From Gemmatimonadales bacterium (GTDB lineage: Bacteria > Gemmatimonadota > Gemmatimonadetes > Gemmatimonadales > GWC2-71-9): 41,231 bases of DNA. The position numbers and the translations under genes are program-made. Below are positions 1 through 41,231 of this stretch, piece after piece. The notes below the pieces were generated by a model. That model was not told the DNA's origin, did not search any database, and saw nothing but the letters and a program-made list of their open reading frames with translations. Positions within the stretch are counted from its first letter, which is position 1. Every line of letters begins with the position of its first letter. The stretch lies in assembly GCA_035249405.1 (NCBI GenBank), contig DATFGN010000037.1, positions 1 through 41,231 of the forward strand, given 5' to 3'.

Positions 1-121
1 CGAGTCCACGGGCTCGTTGTGGTGTTCATGCATCAAGAGGCGACACTAGCTAATCTCTTCTTTATGGGACAAAATGGTCCTGCCATCTGCATAGCCAAGC
101 AAGACAATGAAGGAGCGGGCA

Positions 122-925
122 ATGTCTTTTCGGCGAACTTCCGTCATCGGGAGCTGGCTGGTACTCACTGCGTCACGGGTTCTAGCGCAGGCACCGGCCG
201 CCAGGCCCCCCTGTGATTCCAATCTCCTGCAGCTCGCGGCCCCCGTGAACGGCTATCAACCACGCGGGGATCGATGTGAAGGCGTGTACGCCCGCCAGGT
301 CGCCGGCACCACGCTGTTCCTCTCCTCCTTTACCGAAACCTTCGAGAAGTACGACCTCACCGCCGACGATCCCCTCATCATCCGCTGGGCTGCTCGAGAA
401 GACTCTGGGATCCAGCTCCGCGCCGAGACGATCAAGGCCGGTCGTTACTACCGCATGGATACGCGCGCCGCGCCCCGCGACTCGCTGTACCGCTGGCCCA
501 ACCGCATCCTGAGCTCGGAACGACTCGCCCGCAGCGACCTGGGCGTGCTCGGCTGGACCCGAATCACGCTCGGCGGACGGCGCCGTATCGCCTATGTCCC
601 GCTCGCGGTCACCCAAAAGACCGCACCCACCGCCTGCGGTCCGCTGCAAGTGGCGTTGTCGACGGAAACCCGGCTCACCGAAGTGCTGGTGAGCCTGTCC
701 CAGATCGACACGACCGGTGTCGAGACCCGCGTAATAAAGAAGGACGAGGCGCTGGGCCGCGGCTTCTATCCCGCCGGCAGCCCGATCCTCATCTCCCTGA
801 AGCGTGCCGACCTTGCCGCTCCGGGACTGTACTCACTGAAAGTCTCCGCCACCTTGAGCCCCCGCGGGAACTTCGCCCGCGAGTATCTGCTGCTGATCCC
901 AACGACGACACCATGCCCGAAGTAA
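122..925 (+). CDS. hypothetical secreted protein (no family recognised)
   Basis: Lies in ORF 107..925. The second ATG at 122 has AAGGAG (110-115) 6 nt upstream. The N-terminus MSFRRTSVIGSWLVLTASRVLAQA looks like a Sec signal peptide. The 3' end overlaps the kinase gene by 13 nt. Confidence 0.6.
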   Translation: MSFRRTSVIGSWLVLTASRVLAQAPAARPPCDSNLLQLAAPVNGYQPRGDRCEGVYARQVAGTTLFLSSFTETFEKYDLTADDPLIIRWAAREDSGIQLRAETIKAGRYYRMDTRAAPRDSLYRWPNRILSSERLARSDLGVLGWTRITLGGRRRIAYVPLAVTQKTAPTACGPLQVALSTETRLTEVLVSLSQIDTTGVETRVIKKDEALGRGFYPAGSPILISLKRADLAAPGLYSLKVSATLSPRGNFAREYLLLIPTTTPCPK

Positions 926-2868
926 GTCGGGCTTGTCCGTCATGTAAGCGCGACATCCCGGCGGACTCGGTCCATTGCCCGCATTGCGGCGCCGACCTGC
1001 CCACGTCGCTCATCGTCGAGTCGAAACCCACGGTGACGGCCGCGAAGGACGCGCTCCGCGACCGGTTACAGGCCGCGCTCGGAGCGGGTTTCGAGCTCGG
1101 GCCCAAGCTCGGCGAGGGAGGATTCGGCGTGGTGTACCGCGCCCGCGACGTACGCTTGCGCCGCGATGTCGCCGTCAAGCTGCTGCGCCGTGAGCTGGTG
1201 TCGAGCGAAGGGTTCGTGGAGCGGTTCGAGCGCGAAGCCCAGGCCCTCGCGGCCCTGCGCCACGCCAACATCGTTCCGGTCTATTCGATCGGCGAGCAGG
1301 ACGAGCTGATTTTCCTCGTCATGCCGTTCGTCGCCGGGAAAACACTCACCGAATACCTCCGCGAGCACAGCGGCCGTCTCCCCCTGGACGAGGTGGCCGC
1401 CATCCTCCGGGCCGTCGGCGGCGCGCTTGCGGCCGCGCACGAAGTCGGGCTCGTCCATCGCGATATCAAACCCGACAACATCATGCTCGAGGGGCCGAAT
1501 CGGCACCCGCTGCTCATGGATTTCGGTATCGCCAAATCCGGGCAGACACCCGGCGGTGTGGGCCTCACCGCTACCGGCATGGTGATGGGGACGCCGCTCT
1601 ACATGAGCCCGGAGCAGGCCACCGCGGATCCGTCCATCGATTCGCGCTCCGACATCTACTCCCTCGGCATCCTCGCCTATCAGATGTTCACGGGACAGGT
1701 CCCGTTCAACGGCGATTCGATCTTCGCGGTGCTGAATCAACATTTGACGACACCGGTTCCCGAGGTCCGCAGCCTGCGACCGGAAGTCCCGGCGAAGGTC
1801 TCGGACGCGCTGCGTCGCGCCATGGCGAAGAAACCCGCCGAGCGGTTTCAGCGCGTCGAAGAATTCATCGCCGCACTCGAAGGGCGGGGCGACGCCGCGC
1901 TGCCCCGGCGGGTGTCCATGCCGGGAATGCGGACAGTCGTGGCCGCTATGCTCGGTGTCTTTCTCCTGGCAGTGGCCGCGGTGGTGTTGTGGAAAGGCTC
2001 GGCGCCCGTCGCCAGCGCGCCGGTTCGTGCCGAGCTGCGTGCGCAAGGCGTGTGGCTCCGATTGGGGACAGCCACAGCGCCGTGGGATCGGGCACTGAGT
2101 CTCGCAACGCTTGGGATCTCGGGGCTCGACGAAGTCTCGCTTCCCGCTCACGACAAGACCCCGGCGCGCACGGTTGCCACGCCGACGCTGTACCTGAAGG
2201 CGATTCGACCGGAAAGCGGCGGCATCAGCATCGACCCGATTCAGCTCCCCGCCCGCAGCCTGATCGCGCTGAAGCCCACCGGGGCGCCCGGTGTGGTACA
2301 ACTGACCATCGGCGACTCGCTGCCGTCCATCCCGGTTTCGGTGAGCGGCAGCATCGCCGTCAGCGTGCAGGACCAATCCACCGACACGATTCCGTTCTCG
2401 ATCGCCCAGATCCAGCTCGCCGCGCCTCGCGGACCGCTCGATTTCGAGCTCGGCTTCGTGGCAACGTCGGCTGCGCATCCCCTGGTGTCGCTCGACATCG
2501 TCGGCGTGAGCTTCGAGGACATCAATCGCTATCGCGACGAGGAACAAGTCGCGGATCAGCGCGTCTCGACCATCGACAGCGGCAGCTTCGCCCTCGCCGG
2601 CGGGACTCCTCAGATACTAAAGAAAGGGGAGGAGCTGCGCCTTCCCGGCTTCAAAGGCTCGGTTCGTGACGTCACGGTCGATTCCCAGTCCGTGGCCCTC
2701 ACCCTCGAGGGCACCGTCGATTCTCTTCCTGCGTCGCTCGGCAAAGTCCCGACCGTTCTTCAGGTCTTCTGGTCGAAACACCCTCTCGCCTCGTCCGGTA
2801 CCGGGCTCGCCTGGTTGGCGCTGCTCGTGCTGGTCGGACTCTATTGGAAGAAAGGCACACAGCGATGA
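913..2868 (+). CDS. Hanks-type Ser/Thr protein kinase with N-terminal zinc ribbon, two TM helices and a ~280-aa extracytoplasmic domain
   Basis: CPSCKRD...HCPHCGAD is a CxxC-x(n)-CxxC zinc ribbon. Kinase motifs are GEGGFGVVY, VAVKLL, HRDIKPDN, DFG and MSPEQ. TM helices are VVAAMLGVFLLAVAAVVLW and, at the C-terminus, LAWLALLVLVGLYW. Confidence 0.9.
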   Translation: MPEVSRACPSCKRDIPADSVHCPHCGADLPTSLIVESKPTVTAAKDALRDRLQAALGAGFELGPKLGEGGFGVVYRARDVRLRRDVAVKLLRRELVSSEGFVERFEREAQALAALRHANIVPVYSIGEQDELIFLVMPFVAGKTLTEYLREHSGRLPLDEVAAILRAVGGALAAAHEVGLVHRDIKPDNIMLEGPNRHPLLMDFGIAKSGQTPGGVGLTATGMVMGTPLYMSPEQATADPSIDSRSDIYSLGILAYQMFTGQVPFNGDSIFAVLNQHLTTPVPEVRSLRPEVPAKVSDALRRAMAKKPAERFQRVEEFIAALEGRGDAALPRRVSMPGMRTVVAAMLGVFLLAVAAVVLWKGSAPVASAPVRAELRAQGVWLRLGTATAPWDRALSLATLGISGLDEVSLPAHDKTPARTVATPTLYLKAIRPESGGISIDPIQLPARSLIALKPTGAPGVVQLTIGDSLPSIPVSVSGSIAVSVQDQSTDTIPFSIAQIQLAAPRGPLDFELGFVATSAAHPLVSLDIVGVSFEDINRYRDEEQVADQRVSTIDSGSFALAGGTPQILKKGEELRLPGFKGSVRDVTVDSQSVALTLEGTVDSLPASLGKVPTVLQVFWSKHPLASSGTGLAWLALLVLVGLYWKKGTQR

Positions 2869-4031
2869 GAGCCGTTGTTGGTGCAACGATCCTCGCCATC
2901 ACCGCAGGTCCCCTCGTCGCGCAACGCCCATCGCGCATGCCGGTGGAAGCGAAAAACCTGGTGGTGCAAGTGCTGGCCACCGGTGGCGATGAAGAAGAGG
3001 TCGGGGCCGGGATCGTGGTCGCGGCGTCCGATCGCATCGTCATCGCTACCGCGGCCCACGTGGTCCGGACCGCCCAGCAGGGGGCCAAAGTCAGGGTCGT
3101 CTTCCAGTTCGCTCGCAACGACACAGTCGAAGCGCGCGTCGATCAGACGGACCGCGAGCTCGATTTGGCGGTGTTGAGTGTGCCGCGAGCCGGCGCCGCC
3201 ACGCAGTTCGCCTTCGACCGGCGCGGCGATCCCGGCGCGCTCGAGATCGGTGCGCTCGTCGTGCCGGTCGGCTGCCCCGAACGCGTCTGCTGGGAACCGC
3301 CGATCAGCGGCGACCGCGTGATCAGCGCCAGCGCGCGTCGCGTGCGCTTCGAGTCGTTCTTCGTGAGCCCGGGCAGCTCGGGGGGCGCGCTGTTCAACGC
3401 GCAGTGGGAAGTCGTGGGCATCGTCACCGAAAAGAACAGTCAGGACGGCGTGGCCCTCGGCATGAGCGAAGTCGCCGATCGTCTGAGGAGGTGGGGCATA
3501 CCGATGCAGCTCCGCCCTACCAGCATCCCGCGCGCCGGGTACCGCACGCGCTTCAGTCTCGTTGGCCTGGCGCCAAACTCTGGCGGCTTCCGCCAACCCG
3601 GCCGCTGGCCCAGTGGACGGTTCGCGCTGCTGTTGCGTGGCCAGGAGCGGATCGGGCTGCATGTGTCCGCAATCCGTCTCGCGCCGTGGAATCTCAAGGT
3701 CATGGGCGGCATGCTGGGCTCCAGTGTCTCGCTTCGCTCCGGTCGCTTTGGCATCGCGCCGTTCGGCGAAGTGGGGGTGGGTCGTGTGGAGGGACGGTTT
3801 CAGTCCGGGAGCTATTTCGTCCAAAGCGGGTCCGGCACGGTCGAAGTCCCCATCTGGCGGACGCTGACCAACGATGTGATCGGGTTCGGCGTTGGGGCGG
3901 ATATGGAACTGCTGGTCGTGCCCCATGTCGCGATCTCAGGGATCGTCGGACACTGGAGTTTCCGCACCGATGCGCAGCTGCCGTCCGTTCCCGCTGTCTT
4001 CTTCGGGGCTGGTCTCAAGTATGCGTTCTAG
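2865..4031 (+). CDS. trypsin-like (S1 family) serine peptidase with C-terminal OMP-beta-barrel-like domain
   Basis: ATG 2865 overlaps the kinase stop (ATGA, 2865-2868); the longest ORF starts at 2844. The N-terminus MRAVVGATILAITAGPLVAQ is signal-like. Triad contexts are TAAHVV (His), LDLAVLSV (Asp) and GSSGGALFN (Ser). The last ~170 aa alternate hydrophobic and polar residues like beta strands and end GAGLKYAF with a terminal Phe. Confidence 0.75.
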   Translation: MRAVVGATILAITAGPLVAQRPSRMPVEAKNLVVQVLATGGDEEEVGAGIVVAASDRIVIATAAHVVRTAQQGAKVRVVFQFARNDTVEARVDQTDRELDLAVLSVPRAGAATQFAFDRRGDPGALEIGALVVPVGCPERVCWEPPISGDRVISASARRVRFESFFVSPGSSGGALFNAQWEVVGIVTEKNSQDGVALGMSEVADRLRRWGIPMQLRPTSIPRAGYRTRFSLVGLAPNSGGFRQPGRWPSGRFALLLRGQERIGLHVSAIRLAPWNLKVMGGMLGSSVSLRSGRFGIAPFGEVGVGRVEGRFQSGSYFVQSGSGTVEVPIWRTLTNDVIGFGVGADMELLVVPHVAISGIVGHWSFRTDAQLPSVPAVFFGAGLKYAF

Positions 4032-4178
4032 CAAGCATCTCCCAGTGACGCCTCTCGTACGGCGGCTGGAAGCCGCCGCTCGGCGCCTGCGGCGACGCGT
4101 CGAACGCAGCCTTCAGGCCGCGAACAATCGCACCGGACGTTGTTCAGGGTTTTCCTGGAGCTGAGGCACTCTCCGTTC

Positions 4179-6332
4179 ATGACTAGCCGATCGCACTTCC
4201 TAAGGTCCGCAGGGGCTCTGATTCTCGGCGCGCTCCTGACCACCTGCACGAACGAGCTCGCGCCCACCGGCGCCGTAACTCTGAGCCTCGCCAAGGCCGC
4301 GGCCTGGCCGGACACACTGGCGGTGGCGGAGATCGCCACCGTTGCTGTTTCTGCCACGGACCCCGATCAACAGATCGTTACCGCCGTCACCCTGGAGTGG
4401 GCTTCCACTGACTCCTCGGTGGTGACCGTCACGAGCGCGGCGAGCGACCTGCACGCCATCGTGACCAGCCGGCGCCCCGGCGCGGCCACGATCGTGGTGA
4501 CAGTCGCGCAGAACGGGTTCGAACCGGTCGAGCTGCGCGCGCCGGTAGTGGTCGATCCACGGGGCGCCGATTCGCTGCTCTCGGTCGGCGACGTCGACAC
4601 GATCGGCCTGTCCCTGCAGCGCATCGACCCGAGCTTCCTGATCGGCGCCACCGTCACGTGGGGCTCGAGCGATCCCGGGGTCCTCGCGGTCTCCGCCTTG
4701 GCCGCGGATTCCACCCGGGCCGTGATCACGGGGCGGTTCAGCGGCTCCGCGCAGGTCACCGCGACGATCCAGAACCAGTTGGGTCGCACGGAGTTTCAGT
4801 TGCCGGTGGTCGTGCTCGCGCTTCAGATCGTCGAGACGCCGTCGTGGTCGCCGCTGGTAGCCCTCACGGACACGGCCACGTTCGCAGTCCTGGTGCAGGA
4901 CGCGTTGGGCCGGCCCAGGCCGGGGGTCAAAGTGACGTGGCATTCCACCAACGAGACGGCGTTCTCGGTCGACTCGACGGGCTTCGTGCTGGGCAAGGCC
5001 CGAGGCGGTGGCGAGTTGGTGGCCAGCGTCGGAGCGGCGCCGTTCCAGGTCGTCGAGCATCGCGCGCCGCTGCAGATCGTCGAACGGTGGCGCACCGTGA
5101 GCGCCGGGATGGATCACACCTGTGCGATCACGGCGCTCGATGGCACGGGCTTCTGCTGGGGCAGCAATGATTTCGGCAAGCTCGGCACCGGACTCACGGA
5201 AGCCGTGTTGCCGCAATCATCCCGCCCGCGGACGGTCGCGACGGCGCACCGGTTCAACGAGCTCCAGGCCGGTAATGCCCACACCTGTGGGGAAGAAGCG
5301 CAGGTCAACCTGCTCTGCTGGGGTTCGCGGATACATGGCGCGCTGGGCGACGCCCCCTGTGGGGGTGGGTCGATTGGCTGCGGGGGGTTCGATGCGTCCG
5401 AAGTTCCGGTGACGGTCATCGCGGACGGCAATCTGGACACCGCGCAGTTGCGCATCGAGCAGCTGCTCGTCGGCGGCACCTACACCTGCATCCTGGCCCG
5501 TGCGCGGTTCGGCTTTATCAGCCGCGTCCGGCGCATGCGCTGCTGGGGAACCCACAGCGCCAATGATCCCATCGACGGCGTCACGTTCGACTCGACGGCC
5601 GCGGCGACCGTCCCGCTCGCCCCAGGCCCGTTCGCGGGCCAAACCGACGACTTCGTCGAAGCCACGGCCGGTGGCGAGCATGTCTGCGCCGTGCCGTCGG
5701 TTCTCTATCTCAGCTTCCGCGTCATCTGCATGGGGATGAATTTCGGAGGAGCGCTGGGCTACGGGCCGCTGGAGTCTTCGTCCTACAATCCGGTTTACAG
5801 TCACCCCGATGGCTTCAAGACGCCGGTCGGCTATGCGGACACCTCTGGGGACGCGATTGGTGAAGGGATTCCGCTGTCAGGGATCGCCGCGGGAGGTGGT
5901 CACACGTGCGCGTTCGACGCCCTGGGTGTGCTGTGTTGGGGGTCGAATGCCAGCGGACAATTGGGACAGCCGGCCTTCGGGTTCAACGGTCATGGATACC
6001 CGCTCCGGGCGTCGGTCGCGGTGACGCTGGTGTCGCTCGTCGCCGGCGGCGAGCACACCTGCGGTCTCACGGCGGCGGGAGCCGCCTATTGCTGGGGGTC
6101 GAATTCGAACGGCCAGCTCGGCAACGGCAGCATCGGGGGAACGAATTCCGTCGCGGCGCCGGTGGGCGGTGGCCTCACCTTTGTCGCCTTGAGTGCCGGG
6201 GGCTCGCACACCTGCGGCGTGACGCCCGGTGGCGCGATCTATTGCTGGGGTGCGAACGCGTCCGGACAGCTCGGTGACGGTACGCTGATCGACCGCTCGG
6301 TCCCCACTCGGGTCGCGGAGTCGCCGCAGTGA
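4179..6332 (+). CDS. Big_2 (bacterial Ig-like) + RCC1-repeat beta-propeller lipoprotein, paralog 1
   Basis: Start taken at ATG 4179; the longest ORF begins at TTG 4140. The N-terminus ALILGALLTTC is lipobox-like. Big_2-like segments include VTLEWASTDSSVVTVTS..GAATIVVTV and VTWGSSDPGVLAV. The C-terminal half has repeated HTCA/HTCG ... CWGSNxxGQLG RCC1 units. Confidence 0.85.
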   Translation: MTSRSHFLRSAGALILGALLTTCTNELAPTGAVTLSLAKAAAWPDTLAVAEIATVAVSATDPDQQIVTAVTLEWASTDSSVVTVTSAASDLHAIVTSRRPGAATIVVTVAQNGFEPVELRAPVVVDPRGADSLLSVGDVDTIGLSLQRIDPSFLIGATVTWGSSDPGVLAVSALAADSTRAVITGRFSGSAQVTATIQNQLGRTEFQLPVVVLALQIVETPSWSPLVALTDTATFAVLVQDALGRPRPGVKVTWHSTNETAFSVDSTGFVLGKARGGGELVASVGAAPFQVVEHRAPLQIVERWRTVSAGMDHTCAITALDGTGFCWGSNDFGKLGTGLTEAVLPQSSRPRTVATAHRFNELQAGNAHTCGEEAQVNLLCWGSRIHGALGDAPCGGGSIGCGGFDASEVPVTVIADGNLDTAQLRIEQLLVGGTYTCILARARFGFISRVRRMRCWGTHSANDPIDGVTFDSTAAATVPLAPGPFAGQTDDFVEATAGGEHVCAVPSVLYLSFRVICMGMNFGGALGYGPLESSSYNPVYSHPDGFKTPVGYADTSGDAIGEGIPLSGIAAGGGHTCAFDALGVLCWGSNASGQLGQPAFGFNGHGYPLRASVAVTLVSLVAGGEHTCGLTAAGAAYCWGSNSNGQLGNGSIGGTNSVAAPVGGGLTFVALSAGGSHTCGVTPGGAIYCWGANASGQLGDGTLIDRSVPTRVAESPQ

Positions 6333-8413
6333 GGCCGGCGGCAACCCTGCTGCTTTGCGCGGTCCTCACCACGTGCACCAACGAGCTCGCGCCCACCGGT
6401 GCCGTGACCCTGAGCCTCGCCAAGGCGGCGGTCTGGCCGGACACGCTGGCCGTGGCCGAGATCGCCAGCGTTGCCATTTCGGCTACGGATCCTGATCAAC
6501 AGGTCGTCGCTGCCGTCACCCTGGAGTGGGGTTCTACGGACTCCACGGTCGTCACCGTGACCAATGCGGCCACACCCCTCAATGCCATCGTGACGAGCCG
6601 GCGTCCCGGATCCGCCACCATCATCGTCAAAGTCGCCCAGTCGGGCTTCGAGCCGGTCGAGTTGCGATCCAACGTCGTCGTCCGAGCGCGCGGCGCCGAT
6701 TCGCTGCTCACGGTGACCGACACCGTCACGGTCGGCATCACCCACGGCCCGGGTCTCCTGGACGGGGCCACCGTGACCTGGGGTTCGAGCGATCCCGCTG
6801 TCGTCAATGTCTCCACGGTCCCGGGCGATTCGACTCAGGCGGTGCTCATCGCACGCAGCAGTGGCAGCGCGCAGGTGACCGCCTCGGTGCAAAGCTCGCT
6901 CGGCCATTCGGAATTTCAGCTGCCCGTAGTTGTCCGCCCGCTGGAGCTCGTCGAGAATCCATCGGGGTCATGGCCGGCGTCGATCAATCTGAGCAACAGC
7001 GCCACGGTCGCCGTGCAGGTGCTCGACGCTCGAGGCCAAATCAAGACCGGGCGGCGGGTGACGTGGCGCTCCACCAACGAGGCGGCCTTCTCCGTCGATT
7101 CGACGGGCATCGTGCTGGCCAAGACCAAGGGCGGGGGCGAGCTCGTGGCCAGTGTCGGGGCGCCGCCATTCGAGGTGGCTGAGCACCGCGCGAATCTTCA
7201 AGTGAAGGAGAAATGGCGAGCCGTGAGCACCGGTGGCGTCCATACGTGTGCCATCGCGGCGCTGGACGGCTCGGGCTATTGCTGGGGCTCGAACCTGCAG
7301 GGCCAGCTGGGGGTTGGTTTCGACAATCTCACGCTGCCCCAAACACAAGAGCCGCGCCGGATCGCCACGTCGCACCGGTTCACCGAGATCGGCGCCGGAG
7401 CGGAGCACAGCTGCGGGCGGGAGAACTTCCAGACGCTGCTCTGCTGGGGTTCGCGCAGTCGTGGCGCGCTGGGCGACGGCGCGTGCATCGGTGGCTTTGG
7501 CACCAACTGTTTCACGGCGGCCGAGTCTCCCGTGGAAATCGTGAGCGGCGGGAACCTGGGCGGTGCGCAGCTGCATCTGGATCAGCTCGTCGTGGGCGGC
7601 ACGTTCACCTGCATCGTGACTACCACCGGCGGCTCGGGGAGTTTTGCGAGCCGCGATGTGCGGTGTTGGGGAACGGCAGACGAGAATGGCAGGGGTATCG
7701 CCCTTGCTGATTCAGCCGCCGTGGCTCCGGTGTTGCAGCCGGGCCTCTCGGGCAACGCGCAAATCACTGAGGTCACGGCTGGCGGCGCGCATCTCTGCAC
7801 CAAGACCGACGATATCTGGTGGGTTCGGTGCCAGGGCATCAACGACCACGCGCAGCTGGGCGACGGGACCGTCGGCAATGAGCCTGGCCCTCCTTGGCTC
7901 CCGAAAGACTTCACCATTGTCGGTGGTGATCCGGCGTTTCCAGGCGGGGATGGTTATCCCGCGTCGACGGTCACGGCTGGAGGCAGTCACACCTGCGCAC
8001 TCGACGCGATCGGAGTGCTGTGCTGGGGCTCGAATGCGAGCGGCCAGCTGGGGTCGGCCGTAGCGGGCGATGCGGTCTATCCGACGCGAGCGACACTCGG
8101 TGTCGCCGTCGTCGCGCTGACCGCCGGCGCTGACCACACGTGCGGCCTCACCGCGTCCGGAGAGGCCTGGTGCTGGGGCTCGAACTCCAATGGCCAGCTT
8201 GGCCGGGGCACCATCGGCGGCAGCAGCTCGGCGGCGGCGCTGGTAACAGGTGGGCTCACCTTTGTCTCAATCAGCGCCAATGGCGCGCACACGTGCGGCG
8301 TCACCACCGACGGATCGATCTATTGCTGGGGAGCGAACCTGTTCGGTCAGCTCGGTGACGGCACGACGAGCGACCGGGGGGCACCGGCTCGGGTGGTGGA
8401 GTCGCCGCAGTAG
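6329..8413 (+). CDS. Big_2 + RCC1-repeat lipoprotein, paralog 2
   Basis: GTG 6329 overlaps the stop of paralog 1 (GTGA). N-terminus is LLLCAVLTTCTNELAPTGAVTLSLAKAA. The protein is collinear with paralog 1 from the lipobox to the shared C-terminus ...RV(A/V)ESPQ. Confidence 0.85.
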   Translation: MRPAATLLLCAVLTTCTNELAPTGAVTLSLAKAAVWPDTLAVAEIASVAISATDPDQQVVAAVTLEWGSTDSTVVTVTNAATPLNAIVTSRRPGSATIIVKVAQSGFEPVELRSNVVVRARGADSLLTVTDTVTVGITHGPGLLDGATVTWGSSDPAVVNVSTVPGDSTQAVLIARSSGSAQVTASVQSSLGHSEFQLPVVVRPLELVENPSGSWPASINLSNSATVAVQVLDARGQIKTGRRVTWRSTNEAAFSVDSTGIVLAKTKGGGELVASVGAPPFEVAEHRANLQVKEKWRAVSTGGVHTCAIAALDGSGYCWGSNLQGQLGVGFDNLTLPQTQEPRRIATSHRFTEIGAGAEHSCGRENFQTLLCWGSRSRGALGDGACIGGFGTNCFTAAESPVEIVSGGNLGGAQLHLDQLVVGGTFTCIVTTTGGSGSFASRDVRCWGTADENGRGIALADSAAVAPVLQPGLSGNAQITEVTAGGAHLCTKTDDIWWVRCQGINDHAQLGDGTVGNEPGPPWLPKDFTIVGGDPAFPGGDGYPASTVTAGGSHTCALDAIGVLCWGSNASGQLGSAVAGDAVYPTRATLGVAVVALTAGADHTCGLTASGEAWCWGSNSNGQLGRGTIGGSSSAAALVTGGLTFVSISANGAHTCGVTTDGSIYCWGANLFGQLGDGTTSDRGAPARVVESPQ

Positions 8414-8421
8414 CGGCGGGC

Positions 8422-8712
8422 TCAGGGTAAGAACCAATCCCTCGCCAGATCTCGCCATTCTGGATTCATCGAGCGAATCAAGGCGAGCTTCTTCCATCGC
8501 GACCATCTCTTGATCTGCTTCTCACGGGCGATTGCCGCCCGTACTTCGCTGAACGACTCATAGTAGACGAGTCGCGCAATGTTGTATTGTTTGGTGAACC
8601 CGTTGTGGACTTTGGAACGATGCTCATAAGTGCGTCGTTGCAAGTTGTTCGTGACCCCCGTGTAGAGCGCGCGATAGCGACTGGAAAGAATGTAGACGAA
8701 GTAGGTTTTCAC
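8422..8712 (-). CDS. GIY-YIG nuclease family protein (UPF0213-like, stand-alone)
   Basis: MKTYFVYILSSRYRALYTGVTNNLQRRTYEH carries the GIY/YIG-type motifs. The conserved R and E context (AIAREKQIKRW) follows. The 96-aa size is typical of stand-alone members. Confidence 0.9.
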   Translation of the reverse strand: MKTYFVYILSSRYRALYTGVTNNLQRRTYEHRSKVHNGFTKQYNIARLVYYESFSEVRAAIAREKQIKRWSRWKKLALIRSMNPEWRDLARDWFLP

Positions 8713-8753
8713 GAGGATCGATGCCAGAATGGGGCACGATCCTCAACTATCTT

Positions 8754-9140
8754 TCAACACCAAGCACGCACGTGATGTCCTTCCGAGGGCGCGTAGCGCC
8801 CGAGGAACCTCAAGTCTCCCTGGTCTGGGACTCCAGATCGAGAGGTTCCAGGCTCCCTGGTCTGGGACTCCAGATCGAGAGGTTCCAGTCTCCGTGGTCT
8901 GGGACTTCGTTCGCCCTGACCAACGCCACCTGCCCATGGAGCTTTGAGGTCCCTCGCCCCTTCGCTGGCGCTCAGGGGCTCGGGATGACAACCGTTGTTT
9001 TGAATGAAGCAGGAAGGACAAGGGTAGATCGTGCCCGCAGCGCGCCCCAGCTCGAGCGGCGTACCGCTGGATTGGGCCGACGCCCTGGAGGCCAGAGCGA
9101 ACGTGAGTAGCGCGCTCAGCCGAACGAGGATTCTGCCCAT
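8754..9140 (-). CDS. possible small secreted Cys-containing protein (weak call)
   Basis: N-terminus MGRILVRLSALLTFALASRASAQ is a plausible signal peptide, followed by YPCPSCFIQNNGCH. The first ~50 codons show moderate GC3 bias. The 3' half reads through the 37-bp tandem repeat, whose period is not a multiple of 3, so the real extent and reality are uncertain. Confidence 0.3.
   Translation of the reverse strand: MGRILVRLSALLTFALASRASAQSSGTPLELGRAAGTIYPCPSCFIQNNGCHPEPLSASEGARDLKAPWAGGVGQGERSPRPRRLEPLDLESQTREPGTSRSGVPDQGDLRFLGRYAPSEGHHVRAWC
8807..8909. repeat. 37-bp tandem direct repeat, ~2.8 copies
   Basis: Unit GGTTCCAGGCTCCCTGGTCTGGGACTCCAGATCGAGA sits at 8844-8880. A near-identical copy precedes it (8807-8843, divergent in its first ~9 nt). 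A partial copy follows (8881-8909, GGTTCCAGTCTCCGTGGTCTGGGACTTCG). Each unit holds short self-complementary pieces (CCAGG..CCTGG, TCTGG..CCAGA). Confidence 0.85.
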
Positions 9141-9212
9141 GGACGGTCCTTGGTGGGGAATACAGCAATGATGAGCGAGGCAGGCTGACCGTTGCGCGAG
9201 GGTGACTGCTTG

Positions 9213-9803
9213 CTACTGCTTGACCCAGGTGGATCGCAGGTCCCAGGTCACGGAGCGGACCAGGCGGTTCACCAGCTGCCCGTACGCCTCATCGGGATCG
9301 CGGGCGGAGAACACCGGCACTCCTCCCACGATCGTCAGGTCCCCGACCTTTTCGGTGCGGGACGCGCTGGCGCGCCACAGCGTGCCGCCGGTCTTCGTAG
9401 AGCGCAGTTCCACGGACAACTCCGCCGAAAGCGTTGCCTCCACGCGGGCCAGCGCGAATGAAAGCAAGCCGCCCTTCGGCTTTACGTCGGATACCCGGAG
9501 TCGCCCCAGGAACACGACGGGGACGCCGCGCGCCCCGGCGAGCGCTGCGCCTGAGTCGGCGGGCTGGAACCGCTGCACCTCGATGCCCCGTTGCGCGGCG
9601 AGCACGGACTCCTCAAAGCGGGTGGTGACCAGTTCGTCCAGTCCTCCCCGGGCACCCTCGACACTGAACTTGACCAGTCCCACGCTGCCATAGGGGACCA
9701 GATCGAGTTGCGGCGGGACGAGGACACGATGCGACGCGCAAGCGGTGCCGGCCAAGGAAGCCAGGACGAGAGCGGTTGCGGGCGATAACGGTGATCGCGG
9801 CAT
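9213..9803 (-). CDS. hypothetical lipoprotein
   Basis: N-terminus MPRSPLSPATALVLASLAGTAC combines a signal peptide with the lipobox LAGTAC. The coding bias is good. No family recognised. Confidence 0.7.
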   Translation of the reverse strand: MPRSPLSPATALVLASLAGTACASHRVLVPPQLDLVPYGSVGLVKFSVEGARGGLDELVTTRFEESVLAAQRGIEVQRFQPADSGAALAGARGVPVVFLGRLRVSDVKPKGGLLSFALARVEATLSAELSVELRSTKTGGTLWRASASRTEKVGDLTIVGGVPVFSARDPDEAYGQLVNRLVRSVTWDLRSTWVKQ

Positions 9804-9832
9804 GCGGGCTACATTGGCTCAGGTTCGGTCCA

Positions 9833-12247
9833 ATGTCCACTACCTTGCCGCGCTGCCTCCTCGTTCTCTTCGTCCTCGTGGGCGACGCCGCCGCTCAGGC
9901 GCCTCCCCCCGTCGCCCGGCGCGACACGCAACACATCTCCGCCCTGCTCACCATCAGCGGCGGCATCAGCCTCGGCTCCTACGAAGCCGGAGTGAACTGG
10001 GGGCTGCTCGAGGTCTTCAAGCTCACCGCCCGCGATTCGCTGCGCCGCGCCTGGAACCTGCCGCGCTACGAATTGAAAGCCATGGCGGGAGCCTCGGCCG
10101 GCAACATCAACGGCTTCCTCGCTGCCCTCGAATGGTGCCGCACCCGGGAGCCCGTCGCTCCCGAACAGAGTCTTCTGTGGAAGATCTGGGTGCGCACCGG
10201 ATTCGATCAGCTGTTCCCCCTCGAACGCTACAACCAGCCCGACTCGACCCAGGCGCTGTTCAGCCGGCGCTACTTCCAACGGGTGTTATTCGATACCGTG
10301 CGCGCCGCGATGCGCGACCTGCCTTCATCGGATGCCCTGGACGGCTGCAACATTCCCGTCGGCGTCACCATCACCAAGCTCACGCCCGGCGAGATCTCGA
10401 TCTCGCGCGGCATCACGGCGGTGACGCAACGTTTCGCGACGGTGGTGGTGGTGAATCGGCAGGGCAATGCGGTCCGGTTCCGGGCGCCGCCCGGCGAGCT
10501 GATCGGCAACAGCCGGCTCGGCGCGCTGCTGTTGTTACCGGATTGCGAGGGTGCCATCGAGCCCAACGACGTCTTCTCGCTGATCGAAGCGTCGTCAGCG
10601 TTTCCCGGTGCCTTCTCGCCGGTCTCCCTGCGCCACCAGTCGCGGCCGGGGACAGGATGCGGCTCCGCGCCCCCCTTGGGCGATAGTGCGCTGTTCTCCG
10701 ACGGCGGCCTGTTCGACAACAATCCCATCGACCTCGTGGCGGGGATCTATACCGACGCGATCTGGATGAACCGCGAGCGACCCGACCCCAACGCCCTGCT
10801 CGTATTCATCGACCCCGAAGCGCTGCGCGGCCGGCTCGCGCGGGTCGAGAAGCAACGGGCGCAGCCGGCCACCGGTGGCATCTCCGCACTGATGGACCTG
10901 TTCGCGGGCGCCGTGCCCGCCGCCAGGCAGTACGAGCTGCAGGCCTTCGGGCGGCTCCTCGCCCGGGCTCCCCAGGTATTCCAACGGGACAATATCGACG
11001 TCACCAATCGCCGCTTCGTCGTCGTCGGGCAACAGTTGGGCGCGTTCGCCGCGTTCCTGGGGCAGCCGTTTCGCGAATACGACTTCTATGTCGGCGTCTA
11101 CGATGCCCTCGCTTTCATCGCCCGCGAAGGCTGCCGCACGACCCAGGGCGTGGATTCGACCTGCCAGGCCGGCCGGTTGCAAACCCTCGTGGAAACGTCG
11201 CAACTCAACCTCGGCGCAAGCAGTTTCCCGCGCGAAATGCTCCGCGAGCTGTATCAGCGTGAGTACGCCGACAGCACCGCGAAGCCCGACAGTCACCGCG
11301 ACGTACTGCTCCGTCCATTACTGCTCCGTGCTCTGTTAGACGCTCACCTCGCCCAGGACCAGGAGAAACCGTTCGACAACGCGATCTGTCGCGGCGACGC
11401 CGTCAGTCGTCTCCTCTGCCGCGATGGCTTTCGCGACATCCTGGGTCGCGTCGCAGCCGATTCGGCGATTCACGCCCTCATCGACTCGGCCCGGCGACAA
11501 CCGCGCCCCGAGTGCGAGCCCGAGAATTGGCTCGAGTCGCCGGCCCGGTGTGACGCGACTACGAGCTTCCTGGCGTTCGTCGACAATCCCGAACGGTTCA
11601 TGGCCAGCCAGATCGGCCTCATGCTGCACCAGCTGTGGCGGGTCGAGCAGGCCCGCCGGCAGGCCGGGGTGACGGCGTGGACCAATGTCGCGACCCTGAG
11701 CGAGGCCCTGTACCAGTCGGGCATCGGGTATCGCTACCGCCGCGGCTTCGACGCCAACACCTCGTCTGTGCCGAGGGGGTCGGGACGAGGCTGGATCGCG
11801 ACGCTCGTTCCCAACTACGCGACGGTCAGTCTCCTGAGCTCTGGGTTCGAGATCGGGTACCGGCCCACTGTGCACCTCGGCCGATCGCTCGCTCTTGGCC
11901 TGACCGCTTCGCCACTCCACGTGACCGGCCACCCCGCCACGCAAGTCGACCGGGTGCACTGGGTGATGGGACCGGCGCTGCACTGGAAGCGCTCCACCGC
12001 CATCTGGTCCGGGCTGGAAACCGGGGTCGAGTACTTCGGGCACTGGCGTCGCCGCCCGGCCGGGAGTTCCAATGCCACGGTTTGGGCGGTGCCCGTCACC
12101 GCCTACCTGCTCGCCGACAAGCTGCGCATCGGCGTGCGCCTGCTGCCCGGCAACAATTCCGCTATACACGGCGGCAAGAAGATCGCGCTGACCTTGGGGC
12201 TCTCGGACCTGAATGGGCTGGTGTACTGGATGCTGCGGAGGTCGTGA
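9833..12247 (+). CDS. patatin-like phospholipase family protein with signal peptide and long C-terminal extension
   Basis: Start taken at ATG 9833 (MSTTLPRCLLVLFVLVGDAAAQA); the longest ORF starts at 9776. Motifs are the oxyanion-hole-like SGGISLGSYEAG, the GxSxG nucleophile elbow GASAGNING, and the catalytic Asp context FSDGGLFDNNPID. About 450 further residues follow, and the last ~170 are beta-strand-like. Confidence 0.9.
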   Translation: MSTTLPRCLLVLFVLVGDAAAQAPPPVARRDTQHISALLTISGGISLGSYEAGVNWGLLEVFKLTARDSLRRAWNLPRYELKAMAGASAGNINGFLAALEWCRTREPVAPEQSLLWKIWVRTGFDQLFPLERYNQPDSTQALFSRRYFQRVLFDTVRAAMRDLPSSDALDGCNIPVGVTITKLTPGEISISRGITAVTQRFATVVVVNRQGNAVRFRAPPGELIGNSRLGALLLLPDCEGAIEPNDVFSLIEASSAFPGAFSPVSLRHQSRPGTGCGSAPPLGDSALFSDGGLFDNNPIDLVAGIYTDAIWMNRERPDPNALLVFIDPEALRGRLARVEKQRAQPATGGISALMDLFAGAVPAARQYELQAFGRLLARAPQVFQRDNIDVTNRRFVVVGQQLGAFAAFLGQPFREYDFYVGVYDALAFIAREGCRTTQGVDSTCQAGRLQTLVETSQLNLGASSFPREMLRELYQREYADSTAKPDSHRDVLLRPLLLRALLDAHLAQDQEKPFDNAICRGDAVSRLLCRDGFRDILGRVAADSAIHALIDSARRQPRPECEPENWLESPARCDATTSFLAFVDNPERFMASQIGLMLHQLWRVEQARRQAGVTAWTNVATLSEALYQSGIGYRYRRGFDANTSSVPRGSGRGWIATLVPNYATVSLLSSGFEIGYRPTVHLGRSLALGLTASPLHVTGHPATQVDRVHWVMGPALHWKRSTAIWSGLETGVEYFGHWRRRPAGSSNATVWAVPVTAYLLADKLRIGVRLLPGNNSAIHGGKKIALTLGLSDLNGLVYWMLRRS

Positions 12248-12336
12248 CGAGCCGGCCGACAGCCCTTCCTGTTCATGAGACATGAAACCGACCAGATTCA
12301 CTTGAAGCTCGTCCGTCACCGAACCCCAGGGGATTC

Positions 12337-12612
12337 ATGGATCAGGATCAATTGCACCAGCGCCTGGCTCAGCTCCACGCTGAGCTCATCGCCGCCAAGC
12401 CGGTCGATGTCGAGACCCGCGACCGCCTGGAAGTGCTCGCCCGGGACATCCGCGCCGTGCTCGATGCGAACCCGAAACCGGCGTCGGTTGAGCCGTATCA
12501 GGCCGTGGGGACCAAACTGAAGGAAGCCGTCGCCGGCTTCGAGGCCTCACATCCCCAATTGAGCAAGACGATCGAGAACGTGATCGAGACGCTGTCGCTG
12601 TACAATCTCTGA
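12337..12612 (+). CDS. DUF4404 family protein
   Basis: The 91-aa product reads QLHQRLAQLHAEL...VDVETRDRLEVLARDIRAVL...LKEAVAGFEASHPQLSKTIENVIETL, matching the DUF4404 pattern as I recall it. GGGGA lies 4 nt upstream of the ATG. Confidence 0.75.
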   Translation: MDQDQLHQRLAQLHAELIAAKPVDVETRDRLEVLARDIRAVLDANPKPASVEPYQAVGTKLKEAVAGFEASHPQLSKTIENVIETLSLYNL

Positions 12613-12692
12613 CCTGCTCGCCCCCTCGCAGCTATGACGGATGCGCTCACCAGTCCTACCCAGTCGGCTCGAGATCGGAGTTGCCTGCCAGG

Positions 12693-12818
12693 CTGCGCAT
12701 CGGCGTTCGCGTGCTCCCCGGCAACAATTCCGCCGTACACGGCGGCAAGAGGATCGCGCTCACGTTGGGGCTCTCGGACCTGAACGGGCTGGTCTACTGG
12801 ATGTTGCGGAAGTCGTGA
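12693..12818 (+). pseudogene. displaced copy of the last 41 codons plus stop of a patatin-like gene (no start, no upstream ORF)
   Basis: 12692-12824 aligns without gaps to 12121-12253, the 3' end of the patatin gene, at about 90% identity. In frame it reads LRIGVRVLPGNNSAVHGGKRIALTLGLSDLNGLVYWMLRKS*, against LRIGVRLLPGNNSAIHGGKKIALTLGLSDLNGLVYWMLRRS* in the intact gene. Confidence 0.8.
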
Positions 12819-12849
12819 CGAGCCCTGGCGCCGTCCATTGCGCGCCTTG

Positions 12850-13452
12850 CTACGCGGGGCTGAACGGCAGTTGCGCCAGCCTCTTGACCCTTCTCCCAGT
12901 GATCCGCAGGCCTACTTGGATGACGTTGTCCGTATAGTTGTCCTCCCTGACACGGCGCCGCCCGTTCCGTCGTTTTGGATTAGTCTCGGCCTGAAGAACG
13001 TAGTCACCATCAGGCAGGTCGGTGATGTCGACCCATTGGCAATCGAGATCCCGCGAGTAGAGGTCGTACCAGCCGGCAGATACGCCCTGGTTGTCACAGT
13101 TGAACCGCTTGCGCTTGCGAGCTACCGGACCCTTCCAACGAGTGTCTTCAAGGCAGAAGCCTTGCTTTTGGCCGCGTTTGCGCCCGCCACCGGATCCAAA
13201 GACTGTGTACTGGTTGAAACCCTTGAGGTGGTAGTGCTTGTGACAATCCGAGTACTCAAACCAGCGAGGGCGCTGTGTTGGGTCGCCGATGTGGAGGTCT
13301 TTGTTCCCCGCGTTCCAGACTCTGTAGTCGAAGCGCAAAAGCTTCCGTTTACCGGGCTTCGTGCATCTCTCCTTGACCGCACAATGTTTCTTCTCAAAAG
13401 TGCGAACCTGGATCTTGAACCGCCCAATCAGAGGAATCAAGTTCACGCCCAT
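12850..13452 (-). CDS. lysyl oxidase-like (LOX catalytic domain, copper amine oxidase with LTQ cofactor) protein
   Basis: Collinear with the animal LOX catalytic domain as I recall it. Matching blocks are LLRFDYRVWNAGNKD, CHKHYH (Cu-binding HxHxH), GQKQGFCLEDT (LTQ Lys context), GWYDLY (LTQ Tyr context), DCQWVDITDLPDGDY and DNYTDNV. GC is visibly lower than in the flanks. Confidence 0.85.
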   Translation of the reverse strand: MGVNLIPLIGRFKIQVRTFEKKHCAVKERCTKPGKRKLLRFDYRVWNAGNKDLHIGDPTQRPRWFEYSDCHKHYHLKGFNQYTVFGSGGGRKRGQKQGFCLEDTRWKGPVARKRKRFNCDNQGVSAGWYDLYSRDLDCQWVDITDLPDGDYVLQAETNPKRRNGRRRVREDNYTDNVIQVGLRITGRRVKRLAQLPFSPA

Positions 13453-13525
13453 TGGTTAACCCAGCCTCTCGTCTACTGTCGCTACGCCGCGCGTGTTCGC
13501 GCCATACCGCCTTGGGCTCCGCACG

Positions 13526-14056
13526 TCAGTAGAGCACTCCGAGTTGAATCGTCACGAACCGTGTCACCGGCTTCGATTGCACCTGGTGCAGGTCGAGCCC
13601 GAACTCCAGCCTGATCACACCGACGGATACTTGCTCACCGACACCGATGTTGAGCCCGGACTTCGCGGGTCCCGACTTTGGCCAATAGACGCCAGGGCCG
13701 GCCTGCACATATGGTCGTGGCCCGGCGCCTGGTGCGACAACCTGCAGGTTCACGGAAGCGTTAATCCAACGCGGATGCTCGATCCCCGTAGCAATCTCCG
13801 CAGTGAATTGGTTCAAACCCACCAACAGCTTCGCGTACAAGGCCGCACCAGTGGGAAGGCGCTTTTGTAGGCGATAACTCAGGTCCACGTCGACGTGGAT
13901 GTTGGCGTCACTGAGTGAATCGAGAATCCCCAGCGGGTGCGCCGAGCCGATGTGAAAACTGGAACTGACCCTTTTCACGCGCGCCTGCGCCTGCGTCAGC
14001 CCTCCAAAGCCGGCAACAACCAGTAGGACGAGGAGACTGCGGGCTGCGGTCTTCAT
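13526..14056 (-). CDS. small outer-membrane beta-barrel protein (OmpW/OmpX-size class)
   Basis: Start taken at ATG 14056 (MKTAARSLLVLLVVAGFGGLTQAQA signal peptide); a GTG lies at 14062. The sequence shows an alternating beta-strand pattern and ends ...IQLGVLY with an aromatic terminal residue. It lies 73 nt upstream of the LOX-like gene on the same strand. Confidence 0.7.
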   Translation of the reverse strand: MKTAARSLLVLLVVAGFGGLTQAQARVKRVSSSFHIGSAHPLGILDSLSDANIHVDVDLSYRLQKRLPTGAALYAKLLVGLNQFTAEIATGIEHPRWINASVNLQVVAPGAGPRPYVQAGPGVYWPKSGPAKSGLNIGVGEQVSVGVIRLEFGLDLHQVQSKPVTRFVTIQLGVLY

Positions 14057-14260
14057 GGCCACGCCTCGGTAGTGGAGTTGTTAGGCATGCTAGCCGAGGG
14101 TGGTCAATTGGCGGTCAATCGATCCCGCCTACGTACGTATCTCGATCATCGATTGTTCGCGACGTGAGACGACGTGTCTCAGGGTTGACCACATCGCTCG
14201 CATCTTACGCGTCCAGTTTTTCGCGACGGCGCAGTCGTATCGATTGGAGAGGAGGCACGT

Positions 14261-14593
14261 ATGTCCGGCTGGTTCGAGCTGAAGCCCGCAGTAGGCGGTC
14301 AGTTCATGTTCAATCTCAAAGCAGGGAACGGGAAGGTCATCTTGACGAGCGAGCTGTACAAGGCGAAGCAAAGCGCGAAAAAGGGTATCACCTCGGTCAA
14401 GAACAACTCCCCCAACGATGGTCGCTACGATCGTCAGACCGCGAGCAATGGCGAGAAGTACTTCGAGCTCAAGGCTGGCAGCGGTGAATCCGTGGGGATC
14501 AGCGAGCTGTACACCGGCCCGTCTGGTATGGAGAAGGGCATCGCCGCCGTGAAGAAGGCGGCACCCGGTGGAACGATCAAAGACCGTACATAG
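14261..14593 (+). CDS. YegP family protein (two DUF1508 repeats)
   Basis: Strong SD GGAGAGGAGG lies upstream of the ATG. Two repeats are present: FELKPAVGGQFMFNLKAGNGKVILTSELYKAKQSAKKGITSV and YFELKAGSGESVGISELYTGPSGMEKGIAAV. Confidence 0.9.
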   Translation: MSGWFELKPAVGGQFMFNLKAGNGKVILTSELYKAKQSAKKGITSVKNNSPNDGRYDRQTASNGEKYFELKAGSGESVGISELYTGPSGMEKGIAAVKKAAPGGTIKDRT

Positions 14594-14610
14594 TAGATCT
14601 GCGACACGCC

Positions 14611-14633
14611 GGTGGGCGCGCCGTCCGCCCACC
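14611..14633. terminator. GC-rich hairpin between convergent genes (possible terminator)
   Basis: GGTGGGCG-cgccgtc-CGCCCACC has an 8-bp perfect stem and a 7-nt loop. There is no clear U-tract. It sits between the yegP-like stop (14593) and the kinase stop (14688). Confidence 0.35.
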
Positions 14634-14687
14634 ACGGGGTCTCGCCCCTAATTGGACTCGGCGTCATCCACCAGCCTGCTGGTCAGC

Positions 14688-17006
14688 TTAGCGCGCAGAC
14701 TCCGAGAACCCGATCCGTCGGTAGACCTGCTGCATCCGCGGATCGCTTTGCAACAACTGGAACGCGGGATAGCGCTTACAATAGATGAGAATGCTGTCGC
14801 GGTCCTCACAGGCCCGCTCGAGCAGCTGGAACGCTTCATCCATGCGACCCACCAAGCCTGCCGCTAGTGCCAACGTCGCACTCTGGATGTACTCGCGCCG
14901 TGCGCGAGCTGTGAGCTCCTCATATATGGCCACCACCTCGGCGCTCTTTCCCAACACGCGGAAGCAAGCCGCTAACGCCGCGAGCGTCGAGGGATGACGG
15001 CCCGATGCCGCCGCCGCCACTTCCAAGGCGGCCATCGCTTCCTCGGTCCGGCCGAGTTGATTGTAGACCACGCCCAGATGGAGATAGGTGAGGAGCATCG
15101 CCGGGCCGAGCTCGGTGGCCCGCTTGAGCGGCGTGAGCGCCTCCTCATAGCGCCCGGCGCCGATCAGCACGCCGGCGAGCTGCGTCACCGGCAACTGCGC
15201 CAGCGGATCGAGCTCCACGGCGCGCCGGGCGTGCATCAGTGCTTCGTCAAAGCGGCCCTCGACCAGGCAGAGATACAACGCGAGCCGGTAATGGGCGGCG
15301 ACGTAGCGCGGACTCAGCTCGATGGCCCGGCGCAGCTCGCGCTCGGCTCCGGGCCACTCCCAGTCGAAGACGAACTTCAGCTCCCCGAGGGCACAATGCG
15401 CCTCCGCCAGATCGGGAGCCAGCTCGAGGGCCCGCTCGATCGCCGCCCGGACTTGGGGCAGGGTCTTGGTGGGCGGGACCATGCCGTACTCCGTCAGCAG
15501 CGTGTAGGCATCAGCCAGGCCCGCATACGCCAGGGCGTAGTTCGGATCGAGTGCCAGCGCCCGGCTGAAACATTCCACGGCCTGCTTCAGCCCCAGGCCC
15601 CGCTGCGCCCAGAAATACCGCCCCTTCAGATAGAGATGGTAGGCGTCCAGATTCGCGGTGGCCGGCGTGACCACCGCCGAGCCGGCACCACGGGTGACCT
15701 GCAGCCGCTCGGCGATCGCTCTCCCGATCTCGTCCTGGATCGCGAAAACGTCCGTCATTTCGCGATCGTAGCGCTCCGACCAGAGATGGTAACCGTCGGC
15801 GACTTTGATGAGCTGGGCCGTGACCCGGAGTTTGCTGCCCGCCTTCCGCACGCTGCCTTCCAGGACGTTGGCGACCTTCAGTCTGGTCCCGACCTCGGCT
15901 AGATCGATTGCCTTGCCGCGGAAACAGAATGACGACGTCCGCGACGCCACGTGCAGCCCGGGGAGCTGGGCGAGCGCGTTGATGATTTCCTCGGTGATCC
16001 CGTCGCTGAAGTACTCGGTGTCGGGATCCGTACTCATGTTGGCAAATGGCAGGACGGCGATGGAGTCCTCGTCGACGTCGTCCGCCTCCGTCTCGTCGTG
16101 GGCCACGAGCGCCGCCGCGAACTGAATTGGGGTCGCAAAGCGATCCGCCGGCGCTTTCTCGAGTGCCCGCAGAATTGCCCGTTCGACGCCGACGGGGACT
16201 GTCGCCCGAACCGCGCGCAGCGGCGGCACGGGCTCGAGCAGCTGGCGGGCGAGAACGGTCTGTGCCGACTTGCCCAGGAACGGCGGCTCGCCCGCGAGCA
16301 TCTCGTACAACACGCACGCTAGGCTATAGGTGTCGCTGCGGCCGTCGATTGGGAGGTCCGTCTCGGACTGTTCCGGGCTCATGTAACCCGGCGTTCCGAT
16401 CCGGACCCGTGTGCCCGTCAATTGGTCGCCTCCGGCCGTCGAAATCGCCCGCGCGATGCCGAAGTCGCTGACCACCGCGTGCCCCGCTTGAAACAGGATG
16501 TTTTCCGGCTTGATGTCGCGGTGCACGACATCGTGGCTATGGGCATAGCTCAAGGCGTCGGCCACCTGGCGGGTGATCTCAAGGGCGTCGCTCAACGGGA
16601 GCTGCTTCTCGCGCTCGAGGCGCCCCCGTAACGTGTCACCCTCCACATACGGCATCACGTAGTACAGGTAGTCGTCGGCCTTGCCCGAGTCGTGCAGCGC
16701 CAGGATGTGAGGATGGTTCAGCCGGGCGGCGGTCTCGATCTCGCGGAGAAACCGCTCCGTGCCGATCTGTGCGGCGAGCTCGGGCAGCAAAACCTTGATG
16801 GCGACCGGGCGACGGTGCTTCAGGTCCTGCGCCAGATACACGGTGGCCATTCCACCGCGGCCGAGCTCACGCTCGACCGTGTAACGGTCTGCGAGGGCTG
16901 CGTGGAGGGAAGCGCGAAGATCGGGCGTATTCGCTCGTGAGTAGCGACGACCGAACTTACGGGCTCTGGTTAGGCACCGCCAGTTTGGATGGTATACACC
17001 GCCCAC
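14688..17006 (-). CDS. Ser/Thr protein kinase with TolB-N-like domain and C-terminal TPR repeats
   Basis: GTG 17006 is the only in-frame start upstream of the kinase domain. Kinase motifs are GRGGMATVYLA, VAIKVL, HRDIKPENI, DFG and MSPEQ. The middle block IAVLPFANMS...YFSDGITEEII...LEGSVRKAGSKLRVTAQLI is TolB-N-like. The C-terminal part has many TPR-like A/L/Y helices. Confidence 0.9.
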   Translation of the reverse strand: MGGVYHPNWRCLTRARKFGRRYSRANTPDLRASLHAALADRYTVERELGRGGMATVYLAQDLKHRRPVAIKVLLPELAAQIGTERFLREIETAARLNHPHILALHDSGKADDYLYYVMPYVEGDTLRGRLEREKQLPLSDALEITRQVADALSYAHSHDVVHRDIKPENILFQAGHAVVSDFGIARAISTAGGDQLTGTRVRIGTPGYMSPEQSETDLPIDGRSDTYSLACVLYEMLAGEPPFLGKSAQTVLARQLLEPVPPLRAVRATVPVGVERAILRALEKAPADRFATPIQFAAALVAHDETEADDVDEDSIAVLPFANMSTDPDTEYFSDGITEEIINALAQLPGLHVASRTSSFCFRGKAIDLAEVGTRLKVANVLEGSVRKAGSKLRVTAQLIKVADGYHLWSERYDREMTDVFAIQDEIGRAIAERLQVTRGAGSAVVTPATANLDAYHLYLKGRYFWAQRGLGLKQAVECFSRALALDPNYALAYAGLADAYTLLTEYGMVPPTKTLPQVRAAIERALELAPDLAEAHCALGELKFVFDWEWPGAERELRRAIELSPRYVAAHYRLALYLCLVEGRFDEALMHARRAVELDPLAQLPVTQLAGVLIGAGRYEEALTPLKRATELGPAMLLTYLHLGVVYNQLGRTEEAMAALEVAAAASGRHPSTLAALAACFRVLGKSAEVVAIYEELTARARREYIQSATLALAAGLVGRMDEAFQLLERACEDRDSILIYCKRYPAFQLLQSDPRMQQVYRRIGFSESAR

Positions 17007-17161
17007 GCTGGTGCCTCGGCGCCGAGCCCGGGAACTCTCATGGGTGAACGTTCGCCGATGTCATGGGATCGCTCGTGCAGCAGTGGCATCCTTGTGCGGT
17101 CTTCGCCGGGTGATAGCTTAGGCTCCCTCCTGCAACATCCCCACCTGAGATTGGAGACATT

Positions 17162-17605
17162 ATGAACCGTCGCATCGCAGCAGGCTTGGCCGCCCTGGCG
17201 CTCGCGTTTCCGCTCCCCGTATTGGCGCAGGCCGGCGCAACCGACCTTCAGAGCCAGATCGCAAAAATGGACCAGGCCTGGCAGACGGCTTACAACGCGG
17301 GGGACGCGGCCGGGCTCGCCGCCCTGTACGCGGAAGATGCTAAAGTCATGGCCCCCGGCGGCGCGGCGGTCTCCGGCCGAGCAGATATCCAGGCCCTGTT
17401 TACGAAGGATATCGCCCGGGGCAGCAAGAATGCCCTGACGACCACGGAAGTGTTTGGTGGCGGCGACTACGCTATCGCCGTGGGTGGCTGGGTGGAAACC
17501 GGCGCCGACGGCGCGCATAAGGACCACGGGTCGTACGTGACGATCTACAAGAAGGTGGGTAATGACTGGAAGATTTACCGTGACACGTGGAACAGCAGCA
17601 TGTAG
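17162..17605 (+). CDS. secreted SnoaL-like / DUF4440 (NTF2-fold) protein
   Basis: SD GGAGA lies 4 nt upstream of the ATG. Signal peptide is MNRRIAAGLAALALAFPLPVLAQA. The blocks WQTAYNAGDAAGLAALYAEDAKVMAP and ...YVTIYKKVGNDWKIYRDTWN are typical of DUF4440/SnoaL-like proteins. Confidence 0.8.
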   Translation: MNRRIAAGLAALALAFPLPVLAQAGATDLQSQIAKMDQAWQTAYNAGDAAGLAALYAEDAKVMAPGGAAVSGRADIQALFTKDIARGSKNALTTTEVFGGGDYAIAVGGWVETGADGAHKDHGSYVTIYKKVGNDWKIYRDTWNSSM

Positions 17606-17626
17606 AAGTAGCACTGCCACTTCAGG

Positions 17627-17662
17627 GAGCCGGGGCTCATTGTCCCGGCTCTCGTCGTTTCT
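17627..17662 (+). terminator. candidate intrinsic terminator after the SnoaL-like gene
   Basis: GAGCCGGG-gctcattgt-CCCGGCTC has an 8-bp stem. It is followed by the T-containing tail TCGTCGTTTCT. Confidence 0.5.
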
Positions 17663-17764
17663 AGGCCTTCATCATTTCGCCCAACGCCCTCACCGACCCG
17701 CTCCTTGTGCGAGCCGGTGCCGGCGGGCAACTTGCCATGCCGCGATGCACCCGTTCCCCTCGCG

Positions 17765-19966
17765 ATGATCGATCTGCAGGAGCTCCGCGCCGCGCTCGCG
17801 CCGGACTACGTCATCGAGCGCGAGCTGGGCCGCGGCGGCATGGCCACCGTGTACCTCGCCCACGAAAGCAAGCACGATCGGCGCGTCGCCATCAAAGTGA
17901 TGCGCCAGGAGATCACCGCTGAGCTCGGCGACGATCGGTTCCTGCGCGAGATCCGCATCGCGGCCCGGCTCTCTCACCCGAACATCGTGCCGCTGCTGGC
18001 TTCGGGAGCAGCGGACTCGGCCCTCTACTATATCATGCCGTTCATCGAGGGGGATTCGCTGCGCGCTCGCCTGGACCGCGAGGGCCGCCTTTCCATCCCC
18101 GCGACGATCCGCATCGCCCGGCAGGTCGCCGCCGCCCTCACCTACGCCCACGCACAAGGTGTGGTGCACCGCGACATCAAGCCGGAAAACATCATGCTCA
18201 CGGGCGACGCCGCCGTGGTCGCCGATTTCGGCATCGCGACGGCCCTCCAGGAGGCGGGCTCGCCCCGGCTCACCCAGACCGGCGTGAGTATCGGCACTCC
18301 GATCTACATGAGCCCCGAGCAGACGACCGGAACCGTGGATGGCCGCAGCGACGTGTACTCACTCGCCTGTGTCGTGTTCGAGATGCTCACCAGTCAACCC
18401 CCGTTCACCGGACCGACTGCGCTGGCGATCATGATGCGGCACGCCACCGAGCCGGTGCCCTCGCTGCAGTCGATTCGCTCGGAAGTCCCGGTCGGCATGG
18501 GGCGGGCACTCGGCCGAGCCCTGAGCAAGATGCCGGCCGATCGGTTCGCCACGCCGGACGAGTTCGTCGCGGCGCTCGAATCGCCGGACGCGACGCACGC
18601 GCCGCCCAGCCCGAACACCGTGGACTCGATCGCGGTCCTGCCCTTCAAAGACCTGAGCCGCGAGCAGGACCAGGCGTATCTCTGCGAAGGGATCGCCGAG
18701 GAGCTGCGCGATGCCCTCATGCGAATGGGCTCGCTGCGCGTCGCTTCGCGACACCTGGACGTGCGCGAGGGCGGGCGGCGACTGGACGTGCGCAGCATCC
18801 TCGAGGGGAGCGTGCGGGTGGCCGGCGACCGGCTCCGCATCTCCGTCACGCTCTCGAGCGTCGAGACCGGCTTCCAGCTCTGGAGCGAGCGCTACGACGA
18901 GGCGATGACCGATGTGTTTCAGGTCCAGGACGACATCGCCCGGCGCGTCGTGGCTCGGCTGCTCCCCGACGCTGACCGCGGCGGCGCCCCGGTCGTCGCA
19001 CCCGGCACCGCCGATCTCGAGGCGTATCGGGCGTACCTGCGGGGCCGCCATTTCGCGCAGCGCCGTACCGCAGCAGATCTAGAGAAAGCGATCGAGTCTT
19101 ATGAAGCCGCGCTGGCCCGCGAGCCCGGCTTCGCGCTTGCCGCCGCCGGCCTGGCGGATACCTGGTTCGTCCTGCCGGTCTACGGGGCGCTGGCACCCGA
19201 TGCCGCGATGCCCAAAGCCAAAGGAGCGATTGAGCGTGCCATGACGCCGGGCCGGGAGAGCGCCGAGGCGCTGGCCGTCCTGGGGTCGATCCGCGCCGTC
19301 TACGAGTGGGACTGGGCCGGCGCGGAGACCGATTTCCGGCGCGCCCTTTCGCTCAGCCCCGGGAATCCGATGGTCCTGCATCGCTACGCGGTGAACTGCC
19401 TGCTGCCGCTCGGACGTTTCGCCGAGGGGCTCGCACGCCTGGAAGAGGCGCTGGAGCGCGACCCCATGTCGCTGCTCGCGGCTACGAGCCTCGGGCTGGT
19501 GCACTACCTCGAACGACGGACGGCCGCGGCCGTGTCGGCCTACCACGGCGTGCTCGAGCTCGATCCCGGTTTCGGGCTGGCGCGCTATCTCCTGGGCGTG
19601 GCGCTGTTGGAAACCGCGACACCCGCCGACGCCGTACCCGTACTCGAAGCCGCCTGCGCCGCAGGACGCAGCGCCGAGTCCGTCGCCGCTCTTGCTGTCG
19701 CCTTCGCGACGGTCGAGCGCACTGAAGACGCCGAACGACTACTCGCAGAGCTCGAGGGTCTGGCGACCACGCGCTACGTGTCACCGGTATTGCTTGCCCA
19801 AGCCCAGTTGGCGCTGCGACGGCCGGAGTTGGCATTGGATCAGCTGGAGCGCGCTTGCGAGCGGCGCGCCTCGGAGCTGGCGTGGCTCGCCGTCCGCCCG
19901 ACCTGGGCTCCGCTGCGCGGCGCTCCCCGATTCCAGGATCTGCTGCGTCGCGTGAAACTCGCGTGA
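17765..19966 (+). CDS. Ser/Thr protein kinase with TolB-N-like domain and TPR repeats (paralog of 14688..17006)
   Basis: Start taken at ATG 17765 (MIDLQELRAALAPDYVIERELGRGGMATVYLA); the longest ORF starts at 17705. Motifs are HRDIKPENI, DFG and MSPEQ. The TolB-N-like block is IAVLPFKDLS...LEGSVRVAGDRLRISVTL. The C-terminus has TPR-like repeats. Confidence 0.9.
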   Translation: MIDLQELRAALAPDYVIERELGRGGMATVYLAHESKHDRRVAIKVMRQEITAELGDDRFLREIRIAARLSHPNIVPLLASGAADSALYYIMPFIEGDSLRARLDREGRLSIPATIRIARQVAAALTYAHAQGVVHRDIKPENIMLTGDAAVVADFGIATALQEAGSPRLTQTGVSIGTPIYMSPEQTTGTVDGRSDVYSLACVVFEMLTSQPPFTGPTALAIMMRHATEPVPSLQSIRSEVPVGMGRALGRALSKMPADRFATPDEFVAALESPDATHAPPSPNTVDSIAVLPFKDLSREQDQAYLCEGIAEELRDALMRMGSLRVASRHLDVREGGRRLDVRSILEGSVRVAGDRLRISVTLSSVETGFQLWSERYDEAMTDVFQVQDDIARRVVARLLPDADRGGAPVVAPGTADLEAYRAYLRGRHFAQRRTAADLEKAIESYEAALAREPGFALAAAGLADTWFVLPVYGALAPDAAMPKAKGAIERAMTPGRESAEALAVLGSIRAVYEWDWAGAETDFRRALSLSPGNPMVLHRYAVNCLLPLGRFAEGLARLEEALERDPMSLLAATSLGLVHYLERRTAAAVSAYHGVLELDPGFGLARYLLGVALLETATPADAVPVLEAACAAGRSAESVAALAVAFATVERTEDAERLLAELEGLATTRYVSPVLLAQAQLALRRPELALDQLERACERRASELAWLAVRPTWAPLRGAPRFQDLLRRVKLA

Positions 19967-21081
19967 GACCCGACGTGGAACTGCGGCGACGCCTGGCGAC
20001 GGACCGCCGCGCTATCGCACAGTCATGGGGCTGCGGAAGGCCTCTCGGTCGGGTGCTCGAGGTGCGGAGCGGGCTCTCGGATCCACATGACGGCGGGCGC
20101 ACCGTCGCGGTCGTACGCTTCGCATCGGGATTGCGCGTCGTCTACAAGCCGCGCCCGGTGGGACTGGAAGCCGCGTTCCATCGCTTGGTGGCCTGGTGGA
20201 ACGAGCGGGCGGGCCCCGTCGCGGTATTCGCGCCAGACGTAGTGGACCGAGGCACTTACGGGTGGATGGAGTTCGTGACGCATGAGGCGTGCATCGATCA
20301 TGAAGCGGCGAGTCGCTATTGGGAGCGCGCTGGGGCGTTGATCGCACTCGCCGACCTGCTTGACGCTACCGACCTGCATCACGGCAACGTCATTGCCCAC
20401 GGGGAATACCCGGTGCTCGTCGATCTCGAAACGCTGCTCCAGCCGCGTCGGCCGCGCGCAGCGCGTTCGCTTCTGAGCACTGGGCTCGTGCCGGCCTGGA
20501 TCCGTGGCCCCGATGGGGGCAGCTACGACGTGAGCGGCTTCGGTGCCATCGCCCCACAGCGATACAAGGGAGCCACGGTCCCAGTGCGCGAGAATGTGGT
20601 TCGGGTCGGAACGGATATCGTCTCAGCTGCCGAGTTTGCCGATCAGATGGAGGCGGGATTTCTTCGCGCGGGAGCGCTGCTGTGCGAGCGGCTGCCGGAG
20701 TTACTCACCCAGTTGCAAGAGTTTCGCGGGCTCGAAGTCCGCGTGATGCTGCGACACACCGAGACCTACCGCGCGGCGATGGAGGACGAGAGTGCGCTTG
20801 GAAGGATGACCGCGGCCGAGCGCGCGGCACTGCGGCGTGGCGACATCCCGCGCTTCGTCGCCTCGACCGATGCGAGCTATGAAGCCTTGATCGCGCGGGT
20901 CAATCGGCTCGATCCGGCGCGCTACGAGGAGCAGGCTCGGCTGCTCAGGACGGCGCTGGTGTTATGGGGTCTGGGTGGCGCGCTGCTTGTGCAGCAGCAC
21001 CATGAAGATGAGGTCAAAAATGGCGGTACCCACGAAAAGAAACAGGACAAACGCGCGCATGCTGGGAGCATTCTCTTGTAG
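19963..21081 (+). CDS. stand-alone DUF4135 (LanM-type lanthipeptide dehydratase/kinase-like) domain protein, no LanC domain
   Basis: GTG 19963 overlaps the kinase stop (GTGA); the ORF is open from 19855. Blocks appear in LanM order: SGLSDPHDGGRTVAVVRFASGLRVVYKPRP, GWMEFV, TDLHHGNVIAHGEYPVLVDLETL, RVMLRHTETY and RRGDIPRF. The last 120 nt overlap the convergent terpene-cyclase gene. Confidence 0.7.
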   Translation: MRPDVELRRRLATDRRAIAQSWGCGRPLGRVLEVRSGLSDPHDGGRTVAVVRFASGLRVVYKPRPVGLEAAFHRLVAWWNERAGPVAVFAPDVVDRGTYGWMEFVTHEACIDHEAASRYWERAGALIALADLLDATDLHHGNVIAHGEYPVLVDLETLLQPRRPRAARSLLSTGLVPAWIRGPDGGSYDVSGFGAIAPQRYKGATVPVRENVVRVGTDIVSAAEFADQMEAGFLRAGALLCERLPELLTQLQEFRGLEVRVMLRHTETYRAAMEDESALGRMTAAERAALRRGDIPRFVASTDASYEALIARVNRLDPARYEEQARLLRTALVLWGLGGALLVQQHHEDEVKNGGTHEKKQDKRAHAGSILL

Positions 21082-21681
21082 CAGAAAGATGTTCGCGAGG
21101 AAGATCACGCAGTTCCCGCTCACGCGGAACCAGGATGCCCCCCAGCCGAGCCCGTGCAGGTCGGGTCGGGCGAACAAAAAGAAGATGAAGAGCAGGCTCA
21201 TCACGAAATTGATGATCAGCCCGCTCAAGGGAGCGGCCGCGTCGGGGTAGAATTGCGCGAACGCGAAGTTGCCCGCCGCGGCGAGCACCAGAGCTCCCAC
21301 CAGCACGAACGGGTAATACTGCCGGATCTGGGCGAACGCCTGCTCGGCACGACCGTAGCGGAACAACTGCCAGACGATGAAGGCATCGAGTGCCACCCAC
21401 GCCAGAATCATGGCGACTTTCACCACATCCACAGTACCGTTGTCGCAGCGCGGCGGCTGCACCAGGCTGTACTGCAGCTCCCAGGTGAAGTTCATCACGA
21501 TGGCGACCAGCGGGAGGCCGTAGGTGCGCTGTCGGAAGCACCGACGGATAATCAGAACGTAGGCGATCGCCCAGCACAGGTCCCCGAAGACCGTGAGGTT
21601 GAGCCAGAAACCATTGTCCAGCAGGTGGTGGGGGAAATCCCCGCGGGGGATTTCCACCACCGCCGCGTGACAAGGGTTCAA
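20962..21681 (-). CDS. Pyr4/PaxB-like transmembrane terpene cyclase (7 TM)
   Basis: About 7 hydrophobic helices are visible. The block RQRTYGLPLVAIVMNFTWELQYS matches my recollection of the conserved (K/R)xRTYGM..x..N(I/F)(A/T)WE(I/F)xY block of fungal Pyr4/PaxB-type cyclases, and the size fits (239 aa). The TTG start at 21681 overlaps the stop of the upstream peptide ORF (TTGA). GTG at 21660 or 21657 are alternative starts. Confidence 0.7.
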   Translation of the reverse strand: MNPCHAAVVEIPRGDFPHHLLDNGFWLNLTVFGDLCWAIAYVLIIRRCFRQRTYGLPLVAIVMNFTWELQYSLVQPPRCDNGTVDVVKVAMILAWVALDAFIVWQLFRYGRAEQAFAQIRQYYPFVLVGALVLAAAGNFAFAQFYPDAAAPLSGLIINFVMSLLFIFFLFARPDLHGLGWGASWFRVSGNCVIFLANIFLLQENAPSMRAFVLFLFVGTAIFDLIFMVLLHKQRATQTP

Positions 21682-21884
21682 GTCGAGATGCCCGCCGCGG
21701 TCCTATAGTGCCCGTTCACCTTTTCCAGGGCTTTCCAGTTGAGTGACTTCAGCGAGCGCTCGAGTTTCGGAGTCGCCTTGACTCCGGCGGCCTTGAGTGC
21801 CTTGGCGGGGCTTCTCTTGAGTTGCGTCCGAAACTTCTTGTTCTTCATCGCCTTGCGGACCAGCTCGTCGAATTTCATCGCCAT
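21678..21884 (-). CDS. 68-aa Lys-rich small protein with NHLP/Nif11-like leader region (candidate RiPP precursor)
   Basis: ATG 21884 is preceded by GGAGGA with a 7-nt spacer. The sequence is MAMKFDELVRKAMKNKKFRTQLKRSPAKALKAAGVKATPKLERSLKSLNWKALEKVNGHYRTAAGIST. Residues ~5-42 resemble the NHLP leader consensus as I recall it (..IIAKAWKDxxFKQELLxNPKAALxKEFGVKLPEG..). The ORF-track version (21995) is an N-terminal over-extension. Confidence 0.6.
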   Translation of the reverse strand: MAMKFDELVRKAMKNKKFRTQLKRSPAKALKAAGVKATPKLERSLKSLNWKALEKVNGHYRTAAGIST

Positions 21885-21972
21885 GGGATCTTCCTCCAAG
21901 GTTCGAAGCGAGTGTGGAGTTGCGGCACTAATCGCGCGGACAACGTTTACCCCAAGCGCTCGGGGTGTCAAC

Positions 21973-22884
21973 TCATGACGGCCATACGTCGGCAAGGGTC
22001 GCGAGCGTGCGGTAGCCCGGAATCAACTGTTCCGCCCGCTCCGCGAGCACGGCTCGCTCGGTGTCCAGATGCCGCACGAGCTCCAGGCCGCCCAGCGCCC
22101 GGGCGTCGTCGGCCAGCACCTCATACCAGGATTCGATCGACGCGACTCCCCAGGCGAATCCTTCTCGCAGGATCCAGGCAGTGGCCGGCTCCTTCCGCTT
22201 CCGCCGTCGCTTGGCCTCGGACAGGAAATAGGTCGTTCGCCCCTGATCCTCCAGGTCATCCTGCCAGTCGAAGACATCGTCCGTCATCTGGGCGATGGCG
22301 CCGAGCCGGTCACACAAGGCGAGCCGGGCGGGAAGGGCGTCGGGTTTCCCGTGGCGCAAACACGTCGCGACGATGGGGATCTTCGCGGGGCTGACCTTCA
22401 GCGCGGCGACGCGCTGGAACTGCTCGAGTGTGACGGTCTTGAGTCGCGCGTCCATGACGGTCGCTTCCACCGCGCCGAACCAGAGGTTGGGGAACCACTC
22501 CCAGAAGGGGTGCTCTGGCTCGAAGTACTTGGCGTACGCCTGCTGGAACTCCGCATGGAAGAACCCGGCCGCCGGCAATAGTGAGGGGTCGGCATTGGGA
22601 TCCGTGTCCATGACGTCGTCCAACAAACGAATGTGGCAGTAGCCCGTGATGGTCGAATAGGTCAGATCGTCGTAGAAGGCGTCATCGGCTTTCGCGCCCA
22701 AGGTCTTACCCACCCATTCGGGAAGCGTGAGGATGGGCAGGGTGCGCCGCTGCCGGAAATATTCGGCGGGATCGTCGGTCGGTGACAGGCGCTCGAGCCA
22801 CGCGAACACGCGCTCGCTCAGCTGCGGCGTGGCCCGGAGCCGAGCCTTCATGCGTGCGAACGCCGTGTCGATCCGGGTGGTCAT
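21973..22884 (-). CDS. squalene/phytoene-synthase-like (isoprenoid synthase fold) enzyme; possible prenyltransferase
   Basis: ATG 22884 overlaps the stop of the upstream STAND gene (ATGA). Two Asp-rich motifs are spaced as in the SQS/PSY family: YCHIRLLDDVMDTD (compare FCRxxDDxVD) and AQMTDDVFDWQDDLEDQGRTTYF (compare FQLTNIxRDxxEDxxxGRxYLP). The ORF-track start at 22971 lies inside the upstream gene. Confidence 0.7.
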   Translation of the reverse strand: MTTRIDTAFARMKARLRATPQLSERVFAWLERLSPTDDPAEYFRQRRTLPILTLPEWVGKTLGAKADDAFYDDLTYSTITGYCHIRLLDDVMDTDPNADPSLLPAAGFFHAEFQQAYAKYFEPEHPFWEWFPNLWFGAVEATVMDARLKTVTLEQFQRVAALKVSPAKIPIVATCLRHGKPDALPARLALCDRLGAIAQMTDDVFDWQDDLEDQGRTTYFLSEAKRRRKRKEPATAWILREGFAWGVASIESWYEVLADDARALGGLELVRHLDTERAVLAERAEQLIPGYRTLATLADVWPS

Positions 22885-25800
22885 GAGGCGCGTGGCGCCA
22901 GGAGTTGTTGGGCGAGGGCCGCGGGGTAAGGCATTGCCAATTGCTCGCCCAGCTCGATCGCAGCGCGCCACGCCGCCGTGGCCGCTTCATGCTTTCCCGC
23001 CAGCTGCTTCGCTCGTCCGCGCATGAGCGCGAGCCAGGGCCGCGCAATCGGGAACACTCGGGCGAGGCGGCGCAGCGCCCCCAAAGCAGCGCGCAGTGCG
23101 CGAGCCCGGGCGGCGCCGCCCGCGCCTGCTTGACCGCCTGGTTGCTCCAGCAGCTGGAGCAGCACGTCGGCTGTCCCGGACGCATCGAACACGTAGCCAT
23201 GGTAGGACGGCATGAGCTTCTCGAGCAACGCTGCGGCCTCGAGGGCGGCCCGTTCAGCGCCCGCCGCATCACCGGCGCGCAGCTGTGTGAGCGCCCGCAC
23301 GGTTCGCATGGGGAGATCACCGTGTACCGTCCCGACGTTCCAGCGGATCCCGGCCAACTCCTCCGTCGCGGTCGCGGCTTCGGCGTCCCGACCGAGCATG
23401 AGGAGGCAATGCACCCGACGGTATACAGCGCTCGCCTGTCCCCGCGGATCGTTGCGCCGCGTCGCCGAGCGATACAACTGGCCCGCGAGGTCGAGACTGG
23501 TCTCAAAACGCCCCTGGAGGAAATGGAGATCGACGAGAAACTGAGTGCCGTCGTCCCAGCGGCGCGCGTCGCCCAGGCGCTCGCTTTCCCTGGTGACGAG
23601 ATCGAACAGGGCCCGCGCTTCACCCCAGGCGGCGACGCCGAGTTTGTACGCGCCCACGCTGAGCGCGGTCCAGATCGTGGCGGGGACGTCACCCGAGGCA
23701 CGGGCGGTCTCGAGCGCGCGGCGGCAGTACGCGTCGGCCTGTTTCGACAGCGGGATGAAGCCGAGGATCGCGCCCACGGTGGCATACCCGCGCGCCAGCT
23801 CCGGGGACGGGCCCGCCAGTTCGGCGAGATTGAGGCCGCACATCGCGCTGTGGAGGCAGGCGAGGTTCGCATCGCGCAGGTAGAACACTTCGACCAGCGC
23901 TTCGTGCGCCTGAGCCGCACTGAGCAAGACGTCGCGCTCCGCGTCGCGCCGCCCGACAAAACGCCGCGGCAGCAGCCGGTGCATCATCTGGCGAGCGGCC
24001 TGGCCGGCCAGTCCGCCCACGAGCCTCGCGCTGCCGCGCGGCATCGGCTCGCCGGCGAGGGCCAGGCCACGACGCAGATGCGCCTCGCCGTCTTCGTAGC
24101 GGGACCAGTTCACGCAGGCCCGGCCCGCCTGCAGCTCCCAGCGCCGCCGCTGGCTCGGTGTGGCGTCGGGGGAGAGCGCGAGGGCGTCGCGGAACAAGCC
24201 GACGGCCTCCGCGTTCGCGTAGCTCCGGAAGGCCTGCTCTCCCGCCCGATCCAGATAGTGGACCGCTTTGGGAATCACCTCGGCTCGCCGCCAATGGAAG
24301 GCGAGCAGCGGCAGGACCGGCTCGAGATCCGCTCCGTGCCGCGCCTCGAGCCAGGCGCCGAGGGCCCGGTGCAGGTCACGCCGTTGCGCGTACAAGATGA
24401 GATCGTAGGCGACCTGCTGCGTGATGGCGTGGCGGAAGGAGTAGCGGGAATCGACGCCGGCCACCTCGGCGTGAATGAGGTCCAGTCGCTCGACCGCCGC
24501 GAGTGAGGCCGCGAGCTCCGCGTCGCTCGTCGAAACGGGGAACACGTCGCGCAGCATCGCGACGGGGAAGGTTCGTCCGATCACACTGGCCACCTTGACC
24601 ACGAACTGCTCCGACTGACTCAACCGGTCGATGCGACTGGTGACGATTCCCTGGAGCGTCTGCGGGAGACCGCGAGCGGCCAGAGCGTCGCCGAACGCGG
24701 GAGCCAGCTCGCGGGAGGGATCGGTCAGCTCGCAGCGGCCGTCCGTGACCTTGATCAGCCCATAGTCCCGCAGCGCGTACACGAGCTCTTCGCTGAAAAA
24801 CGGGTTGCCCGCGGCCCGGTCGTGGACCAGGGCCAGGACCTGCTCAGGGACGGCGCGCACGCCGAGACGGTCCGCGAGCAACCGGTCCACCACTTCGGGT
24901 CCGAGCGGTGCAAGCCGCAGCCGTCGCTCACCCGCGAGCCCCGCGAGCGCCACGAAGTCGGCGGGCGGGTCGTCGATGGGACGGCTCGTTACCACAAAGA
25001 GCAGGGTCGGGATGGTGCGGGTGGCGGCGAGCAGGAGCGCCCACGAGGACGAGTCGAGCCACTGGGCATCCTCGATCGTCACGACGACCGGACCGGTGTC
25101 TCCCAAGTGGGTCAAGGCGGCGAGCAGCAGGTTGCGGACGTTCGCGGCGCGCACCTCGTCGGTCATGGCGGCAATGAGGTCGTTGCCGTCGAGCTTCAGG
25201 CCGAACAGGGGCCCGAGCAGGGGCACCATGGGGGCCTGTTCCGCTCGCAAGCCCAGGCGAGTGGAGAGGAGTGCGGCGTCGGCGCCGGCGCCGGCGAGCG
25301 ATCGCAGGGGGCGGATCCAGGCGTGGTAGGCCGTCCCCTTCTCGATGTCGTCTGCCGCGCCGTCGATCACTCGCGCGCCACGTCGGGTCGCGCTGGCCCG
25401 GAGATACTCGACCAGCCGCGACTTCCCGATGCCCGGTTCGCCCTCGATCAGGATGACGCCCCCTTCGCGCCGGGTGACCAGGGCTTCGACGGCGCTGTCG
25501 AGCGCCGCGCACTCCCGCTCGCGGCCGCGCAGTCGCCCGTCGTCGTCGCCCGCCCGGGTCGGCGATGGGGCGCCCTGCTCAGCGGACGGCCGATGGACGA
25601 CGACCGGTTGCTCGCGCCCTTTGACGCGGATCGGCGCGAGGGGGGTGAAGCGCAGCGCCGGATGGCGGCGCGCCTGCTCCTCAGTCACCGCATCGCAGAG
25701 CACCGACCCGGCGGCGTGTTGCATCAGTCGCGCGGCCAGGTTCACGGGTGCGCCGGCCACGGTGTATTGCCGGCGGCTGGCCGTACCGTAGACACCGCAA

Positions 25801-26930
25801 TAGAGGAGGCCAGTGGCTGTCCCGACTGAGGGAGTGAGCTCCTGACGCTGCAGCGCGTCATGCATCGCGAGTGCGGCGAGCGTGCCCCGCGCGGCGTCGT
25901 CCTCGTGGGCGCGGGGAGGCAGACCGAAGGCGGCGACGAGAGTCGTGCCTTTGTCGTCGGTGAGGAGCTGATAGACGCTGCCCTCGAAACGCGCTACGAC
26001 TTCCTGCAGCGCCGCCACGGCGCCCTGGATCTTGCTCAAGGCGTCGGGCCGCCGCGGGGTATCGATCGCGCCGAGGCCGCAGAACACCATCGTGACACGG
26101 CGAAACTCGCCGAGCCACTCGCCCAGCCCGGCGTCGACGCGAGCCGCGATGACTTCGGGGACGAGTCGGCGCAGCTCGTCGATGCGGTCGGAAGTGAGCG
26201 CCGGCCGGTGCGGCGCGATGTCCGTGACCCGCGTCAGGACGCGGGCGAGCCGGAGCGCGTTGCCCTCGAGCGGTGTTCCCTGGGCGCGCGACCCCAGCAG
26301 GGCGGCCGCTTCAGGCGAGACGACGACCTCGCCTTCATGTGCCAGCCGGTCGGCGGCGGTGGCCTGCGCGATAGGCGCGCCTTGCGCGAGGGACAGCCAG
26401 CGTCCGGCCAGGCCGCCGAGGCGCAGGTGGGCGATCGGCCCCGCACCGATCGTGATTCGCATCCGCAACGCCCCGGTCGCGGGCGGATCGGCGGCCTCCT
26501 GGAGGCGCAGGCCGCACGCGGCCGCGGCCGTGACGGCAGCCACGAGGTCTCCGCCGTCATCATCGAGCCAGGCAACGAGCGCGGCGTCGCCCGCGAAGGC
26601 GAGAATGTCGCCCCCTCGGGCGAGCACGATGTCAGTGAGCCGGCCGAAGTGCGCGTCGATGATACGCGAGAGCTCTTCAGCACCTCTCGGCCCCTGGACG
26701 CTCAAGCGTTCCGCTAGGGCAGTGAAACCGGCGAGGTCGGCGAAGAGGATGGCGGCGGGGTGGACTTCCATGTGGGGGCCGGGCGGATGGCCGGAGGGCG
26801 CGGCTACGTCGCGCAGCGCGAGCGCCGGCAGGTAACTGGCGAGCGCCGCGACGCCCGGTGTCACATCGCCGCTGGAGCTCGGTGGCATCGTAGGGCGCAA
26901 GCATAACGTGCGATGCGAAAGGGCCGCCAC
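22881..26930 (-). CDS. STAND-type signalling protein: two class III adenylate/guanylate cyclase-like domains + AAA_16 P-loop NTPase + TPR-like C-terminus
   Basis: The first cyclase-like domain has AAILFADLAGFTALAE...FAGDAALVAW. The second has VTMVFCGLGAI...LLTDDKGTTLVAAFG...YTVAGAPVNLAARL. Walker A is EGEPGIGKSRL and Walker B-like is VVVTIEDAQWLDSSS. About 600 aa of helical TPR-like repeats follow. The start is GTG 26930, with ATG 26891 as an alternative. Confidence 0.9.
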   Translation of the reverse strand: MAALSHRTLCLRPTMPPSSSGDVTPGVAALASYLPALALRDVAAPSGHPPGPHMEVHPAAILFADLAGFTALAERLSVQGPRGAEELSRIIDAHFGRLTDIVLARGGDILAFAGDAALVAWLDDDGGDLVAAVTAAAACGLRLQEAADPPATGALRMRITIGAGPIAHLRLGGLAGRWLSLAQGAPIAQATAADRLAHEGEVVVSPEAAALLGSRAQGTPLEGNALRLARVLTRVTDIAPHRPALTSDRIDELRRLVPEVIAARVDAGLGEWLGEFRRVTMVFCGLGAIDTPRRPDALSKIQGAVAALQEVVARFEGSVYQLLTDDKGTTLVAAFGLPPRAHEDDAARGTLAALAMHDALQRQELTPSVGTATGLLYCGVYGTASRRQYTVAGAPVNLAARLMQHAAGSVLCDAVTEEQARRHPALRFTPLAPIRVKGREQPVVVHRPSAEQGAPSPTRAGDDDGRLRGRERECAALDSAVEALVTRREGGVILIEGEPGIGKSRLVEYLRASATRRGARVIDGAADDIEKGTAYHAWIRPLRSLAGAGADAALLSTRLGLRAEQAPMVPLLGPLFGLKLDGNDLIAAMTDEVRAANVRNLLLAALTHLGDTGPVVVTIEDAQWLDSSSWALLLAATRTIPTLLFVVTSRPIDDPPADFVALAGLAGERRLRLAPLGPEVVDRLLADRLGVRAVPEQVLALVHDRAAGNPFFSEELVYALRDYGLIKVTDGRCELTDPSRELAPAFGDALAARGLPQTLQGIVTSRIDRLSQSEQFVVKVASVIGRTFPVAMLRDVFPVSTSDAELAASLAAVERLDLIHAEVAGVDSRYSFRHAITQQVAYDLILYAQRRDLHRALGAWLEARHGADLEPVLPLLAFHWRRAEVIPKAVHYLDRAGEQAFRSYANAEAVGLFRDALALSPDATPSQRRRWELQAGRACVNWSRYEDGEAHLRRGLALAGEPMPRGSARLVGGLAGQAARQMMHRLLPRRFVGRRDAERDVLLSAAQAHEALVEVFYLRDANLACLHSAMCGLNLAELAGPSPELARGYATVGAILGFIPLSKQADAYCRRALETARASGDVPATIWTALSVGAYKLGVAAWGEARALFDLVTRESERLGDARRWDDGTQFLVDLHFLQGRFETSLDLAGQLYRSATRRNDPRGQASAVYRRVHCLLMLGRDAEAATATEELAGIRWNVGTVHGDLPMRTVRALTQLRAGDAAGAERAALEAAALLEKLMPSYHGYVFDASGTADVLLQLLEQPGGQAGAGGAARARALRAALGALRRLARVFPIARPWLALMRGRAKQLAGKHEAATAAWRAAIELGEQLAMPYPAALAQQLLAPRAS

Positions 26931-26936
26931 TTGTGC

Positions 26937-26965
26937 TTGACAGCGGGTCCGACGGGCGATAGCCC
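26937..26965 (+). promoter_or_regulatory. possible sigma70-type promoter for the M4 protease gene (weak)
   Basis: A perfect -35 TTGACA lies at 26937-26942. After a 17-nt spacer comes a poor -10, TAGCCC (26960-26965). This would give a nearly leaderless transcript for the ATG at 26972. The whole divergent intergenic region is only 41 bp. Confidence 0.2.
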
Positions 26966-26971
26966 CTTGCC

Positions 26972-28009
26972 ATGAAACACAAGCCGCCGGTGTGCTGCAC
27001 CGTCCCCACGCACCTCCTGCAGCAGCTCGCCCAGGCGATCGACCCGGGCGTGAGCCGCCGTGCGCTCGACGCGTTGGGGTTCTCGGCGCGGGCCCGCGCG
27101 TTGCGCGCCGAGCTGGGCACGCTGCCTCCGTTGCCCACCATCGCCGCGCCGAACGGGGGCCGGTTCCGCGAAGTGTACGACGCGCGCCACGGTGGGCCGC
27201 GCACCCTGCCGGGTCGCCTGATGCGGTCGGAGCGGGACCACCCGGTGCGTGATCAGTCGGTGAACGAGGCCTACGTGAACGCGGGCCACGCGTATGCGTT
27301 CTACCGCGCAGTCTTCGGACGCAATTCGCTGGACGACCGGGCGATGGTACTCCGCTCGAGCGTTCACCTGTCGCGCAAATTGAACAACGCCTTCTGGGAC
27401 GGCAGCCAGATGGTGTACGGCGACGGTGACGGCGAGATCTTCGTGCACCTCCCGCGGCCGCTCGAGGTCGTGGCGCACGAGCTGACCCACGGCGTCATCG
27501 CGCATACGAGCGGCTTGGTGTATCGGGGCGAGGCGGGGGCGTTGAACGAGAGTTTCGCCGACGTCATGGGGTCGCTGGTGAAGCAGTGGCATCATCGGCA
27601 GACGGCGCGGCGTGCGGATTGGCTCATCGGGCGACAGATGATGGGGCCGGCCCTGCGGGCGCGTGCCCTCAGGACGCTCACCGGCCGGAAAGCCTTCGAG
27701 GGCGACCCGCTGCTCGGCACCGATCCCCAGCCCAAGCATTACCGGGATCGGATTCGGATCCCCGACCCCGACGTCGCCGCCCACCTCAACTCCGGCATCC
27801 CCAATCACGCCTTCTACCTGGTCGCGACGCGGTTGGGCGGCTACGCCTGGACCCGTGCGGGGGCGATCTGGTACGAAGCGATGACCACGCTCCCGTCACG
27901 GTGCAACTTCGCGACCGCAGCCGGCCGAACGATTGCCATCGCCAGGCGACGCTTTGGGTCGCCCGTGGCGGCCGTGGTGGGGCGTGCTTGGAGGGACGTG
28001 GGCGTGTAG
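26972..28009 (+). CDS. M4 (thermolysin family) metallopeptidase, protealysin-like, no signal peptide
   Basis: Zinc site is VVAHELTHGV (HExxH) plus GALNESFADV (third ligand Glu). FWDGSQMVYGDGDG is an M4 core motif. The short N-terminal propeptide has CCTVPTHLLQQL, resembling the PPL-type motif of protealysin-like proteases. Confidence 0.9.
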   Translation: MKHKPPVCCTVPTHLLQQLAQAIDPGVSRRALDALGFSARARALRAELGTLPPLPTIAAPNGGRFREVYDARHGGPRTLPGRLMRSERDHPVRDQSVNEAYVNAGHAYAFYRAVFGRNSLDDRAMVLRSSVHLSRKLNNAFWDGSQMVYGDGDGEIFVHLPRPLEVVAHELTHGVIAHTSGLVYRGEAGALNESFADVMGSLVKQWHHRQTARRADWLIGRQMMGPALRARALRTLTGRKAFEGDPLLGTDPQPKHYRDRIRIPDPDVAAHLNSGIPNHAFYLVATRLGGYAWTRAGAIWYEAMTTLPSRCNFATAAGRTIAIARRRFGSPVAAVVGRAWRDVGV

Positions 28010-28073
28010 ACTCCTTCCTGCAAGCGACTTAGGTAGTTATTCGCCGTTCGGGCAATCCGGACAGATGGTGTAC

Positions 28074-28100
28074 TTGATAAGTTAAGCATGTGTCTATACA
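28074..28100 (+). promoter_or_regulatory. possible sigma70-type promoter in an AT-rich spacer (weak)
   Basis: TTGATA (28074-28079) is followed by a 15-nt spacer and TATACA (28095-28100). It sits in the clearly AT-richer intergenic region 28010-28156, upstream of the TPR gene. Confidence 0.25.
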
Positions 28101-28222
28101 GTTCTCTGCAGTAAACCGTAGTTAGTTACTCGCCTCCAACAGCGGTTGAATGCCCGTTGTTCGGCCGCCCTCTCCACTTTGTAAAGCACCGAGCACCAAT
28201 TCTCATTTCCCGGGAGTTTCCA

Positions 28223-29740
28223 TTGTCTAGTCTTCGTGGCGCACTTGCAGTCGCCGCCGCAGCGTTCCTGCTGCAGGCCCCCTGCTTCGCCCAAGCCGTG
28301 TCGCCCCCTCGCGACCCAGGCGCCCTCAACGCTGTGACCAGCGAGATCATCAAACTGCCGATTACGACCACCTCGACCGACGCGCGCAATCACTTCCTCA
28401 TTGGCCAGCGCGAGCTCGATCTGGGACGTTTTCTCGACGCGAACACGCACTTCAAGGCGGCCGTGGCCGCCGACTCGACCTTTGCCCTCGCCTACCTCAA
28501 CGTGGCCAATACGGGCAACTCGTTCGAGGAGTTCAGGACCAATCTCGTGCTGGCCGAGCGGTTCGCCGCCAAGGCCTCTGACGCCGAGCGTTTGCAGATT
28601 CAGATCGCGCGTAAGGGTCTCGACAACGACGTGAACGGCCAGCTGGTGCTGGCGCAGCAGCTCGTCGCGAAGTACCCAGACAGCCCACGCGCGTTTCTCG
28701 TGCTCGCGAACGTGCAAACGGCACTGAATCGCAATACGGACGCTCGGGCGTCCATGATGAAAGCGGTGGGCCTGGCTCCCCGCCTCCTCGTCGCTCATAC
28801 GGACCTCGGTAACTCGTATCTGCACGGCGAGCCGAAGGACTTCACCAAGGCACTAGAGCACATGCGGCACGCTGAGGGGTTCGCCCCCAACGAGCCGGCC
28901 ATGCACGACCTGCTGGGCGATGTGTATCGCGCCCAGAACAACCTCGATCAGGCCCGGGCCGAGTATACCCGCGGCCACGAGCTGGATCCCACTGATGCTT
29001 CGCTATTGCAGCAGCGTGGGCACGTCAACTCCTTCGCTGGGAACTACACTGCCGCACGCGCCGATTACGATTCGGCCATCGCGGTTGGTCGCGGCAATCA
29101 AAAGGCCGGGTTCGCTCCATACCGCGCCTATGTGAGCATTTACGCCGGCGACCCCACAGGGGCCATCGTCGAGCTCAACCGGCTCGTGGCCGGGGTCGAT
29201 GCGATGGGTGTGCCGGGGGCGCTTGGTGTGAAGATCGCCGCGCTGTCGGATGTCGCGGTCATCGCTATCCACACCCGCGACTTCGCAGCGGCCGATTCAG
29301 CGCTCAAGCTGCGCACGCCGTTGTTGATGCAGCAGGCCGCAGGGTCCGGGAGCCCATCGTTTCAGCGTAACACAGAGGCCAACATCGCCTACTTCGATGG
29401 CTGGCTCGCCGCCCGCAAGGGCGACTACACCGCGGCCGGGAAGGCAGCCGACCGTGTGGCTGCGCTCGTGACGCAGGACCAGAACCCGCGGAAGCTGGAG
29501 CCGGTGCACGAACTGAAGGGCTACATCGCGCTGTATCAGGGCAACTTCGGGGAAGCCGTTGCGCAGTTCGCGCAGGGTAACCTCAACGACCCCTACATCA
29601 AGTTCCAGTACGCCACCGCCCTGCAGAGCGCGGGCGACAAGGCCAAGGGGAACCAGATTGTGCGCGAGCTCGCCAGGTACAACTTCAACAGCGTGGGTTA
29701 TGCGTTGATTCGGAAGGACACGCAGCAGCCGACGTCGTAG
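28223..29740 (+). CDS. secreted TPR-repeat protein
   Basis: The ORF is open from TTG 28157. I prefer TTG 28223 because GGGAG lies 6 nt upstream and it yields the signal peptide LSSLRGALAVAAAAFLLQAPCFAQA. Multiple TPR-like units follow (e.g. ALAYLNVANTGNSFEE, AMHDLLGDVYRAQNNLDQARAEY). Confidence 0.75.
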   Translation: MSSLRGALAVAAAAFLLQAPCFAQAVSPPRDPGALNAVTSEIIKLPITTTSTDARNHFLIGQRELDLGRFLDANTHFKAAVAADSTFALAYLNVANTGNSFEEFRTNLVLAERFAAKASDAERLQIQIARKGLDNDVNGQLVLAQQLVAKYPDSPRAFLVLANVQTALNRNTDARASMMKAVGLAPRLLVAHTDLGNSYLHGEPKDFTKALEHMRHAEGFAPNEPAMHDLLGDVYRAQNNLDQARAEYTRGHELDPTDASLLQQRGHVNSFAGNYTAARADYDSAIAVGRGNQKAGFAPYRAYVSIYAGDPTGAIVELNRLVAGVDAMGVPGALGVKIAALSDVAVIAIHTRDFAAADSALKLRTPLLMQQAAGSGSPSFQRNTEANIAYFDGWLAARKGDYTAAGKAADRVAALVTQDQNPRKLEPVHELKGYIALYQGNFGEAVAQFAQGNLNDPYIKFQYATALQSAGDKAKGNQIVRELARYNFNSVGYALIRKDTQQPTS

Positions 29741-29757
29741 TCACCATAGCATGACAG

Positions 29758-29795
29758 AACGCCCCGCCCGGATTCCTCGGGCGGGGCGTTTCTCT
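29758..29795 (+). terminator. intrinsic terminator after the TPR gene
   Basis: AACGCCCCGCCCG-gattcct-CGGGCGGGGCGTT has a 13-bp perfect stem (29758-29790). The tail is TCTCT, a weak U-tract. Confidence 0.6.
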
Positions 29796-29836
29796 AGCCT
29801 TGACATGGGGCGGGACGGGGCGGGATCGTTCCTCCC

Positions 29837-31018
29837 GTGGATGCCAAGAATGCAGACTTGTCCGCGCTCCAAATCGACCGCGCCCAGGCCCAAACGAGCG
29901 GCCGTGGTCTTTCTCGCTGGCTGCTGATCGGTGTACCGGTCGTCGCCCTGCTGGTCGTGACCGCGGCGGTCCTGGCCCGCAGCCTCGGCGGCGCCATCCC
30001 CGTGCGCCTCTCTCCCGCCACCCTGGTCGCACCCGCACAGGCGAACGTCGTTACCATCGCGAGCGGCTACGTGGTGGCTCAGCGCAAGGCTGCCGTGGCC
30101 TCCAAGGCCACCGGTCGCCTCGTGTTCCTCGGAGTAGTAGAGGGTGATCGCGTGCGCCAGGGGCAGGTGATCGCCCGCATTGAGGACTCGGACGTGAAGG
30201 CGCAGCTGGCCCAGGCGCAGGCGAATCTGCAGCTGGGCAACGCCGACCTGCGTGACGCCACCCGGGCGCTCGAGCGCCAGCGCATCCTGCGTGACAGCAA
30301 TCTCGCCTCCGCCGAGGCCTACGACGCCGCCGAGGCGCGTCATGCCAGGGTGCTGGCGACCATCGCGATCGCCCAGGCAGGCGTCGACGCGGCCCAGGTG
30401 GCGCTCGAGAACACTGTGATCCGGGCGCCCTTTGCCGGCACCGTGCTCACCAAGAACGCCGACGTGGGCGAAGTGGTCGCCCCGCTCGCCGGCAGCGCCC
30501 TGTCCAAAGCCAACGTGGTGACGCTCGCCGACCTGGCGTCCCTGCAAGTAGAAGTGGACGTGTCCGAATCGAATATCGAGCAGGTCCAGGCGGGGCAGCC
30601 GTGCGAGATCGTGCTCGACGCGTACCCTGATGTACGCTATCCCGGCACGGTGGCCAAGATCGTCCCGACGGCGGACCGTGCCAAAGCGACGGTCCAGGTG
30701 AAAGTGGCGTTCAATCGGTACGATGCCCGCGTGCTGCCCGAGATGAGTGCCAAAGTACATTTCCTGCCCCGCGAGGAGCCGGCGGCGCGCGCCGACACGG
30801 TGCCGGTGCTGACGGTGCCGGCCAGCGCGGTGGTGTTACGTGACGGCCATTCCGTTGTGTATACCGTGTCGTCGGGCCGCGCCGTGGAGCAGGCGGTGGT
30901 CGTGGGCCGGCGCGTGGGCATGGGGGTCGCCGTGCTGCAGGGCCTGGCCGTGGGAACGCAGGTGATCGACAGCGTGGATGCCCGCATCCGGCGCGGCGTC
31001 AAAGTCAGACCGCCTTAA
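29837..31018 (+). CDS. efflux transporter periplasmic adaptor subunit (HlyD/MacA family)
   Basis: GTG start. There is an N-terminal TM anchor (WLLIGVPVVALLVVTAAVLA), biotinyl-lipoyl-like GRLVFLGVVEGDRVRQGQVIARIE, and a coiled-coil region. RAPFAGTVLTKNADVGEVV is typical of MFP adaptors. Confidence 0.9.
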   Translation: MDAKNADLSALQIDRAQAQTSGRGLSRWLLIGVPVVALLVVTAAVLARSLGGAIPVRLSPATLVAPAQANVVTIASGYVVAQRKAAVASKATGRLVFLGVVEGDRVRQGQVIARIEDSDVKAQLAQAQANLQLGNADLRDATRALERQRILRDSNLASAEAYDAAEARHARVLATIAIAQAGVDAAQVALENTVIRAPFAGTVLTKNADVGEVVAPLAGSALSKANVVTLADLASLQVEVDVSESNIEQVQAGQPCEIVLDAYPDVRYPGTVAKIVPTADRAKATVQVKVAFNRYDARVLPEMSAKVHFLPREEPAARADTVPVLTVPASAVVLRDGHSVVYTVSSGRAVEQAVVVGRRVGMGVAVLQGLAVGTQVIDSVDARIRRGVKVRPP

Positions 31019-31033
31019 GAGGAATCGCACCAG

Positions 31034-31704
<671 letters not shown>

Positions 31705-31708
<4 letters not shown>

Positions 31709-32871
31709 AAATCCTGTCGATCATCATCCGCAACACGTTCCGCCACCGGCTGCGCAGCATCTTGACCGTCCTGGGCATCGCCACCGCGGTGATGGCGTTC
31801 GGCCTGCTGCGCACCATCGTGGGCGCGTGGAACGCGGGCGTCGCCGCCTCATCGGCCAACCGGATGATCGTGCGCCACCGCGTGTCGTTCATCTTCCCGC
31901 TGCCCACCGCGGACCGCCAGGCGATCGCCAAAGTCCCCGGCGTCACCAATGTGGCGATGGCCAACTGGTTCGGTGGCGTTTACGGCGACCCGAATGACTT
32001 CAAGAATTTCTGGCCGCGCTTCGCGGTCGACCCCGCGACCTGGTTCCAGGTGTATCCGGAGTTCGTGGTGCCGCCCGATCAGCTGGCGGCGTTCGCCGCC
32101 GATCGCTCCGGCTGCATCATCGGGGCGAAGCTCGCGGCCCAGCACGGCTTCAAGATCGGCGACGTCATCACCATGAACGGGGACATCTTCCCGGGGCCGT
32201 GGCAGTTCACAGTGCGCGGCATCTATCACGGCAAGGAGCCGTCCAACGACGAGACGCAGATGTTTTTCCAGTGGGACTACCTGGACCAGCAGGTCACGCA
32301 GCGGGAGCCCGGGCGCACTGTGGGCGCCGGCTGGTACGTGCTCCAGGTCGGTTCCCCTGACGACATGCCGCGCGTCGCGAGTGCCATCGACGCGGAGTAC
32401 GAGAACTCACAGGCGCCCACCAAGACCGAGAGCGAGCGCGCGTTTCAGCAGGGCTTCGTGTCGATGTCGAGCGCCATCATCACCTCGCTCGAGGTGATCT
32501 CGTTCGTAATCATCGGGATCATCCTGCTCGTGCTCGCCAACACGATCGTGATGGCGGTGCGCGAGCGCACCCGCGAGTACGCGGTACTGAAGACCATTGG
32601 CTTCACGGGGCGTCACCTCGCCGCGTTCATTCTGGGTGAGTCCCTGTTGATCGGCCTGGTGGGCGGGCTCGTGGGCGTGCTGCTCACGTTCCCGATCGTG
32701 CGCGGCTTCGGACAGGCGCTTCCCACGTTCTTCCCCGTGATCAACGTGGCTCCGATTACGATCGTTTTGGCGCTGCTGGCGGCCGCCGTGTGCGGCGTCG
32801 CCGCCGCGACGCTGCCGACCATCCGCGCCGTGCGCCTGTCGATCGTGAACGGCCTGCGGACCGTCGGATAG
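31705..32871 (+). CDS. ABC transporter permease (MacB_PCD + FtsX family)
   Basis: ATG 31705 overlaps the ATPase stop (ATGA). The N-terminus [29 protein letters not shown] is typical of FtsX/MacB permeases. A periplasmic domain is followed by 3 C-terminal TM helices. The ORF-track start at 31282 is an out-of-context extension. Confidence 0.9.
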
Positions 32872-32884
32872 AGGAGCCCGACAG

Positions 32885-34054
32885 ATGAGAATCCCGTTTT
32901 CCTATGTCTGGCGCAGCCTCTGGGCGCGCCGGCTCACGACCGCCCTGACCGTGGGTGGCGTGGCGCTGGTCGTGTTCGTGTTCGCGGGCGTCCTGATGCT
33001 GGCGCGTGGCCTGGAAGCGACGCTGGTCGATACGGGCGGCGCCGACAACGCGATCGTGCTGCGCAAAGCCGCCACCTCGGAGCTCGTGAGCCAGGTCGAT
33101 CGCGGCACGGCGGAGATCCTCGAGACGGCGCCCGAAGTGGCCGCGGCCGCCGACGGCCGGCCGCTGTTGTCGCGCGAGATCGACCTCATCATCAATCTGA
33201 ACAAGAAGGGCAGCAACTCGATGGGCAACGTGACCGTGCGCGGCACGTCGGCCCACGGACTCGAGCTGCGGCCCACCGTGCGCATGATCCAGGGCAAGAT
33301 GCTCCAGTTCGGCACCCACGAGATCATCGTGGGCAAGAACATCGCGCAGCGCTTCCAGGGCGCCGCCATGGGCGCCGACGTGCCGTTCGGGGGTGATCAC
33401 TGGACGGTGGTGGGAATGTTCGACGCCGGCGGCACGGGCTTCGACTCGGAGATCTGGGCCGACGCCGAGCAGGTCATGCAGGCGTTTGGCCGGCCCGTCT
33501 ATTCGTCGGTAACGTTCCGCCTCAAGGACCCCGCGCAGTTCGACGCACTCAAGGCACGCCTCGCCGCGGACCCGCGGACGCAGTACATCGAGCCCAAGCG
33601 CGAGCGCGACTTCTACCGCGAGCAGTCGCAGACCATGGCCACGTTCATCCGCATTCTGGGTCTCGTGGTCACCATCATCTTCAGCGTCGGCGCCATGATC
33701 GGGGCCATGATCACGATGTACGCCGCGGTCGCGAACCGCGTGGTCGAGGTGGGCACGATGCGCGCCCTGGGATTTCAGCGCCGCAGCGTGCTGGGCGCCT
33801 TCCTGCTGGAGGCGATTCTCCTTGCCCTCGTAGGTGGCGGGGTGGGCGTGCTGCTCGCCTCGGCACTGACCACAACCAAGGTGTCCACCCTCAACTTCTC
33901 GAACTTCTCCGAGATCGGGTTTGGCTTCGCGCTGTCCGGGGGCGTGGTGCTGAGCGCCCTGAGCTTCGCGCTGGTCATGGGGATCGTGGGCGGTTTCCTG
34001 CCGGCGGTTCGCGCCGCCCGCCTCAATATCGTCAACGCCCTGCGCGGATCGTGA
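32885..34054 (+). CDS. ABC transporter permease (MacB_PCD + FtsX family), second copy
   Basis: SD GAGGAG lies upstream. The N-terminus is FSYVWRSLWARRLTTALTVGGVALVV. The C-terminal FtsX block reads VGTMRALGFQRRSVLGAFLLEAILLALVGG. Confidence 0.9.
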   Translation: MRIPFSYVWRSLWARRLTTALTVGGVALVVFVFAGVLMLARGLEATLVDTGGADNAIVLRKAATSELVSQVDRGTAEILETAPEVAAAADGRPLLSREIDLIINLNKKGSNSMGNVTVRGTSAHGLELRPTVRMIQGKMLQFGTHEIIVGKNIAQRFQGAAMGADVPFGGDHWTVVGMFDAGGTGFDSEIWADAEQVMQAFGRPVYSSVTFRLKDPAQFDALKARLAADPRTQYIEPKRERDFYREQSQTMATFIRILGLVVTIIFSVGAMIGAMITMYAAVANRVVEVGTMRALGFQRRSVLGAFLLEAILLALVGGGVGVLLASALTTTKVSTLNFSNFSEIGFGFALSGGVVLSALSFALVMGIVGGFLPAVRAARLNIVNALRGS

Positions 34055-34058
34055 GTGG

Positions 34059-35447
34059 CTAAGGGGCCAGGGGGCGAGGCCGGAACGGCCACGTCCCCGC
34101 CTGCCACGACCACAGCGCAAACCCCGCCACCCCAAGCACCAGGCCCCCGAGCCCGAACAGCAGAATCGGCGGCGCCGTCGTCGCAAACACAAACACCCAA
34201 CCGACCAACGCGATAAACAGCGGCACCGGATAGAGCCAGATCCGATAGGGCCGGGGCAAATCCGGCCGGCGGCGCCGCAACAACACGACTGCCCCGATCT
34301 GACCGATGAACTGGATCACGATGCGTGTCACCAGCAGCGCGTCGATCACGGCGCCCAGGGAGAGAAAGCTGCACGCGATCGCGATCACGCCCAGCACCAC
34401 GAGCGACACGTGCGGGAACTGCCCCGTGGGGTGGAGCTTCGCGAACGGCTTGAAGAAGTAGCCGTCTTTCGCAGCGGCATACGGAATGCGCGAATACCCA
34501 AGCAATAGCGCAAAGACCGAGGCGAATGCTGTCCACAGGATGAGCAGGGTGAACCAGATCGCCACCTTGGGACCAAAAATCCGCTCCATGAAGATCGAAA
34601 CGACGAAGTTCGACTCGGGGTGCGCCGCCGCGGGGACGAAGTCGCGCCACGGCACAACGCCGATCACGGAGAGATTGACGGCCACATAGATCAGGGCCAC
34701 GGCGATGGTACTGATGAGGATAGAGCGGGGAATGACACGGCCCGGGTCCCGCACCTCGTCGCCGATGTAGCACACGTTGTAGTAACCGAGGTAGTCGTAC
34801 ACGCCGACGCGTGATGCCGCACCCAGACCGACCAGAAATCCCAGGGAGAAACCAAAGGCGCCGGGCGGAAAGTCGAACGCGCGACCCGGATCGAAGTTCA
34901 AGGCACCCGTGACGATCACGGCTGCCACCGTCACCAGCGCCCCTACCCAGAGGCTCAGCGTGAGCGTCGCGATGGAGTGGATGCGCCGGTAGAGCAGGGC
35001 AATGTTCAGGATCCCGACGACCGCCGCGATCGCCAGGGCGCCGCGCGCTGTGAGCCCTTCCCAGATGTAGCCCGCGTAGTTGGCGAACCCGATGTAGCCG
35101 GAGGCGATCTCGAGCGGCCCGCTGAGGATGAACTGCCAGATGAAGAGGAAGCCGACAAGGCGCCCCCAGCTGGCCGGACCGTACGCTTCGACCAGATAGC
35201 GAAACGAGCCGCCCGAGCCCGGCAGTGCGGCACCCAGCTCGCTCCACAGCATCCCGTCCGCCACCACGATCGTCAGGGCCACAACCCAGCCGAGCATGGC
35301 TTGCGGGCCGCCCAGGGCGGACATCAACAGGGGGATCGTAATGAACGGACCGATCCCCATCATGTTGATCATGTTCAGCGCCGTCGCGTGAACGGTGCCG
35401 AACCTTCGGTTCAGCGTCTGTTCCACCGGTTTCCCTCCGGCAGCCAC
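34059..35447 (-). CDS. APC superfamily amino acid/polyamine permease
   Basis: About 12 hydrophobic helices are visible. The N-terminal block ATALNMINMMGIGPFITIP is typical of the APC family. GTG start. Confidence 0.9.
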   Translation of the reverse strand: MAAGGKPVEQTLNRRFGTVHATALNMINMMGIGPFITIPLLMSALGGPQAMLGWVVALTIVVADGMLWSELGAALPGSGGSFRYLVEAYGPASWGRLVGFLFIWQFILSGPLEIASGYIGFANYAGYIWEGLTARGALAIAAVVGILNIALLYRRIHSIATLTLSLWVGALVTVAAVIVTGALNFDPGRAFDFPPGAFGFSLGFLVGLGAASRVGVYDYLGYYNVCYIGDEVRDPGRVIPRSILISTIAVALIYVAVNLSVIGVVPWRDFVPAAAHPESNFVVSIFMERIFGPKVAIWFTLLILWTAFASVFALLLGYSRIPYAAAKDGYFFKPFAKLHPTGQFPHVSLVVLGVIAIACSFLSLGAVIDALLVTRIVIQFIGQIGAVVLLRRRRPDLPRPYRIWLYPVPLFIALVGWVFVFATTAPPILLFGLGGLVLGVAGFALWSWQAGTWPFRPRPLAP

Positions 35448-35492
35448 AATAGCTCGGGGCCACGCGAAGGGAAACCGGGTGCAGCGGTGCGT

Positions 35493-36185
35493 CTAGCGCT
35501 GCGCGATCTCTTCCCGGTACTCCTTGCTGGCGAAGATCGCGATTTCGACGCGTCGATTCAGCTCGCGACCGCGCTCGGTCTCATTGCTCGCGATCGGCTC
35601 CAGCTCGCCCATCCCGCGCGTAGTCACCCGGTCCCGGTTGAGCCCGTGCACCACGAGATAGTCGGCTGCGGCTGCGGCGCGCCGTTCGGAGAGACCGCGA
35701 TTGTACGCCGCCGGTCCGACCTGATCCGTGTGGCCGACGACCACGACACTGGACCCGGGATACTTGTTCAGGCTCGCCGCCAGCGCGCGCAGGTTCTTTC
35801 GCGCCTCCGCCCGCACGACGTCGGAGTCCGTGTCATACAGCAAGCCGGACTCGAAGGTGACCTGGATGCCTTCCCCGACGCGCTCCACCTTGGCGCCCGG
35901 AAGGGTCCGCGCCAACTCCTTCGCCTGCCGGTCCATGCGCGCGCTGATGAGCGCGCCGGCCGTACCGCCGACCGTCGCGCTCTGGATGGCGTCGCGCGCC
36001 GTGTGGGCGCTCGCTCGACGGACCGAGCCGCTGGCCGAGCCGCTCGTGACGACGCTGCTCGGCGGGCTGGCGACCGTGCCGGTCTCCGTGTGCGTCGCGG
36101 CATGCGTCGCGCAACCGTTGAGACCGAAGAACGTCAACGCCGCCACGCTCGTGGCGACGGAAACCATGCGATGTCTGGTCCCCAT
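35493..36185 (-). CDS. OmpA-family lipoprotein (peptidoglycan-binding OmpA C-like domain)
   Basis: SD GGAGG lies upstream of the ATG. The lipobox is FFGLNGC. The OmpA_C motifs are FESGLLYDTDSDVV...VVVVGHTDQVGPAAYNRGLSERRAAAAADYL...NRRVEI. Confidence 0.9.
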   Translation of the reverse strand: MGTRHRMVSVATSVAALTFFGLNGCATHAATHTETGTVASPPSSVVTSGSASGSVRRASAHTARDAIQSATVGGTAGALISARMDRQAKELARTLPGAKVERVGEGIQVTFESGLLYDTDSDVVRAEARKNLRALAASLNKYPGSSVVVVGHTDQVGPAAYNRGLSERRAAAAADYLVVHGLNRDRVTTRGMGELEPIASNETERGRELNRRVEIAIFASKEYREEIAQR

Positions 36186-36364
36186 AGTGCCTCCTTGGCG
36201 GGGGAACTCCGCGTTCTGTCCTAACCCGAAGGCACGTACGTGTTCTGTCTCGCAGCGCTGACCCTGCCCTGAGTGACCGCGGCTACAGCTGTCGCGCCCA
36301 CGCTCGCTCGTGTCGCAAAGACGCCCTAGCCGGATCGTTCCACACGTGGCAGGATTCTCGAACG

Positions 36365-37465
36365 ATGGGTGGTGGGATAGAGCAGCAACGGGAGGTGTTG
36401 CGGCAGGCGCGGGTGGCGCTCCGGGATCGGGCGGTCACCCTGTGGGAGATCGCAACTACGGGCAACCTCGCTCCGCTTGCGACTACCGCGTCGAGCCTGC
36501 CCGATGACGACGCGCGGCGTGAGCTCGACACCGACCTGCGCCGCTGGGGCGCTGCACTGATTCCGGGCAGCCACTGGGTCAGCTGCCGCCTGGACGAGGC
36601 AGCGCGCTGGTGCGTGGCCCCAGTCCGCTCGCAACCTGCGCTCCCGCCACCCGGCGGCGTTGAGCGCCGCAGCCCGGAGCGCCTGATTCTCGAGCTGGCC
36701 GGCCTGTGCGTCGGCACGATCGACGCGGGGTCGATCCGGCGTCTCCCGCCGCAGGTGGCGGCCTGGGAGCACGCCCGGCAGCCGGCGGTGATTGCCCATG
36801 AAGTGGGGAATCAGCTGACGGTGGCCGGCGGCAATCTCGAATTCGGCATCGCGGCGGTACGCGCCGCGCAGTCACTCGACACCGGGTTGCGGGCGCAGCT
36901 GCTCGAGGACCTGACGAACGCGGCGAAGAGTATCGAGCAGGCGACTGATTACCTGCGCGCCATTCAAGAACGCTCGGGCCCTGGGACCGGGCGCGCGGAG
37001 CGATTCGAGGTCACGGCGCTGGCTCGCTCCTGCGTCACGCTCGAGCGGCCGCTCGCCCTCAAACACGGCGTGGCGCTGAGCTGGGAATCGACCGTCGAGT
37101 CGGCGTATCTGTTCGGCGAGTCGAACGCTTTGTATCGGGCGCTTACGAACCTCGTCCGCAACGCGGTCGACGCCTCGCGGACGCACCGCGGGTCGGTCCT
37201 GGTGACGCTGGAGCGCTCGGGCGACCGGCTCCACCTGGCGGTGCACGATCGGGGGGTGGGGATCGCGCGCGACGATCTGGAACGGATCTTCGCAGCCGGG
37301 TTTACCACGAAGCCGCCGGGATCAGGTTCCGGGATGGGGCTCGCCATCGTGCGCGAGATTGTCGAGCACATGTTTGCGGGCACCGTGCGGGTCCAATCCG
37401 AGGCGGGGAAGGGCAGCACATTCACTCTCGTCCTGCCGATTCCTCCCCAACGCCGCAGCGCTTGA
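36365..37465 (+). CDS. soluble sensor histidine kinase (HisKA + HATPase_c), no adjacent response regulator
   Basis: H-box is VIAHEVGNQLTV, N-box is LTNLVRNAVDAS, G1 is HDRGVGI and G2 is GSGSGMGLAIVREIV. No TM segment is seen. The start is uncertain. Confidence 0.85.
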   Translation: MGGGIEQQREVLRQARVALRDRAVTLWEIATTGNLAPLATTASSLPDDDARRELDTDLRRWGAALIPGSHWVSCRLDEAARWCVAPVRSQPALPPPGGVERRSPERLILELAGLCVGTIDAGSIRRLPPQVAAWEHARQPAVIAHEVGNQLTVAGGNLEFGIAAVRAAQSLDTGLRAQLLEDLTNAAKSIEQATDYLRAIQERSGPGTGRAERFEVTALARSCVTLERPLALKHGVALSWESTVESAYLFGESNALYRALTNLVRNAVDASRTHRGSVLVTLERSGDRLHLAVHDRGVGIARDDLERIFAAGFTTKPPGSGSGMGLAIVREIVEHMFAGTVRVQSEAGKGSTFTLVLPIPPQRRSA

Positions 37466-37470
37466 ATCGC

Positions 37471-37920
37471 TTAGTGCGTCCCCTTGGTCTTGATCACGAT
37501 CACGCCGTTCGCGCCCCGCACGCCATAGATCGCTGCATCGGCATCCTTGAGCACGGCGATGGACTCGACGTCCTCCGGCCTGATCCAAGTCAACGTGCCG
37601 CCCCGTTGCGGCGTGACTGGGACACCGTCAACGACATAGAGAGGCTCGACCGCGGAGTAAAAGGATGCGGCGCCACGAATGTTCACTGATATGCCGCCAT
37701 TCGGTCCCCTGGTCACCGTGACCCCGGAGATGCGGCCTGCCAGCATCGCCTCAAGCGACGTGGCAGACTGACGCGAGGACACCAACGTACTACTGCCCGA
37801 CGAATCGCCCGGGCTCGGCGCATTCTGACTCTGCGCTCCTCCGCTTCCGTGGGAACAGGCGAGGATGAATCCGACGAGGACGACGAGGGGCGTGAGGACG
37901 CGCATTGGGTACCGGTTCAT
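37471..37920 (-). CDS. stand-alone TonB-dependent-receptor plug-like domain lipoprotein
   Basis: AAGGGGG lies upstream of the ATG. The lipobox is VGFILAC. LEAMLAGRISGVTVT...NIRGAAS...PLYVVDGVPV...DVESIAVLKDADAAIYGVRGANGVIVIKTK matches the plug-domain pattern. No barrel follows. Confidence 0.75.
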   Translation of the reverse strand: MNRYPMRVLTPLVVLVGFILACSHGSGGAQSQNAPSPGDSSGSSTLVSSRQSATSLEAMLAGRISGVTVTRGPNGGISVNIRGAASFYSAVEPLYVVDGVPVTPQRGGTLTWIRPEDVESIAVLKDADAAIYGVRGANGVIVIKTKGTH

Positions 37921-37984
37921 GGGACCCCCTTTCCCAGGAACGCTACGTCCTCCGGCCTTCGTGGCAAGCCGTGTCCTGGACGGC

Positions 37985-39064
37985 CTACCGTTTCCAGAGC
38001 TTGTAGGGCTTGTCGACCGTCGAATTGAACGGCAGCATCACTTTTTTGCCTGTGCCTGCGGACTCGTACGCGGCAAAGATTGCCTCGAGTACCGCTCGGC
38101 CATCTTCACCCGTCACTAACGGCTGCTTATCGTGCCTCACGCAGTCGACGAAGTGCGCCATCTCTTGAGGAAACCCGTAATTCCAGATCTCCTCGTACAT
38201 GGTATAGCTCCACCCAGTGGTGATGCCGGCCTTTTCCACCGCGTAGCCGACTCCACGCGTGCTGTAGGTCTGGATCGAATTGCCCTGCAGTACATCGGCG
38301 TACGCCACGCCTTCCGAGCCATGGATCTCGGCCCGGTCGTCCATGCCGCCGAGCTTGGTCCAGCTCTCCTCGGCCAACGCCTGGACGCCATTCTCGAATT
38401 CGAGAATGATGATCGCGTTGTCGTCCCCTTTGGTCTTCGCACTATGGACGCTGGTACTCATCTGGGCGTACACGGACTTGATGGGATTGCGGCCATTCAG
38501 CCAACGAAAGAACGCGATGGCGTGGCACCCCATATCCATCGTGACCCCGCCGCCCGCTCGCTCCACGTCCCAGAAATGATCGGCGTGCGGGCCGTCATGC
38601 TTCTCCGATTGCTTCAATAAGACCGGTTTGCCCAGGGCGCCTTCGTCGAGCAGACCTTTCAATCTCAGGTATTTTGGTGTGAAGCACAGTTCTTCGGCAT
38701 ACATCAATTTGACGTGCGCCGTTTTACAGGCGGTAATCATGCGATCCGCTTCGGCGAGATTCATGCACATTGGCTTCTCGCACACGATGTGCTTGCCGGC
38801 CTGCGCCGCCTTGAGCGTGATGTCACAATGCAGGAAGTTGGGGGCACCGATGACGACCATGTCGATATCGTCCCTGGCCAACAGCGCATCGAGGTCGGTG
38901 CAGTGATTGGGGATCTGGTGTTTCTTGGCGAAGTCCCGCGCGTTTCCGGCGGTGGGTGACATGACTGCTACAATCTCCGCACCGCCGACCGATCGCAGCG
39001 CTTCGGCATGGATCGTGGAAATGAACCGCGACCCGATCAGTCCTACGCCGACTTTGTCTTTCAT
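37985..39064 (-). CDS. Gfo/Idh/MocA family NAD(P)-dependent oxidoreductase
   Basis: Start taken at ATG 39064 (MKDKVGVGLIGSRFISTIHAEAL, a Rossmann GxGxxG-like motif). EKPM is the consensus block (CEKPMCMN). The 78-codon Arg/Ala-rich extension in the ORF track is rejected. Confidence 0.9.
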   Translation of the reverse strand: MKDKVGVGLIGSRFISTIHAEALRSVGGAEIVAVMSPTAGNARDFAKKHQIPNHCTDLDALLARDDIDMVVIGAPNFLHCDITLKAAQAGKHIVCEKPMCMNLAEADRMITACKTAHVKLMYAEELCFTPKYLRLKGLLDEGALGKPVLLKQSEKHDGPHADHFWDVERAGGGVTMDMGCHAIAFFRWLNGRNPIKSVYAQMSTSVHSAKTKGDDNAIIILEFENGVQALAEESWTKLGGMDDRAEIHGSEGVAYADVLQGNSIQTYSTRGVGYAVEKAGITTGWSYTMYEEIWNYGFPQEMAHFVDCVRHDKQPLVTGEDGRAVLEAIFAAYESAGTGKKVMLPFNSTVDKPYKLWKR

Positions 39065-39189
39065 GGCAGGATGCAAGGTGGTGCAATTTCCGTGAACCCC
39101 GCTAGACCCTCCCGTTGGCGTGCCGTGCTGGGCGACCCACACCTCTGGATCCCCCTCGCCGTGCTCGTCGCCGGCCTGGTGGTGCTCAC

Positions 39190-40455
39190 ATGGATCGCCT
39201 GACCGAGCTCGATCCGGCGCGGCTGCGCCGCCTGCAGCGCGTCGGCATGCTCTCCGGATTCGCCGCCGGCGCGTGGCTCGGTGCCGCCGAGGCTCCAACC
39301 AAGCTCGTGACGCTCGGCATCCCGCCCGTCACCATCTCCTTCATGATGGTGCTGGGCGTGTTCCTGGCCCGGTGGAGCCTGCCCGCGCTGGTGCGCGGCA
39401 CTGCCGCGGTCACGGACGACGTCCGCCAGGCACCCCACCTCGTGATCTGGGCCGCGCTGGCCGGGTGTCTGTGGTCGGTCGCCAATACGCTTACCATTTT
39501 CGCGATCCGGGACATCGGCCTCGCCATCGCCTTCCCGCTGTGGAATTCGAACAGCTTGCTCGGCATCCTCTGGGGCACGGTGCTGTTCAACGAGCTGCGC
39601 GACGCGGGCCGGGCACGCGGGCTCGCCGTGCTGGGCGGCGCCGCCATCATGTTCCTGGGTGCCACGCTGCTCGCCGTCGCGTCATCGACCCACGCACCCG
39701 GTGGCTCCGCCGTCCGTGGCGTCGTTGCCGCGCTCGCGGCCGGCGTCATGTGGGGCACGATGTACATCCCCTATCGCAAAGCGTACCTGACCGGCATGCA
39801 CCCGATGTCGTTCGTGGCGTTCTTCACGATCGGCGAGCTGGGCATGATGTCGGTGCTGGCCCTGGTGTTCTCGGGCGGGCCGGGGCCGTTGTGGGCTGAC
39901 CTGGTGCGCAGCCGCGACGTGCTCTTCTGGCTTCTGCTTGCCGGCTTCGTCTGGGTCGTCGGCGACCTGTTCCAGCAGTACGCGGCCAAGTACGTCGGCA
40001 TCAGCCGCGGCATCCCACTGTCGAACACGAATCAGCTGTGGGGACTGGCTTGGGGCATTCTGGTGTTCGGCGAGCCTGGCGGCGGGAAAGTGATCGGCGG
40101 TTCGCTCTTGATGGCGCTGGGCGCCGGTTCCATCGCGCTCGCCTCAGCGTCCCGTTCGGAACACAAGCGCTGGCAGGAAGCGGCCGCTCGCGAAGGCGCG
40201 CGCTACGATGTGGATCCGGCTTACGTCGCGGCCGGGATGACGGGAGAGGACTCGAGCACCGCTCGCACGCGCCGCCGGCCGCTCAACTGGCTGCTCGTCG
40301 CCGTCGCCACCGTGGTGTTCATCTGGTTCGGCTCGCTCGCTCGCGTGCCTGCGCTGCATGTGGCGTGGGGTTGGGCGGCGGTGCTGACCATAGCCCTGAT
40401 CGCGTTTCTCTTCGTGAGTGGATTGTCGCTGTGGCGGGCAACACGTCTCGGTTGA
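39190..40455 (+). CDS. DMT-superfamily (GRP/GlcU-like sugar transporter-like) membrane protein with C-terminal extension
   Basis: Start taken at ATG 39190. About 10 TM helices are followed by a charged linker and 2 more TM helices. Blocks such as IAFPLWNSNSLLGILWGTVLFNE and GIPLSNTNQLWGLAWGILVFGE resemble the two halves of GRP/DMT transporters. The gene is divergent from the Gfo/Idh/MocA gene. Confidence 0.65.
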   Translation: MDRLTELDPARLRRLQRVGMLSGFAAGAWLGAAEAPTKLVTLGIPPVTISFMMVLGVFLARWSLPALVRGTAAVTDDVRQAPHLVIWAALAGCLWSVANTLTIFAIRDIGLAIAFPLWNSNSLLGILWGTVLFNELRDAGRARGLAVLGGAAIMFLGATLLAVASSTHAPGGSAVRGVVAALAAGVMWGTMYIPYRKAYLTGMHPMSFVAFFTIGELGMMSVLALVFSGGPGPLWADLVRSRDVLFWLLLAGFVWVVGDLFQQYAAKYVGISRGIPLSNTNQLWGLAWGILVFGEPGGGKVIGGSLLMALGAGSIALASASRSEHKRWQEAAAREGARYDVDPAYVAAGMTGEDSSTARTRRRPLNWLLVAVATVVFIWFGSLARVPALHVAWGWAAVLTIALIAFLFVSGLSLWRATRLG

Positions 40456-40465
40456 CGTCAGACCT

Positions 40466-40510
40466 CAGACATCGGACATCAGAAGTCTGACGTCTGAAGT
40501 CCGAAGTCTG
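40466..40510. terminator. long imperfect hairpin built from inverted heptamer repeats between convergent genes (probable bidirectional terminator)
   Basis: CAGACATCGGACATCAGA (40466-40483) pairs with TCTGAAGTCCGAAGTCTG (40493-40510) at 16 of 18 positions, leaving a 9-nt loop. An alternative perfect 10-bp stem is GACGTCAGAC (40454-63) with GTCTGACGTC (40485-94). GTTTTC lies downstream. Confidence 0.55.
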
Positions 40511-40514
40511 TAGT

Positions 40515-41231
40515 TCAGTTTTCAAGATTTCTATCGATCGCCGTCAACTCGTCCTGCGAAAACGTCATGTTGTCGAGCGCCTCGACCGCGTCGCTGATGT
40601 GCGCCGGTTTGCTCGCCCCGATCAGCGCCGACGTAACGTTCGGATTGCGCAGCGTCCAAACAATCGCCATCTGCGCCAGGCTTTGGCCACGCGCCCGCGC
40701 GATCTCGTTCAGACGCAACACTTTTCCCCGCACCGCTTCCGTCACCTCGTCCCGCTGCAGGTAGCCGTGCGGGTTCGCGGCCCGTGAATGCTTGGGGATT
40801 CCTTTGAAGTACTTGTCGGTCAACAGACCTTGGGCGAGGGGTGAGAACGCGATGCACCCGATGCCAAGATCCTGGACCGCGTCAAACAGCCCTCGTTCGG
40901 GATCGCGCACCAGCATACTGTACTTCGGCTGGTGGATCAGGCACGGCGTCCCCAGCTCGCGGAGTATTTGCGCGGCGCGCCGCGTCAGCTCCGGCGGATA
41001 GGCCGAAATGCCCGCGTACAGGGCCTTGCCCGCGCGCACCGCGCGGTCCAACGCCCCCATCGACTCGTCGAGCGGCGTGTCGGGGTCGGGCCGGTGGTGG
41101 TAGAAGATGTCCACGTACTCGAGCCCCATGCGGGCGAGACTCTGATCCAGGCTCGCGAGCAGATACTTGCGGCTGCCCCAATTGCCGTAGGGACCCGGCC
41201 ACATGTCCCAGCCCGCCTTGGTGGATATGAT
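40515..41231 (-). CDS. aldo/keto reductase (YghZ / L-glyceraldehyde-3-phosphate reductase-like), 5' end outside the window
   Basis: The frame is open to the window edge (717 nt, in frame). AKR blocks are GLEYVDIFYHHRPD, LYAGISAY, IHQPKYSML, GIGCIAFSPLAQGLLT and the C-terminal ALDNMTFSQDELTAID. Confidence 0.9.
   Translation of the reverse strand: MISTKAGWDMWPGPYGNWGSRKYLLASLDQSLARMGLEYVDIFYHHRPDPDTPLDESMGALDRAVRAGKALYAGISAYPPELTRRAAQILRELGTPCLIHQPKYSMLVRDPERGLFDAVQDLGIGCIAFSPLAQGLLTDKYFKGIPKHSRAANPHGYLQRDEVTEAVRGKVLRLNEIARARGQSLAQMAIVWTLRNPNVTSALIGASKPAHISDAVEALDNMTFSQDELTAIDRNLEN

Follow-up and report, generated by a model that had tools for sequence, protein, structure and literature searches.

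A leaderless, polycationic lysyl-oxidase-family protein from an uncultured Gemmatimonadales bacterium, encoded in a stretch of DNA that is missing from a close relative

Lysyl-oxidase (LOX) family proteins of bacteria have been known since 2015, when they were reported with Gemmatimonadetes named among their sources, in LOX-only architectures 'with or without signal peptide', with conserved histidines and lysyl-tyrosylquinone (LTQ) residues, a patchy distribution and probable horizontal transfers (Grau-Bové et al., 2015; PMC4448552). The archaeal HTU-LOX of Haloterrigena turkmenica, produced as a recombinant protein and refolded with copper, is an active, BAPN-sensitive amine oxidase of relaxed specificity, which supports activity in prokaryotic members of the family, and its native role has been called 'cryptic' (Pestov et al., 2019; PMC6452851). 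In human LOXL2, the precursors of the LTQ cofactor are K653 and Y689 (PMC9694262). The protein described here, encoded in a metagenome-assembled genome of an uncultured Gemmatimonadales bacterium and already carrying the NCBI product name 'lysyl oxidase family protein', is in this respect a real, but largely ordinary find. What the present analysis adds is a leaderless clade, a polycationic minimal subclade, purifying selection on the latter and a relative that is devoid of the gene. The window, as used in the following, is the whole stretch of 41,231 nucleotides that was analysed.

The gene, an open reading frame with an ATG start codon, is situated as follows:

12850 to 13452, minus strand: LOX-family coding sequence, 200 amino acids, catalytic domain only, leaderless, pI 10.1 (open reading frame, PF01186, 5ZE3 match, AlphaFold2 and Foldseek, pI and charge)

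In a Pfam search, its product matched PF01186 (Lysyl_oxidase) with an E-value of 6.2e-35 and 121.1 bits, the curated gathering cutoff being 20.4 bits, over profile positions 44-200 of 204, and in a sequence search of the PDB the best match and only real relative was human LOXL2 (5ZE3, E 8e-30), with 40% identity across the core; NCBIfam held no model matching the protein. An earlier note on this DNA had described a block-by-block likeness to the metazoan LOX catalytic domain and had suggested the PF01186 search; the significance of the profile match and the agreement of both searches bear it out. Profile positions 1-43 lie outside the Pfam match and are covered solely by structural superposition. 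The AlphaFold2 model, built with 108 homologues (pLDDT 94.6, pTM 0.89), retrieved 5ZE3 as top match when compared with the PDB by Foldseek (E 8e-15, TM 0.79), over approximately 211 columns that comprise the whole protein, with the runner-up reaching a TM of just 0.30. As the model superposes whole on 5ZE3, the 200 residues are predicted to represent the complete catalytic domain, including the N-terminal ~30 residues beyond the Pfam alignment, in line with the earlier reading of a catalytic domain on its own. By its sequence and predicted fold, the window LOX belongs to the copper lysyl-oxidase family as an intact member that consists of the catalytic domain only.

The residues on which catalysis is expected to depend have been placed by alignment with LOXL2:

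13228 to 13242, minus strand: codons of H71-K72-H73-Y74-H75, the copper-binding HxHxH, aligned to LOXL2 HRHYH, with the codons read directly
13165 to 13167, minus strand: codon of K96, the LTQ lysine, aligned to the Lys of LOXL2 GHKASFCLEDT
13057 to 13059, minus strand: codon of Y132, the LTQ tyrosine, aligned to the Tyr of LOXL2 CWDMY

In the alignment with 5ZE3, C70-H71-K72-H73-Y74-H75 corresponds to CHRHYH, G94-Q-K96-Q-G-F-C100-LEDT to GHKASFCLEDT and GWYDLY132 to GCWDMY, the D137-CQWVDITD motif is common to both proteins, and the spacing from K96 to Y132 is, with 36 residues counted on this alignment, equal to that of K653 and Y689. The HxHxH motif shows no variation among 18 sequences and is conserved to at least 90% in 108 homologues, K96 and Y132 are invariant or nearly so in the same alignments, and the complete HHHKY set is retained in 210 of 213 homologues, namely in 47 of 47 leaderless and in 163 of 166 N-extended ones. 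An intact copper site (CHKHYH), an intact LTQ lysine (GQKQGFCLEDT) and tyrosine (GWYDLY) and the DCQWVDITD block had all been recognized beforehand by eye, and each has kept its place in the LOXL2 register.

The protein contains six cysteines (24, 30, 70, 100, 119 and 138), which are located at the positions of three LOXL2 disulfides, assigned to pairs according to the disulfide pairing of LOXL2; the cysteines of two out of the five LOXL2 pairs are missing. Across the 213 homologues, C24 and C70 are both present in 193 and both absent from 20, with no mixed case, C30 and C138 are both present in 207, both absent from 4 and mixed in 2, and C100 and C119 occur together in every case. At the level of sequence, such paired gain and loss is the signature expected of real LOXL2-type disulfides. 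That leaderless members keep these cysteines would argue for folding or function outside the reducing cytoplasm.

The window LOX thus resembles LOXL2 in predicted fold, HxHxH motif, LTQ Lys/Tyr spacing, DCQWVDITD motif and three disulfide-pair positions, but lacks a signal peptide, SRCR domains and a propeptide, possesses a His-to-Lys loop that is two residues shorter, and is distinguished by basic loop insertions and a pI of about 10. With the homologues of the 2015 survey (PMC4448552) it shares the simple LOX-domain-only architecture, its own place being in the short polycationic subclade, which comprises four clusters. HTU-LOX (PMC6452851) is likewise a prokaryotic LOX-domain enzyme, but has a hydrophobic N-terminal signal region, whereas the window LOX begins at the fold itself. 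The attribute 'secreted', which characterizes the classical animal and the Sec- or Tat-exported forms, does not apply to the window LOX and is not defining for prokaryotic members.

Several observations concur in that the leader is truly absent. An in-frame TAA is found two codons 5' of the ATG, the orthologues on contigs L003 and L009 also have in-frame stops 2-7 codons upstream of their start, the N-terminus has no basic n-region and no uncharged run longer than 10 residues, and residues 5-19 form a core beta-strand in the AlphaFold2 model (pLDDT 95-98). Unlike LOX, the neighbouring OMP and patatin genes encode clear leaders, as judged by a heuristic. In homologues with a signal peptide or lipobox, the equivalent of MGVNLIPLIG (...PDLxxD...; NVVPIVGNL in Acidimicrobiia) directly follows the leader. 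The approximately 30 closest clusters (46-88% identity) all start with MG[VA]NL.P and the more distant ones nearly all have leaders; in total, 47 among 213 usable homologues are leaderless, the MG[VA]NL start occurs in about 47 clusters, and the leaderless members are spread across unrelated phyla. The leaderless start of the window LOX, noticed earlier as the want of an obvious secretion signal, is therefore genuine and marks a clade. Other leaderless members carry diverse C-terminal additions such as a tandem ~75-aa domain without Pfam family, propeller-like repeats and VWA domains.

Within the leaderless proteins, the short subclade consists of four clusters (P0001-P0004) of 200-202 aa and 75-88% mutual identity, which begin and end at the same positions and have a +LxxLPFxP tail in common. 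The subclade is strongly cationic, with 21% Lys+Arg and a pI of about 10 (9.8-10.4, with 39-42 Lys+Arg, in the four clusters), the pI of most secreted LOX forms being 4-6, and its loops contain basic insertions, RKRKR and a five-residue insert in NPKRRNGRRRV. A C-terminal accessory domain is absent, the window protein stopping about 10 residues past the LOX domain. Pairwise dN/dS ratios among the four short orthologues amount to 0.10-0.26, so that purifying selection acts on the short form, in contrast to what a decaying fragment would show. The subclade was not found among the best 80 of at least 540 loci in GTDB species-representative genomes, where the best match was 48% identical.

The closest longer relatives, leaderless proteins of 345 aa (e.g. 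P0008 and P0029), share with the window LOX the MG[VA]NL.P start, 50-55% identity and the same catalytic and cysteine residues, but differ by two copies of an uncharacterized ~75-aa domain of beta-beta-beta-alpha-beta type and by LOX domains that are neutral to acidic (pI 4.4-7.5 as compared with 10.1). In P0005-P0030 (e.g. L008 5437-6480 and L007 8001-9032), this C-terminal domain occurs twice, with the pattern W+VVDG.HW.LDFG....A.KA..IIK.Y....CFVGRP. Pfam contains no family for it, and the full-length model of P0008 (pLDDT 89.7) matched, when compared with the PDB, solely 5ZE3, via the LOX domain; the tandem domain is predicted to pack on the LOX domain (pTM 0.87). The genes of the long forms have Bil-like, primase-helicase (DUF927/DUF3854), EEP-nuclease and patatin genes as neighbours. 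More generally, leaderless LOX genes are repeatedly found on unrelated contigs near genes of lipase/phospholipase type (patatin, DUF900) and EEP-nuclease/phosphatase genes, a patatin gene being located near LOX in the window as well as in L008. Examples are:

L008, 8712 to 12407: patatin gene
L008, 6531 to 7547: DUF900 gene
L008, 1577 to 2563: Exo_endo_phos gene
L098, 7326 to 8102: Exo_endo_phos gene
Window, 9776 to 12247: patatin gene

This recurrence could be due to chance or could reflect an effector-like gene set.

The site of the gene differs from that of a close relative, contig L092. The features involved are:

12248 to 13522, no strand assigned: 1,275-nt stretch missing from L092, containing LOX, a DUF4404 gene and an orphan 3' fragment of patatin (blastn break points)
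12689 to 12824, plus strand: orphan copy of the final 136 nt of the patatin-like gene, to which it is 90% identical (direct repeat D1)
13453 to 13478, minus strand: 26-nt 5' leader travelling with LOX (homology with L009/L010 begins exactly here)
12832 to 12849, minus strand: 18-nt 3' tail travelling with LOX (homology with L009/L010 ends at 12832)
13526 to 14062, minus strand: gene native to the site, its 178-aa product being a secreted protein of the small OMP beta-barrel family (homologues with PF13505; L092 orthologue; leader heuristic)

In L092, the gene order is DUF1508, OMP (p176), 33 nt and patatin, with neither LOX nor DUF4404, and the blastn break points equate L092rc 2808 with window 12247 and L092rc 2842 with window 13523, a 33-nt spacer thus standing where the window has 1,275 nt. 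The true 3' end of the patatin-like gene (823 aa) is the first repeat copy at 12118-12253, while the orphan copy, which would encode ...LRIGVRVLPGNNSAVHGGKRIALTLGLSDLNGLVYWMLRKS*, ends 7 nt from the LOX unit, so that the two copies flank the DUF4404 gene (12337 to 12612) on both sides. Both 136-nt copies are about 85% identical to the patatin end of L092 and neither is clearly the original. The orphan copy marks a recombination scar.

The LOX copy in L009/L010 is 89% identical and has in common with the window only the segment 12832-13478, that is, the coding sequence with 26 nt upstream and 18 nt downstream, in flanks that are unrelated to the window and on a host contig of 57% GC; with gene and short margins alone being shared, LOX moves as a gene-sized unit. 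In the upstream alignment of the four orthologues, conservation is confined to the last ~26-30 nt and to the closest copy. The 26-nt leader includes GAGAGG at 13465-13470, 12 nt before the ATG, a putative ribosome-binding site. The neighbourhoods of the close orthologues are all different, with GNAT and MFS genes and a HepT/MNT pair in L003, DUF1508 and DruA/HATPase genes in L006, and a 5'-nucleotidase and methyltransferases, or MarR, in L009/L010. The ends at 12832 and 13478 showed only short, chance-level matches in a search for terminal repeats, whether inverted or direct, and for a target-site duplication, no integrase or transposase adjoins LOX, a tRNA scan gave no tRNA and hence no tRNA-linked island, and an Rfam scan of the whole window gave nothing.

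Base composition has less to say on transfer. With 56.7% GC versus 66.3% for the window, LOX ranks in the bottom 0.4% of all 603-nt stretches there, and the lower GC that had been noted earlier is real. The flanks, previously put at about 70% or more, are in fact at 58-67% in the immediate vicinity, the OMP and DUF1508 genes being low as well (60% and 58%), and the range of 43-65% given for individual 60-nt lines becomes 45-68% on recounting ruler-aligned lines. GC3 is 0.71 for LOX and 0.70 for the native OMP gene. Low GC being common to the native neighbours OMP and DUF1508, composition by itself argues only weakly for transfer. The LOX-less relative is, at the level of sequence comparison, the stronger evidence for a transfer, although the difference could equally have arisen by deletion in the relative.

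Taken as a whole, the locus is probably best explained by a leaderless basic LOX-family enzyme, a Cu/LTQ amine oxidase, that has arrived by transfer or recombination. By homology with LOXL2 and HTU-LOX, Cu(II) would be bound through H71, H73 and H75, K96 and Y132 would be self-processed into the LTQ cofactor, and primary amines (peptidyl-lysine, or amines in free or polymeric form) would be oxidized to aldehydes with the release of NH3 and H2O2. The gene would have reached the site or its vicinity by horizontal transfer or recombination within the stretch missing from the close relative, and read-through from the upstream OMP gene may account for its transcription. The substrate or a partner may be anionic and the enzyme may act outside the reducing cytoplasm. 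Points against this explanation are the Pfam match that begins only at profile position 44, the two missing LOXL2 disulfide pairs, the lack of a promoter-like site in 12600-14400, the GC3 shared with the native OMP gene, a possible deletion in the relative, and the difficulty of seeing how a leaderless protein dependent on copper and disulfides would reach an oxidizing compartment. A clade of about 47 clusters keeps every catalytic and disulfide residue without a leader peptide, and a minimal, highly basic LOX of 200 aa moves as a single gene between unrelated genomes. Such a minimal LOX is a small, attractive target both for expression and for studies of how bacterial LTQ enzymes mature and localize, and the gain-or-loss comparison with the close relative offers a natural setting for functional comparison.

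A different, rather unlikely reading is that the enzyme acts off the cell envelope, either in the cytoplasm on an anionic polymer-bound target (proteins of the nucleoid or associated with nucleic acids, polyanions) or, after release, as a mobile antagonistic or defence factor that would kill by producing H2O2 or aldehyde. The short polycationic leaderless subclade would then constitute a mobile single-gene module, its basic surface steering a Cu/LTQ oxidase to an anionic target, inside the cell or following non-classical release, instead of serving as a cross-linker of envelope or matrix, a proposal to which we give a low probability; candidates for the target would be nucleic-acid-associated proteins, polyanionic envelope polymers or the surface of another cell. 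Consistent with this are the missing leader, the pI of about 10 with clade-specific basic loops and the travelling as a gene-sized unit, and the presence of orthologues and leaderless relatives in variable islands with toxin-antitoxin, Druantia-like, Bil-like, methyltransferase and mobile-element genes, although a location in islands is expected of any horizontally acquired cargo. PADLOC and PHROGs, however, had no match for LOX, and no relatives were found in IMG/VR viral contigs. The retained disulfide cysteines argue against a function in the reducing cytoplasm, and bacteria are not generally known to possess cytoplasmic cuproenzymes, which counts against a cytoplasmic LOX. The leaderless, putative amine oxidase outlined above remains the preferred reading.

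The missing export route could in principle be supplied by the upstream gene. LOX lies 73 nt downstream of the OMP gene on the same strand, and the position and the small OMP-barrel label given in the earlier note both stand: the OMP gene product, itself without Pfam match, has a Sec-type leader, and several of its homologues match PF13505 (OMP_b-brl). If the two worked together as a pair or operon, the OMP or its leader would serve to export the leaderless oxidase or to anchor it, much as the Streptomyces tyrosinase MelC2 reportedly hitch-hikes on MelC1 for export. The common strand, the short gap with no terminator-like site in between and the similar GC3 of about 0.70 in both genes are compatible with such a pair. 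Nevertheless, an 88%-identical OMP orthologue is located at the same site of L092 beside patatin without LOX, which makes the adjacency incidental and does away with the implied link, LOX orthologues of 75-87% identity have no OMP neighbour in other contigs, homology with the closest LOX copy ends 26 nt before the ATG, and a twin-arginine motif is missing from the OMP leader. The LOX-less relative thus largely refutes the pair, which we consider very improbable. In the scans of 12600-14400, no promoter-like site was recognized, including upstream of LOX, and the single terminator-like hit was inside the coding sequence, on the wrong strand and no more than chance. DUF1508 (YegP-like; phrog_1422) is located divergently upstream of LOX in two of four short-clade contexts (window 14261-14593, plus strand; L006 9640-9831); native to the window site and present in L092 without LOX, it was treated as coincidental and rejected as a partner.

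It is similarly far-fetched that LOX is a decaying, non-functional fragment which has lost a signal peptide and/or C-terminal domains. The size of the closest longer relatives, about 345 aa, the missing leader, the position beside a recombination scar and the lack of a promoter-like site would fit such a decay, but start and end are kept in four clusters of 75-88% identity at a dN/dS of 0.10-0.26, the entire fold is predicted at high confidence with all catalytic and disulfide residues kept, and the leaderless start is common to about 47 clusters.

The family is widespread in prokaryotes. GTDB species-representative genomes contain at least 540 LOX-encoding loci in many phyla, with Myxococcota most frequent among the best 80 of these, which also include Actinomycetota, Acidobacteriota, Chloroflexota, Bacteroidota, Ignavibacteriota, Saccharimonadales, Binatia, Methylomirabilota and others. 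Searched exhaustively, 1.84 billion representatives yielded 3,839 clusters at 50% identity with E ≤ 1e-3 and 244 with E ≤ 1e-30 from all sources. With these numbers, and with Gemmatimonadetes and leaderless forms already published (PMC4448552, PMC6452851), the earlier statement of only sporadic prokaryotic homologues understates the distribution. In the neighbour-joining order, which includes one eukaryotic fragment, the short clade has the leaderless long forms and two membrane-anchored proteins as its neighbours. That the gene was recently acquired from an animal or another eukaryote, as might be suggested by LOX being best known from Metazoa and by the 40% identity of the core to human LOXL2, is scarcely credible, as the closest relatives are prokaryotic leaderless proteins of 46-88% identity, LOXL2 comes 102nd of 106 when ranked by identity to the query, and at least 540 prokaryotic loci hold relatives, the lone eukaryotic fragment being a weak test of deep history.

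Other differences and genes in the vicinity may be mentioned. A second presence/absence difference concerns L092rc 3968-5581, where approximately 1.6 kb with three small genes (87, 237 and 59 aa) lie between DUF1508 and a Ser/Thr kinase gene, as compared with 59 nt in the window (14647-14706). Two presence/absence differences within 2 kb make this part of the genome a hotspot for gene turnover. Up to a distance of about 8 kb from LOX, the window encodes several paralogous Ser/Thr kinase and TPR genes (approximately 14688-19966) and a DUF4135 (LanM-type dehydratase-like) gene. A GIY-YIG open reading frame of 96 aa at 8422-8712 on the minus strand (PF01541, E 5e-13) falls within the stretch that is second lowest in GC in the window (about 56%) and is situated in a 760-nt gap that holds no gene in public calls.

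Follow-up and report, generated by a model that had tools for sequence, protein, structure and literature searches.

The window (the whole 41,231-nucleotide stretch of DNA analysed) includes a gene for a stand-alone LanM-type dehydratase domain (DUF4135), which lies in a kinase operon on the strand opposite to a peptide operon (Table 1). The GTG start of the DUF4135 gene (19963–19965) overlaps the kinase stop codon TGA (19964–19966) in the sequence GTGA, as the original prediction had stated. In the gene call P0001 the protein has 368 aa, which would put its start four codons further on, probably at the GTG at 19975. In relatives, however, translation begins at the homologue of position 19963, with the identical 4-nt overlap onto their kinase gene. 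On the other strand, the peptide gene, 600 bp from the DUF4135 gene, is preceded by a GGAGGA Shine-Dalgarno sequence 7 nt upstream. Direct reading of the junctions revealed that the stop of the peptide gene overlaps the TTG start of the Pyr4-like gene (TTGA), and that the stop of the STAND gene overlaps the ATG start of the gene for the 303-aa protein p303 (ATGA). The Pyr4-like gene is convergent with the DUF4135 gene, with a 3′ overlap of 120 nt, and the last ~39 codons of the DUF4135 gene (from about 20962) are antisense to it. The conserved peptide–isoprenoid cluster, which comprises a protein with the trans-isoprenyl diphosphate synthase (trans-IDS) fold, a Pyr4-type membrane terpene cyclase, a STAND protein, and an M4 peptidase, had been overlooked in the original prediction.

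Table 1. Genes of the cluster, with positions in the window and the basis of each assignment.
Feature	Coordinates	Strand	Basis
Hanks-type Ser/Thr kinase fused to TPR repeats, 753 aa	17705–19966	+	Pkinase E 3.5e-48; TPR families
Stand-alone LanM-type dehydratase domain (DUF4135), 372 aa from GTG at 19963	19963–21081	+	PF13575; CylM/LicM2 alignments; AlphaFold
Pyr4-like transmembrane terpene cyclase, 239 aa	20962–21681	−	PF25129 E 2.3e-22, profile positions 22–222 of 227
Precursor peptide, 68 aa (NHLP clan/Frankia_peptide/Os1348-like)	21678–21884	−	NF038399; PF14407; orthologues
p303, 303-aa orphan protein, trans-isoprenyl diphosphate synthase fold	21973–22884	−	AlphaFold and Foldseek
STAND protein, 1349 aa	22881–26930	−	AAA_16 E 6e-22; Guanylate_cyc E 1e-10
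Thermolysin-family (M4) metallopeptidase, 345 aa	26972–28009	+	Peptidase_M4 E 1e-28; M4_C E 2e-41

The translation of the DUF4135 gene contains the LanM blocks SDPHDGGRTV, VYKPRP, GWMEFV, TDLHHGNVIAHGEYPVLVDLETL, RVMLRHTETY, and GDIPRF, in the order originally claimed. Pfam search of the translation returned PF13575 as the sole match (E 6e-77; 259.8 bits versus a gathering cutoff of 29), which covers profile positions 21–325 of 378, and no match to the LANC_like family PF05147. The NCBIfam LanM model TIGR03897 scored 251.8, under its cutoff of 304, with the best stretch at model positions 113–322 of 932. In profile alignments, the protein aligns only to CylM ~218–633 and LicM2 166–592; therefore, it has neither a LanC domain nor the N-terminal ~215 aa, two absences that had been predicted (the latter as ~200 aa), and it lacks ~60% of a LanM. 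The missing part includes the capping-helix region (CylM residues 5–131 and 180–200), the helices of which hold the kinase-activation domain in CylM (region boundaries from PMC4550811). Because these helices are absent, activity or substrate binding of the DUF4135 protein may need a partner. No recognised leader-binding element was detectable in the protein, and no part of the 41-kb window matched a LanC in a tblastn search that used LanC domains from nine full-length LanMs as queries.

LanM dehydratase domains have a lipid-kinase fold and use ATP to phosphorylate a Ser/Thr hydroxyl, after which elimination of the phosphate leaves a dehydroamino acid. Mutagenesis of CylM (PMC4550811) revealed that phosphorylation depends on K274, D347, H349, N352, and D364 and elimination on D252, H254, R506, and T512. 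All nine residues are kept in the DUF4135 protein, where alignment to CylM predicts a phosphorylation set of K62, D137, H139, N142, and D154 and an elimination set of D40, H42, R260, and T266; the nine positions are invariant or nearly so across the DUF4135 family, with position 266 being Thr or Ser in relatives. Reading of the translation also bore out the catalytic loop HHGN in place of the usual HxEN. The loop Gly is present in 44 of the 44 family members and in 11 of the 127 full-length LanMs sampled (about 9%); because of its occurrence in the latter, the Glu-to-Gly replacement is, as judged from sequence comparison, no sign of lost function.

The AlphaFold model of the DUF4135 protein (pLDDT 85.5) has a disordered tail at residues 340–368. 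Foldseek comparison matched the model to LicM2 (TM 0.72, RMSD 3.6 Å) and CylM (TM 0.68), and the closest structures after the LanMs were the phosphoinositide kinases PI4K and VPS34; sequence identity is 23% to LicM2 versus about 9% to PI4K. The core of the protein is under purifying selection (dN/dS 0.15–0.37); in the tail, pN and pS are about the same. Excised dehydratase domains of LanMs are active without the cyclase domain (PMC4550811; PMC10676384).

About 45 relatives of 370–430 aa were found, all in Gemmatimonadota, and the short architecture is common to these relatives and to a wider LanC-less group. In an unbootstrapped neighbor-joining tree, this wider group and the window family form one clade, in which more distant LanC-less proteins from the same kind of cluster (P0113 at L144, P0119 at L145, and P0170 at the partial locus L146) group with the window family. 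Among the relatives compared, no full-length LanM was found at the orthologous locus. In the genome and metagenome collections scanned, the Pyr4-type cyclase, the peptide, and p303 are present at every locus of at least 40% identity with enough flank (a statement that leaves aside the fragments L007 and L092, which are too short), and the STAND gene is present at these loci wherever the contig reaches that far. The cyclase occurs in all close loci and also in L144 and L145. About 115 loci with 25–47% identity over the best segment hold full-length LanM genes or contig-end fragments and have none of these neighbours. The peptide gene accompanies the DUF4135 clade at every locus whose region could be inspected, the partial L146 being set aside, and the M4 peptidase and the kinase are usually, not always, among the neighbours. 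The deeper LanC-less relatives (L004, L013, L144, and L145) add an FAD_binding_3 monooxygenase beside the IDS-fold protein and the Pyr4-type cyclase, and this monooxygenase was lost in the window's own subclade. The sister group L087 kept the peptide, p303, the DUF4135 protein, and the kinase-TPR protein, with no Pyr4 and no STAND nearby. Domain searches found no YcaO in the DUF4135 neighbourhood.

The precursor peptide consists of a conserved ~45-aa leader, of a family established among RiPP precursors, followed by a C-terminal core that is divergent but has an invariant Trp50 and ends in ...HYRTAAGIST. It scores 39.9 bits with NF038399 (cutoff 40) and 17.8 bits with PF14407 (E 0.004; cutoff 48); its orthologues in L004, L086, and L144 match PF14407. 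Across the loci with enough flank, the peptides are 66–68 aa long, carry one invariant Trp, and have Ser-Thr or Ser-Cys as their last two residues; the 12 unique orthologues, as well as the L144 and L145 peptides, end in [IV]S[TC]. Trp50 is invariant in the Pyr4-associated peptides; the L086 and L087 peptides have no Trp, and the core of the latter is likewise Ser/Thr-rich. The original description of the peptide as Cys-free is true of the window peptide but does not extend to the orthologous peptides in four related loci, which end in Ser-Cys.

The AlphaFold model of p303 (pLDDT 93.9) was matched by Foldseek to GGPP, OPP, and FPP synthases (GGPPS 1wmw, TM 0.66) and to the IDS-fold prenyltransferases Ord1 and MoeN5. 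The protein has no Pfam or NCBIfam match, and none of its about 56 homologues has an annotated function. It carries two Asp-rich motifs, IRLLDDVMD and QMTDDVFDWQDD, in which DDVMD and DDVFD are invariant; the invariant residues are D89, D93, Q199, D203, W207, and D210, with Gln199 located upstream of the second motif. From its modelled fold, p303 is a candidate peptide prenyltransferase. The Pyr4-like protein scores 80.2 bits with PF25129 versus a gathering cutoff of 27, and E68 and D223 are invariant among these cyclases, at positions that we take to be close to the catalytic residues of Pyr4. There is precedent for such chemistry: the acceptor of all trans-IDS-like peptide prenyltransferases is Trp, and RiPP-bound prenyl groups are cyclised by prenyltransferase-cyclase enzymes (PMC13290415).

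The kinase/TPR protein has the HRD, DFG, and VAIK motifs. The coupling between kinase and DUF4135 genes that had been noticed in the window is real and conserved, with the two genes adjoining in L001, L003, L005, L006, L089, L094, L095, and L145 and the kinase located downstream instead in L087; however, it is not universal, and the place of the kinase is taken by a methyltransferase in L004 and by an S8 peptidase in L144. The STAND protein is composed of nucleotide cyclase homology domains, an AAA_16 domain, and a C-terminal helical region, and partially matches TIGR03903, the TOMM kinase/cyclase fusion. Its gene is translationally coupled to p303, and the pairing recurs for the p303 homologues of L085 and L086. 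Regulation or scaffolding is the most likely role of the kinase/TPR and STAND proteins. The M4 metallopeptidase, which occupies the corresponding position in L003, L004/L009, L005, and L006, is a candidate leader peptidase.

We propose, with a probability of roughly 0.6, that the DUF4135 protein is a functional, minimal, naturally LanC-less LanM dehydratase domain that serves this conserved Gemmatimonadota cluster as a dedicated tailoring enzyme for the 68-aa peptide within a prenylated, terpene-cyclised RiPP pathway. Of the readings considered, the original suggestion that a minimal Ser/Thr phosphorylation/elimination enzyme modifies the nearby peptide has the best support, in view of the co-occurrence of the peptide, its invariant C-terminal Ser plus Thr/Cys, and the retained equivalents of R506 and T512, although it still reaches beyond these observations. 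The following scheme, from substrate and modified site to step order and product, is our inference: p303 would attach a prenyl chain to the peptide, using a prenyl diphosphate as the donor, with the invariant Trp50 as the favoured acceptor because of the analogy with ComQ, PalQ, and ChrPC; the Pyr4-type membrane cyclase would then cyclise the peptide-bound chain, which the FAD monooxygenase of the deeper relatives probably epoxidises ahead of cyclisation; the DUF4135 protein would dehydrate the invariant Ser at −2 and/or the terminal Thr to Dha/Dhb; and the M4 peptidase would cut off the leader. Lanthionine would not form on the window peptide because it has no Cys. Several points count against this proposal: the missing capping helices, the lack of a recognised leader-binding element, and the location of the DUF4135 gene in the kinase operon, opposite in strand to the peptide operon. 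In addition, the prenyl acceptor, and hence the division of labour between p303 and the DUF4135 protein, is uncertain because the peptides found with the p303 homologues of L086 and L087 have no Trp. The conserved neighbours point to a peptide–terpene natural product, of which we found no description in the literature.

It is unlikely that the DUF4135 protein is a kinase only, which would phosphorylate Ser/Thr of the peptide without elimination and leave the phosphoester as the final modification or as a handle or leaving group for another enzyme (for example, one in which the diphosphate-binding IDS-fold protein recognises it or a nucleophile displaces it). Such an activity would be consistent with the lipid/protein kinase fold, with the missing capping helices, which in CylM support the kinase-activation domain carrying the elimination residues, with the loop Gly in place of Glu throughout the family, and with the tight, ancient partnership with p303, the fold of which binds diphosphates. 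However, the elimination residues R260, T/S266, D40, and H42 (R506, T512, D252, and H254 in CylM) are retained under selection, and the loop Gly is found in full-length LanMs too. These elimination-specific residues, which are needless for a simple kinase, also argue against a small-molecule or lipid kinase that would phosphorylate an isoprenoid alcohol or a terpenoid hydroxyl, for example in making or recycling the prenyl donor, and no peptide side chain. We consider this activity distinctly unlikely: PI4K and VPS34 are indeed the closest structures after the LanMs, the cluster has many isoprenoid enzymes, and a leader-recognition element is not detectable in the protein, but its sequence is far closer to the peptide-modifying LanMs than to any lipid kinase, as the identities to LicM2 and PI4K show, and the sister cluster L087 has the DUF4135 protein, p303, and the peptide, yet no terpene cyclase.

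That the DUF4135 protein serves the Hanks kinase/STAND signalling pair as a regulator or scaffold, with proteins of the signalling module and not the precursor peptide as targets, seems very unlikely, because the DUF4135 gene is retained where the methyltransferase or the S8 peptidase replaces the kinase, it tracks the peptide and p303 and not STAND (absent nearby in L087), and the complete dehydration catalytic set is conserved; the translational coupling to the kinase/TPR gene in most loci and the unexplained recurrence of kinase-cyclase-STAND fusions in NHLP/TOMM clusters (TIGR03903) would fit such a role. The other explanation originally offered, a decaying remnant of a full-length LanM gene, is hardly credible and was refuted by the relatives. 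The extent of the missing LanM sequence and the antisense last ~39 codons, which have about the same pN and pS and no predicted structure, would suit decay, but the short form is shared by the ~45 relatives and the wider LanC-less clade, the dN/dS is low, the nine catalytic residues are intact, the predicted fold is confident and compact, and this locus holds a full-length LanM in none of the relatives compared.

The LanC-less dehydratase domain proposed here shares with the LanMs CylM, LicM2, LctM, and ProcM the homologous PF13575 domain, the lipid-kinase-like fold, and all nine catalytic residues, and, as in ProcM-type systems, the precursor probably comes from the NHLP/Nif11-related leader clan. 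Unlike LanMs, it has neither LanC nor the N-terminal region that includes the capping helices and part of the CylM N-lobe, falls under the TIGR03897 cutoff, has an HxGN instead of an HxEN loop, and is accompanied in the window by a precursor without Cys; its gene neighbourhood has nothing in common with that of lanthipeptide clusters. Fungal meroterpenoid and indole-diterpene pathways use a prenyltransferase, then an FAD epoxidase, and then a Pyr4/PaxB-type membrane cyclase. In the deeper relatives L004, L013, L144, and L145, genes for these three enzyme types lie side by side; unlike the fungal pathways, the cluster is bacterial, it would build on a ribosomal peptide in place of a polyketide or indole, and the window subclade has no monooxygenase.

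The Os1348 cluster of Pseudomonas sp. Os17 resembles the window cluster in a nearby metallopeptidase and probably in a precursor of the NF038399 (window peptide at the cutoff) and Frankia_peptide families; its tailoring genes encode a GNAT acetyltransferase, a HEXXH peptidase, and a SagB-type dehydrogenase, and, unlike the window cluster, it has no DUF4135, IDS-fold protein, or terpene cyclase (PMC7726476). CcaM/LanMbC enzymes, known from the dehydrazoles (carnazolamide; PMC10676384), are DUF4135 dehydratases of a hybrid RiPP pathway in which dehydroamino acids are not turned into lanthionine, as the sequence of the window enzyme and its peptide would predict here. CcaM has ~1015 aa, requires a Zn-less class III cyclase domain for activity, and works with YcaO/azole chemistry, and the dehydrazole study left out sequences under 500 aa (PMC10676384); by contrast, the window enzyme is a single domain of 372 aa with no cyclase domain of any kind, isoprenoid-enzyme neighbours, and no YcaO. 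Compared with ChrPC and NctPC (Hubrich et al. 2024, cited in PMC13290415), as outlined in the citing article, the window cyclase is a separate Pyr4-type integral membrane protein and not a fused soluble MstE-like domain. Compared with these enzymes, ComQ, and PalQ, p303 is an orphan family without a Pfam/NCBIfam model match, and the window cluster adds a LanM-type dehydratase, STAND, and a Hanks kinase, with Trp-less peptides in related clusters. ChrPC/NctPC, ComQ/ComX, and PalQ are matched in the window by a LigA-like/NHLP-type leader on a ribosomal precursor, a trans-IDS-fold prenyltransferase candidate, a terpene cyclase for the attached chain, and an invariant core Trp.

The protein encoded by the DUF4135 gene (372 amino acids) contains all of the LanM dehydratase-core blocks named in the original prediction, in the predicted order. 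PF13575 (DUF4135) was its sole Pfam match (E = 6e-77; 259.8 bits, cutoff 29), and by this profile match the protein is a member of that family. The predicted absence of both a LanC domain and the N-terminal region of LanM enzymes was borne out: LANC_like was unmatched in the Pfam search, and the protein aligns on residues ~218-633 of CylM and 166-592 of LicM2, that is to say, it has neither the capping helices nor anything past the dehydratase domain. TIGR03897, the NCBIfam LanM model, scored 251.8 (cutoff 304) and matched over model positions 113-322 of 932 only. A tblastn search with LanC domains gave chance-level matches and nothing LanC-like in the 41-kb window, and the peptide HMM likewise gave chance-level matches for a second precursor there. 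Lacking a LanC domain and the N-terminal region, scoring below the cutoff, and accompanied in the window by a Cys-free precursor, the protein falls outside LanM as a family. The GTG start (19963-19965) shares bases with the TGA stop (19964-19966) of the upstream kinase/TPR gene, as predicted. The existing gene call, of 368 amino acids, would place the start four codons further on, probably at GTG 19975; the relatives start at the position homologous to 19963, with the identical 4-nt kinase overlap.

Phosphorylation by CylM needs K274, D347, H349, N352, and D364, and phosphate elimination needs D252, H254, R506, and T512 (PMC4550811). Sequence and profile alignments, made against CylM (5dzt) and LicM2 (6st5), place the first group at K62, D137, H139, N142, and D154 and the second at D40, H42, R260, and T266; the key residues are retained. 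These 9 residues are invariant or nearly so in alignments of 20 and 45 sequences, and position 266 is Thr or Ser among the relatives. The AlphaFold model (pLDDT 85.5, pTM 0.85) superposes on LicM2 (TM 0.72, rmsd 3.6 Å) and CylM (TM 0.68), with phosphoinositide kinases as the next-best structural matches. Codons 1-333 have a dN/dS of 0.15-0.37 against seven orthologues. The Glu of the HxEN catalytic loop is replaced, as had been noticed earlier, by the Gly of HxGN in 44 of 44 family members. This exchange was ruled out as a sign of inactivation, since the same position is Gly in 11 of the 127 full-length LanMs sampled (Gln in 6, Asp in 3); the CylM structure paper is silent on the loop residue, Glu351 (PMC4550811). 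Judged by these alignments, the Gly is a family trait and not a lesion. The DUF4135 protein is an intact, selected, minimal LanM-type dehydratase domain, the activity of which is predicted.

The ORF had also been proposed to be a decaying remnant of a LanM gene. A search of 5.8 billion proteins revealed ~45 relatives of 370-430 amino acids with 45-90% identity, the few bearing organism names being Gemmatimonadales. Among the 8,664 DUF4135 proteins from a profile search of 1.84 billion representatives, the window family amounted to one representative and one fragment (680 bits; next match, 311 bits). In an unbootstrapped neighbour-joining tree, the LanC-less proteins with placeable genomic context formed one clade of 3 parts: (i) the window family; (ii) proteins of 500-553 amino acids with an N-terminal extension of ~110-150 amino acids (P0113, P0119, P0170, P0171, and L013); and (iii) a sister group of 476-550 amino acids (P0046 and relatives). 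The remaining short matches, spread through the full-length LanMs, probably derive from genes truncated at contig ends. Because the short architecture recurs in the relatives and throughout the LanC-less clade, the remnant reading is refuted. A frameshifted full-length LanM was ruled out as well, as the flanks hold no LanM-like sequence, the neighbouring kinase/TPR gene upstream and Pyr4-like gene downstream are complete, and the boundaries are identical in the relatives. In the metagenomic sequences P0035 (a DUF4135 relative) and P0295 (a Pyr4 relative), local stretches look frameshifted in the alignments, which could reflect assembly errors or occasional lineage-specific decay.

The conserved and charged C-terminal tail (VQQHHEDEVE...) of the DUF4135 protein was considered as a functional extension and ruled out. 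The DUF4135 and Pyr4-like genes converge with an overlap of 120 nt, kept at 111-138 nt in the relatives, and the last ~39 DUF4135 codons lie opposite, in antisense, the 3′-terminal part of the Pyr4-like gene, where a hydrophobic C-terminus is encoded. Across the tail, pN is about equal to pS and the AlphaFold model predicts disorder; where the neighbouring gene differs (locus L004 and protein P0041), the tail is missing. The tail resembles read-through in which hydrophobic codons are translated in antisense. The 2 operons may also interfere with each other by antisense transcription.

Features of the window, with strand where one applies
Feature	Position	Strand
Hanks-type kinase	913-2868	+
Large protein with RCC1-like repeats and bacterial Ig-like domains	4140-6332	+
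Large protein with RCC1-like repeats, adjacent	6329-8413	+
823-aa protein, patatin-like phospholipase domain	9776-12247	+
110-aa ORF, internal two-fold repeat F.L.A.NG..I..SE.Y....KGI..VK	14261-14593	+
Hanks-type kinase with TPR	14688-17006	-
Kinase/TPR, coupled to DUF4135	17705-19966	+
DUF4135	19963-21081	+
Overlap of DUF4135 and Pyr4-like genes	20962-21081	
Pyr4-like transmembrane terpene cyclase	20962-21681	-
68-aa peptide	21678-21884	-
p303, orphan 303-aa protein	21973-22884	-
STAND, cyclase/AAA_16, 1349 aa	22881-26930	-
M4 peptidase	26972-28009	+
AT-skew outlier	34001-35000	
Amino-acid permease	34059-35447	-

On the minus strand, the STAND and p303 genes are coupled through an ATGA junction and the peptide and Pyr4-like genes through a TTGA junction, and the peptide gene has the ribosome-binding site GGAGGA. 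Two more Hanks-type kinase genes lie in the window, one of which has the same kinase and TPR architecture as the DUF4135-coupled kinase and is transcribed divergently from it. Since such kinases are abundant here, kinase adjacency alone is weak evidence of a link with DUF4135; the 4-nt coupling conserved in the relatives supports one. A check of homologues for the kinase neighbour found this coupling conserved but not at every locus: L004 has a methyltransferase in place of the kinase, and L144 an S8 peptidase. The match of the STAND protein to TIGR03903 (TOMM system kinase/cyclase fusion protein) spans model positions 280-916; the N-terminal kinase domain of that family is absent from it, the kinase being a separate gene here. 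The STAND protein and separate kinase look like a split version of the fusion that recurs in NHLP/TOMM clusters. An anti-phage defence cluster was considered and rejected, as PADLOC gave generic kinase- and cyclase-domain matches only and none for DUF4135, p303, Pyr4, or M4. Farther downstream, the strong AT-skew outlier (+0.37) overlying the permease gene is consistent with the T-rich hydrophobic codons of that gene.

The loci came from JGI metagenomes and from 185,579 species, each represented by a single genome, and the short fragments L007 and L092 were left out of the judgement of neighbour co-occurrence. All loci of at least 40% identity with enough flank carry the Pyr4-like cyclase, the peptide, and p303, and likewise STAND wherever the contig reaches. 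None of these 4 neighbours was found at the ~115 loci of 25-47% identity (best segment), which are full-length LanM genes (~1,000-1,100 aa) or pieces truncated where the contig stops. The DUF4135 gene is strictly linked to a precursor peptide and isoprenoid enzymes. With the deeper LanC-less relatives P0113 (L144) and P0119 (L145), and also in L004 and L013, the cluster recurs and includes in addition a FAD_binding_3 monooxygenase (FMO); in the partial locus of P0170 (L146), the monooxygenase and part of Pyr4 are visible up to the contig end. The sister-group loci L087 and L088 (L087 6791-11723) contain a peptide, a p303 homologue (35% identity, E = 3e-44), DUF4135, and kinase/TPR, and neither Pyr4 nor STAND. 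The L087 peptide (72 aa) is Frankia-type with a Ser/Thr/Pro-rich core and no Trp, and the LanC-less L087 DUF4135 protein has 482 amino acids. The pair of p303 and STAND also occurs without DUF4135 in L085 (3976-10834) and L086 (3965-12745), where the p303 homologue follows the STAND gene and is translationally coupled to it. The partner in L085 is a 625-aa B12-binding radical SAM protein; those in L086 are a 552-aa cNMP-binding protein, a 66-aa Frankia-type peptide, and a 589-aa protein without a Pfam match. A broader and so far undescribed family of peptide-modification systems may be built around this pair. The genomic context of the distant Pyr4 homologue P0297 was uninformative.

By sequence, p303 had no significant match in Pfam, NCBIfam, or PDB sequences (best, a geranyltranstransferase, E = 0.75), and its placement comes from structure prediction only: the AlphaFold model (pLDDT 93.9) has a trans-isoprenyl diphosphate synthase (IDS) fold. 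Among the structures it resembles are GGPP synthase 1wmw (TM 0.66), octaprenyl and farnesyl diphosphate synthases, and two prenyltransferases with the IDS fold, Ord1 and MoeN5. Both of its Asp-rich motifs, IRLLDDVMD and QMTDDVFDWQDD, are invariant. The Pyr4-like protein matches PF25129 across nearly the full profile, and its invariant E68 and D223 probably lie close to where Pyr4 has its catalytic Glu and Asp. The 68-aa peptide scores at the cutoff of NF038399 (Os1348-family NHLP clan), and its leader belongs to a family recognised among RiPP precursors, with Nif11, NHLP, and ComX leaders as relatives. In its orthologues (12 unique, plus those of L144 and L145), the leader of ~45 amino acids is conserved, the Trp is invariant, and a C-terminal [IV]-S-[T/C] is invariant save in L144 (A-S-C). 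The peptide ends in Ser-Cys exactly where an FMO gene lies between DUF4135 and Pyr4 (L004 9182-10318, L013 1264-2700, L144 3324-4490, and L145 8649-9809) and in Ser-Thr where FMO is absent, that is, in 10 other loci and in the window, the whole of which is without FMO. This pairing is not strong evidence, as the Thr loci without FMO form one subclade and represent one evolutionary event; it suggests that the monooxygenase step is linked either to the terminal residue or to a cyclisation started by an epoxide.

We propose that DUF4135 would dehydrate the peptide at its conserved C-terminal Ser (and/or Thr), with phosphorylation followed by elimination, p303 would prenylate the peptide, the membrane cyclase would cyclise the prenyl chain (after epoxidation in the relatives), and the M4 peptidase would remove the leader. 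Excised LanM dehydratase domains are active alone (PMC4550811, PMC10676384), all characterised trans-IDS-like peptide prenyltransferases target Trp, and ChrPC and NctPC provide cases of prenyl groups cyclised on RiPPs (PMC13290415). This scheme has weak points: (i) the DUF4135 protein is without the capping helices that in CylM support the activation domain; (ii) it has no recognisable leader-binding element; and (iii) p303 homologues are also found with Trp-free peptides. The chemistry has a reasonable chance of being less conventional than this conservative model. We consider it unlikely that DUF4135 and p303 are an obligate pair for a novel peptide-isoprenoid coupling that defines a new RiPP class. 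Under that coupling, DUF4135 would make dehydroalanine/dehydrobutyrine or phospho-Ser/Thr at the peptide C-terminus, and the modified residue would provide the alkene or leaving group for prenyl transfer by the IDS-fold enzyme, in effect mimicking isopentenyl diphosphate carried on the peptide. Directly on the peptide backbone, the Pyr4-type cyclase would next assemble a polycyclic terpenoid, and the M4 peptidase would possibly free a small terpenoid-amino-acid product. Such a class would be defined by a dehydratase-plus-IDS core and not by Trp prenylation.

Returning to the minimal dehydratase itself, a class II enzyme cut to ~330 structured residues with all catalytic residues kept is a natural experiment. 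If active, it would define the minimal unit for ATP-dependent Ser/Thr dehydration and raise the question of how the enzyme recognises a substrate when the customary leader-binding parts are missing; the two points are of use for engineering. The gene also marks a conserved cluster that unites a ribosomal precursor, an orphan prenyltransferase-fold protein, and a membrane terpene cyclase, joined by FMO in relatives, in Gemmatimonadota, of which, to our knowledge, very little secondary metabolism has been characterised. For ribosomal peptides that bear cyclised isoprenoids, the cluster would offer an independent route. Fungal meroterpenoids, from which this type of membrane cyclase is known, follow a logic of prenyltransferase, FAD-epoxidase, and Pyr4, which the epoxidation and subsequent cyclisation proposed for the relatives would parallel. 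The first cyclised isoprenoids on ribosomal peptides reportedly date from 2024 only and involve different enzymes. Our full-text literature search found no natural stand-alone DUF4135 of ~370 amino acids and no such gene combination; because that 2024 work (Hubrich et al. 2024) was outside the search, prior description of the combination is not fully excluded. CcaM, the nearest published non-canonical case, retains a cyclase domain needed for its activity, which is absent in the DUF4135 protein, and the CcaM study left out sequences of <500 amino acids (PMC10676384). The nearest published peptide-terpene systems have fused soluble cyclases (PMC13290415), whereas the window encodes a separate membrane cyclase.

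Follow-up and report, generated by a model that had tools for sequence, protein, structure and literature searches.

A Gemmatimonadales Gene Cluster Probably Directing the Synthesis of a Ribosomal Peptide with a Cyclised Terpenoid

Organization of the locus

The window analysed is a 41,231 nt stretch of DNA (contig DATFGN010000037.1) from a soil bacterium of the Gemmatimonadales, and contains a small conserved gene cluster. A STAND/cyclase regulator gene (22881–26930, minus strand; Guanylate_cyc and AAA_16 domains with a TPR-like C-terminus) has its TGA stop within the ATGA that opens the gene for a stand-alone 303-aa enzyme (21973–22884, minus strand), which is trans-isoprenyl-diphosphate-synthase-like (trans-IDS-like) by its fold model and motifs and is the proposed peptide prenyltransferase. 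It is followed on the same strand by a 68-codon ORF (21678–21884) for a peptide of the NHLP clan (Os1348 family; NF038399 and family profile), the proposed precursor or scaffold. A Shine-Dalgarno sequence, GGAGGA (21897–21892), is read 7 nt 5′ of the peptide ATG at 21884, and SD-like GGAG motifs also lie 5′ of this ATG in homologous loci. The TGA stop of the peptide gene shares bases (TTGA) with the TTG start of the gene for a 239-aa, seven-helix Pyr4-like transmembrane class II terpene cyclase (20962–21681, minus strand; PF25129), and TTGA or GTGA is found at this junction in all eight close homologous loci. These overlaps, the GGAGGA, the 68-aa ORF and the 7-TM protein had all been described in an earlier note on this DNA and were recovered at the same positions.

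The cyclase gene is met by a convergent, plus-strand gene (19975–21081; 120-nt overlap) encoding a stand-alone LanM-type dehydratase (kinase plus phosphate-elimination) domain, DUF4135 (PF13575); the start of this 368-aa product, GTG at 19975, is taken from independent gene calls. This partner gene was overlooked in the earlier note. The gene for a Hanks-type Ser/Thr kinase with TPR repeats (17705–19966, plus strand; Pfam Pkinase, TPR) ends 8 nt 5′ of the DUF4135 start, and an M4 (thermolysin-like) metallopeptidase gene (26972–28009, plus strand; Pfam Peptidase_M4, M4_C) is divergent from the regulator gene. The cluster contains no prenyl-diphosphate synthase gene.

The regulator partially matches TIGR03903, a kinase/cyclase fusion of TOMM systems, and its homologues (37–82% identity) come first in clusters of Gemmatimonadota, Anaerolineales and Acidobacteriaceae; it is probably the pathway regulator, translationally coupled through the ATGA to the prenyltransferase gene. 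The M4 gene is adjacent in some related loci (L001, L002, L007, L008, L011) and absent in others (L003, L009, L010, L019–L021), and Chloroflexota relatives have an HExxH protein within the cluster in its place; the association is moderate, and the peptidase is a possible leader peptidase. The kinase-TPR gene adjoins the enzyme/peptide pair also in L001, L010, L019, L021, L004 and L024, and such genes are very common in these genomes, with three in the window. Its product is a possible cluster regulator of uncertain association.

The 303-aa isoprenoid enzyme

The AF2 model of the 303-aa enzyme (pLDDT 93.5) has a class-I isoprenoid fold whose best Foldseek matches are FPPS, GGPPS and OPPS (TM 0.6–0.67), at sequence identities of 12–20%; the Trp farnesyltransferase Ord1 was also matched. 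It carries two Asp-rich motifs, DDVMD (22606–22620) and Q-x-x-DDVFDWQDD (22255–22290), the second of which aligns with that of IspA. An alignment of 29 enzyme homologues, with identities as low as 30%, shows no substitution at D89/D90/D93 or D203/W207/D210 and almost none at Q199. No match was obtained to PF00494 (SQS_PSY), PF00348 or any other Pfam or NCBIfam model, and NCBI names the protein a 'class 1 isoprenoid biosynthesis enzyme'. By inspection, the family alignment shows neither GGKRxR nor RRG, which we take to be the IPP-binding motifs of chain-elongating synthases. On the strength of the model, the protein is predicted to be a class-I isoprenoid-fold enzyme of the trans-IDS-like kind, as are ComQ, PalQ and Ord1. 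A squalene/phytoene-synthase-like or DmtC1-like identity was rejected: the PF00494 search was blank and the nearest structures are trans-isoprenyl diphosphate synthases, so that the original 'SQS/PSY-like' label falls while the class-I isoprenoid fold itself is confidently predicted.

The membrane cyclase and the dehydratase domain

The 239-aa protein scores 80.2 bits against PF25129 (Pyr4-TMTC; cut-off 27), has seven helices in its AF2 model and seven hydrophobic segments, and contains the sequence block RQRTYGLPLVAIVMNFTWELQYS from which a Pyr4/PaxB-type cyclase had been proposed. Thirteen sequences, the most distant at 30% identity, all keep E68 (21478–21480) and D223 (21013–21015); the active-site residues of Pyr4 are E63 and D218 (PMC6486709). 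By sequence the protein is clearly a Pyr4-like transmembrane class II terpene cyclase, as had been proposed. One relative has a flavin monooxygenase gene immediately 3′ of the cyclase gene; Pyr4-type cyclases are usually paired with such an epoxidase.

The DUF4135 protein scores 260 bits against PF13575, matches positions 113–415 of the TIGR03897 LanM model (roughly the first 110 positions are missing) and can be aligned with the dehydratase domains of LicM2 and CylM. Its motifs, all on the plus strand, are YKPR (20140–20157), DLHHGN (20371–20388), VDLETL (20419–20436), RVMLRHT (20740–20769) and GDIPRF (20839–20856); the catalytic motifs are invariant across 10 loci, with kinase and elimination residues intact. 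The gene is present in 12/12 cyclase-bearing Gemmatimonadota loci (the L009 contig has only its 3′ end); the versions in Acidobacteriaceae, Chloroflexota, Sorangium, L004 and L024 lack it but retain the enzyme and peptide. No LanC cyclase domain was found in this protein or elsewhere in the cluster, and the peptide has no Cys, so thioether rings cannot form.

The 68-aa peptide

The window peptide scores 39.9 bits against NF038399, 0.1 bit short of the cut-off of 40, and related peptides score 43–74 bits. The family profile matches PDB 6LK7, an 85-aa NHLP-like protein (E = 2e-8), as well as nitrile hydratase alpha chains and NHLP leader peptides; by these profiles the product of the small ORF is a predicted RiPP-type peptide of the NHLP clan (Os1348 family). 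The ORF was independently predicted by gene callers in further assemblies that contain this sequence, has an identical length of 68 codons in eight close homologous loci and, as judged from its codons, is under purifying selection (pairwise dN/dS mostly 0.1–0.5). Conservation spans the whole length of the peptide, which has no hypervariable core and no Gly-Gly type cleavage motif.

Trp50 (codon 21735–21737) sits in the part of the peptide that matches the folded domain of its homologue Os1348, and the peptide ends in GIST (21681–21692). The Trp is invariant in 12/12 loci with both cyclase and DUF4135 and in 10 more metagenomic peptides, an invariance limited to this cluster type: the position is Ala or Pro in several relatives with enzymes 40–46% identical, among them L015, the sole locus with a Pyr4-type cyclase but no DUF4135. 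Either the acceptor varies between subfamilies or it is not Trp. Ser or Thr is among the last three residues in all family members save L004/L005. Of the acceptor features proposed earlier, the single Trp and the Ser/Thr tail, both are present here, but the Trp is not universal in relatives.

Conservation of the cluster

Each of the 23 distinct loci with readable DNA, which reach down to 32% enzyme identity, has a homologous NHLP-clan peptide gene no more than ~2.5 kb from that of the enzyme, and two more contigs without readable DNA have an ORF of 66–73 aa at the corresponding place. These loci come from four phyla (Gemmatimonadota, Chloroflexota, Acidobacteriota and Myxococcota) and show at least five layouts, among them enzyme-peptide-cyclase, peptide-enzyme-kinase, enzyme-peptide with overlap, enzyme-HExxH protein-peptide-fusion protein, and peptide-fusion protein-enzyme. 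The enzyme-peptide pair is thus kept in shuffled gene orders and where the cyclase is absent. As first noted, every sizeable ORF scanned in the window is free of CDPS, PKS and NRPS genes, and no scaffold-forming gene (CDPS, PKS, NRPS or aromatic pathway) was found in the window or the 23 readable related loci. Nor is the peptide replaced at homologous loci by a CDPS, PKS, NRPS, carotenoid or hopanoid gene; the earlier note had named such a replacement, or loss of the small ORF, as refuting its proposal, and this comparison does not refute it.

Chloroflexota and Sorangium relatives have no Pyr4 cyclase and carry instead a 640–661-aa protein with a weakly enzyme-like N-terminus (similarity to the 303-aa enzyme, E about 1e-7) and a C-terminus with QW-like and DxDD-like motifs and weak squalene-hopene-cyclase matches. 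Its sequence suggests that the class II cyclase has been replaced there by a non-homologous one.

Proposed pathway and alternatives

Gene identities, predicted folds, conserved catalytic residues and conserved gene linkage, from which the chemistry is inferred, suggest that the cluster is probably a RiPP-type biosynthetic locus for a peptide bearing a cyclised terpenoid, a reading that comparative genomics supports well. The central idea of the earlier note, a ribosomal peptide as the likely acceptor followed by a Pyr4-type cyclase, gains support from the linkage of the NHLP-clan peptide. The presence of an enzyme type that modifies peptides, the LanM-type domain with its full set of catalytic motifs, also speaks for this reading. 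The 68-aa peptide would be the substrate, and the 303-aa enzyme would ionise a C15 or C20 polyprenyl diphosphate on its two Asp-rich motifs and attach the chain to a residue within the last third of the peptide. This acceptor is most likely Trp50 or the C-terminal Ser/Thr region, with Trp50 preferred since Trp is the sole acceptor known for trans-IDS-like peptide prenyltransferases. The lipidated peptide would move to the membrane, where the cyclase would protonate the terminal olefin through E68/D223 (or an epoxide, in relatives with a flavin monooxygenase) and fold the chain into a polycyclic terpenoid. The DUF4135 protein would form dehydro-amino acids by phosphorylation and elimination at Ser/Thr residues, probably those of the GIST tail; the metallopeptidase may trim the leader, and the STAND protein, possibly with the kinase-TPR protein, would control the cluster.

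That the enzyme and cyclase instead produce a terpenoid or meroterpenoid that is not peptidic, starting from a metabolite whose genes lie elsewhere, with the NHLP-like protein serving only as substrate of the LanM-type domain or as a regulatory or chaperone subunit, is unlikely. Every bacterial Pyr4-like cyclase characterised so far does act on small-molecule meroterpenoids, as shown by XiaH, TylF, GroF and the zig pathway (PMC13307353) and by DmtA1 on prenylated diketopiperazines (PMC6173783), and the crystals of Os1348, prototype of the peptide family, contain a folded dimer (PMC7726476); yet scaffold-forming genes are missing from the window and the 23 related loci, the enzyme-peptide pair survives both cyclase loss and reshuffling, and translation of the cyclase gene is coupled to that of the peptide gene. 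It is very improbable that the 303-aa protein is an ordinary chain-elongating synthase or class I terpene synthase, only supplying substrate to an unlinked transferase. Although FPP, GGPP and octaprenyl diphosphate synthases come closest to it in structure and its second Asp-rich motif aligns to IspA's, against this stand the low identity to such synthases, the lack of PF00348 or NCBIfam synthase matches and of visible basic IPP-binding motifs in the family alignment, and the fact that class II Pyr4-type cyclases do not accept diphosphates directly while the cluster holds no other transferase.

We consider a further route rather improbable. The LanM-type domain would act first, turning C-terminal Ser/Thr into dehydroalanine or dehydrobutyrine; the trans-IDS-like enzyme would then take the resulting 1,1-disubstituted alkene, or a C-terminal Ser/Thr oxygen or carboxylate, as its nucleophile instead of IPP, and after cyclisation a peptidase would free a small terpenoid-amino-acid from the conserved scaffold peptide. 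In its favour are a terminal Ser/Thr that, outside L004/L005, is universal where Trp is not, full-length, scaffold-like conservation unlike that of a leader with a variable core, intact DUF4135 residues with no LanC or Cys to consume dehydro residues, and nearby peptidases that vary by lineage (M4, HExxH protein, S15). Its basis is chemical analogy alone, however; DUF4135 is absent from the versions named above that still keep enzyme and peptide, and trans-IDS-like prenyltransferases of peptides are not known to use any acceptor but Trp (PMC13290415).

Comparison with known systems

The earlier note had thought a terpenoid-cyclised RiPP undescribed, but a 2024 paper (Hubrich et al., Chem 10:3224, as cited and summarised in PMC13290415) described RiPPs bearing cyclised geranylgeranyl groups. 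In that account, trans-IDS-like prenyltransferases modify Trp of RiPPs, NHLP/proteusin peptides carry the cyclised geranylgeranyl, and the maturases NctPC and ChrPC are soluble proteins in which a prenyltransferase is fused to an MstE-like monodomain cyclase. These systems share with the present cluster a ribosomal precursor of NHLP/proteusin or Nif11 type and an order of events in which the prenyl chain is attached first and then undergoes class II cyclisation; ChrPC has a trans-IDS-like P domain, of the same kind as the 303-aa enzyme, and the 640–661-aa protein of the Chloroflexota and Sorangium relatives has a similar two-part look. They differ in that the transferase here is stand-alone, an unrelated 7-TM membrane protein of the Pyr4 type takes the place of the cyclase and a LanM dehydratase domain is an extra conserved partner. 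The peptide class was thus first described in 2024 and only the enzyme combination seems new: a Pyr4-type membrane cyclase with a LanM dehydratase domain on a peptide appears to be unreported.

ComQ/ComX, PalQ and Ord1, the last among the Foldseek matches, resemble the cluster in the class-I fold of the trans-IDS kind, the Asp-rich motifs with a Gln just ahead of the second, and a ribosomal peptide with a conserved Trp encoded beside the enzyme. Unlike those enzymes, the 303-aa protein has no detectable sequence-family membership; its precursor would be an NHLP-clan peptide of 68 aa and not that of a short pheromone, and the peptides of several relatives lack the Trp. The ComX and PalQ products close a ring on the indole, whereas here a separate enzyme would cyclise the prenyl chain itself.

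Pyr4, PaxB, XiaH and DmtA1 (including the drimentine set DmtB1/DmtC1/DmtA1) share the Pfam family, seven TM helices and the conserved Glu and Asp, an order of prenyl transfer before protonation-initiated cyclisation, and, in one relative, the usual flavin monooxygenase partner. Their known substrates are small molecules such as indoles, pyrones, diketopiperazines and quinolones, whereas the only candidate acceptor here is a ribosomal peptide, and the 303-aa enzyme is not UbiA-like, ABBA-like or phytoene-synthase-like. Peptide-linked groups are not mentioned in a 2026 survey of the bacterial Pyr4-like cyclases (PMC13307353).

The DUF4135 protein corresponds to the dehydratase domain of LanM enzymes (CylM, LicM2, and ProcM on NHLP/Nif11 precursors) and keeps the ATP-binding Lys, DxHxxN, DxE and the Arg...Thr elimination pair; unlike LanM systems, the cluster has no LanC-like domain and the peptide no Cys. 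LanM enzymes frequently act on NHLP-type leaders. Os1348 of Pseudomonas sp. Os17, the NF038399 prototype (PDB 6LK7), belongs to the same small NHLP-clan protein family, but its cluster encodes an acetyltransferase, a peptidase-like protein and a SagB-type dehydrogenase and no isoprenoid enzymes. In that cluster the Os1348 gene comes first among putative modification genes, and Os1348 has been linked to antibiotic activity (PMC7726476).

Organization of the gene cluster

The window, a contig from a Gemmatimonadales metagenome-assembled genome, contains a compact cluster whose products are a trans-IDS-like enzyme, a small peptide, a Pyr4-like membrane cyclase and a LanM-type dehydratase domain protein (DUF4135), and which probably directs the prenylation and subsequent cyclisation of a ribosomal peptide that the DUF4135 protein would also dehydrate. 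The cluster is preceded on the minus strand by a gene for a STAND protein with an adenylate/guanylate-cyclase domain (22881–26930), whose end falls within the ATGA that starts the 303-aa enzyme gene (21973–22884, minus). A GGAGGA sequence (21897–21892, minus) is situated 7 nt before the ATG of the 68-codon peptide ORF (21678–21884, minus), and the TGA of this ORF overlaps the TTG start of the gene for the 239-aa membrane protein (20962–21681, minus). These coordinates, overlaps, ribosome-binding sequence and ORFs are all found as the earlier note described them. Its three-gene set is sound in substance but incomplete, having missed the 368-aa DUF4135 gene (19975–21081, plus), which is convergent with the cyclase gene.

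The overlap of the peptide stop and the cyclase start is TTGA or GTGA in all eight of the close homologous loci, the two forms differing by a synonymous ACT-to-ACG change in the last Thr codon that swaps one valid start codon for another. The 68-aa ORF is also called by independent gene callers in other assemblies of the same sequence. The convergent 3′ ends of the cyclase and DUF4135 genes overlap by 120 nt (20962–21081), and similar overlaps occur in five related loci (L002, L007, L008, L011 and L022); the last ~40 DUF4135 residues may be functional, or the frame may simply have stayed open because the opposite strand carries a GC-rich gene. The window gives no matches in Rfam and tRNA scans, and a promoter and terminator scan finds nothing exceeding shuffled expectation.

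The 303-aa trans-IDS-like enzyme

An NCBI entry, 'class 1 isoprenoid biosynthesis enzyme [Gemmatimonadales bacterium]', has the same sequence as the 303-aa protein (100% identity). The protein matches no Pfam or NCBIfam model, and PF00494 (SQS_PSY) is absent even at E ≤ 1. Its structural model (pLDDT 93.5; folded with 28 homologues) has as its best 50 Foldseek matches in the PDB only trans-IDS enzymes (farnesyl, geranylgeranyl, hexaprenyl to decaprenyl, and other polyprenyl diphosphate synthases) and Ord1, a tryptophan farnesyltransferase. TM values to FPPS, GGPPS and OPPS are 0.6–0.67, and no SQS, PSY or CrtM is present among these top 50 matches. There are two Asp-rich motifs, DDxxD (residues 89–93) and DDxxDWxxD (residues 202–210), and in the family alignment both are invariant or nearly so, as are the longer blocks RLLDDxxD and QxxDDxxDWxxD. 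A profile search of the family against PDB sequences gives only a weak match to IspA, at the second Asp-rich motif (E = 0.03).

From the structural neighbours and Asp-rich motifs, together with the lack of a PF00494 match, the enzyme is trans-IDS-like and not phytoene-synthase-like, and is of the same kind as ComQ, PalQ and the P domain of ChrPC (PMC13290415). The SQS/PSY-like class to which it had been assigned in the earlier note, and with it a DmtC1-like identity, are rejected on the structural neighbours and the missing PF00494 match. Relatives are abundant in metagenomes: clustering at 50% identity leaves 223 groups at E ≤ 1e-30 and 604 at E ≤ 1e-10. The cluster thus defines a sizeable and entirely uncharacterised family of stand-alone trans-IDS-like enzymes.

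The Pyr4-type membrane cyclase

The 239-aa protein matches PF25129 (Pyr4-like transmembrane terpene cyclases) with a score of 80.2 bits against a cut-off of 27, spanning profile positions 22–222 of 227, and the domain is present in all 37 of its homologues; the Pyr4/PaxB-type assignment made previously from a sequence block is thereby borne out. The AF2 model contains seven helices, and a hydropathy scan shows six clear segments plus a less hydrophobic segment bearing E68. Residues E68 (in NFTWE) and D223 are invariant across 13 sequences down to 30% identity and, judged by position, are the putative counterparts of the two essential acidic active-site residues of Pyr4, E63 and D218 (PMC6486709). 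There is no solved structure of the Pyr4-like family in the PDB, and a search with the AF2 model (pLDDT 75) yields nothing beyond generic 7-TM folds, those of the KDEL receptor, cystinosin and SWEET (TM ~0.55, E ≥ 0.025). By family membership the protein is a Pyr4-like transmembrane terpene cyclase, and is predicted to cyclise a prenylated substrate.

The DUF4135 dehydratase domain protein

The 368-aa protein scores 260 bits with PF13575 (DUF4135) and aligns to positions 113–415 of the 932-position LanM model TIGR03897 (251 bits, below the cut-off of 304), as well as to the dehydratase domains of LicM2 (168–481) and CylM (247–374). Ten orthologues keep the YKPR lysine and the motifs DxHxxN, VDxE, RVxxRx(T/S)xxY and GD(I/V)PxF, the RVxxRx(T/S)xxY motif containing what we take to be the Arg/Thr phosphate-elimination residues of LanM. 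The protein contains no LanC domain and there is no LanC ORF in the window. The 68-aa peptide is also devoid of Cys. The 368-aa protein is classified by family as a stand-alone Ser/Thr dehydratase domain and not as a lanthipeptide synthetase; relative to class II lanthipeptide systems the dehydratase domain with its kinase and elimination residues is present, but the LanC-like domain and the core Cys residues are absent. The absence of LanC and the overlap with the cyclase gene prompted a reading of the ORF as a truncated LanM pseudogene, which is rejected because stand-alone orthologues (called at ~337–419 aa) in the other Gemmatimonadota loci retain every catalytic motif.

The 68-aa peptide

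The peptide's score with NF038399 ('Os1348 family NHLP clan protein') is 39.9 bits (cut-off 40), and its orthologues in related loci score 43.1–73.9 bits. With TIGR03793 it scores 19.6 bits (cut-off 50.9), and the NHLP leader models and Pfam Frankia_peptide match it weakly. A profile built from 16 members of the family matches PDB entry 6LK7, an 85-aa NHLP-like protein (E = 2e-8), as well as nitrile hydratase alpha chains and NHLP leader peptides. Pairwise dN/dS values are mostly 0.1–0.5, and eight loci share an ORF length of exactly 68 codons; by these comparisons the peptide is under purifying selection. A chance ORF is ruled out by the conservation, the dN/dS values, the Shine-Dalgarno sequence and the independent gene calls.

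Residues 1–45 constitute the NHLP-like part. The C-terminal ~18–20 residues differ between cluster types and are conserved within each, that of the window being of the type LNWxxxxKVNxHY(K/R)xAxGIST. There is no Gly-Gly cleavage motif in the peptide, and the usual combination of a leader cleavage site and a variable core is not seen.

Related gene clusters

Searches with the enzyme and the cyclase give a few dozen relatives each, on shared contigs, and 23 distinct loci were read (L003 and L012 being the same contig). The earlier note had looked to such loci for conservation of the small ORF, or for its loss or replacement by a non-ribosomal scaffold gene. Every locus with readable DNA, in four phyla, has an NHLP-clan peptide gene no more than ~2.5 kb from the gene for the enzyme, and no CDPS, PKS, NRPS, carotenoid or hopanoid genes are present in the related loci examined.

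Twelve Gemmatimonadota loci, with enzyme identities from 88% down to 32%, share an organization of enzyme, peptide and Pyr4-type cyclase genes followed by a convergent DUF4135 gene, and in most of them the STAND/cyclase gene is in front of the cluster. An Acidobacteriaceae locus (L015) has the STAND, enzyme, 67-aa peptide and cyclase genes without DUF4135. In the Anaerolineales and Caldilineaceae the order is STAND gene, enzyme, a 556–570-aa protein, a 66–68-aa peptide and a 640–655-aa protein, and in Sorangium cellulosum So ce26 (NZ_CP012673.1, about 9.150–9.165 Mb), which provides a related cluster in a cultured organism, it is peptide, a 661-aa protein, enzyme and an ATP-grasp protein. Minimal metagenomic loci of two layouts contain only the peptide and enzyme genes, in either order, adjoining a kinase-TPR gene.

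The 640–661-aa proteins (L013 9946–11895, L014 2914–4881, L016 10236–12161 and L018 4977–6962) have no Pfam or NCBIfam match. Their N-terminal halves have weak similarity to the 303-aa enzyme (E ~1e-7), and their C-terminal halves contain a QW-like motif (QRYDGSW) and an invariant PPDxD(D/S)LG; squalene-hopene cyclase and drimenol synthase are the best PDB matches, both weak. In the Chloroflexota and Sorangium lineages the Pyr4-type enzyme thus seems to be replaced by a soluble class II cyclase, and the proteins could be fusions of a prenyltransferase to a class II cyclase, as the published ChrPC is.

The 556–570-aa proteins encoded after the enzyme gene (L013 7913–9613, L014 865–2535, L016 8082–9773 and L017 7945–9657) have a C-terminal cyclic-nucleotide-binding domain, and an HExxH motif ('HVIAHELAHH') was read in that of L014 only. 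One metagenomic protein of 848 aa (P0228) is a fusion of the enzyme to an HExxH/cNMP-binding protein. As a STAND protein with an adenylate/guanylate-cyclase domain heads three of the four Chloroflexota loci (the L014 contig begins inside the enzyme gene, such that the STAND gene is not visible there), cyclic-nucleotide control of maturation or leader cleavage is suggested for the Chloroflexota versions.

Two Gemmatimonadota variants carry additional genes. A Gemmatimonadales relative (L003, the same contig as L012) has a FAD_binding_3 flavin monooxygenase gene (9360–10553) positioned 2 nt after the Pyr4-type cyclase gene, by analogy the classical epoxidase-cyclase pairing usual in meroterpenoid pathways, and its peptide ends in DVSC, not GIST. 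In L019, a locus with 32% enzyme identity, genes for a SAM-dependent methyltransferase and an S15 X-Pro dipeptidyl-peptidase-family protein are directly upstream of the enzyme gene (3973–6893), and the C-terminal sequences of the subgroup's peptides are HPDTLGS, HPDTAFT or HPATFT.

Proposed biosynthetic pathway

The four proteins are defined by their identities, folds, catalytic residues and conserved linkage, from which we infer the following chemical steps. The trans-IDS-like enzyme would transfer a C15 or C20 prenyl group to the peptide, the lipid of which would then enter the membrane, where the Pyr4-type cyclase would protonate the terminal olefin, or an epoxide where the monooxygenase is present, and cyclise the chain. 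DUF4135 would dehydrate Ser/Thr residues of the peptide tail, and the leader could be removed by the product of an M4 metallopeptidase gene (26972–28009, plus) that adjoins the cluster in just five close loci.

Trp50 is kept without exception in the 12 cyclase-plus-DUF4135 loci and in ten further metagenomic peptides, and also occurs in L024, a further homologous locus; peptides from the Chloroflexota, Sorangium, the Acidobacteriaceae and L004 (L004 and L013–L018) have Ala, Pro or His instead. Trp50 falls within the stretch aligning to the crystallised Os1348 domain. As the characterised enzymes of this kind all target Trp (PMC13290415), Trp50 is the favoured but tentative candidate for the prenyl acceptor.

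Other readings differ in the acceptor or dispense with the peptide. With trans-IDS enzymes as its structural neighbours, the 303-aa protein could be an ordinary isoprenyl diphosphate synthase. Its family alignment shows neither GGKRxR nor RRG, the motifs with which elongating synthases bind IPP, and Q199 (in AQMTDD), which is just upstream of the second Asp-rich motif and nearly invariant in the family, does not discriminate, since canonical isoprenyl diphosphate synthases also carry a Gln upstream of this motif. In trans-IDS-like peptide prenyltransferases a conserved Gln is immediately upstream of it (PMC13290415). Such an ordinary synthase is highly improbable here. The two terpenoid enzymes could instead make a terpenoid independently of the peptide, a reading that we consider unlikely; the enzyme-peptide pair persists despite loss of the cyclase and reshuffling of gene order.

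Prenylation could also occur at the C-terminus or on a dehydro-amino acid, with release of a small molecule. Ser or Thr is among the last three residues of every peptide except those of L004 and L005, and a dehydratase domain is encoded alongside; this reading is distinctly unlikely. In one specific form, itself very unlikely, the acceptor would be, in place of Trp, a dehydro-amino acid formed by the LanM-type domain from the C-terminal Ser/Thr, the 1,1-disubstituted alkene of which the enzyme would use as an IPP mimic to form a C-C bond; Pyr4-type cyclisation would follow, and a peptidase would free the terpenoid amino acid from a reusable scaffold peptide, a release similar to pearlin-like scaffold logic. 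The C-C bond formation would in effect be isoprenoid chain elongation with a peptide as acceptor, and both this C-C prenylation chemistry and the ribosomal way of making meroterpenoids would be new.

Relation to known systems

The prenylated and cyclised ribosomal peptide that we favour has published relatives. The earlier note held such a RiPP to be undescribed, which is out of date: RiPPs with cyclised geranylgeranyl units, made by the fused prenyltransferase/MstE-like cyclase maturases NctPC and ChrPC, were reported in 2024 (Hubrich et al., Chem 2024, 10:3224, as summarised in PMC13290415). Its interpretation is otherwise right in substance, apart from the enzyme subclass. Compared with that summary, the window differs in having the transferase and cyclase as separate genes, with a cyclase of the Pyr4 type and no fused maturase; the nearest counterpart to a fusion is the 640–661-aa protein, found only in the Chloroflexota and Sorangium relatives and there by weak similarities. 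The account of the drimentine pathway given as background was correct (PMC6173783), but the transferase of that pathway is of a different kind from the 303-aa enzyme.

We found no literature report of a peptide-linked Pyr4-type membrane cyclase, of a LanM dehydratase domain in such a cluster, or of the stand-alone 303-aa enzyme family. Nor does the main text of a survey of bacterial Pyr4-like cyclases from June 2026 (PMC13307353) mention a peptide-linked group; the survey retained only cyclases with terpenoid-biosynthesis genes nearby, and as the 303-aa enzyme has no Pfam domain, the survey may have missed these clusters. On genomic grounds the enzyme combination is well defined and apparently unreported. 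If the favoured reading is right, this would be the first Pyr4-type integral-membrane terpene cyclase acting on a ribosomal peptide and the first system in which isoprenoid cyclisation is combined with a dehydratase domain of the lanthipeptide type. The three- or four-gene set offers a directly testable route to peptides with polycyclic lipid anchors, and extends natural-product potential to the Gemmatimonadota, an under-explored phylum.

Neighbouring genes

A gene for a Hanks-type Ser/Thr kinase with TPR repeats (17705–19966, plus) ends 8 nt before the DUF4135 start, and kinase-TPR genes are near the enzyme/peptide pair in very different layouts elsewhere (L004 2299–4605, L024 2528–4471, L019 11481–13859 and L021 7273–9660). 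The protein may belong to the system, although such kinases are very abundant (three in the window) and chance adjacency is possible. Downstream of the M4 peptidase and a TPR protein are genes for a HlyD-family adaptor, an ABC ATPase and two MacB-type permeases (29837–34054, plus), which could export the product; they were not found adjoining the cluster in the related loci examined.

The window also contains a patch of lower GC content (0.61 compared to ~0.67) with three ORFs. The first (12850–13452, minus) encodes a homologue of bacterial lysyl oxidase (PF01186, 121 bits), the second (13526–14062, minus) a 178-aa protein that has an N-terminal hydrophobic, signal-peptide-like stretch and no family match, and the third (14261–14593, plus) a tandem DUF1508 (YegP-like) protein. 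Two adjacent genes at 4140–8413 (plus), unrelated to the cluster, encode large proteins with RCC1-repeat beta-propellers and bacterial Ig-like domains, and are preceded by genes for a zinc-ribbon Ser/Thr kinase and a trypsin-like protease.
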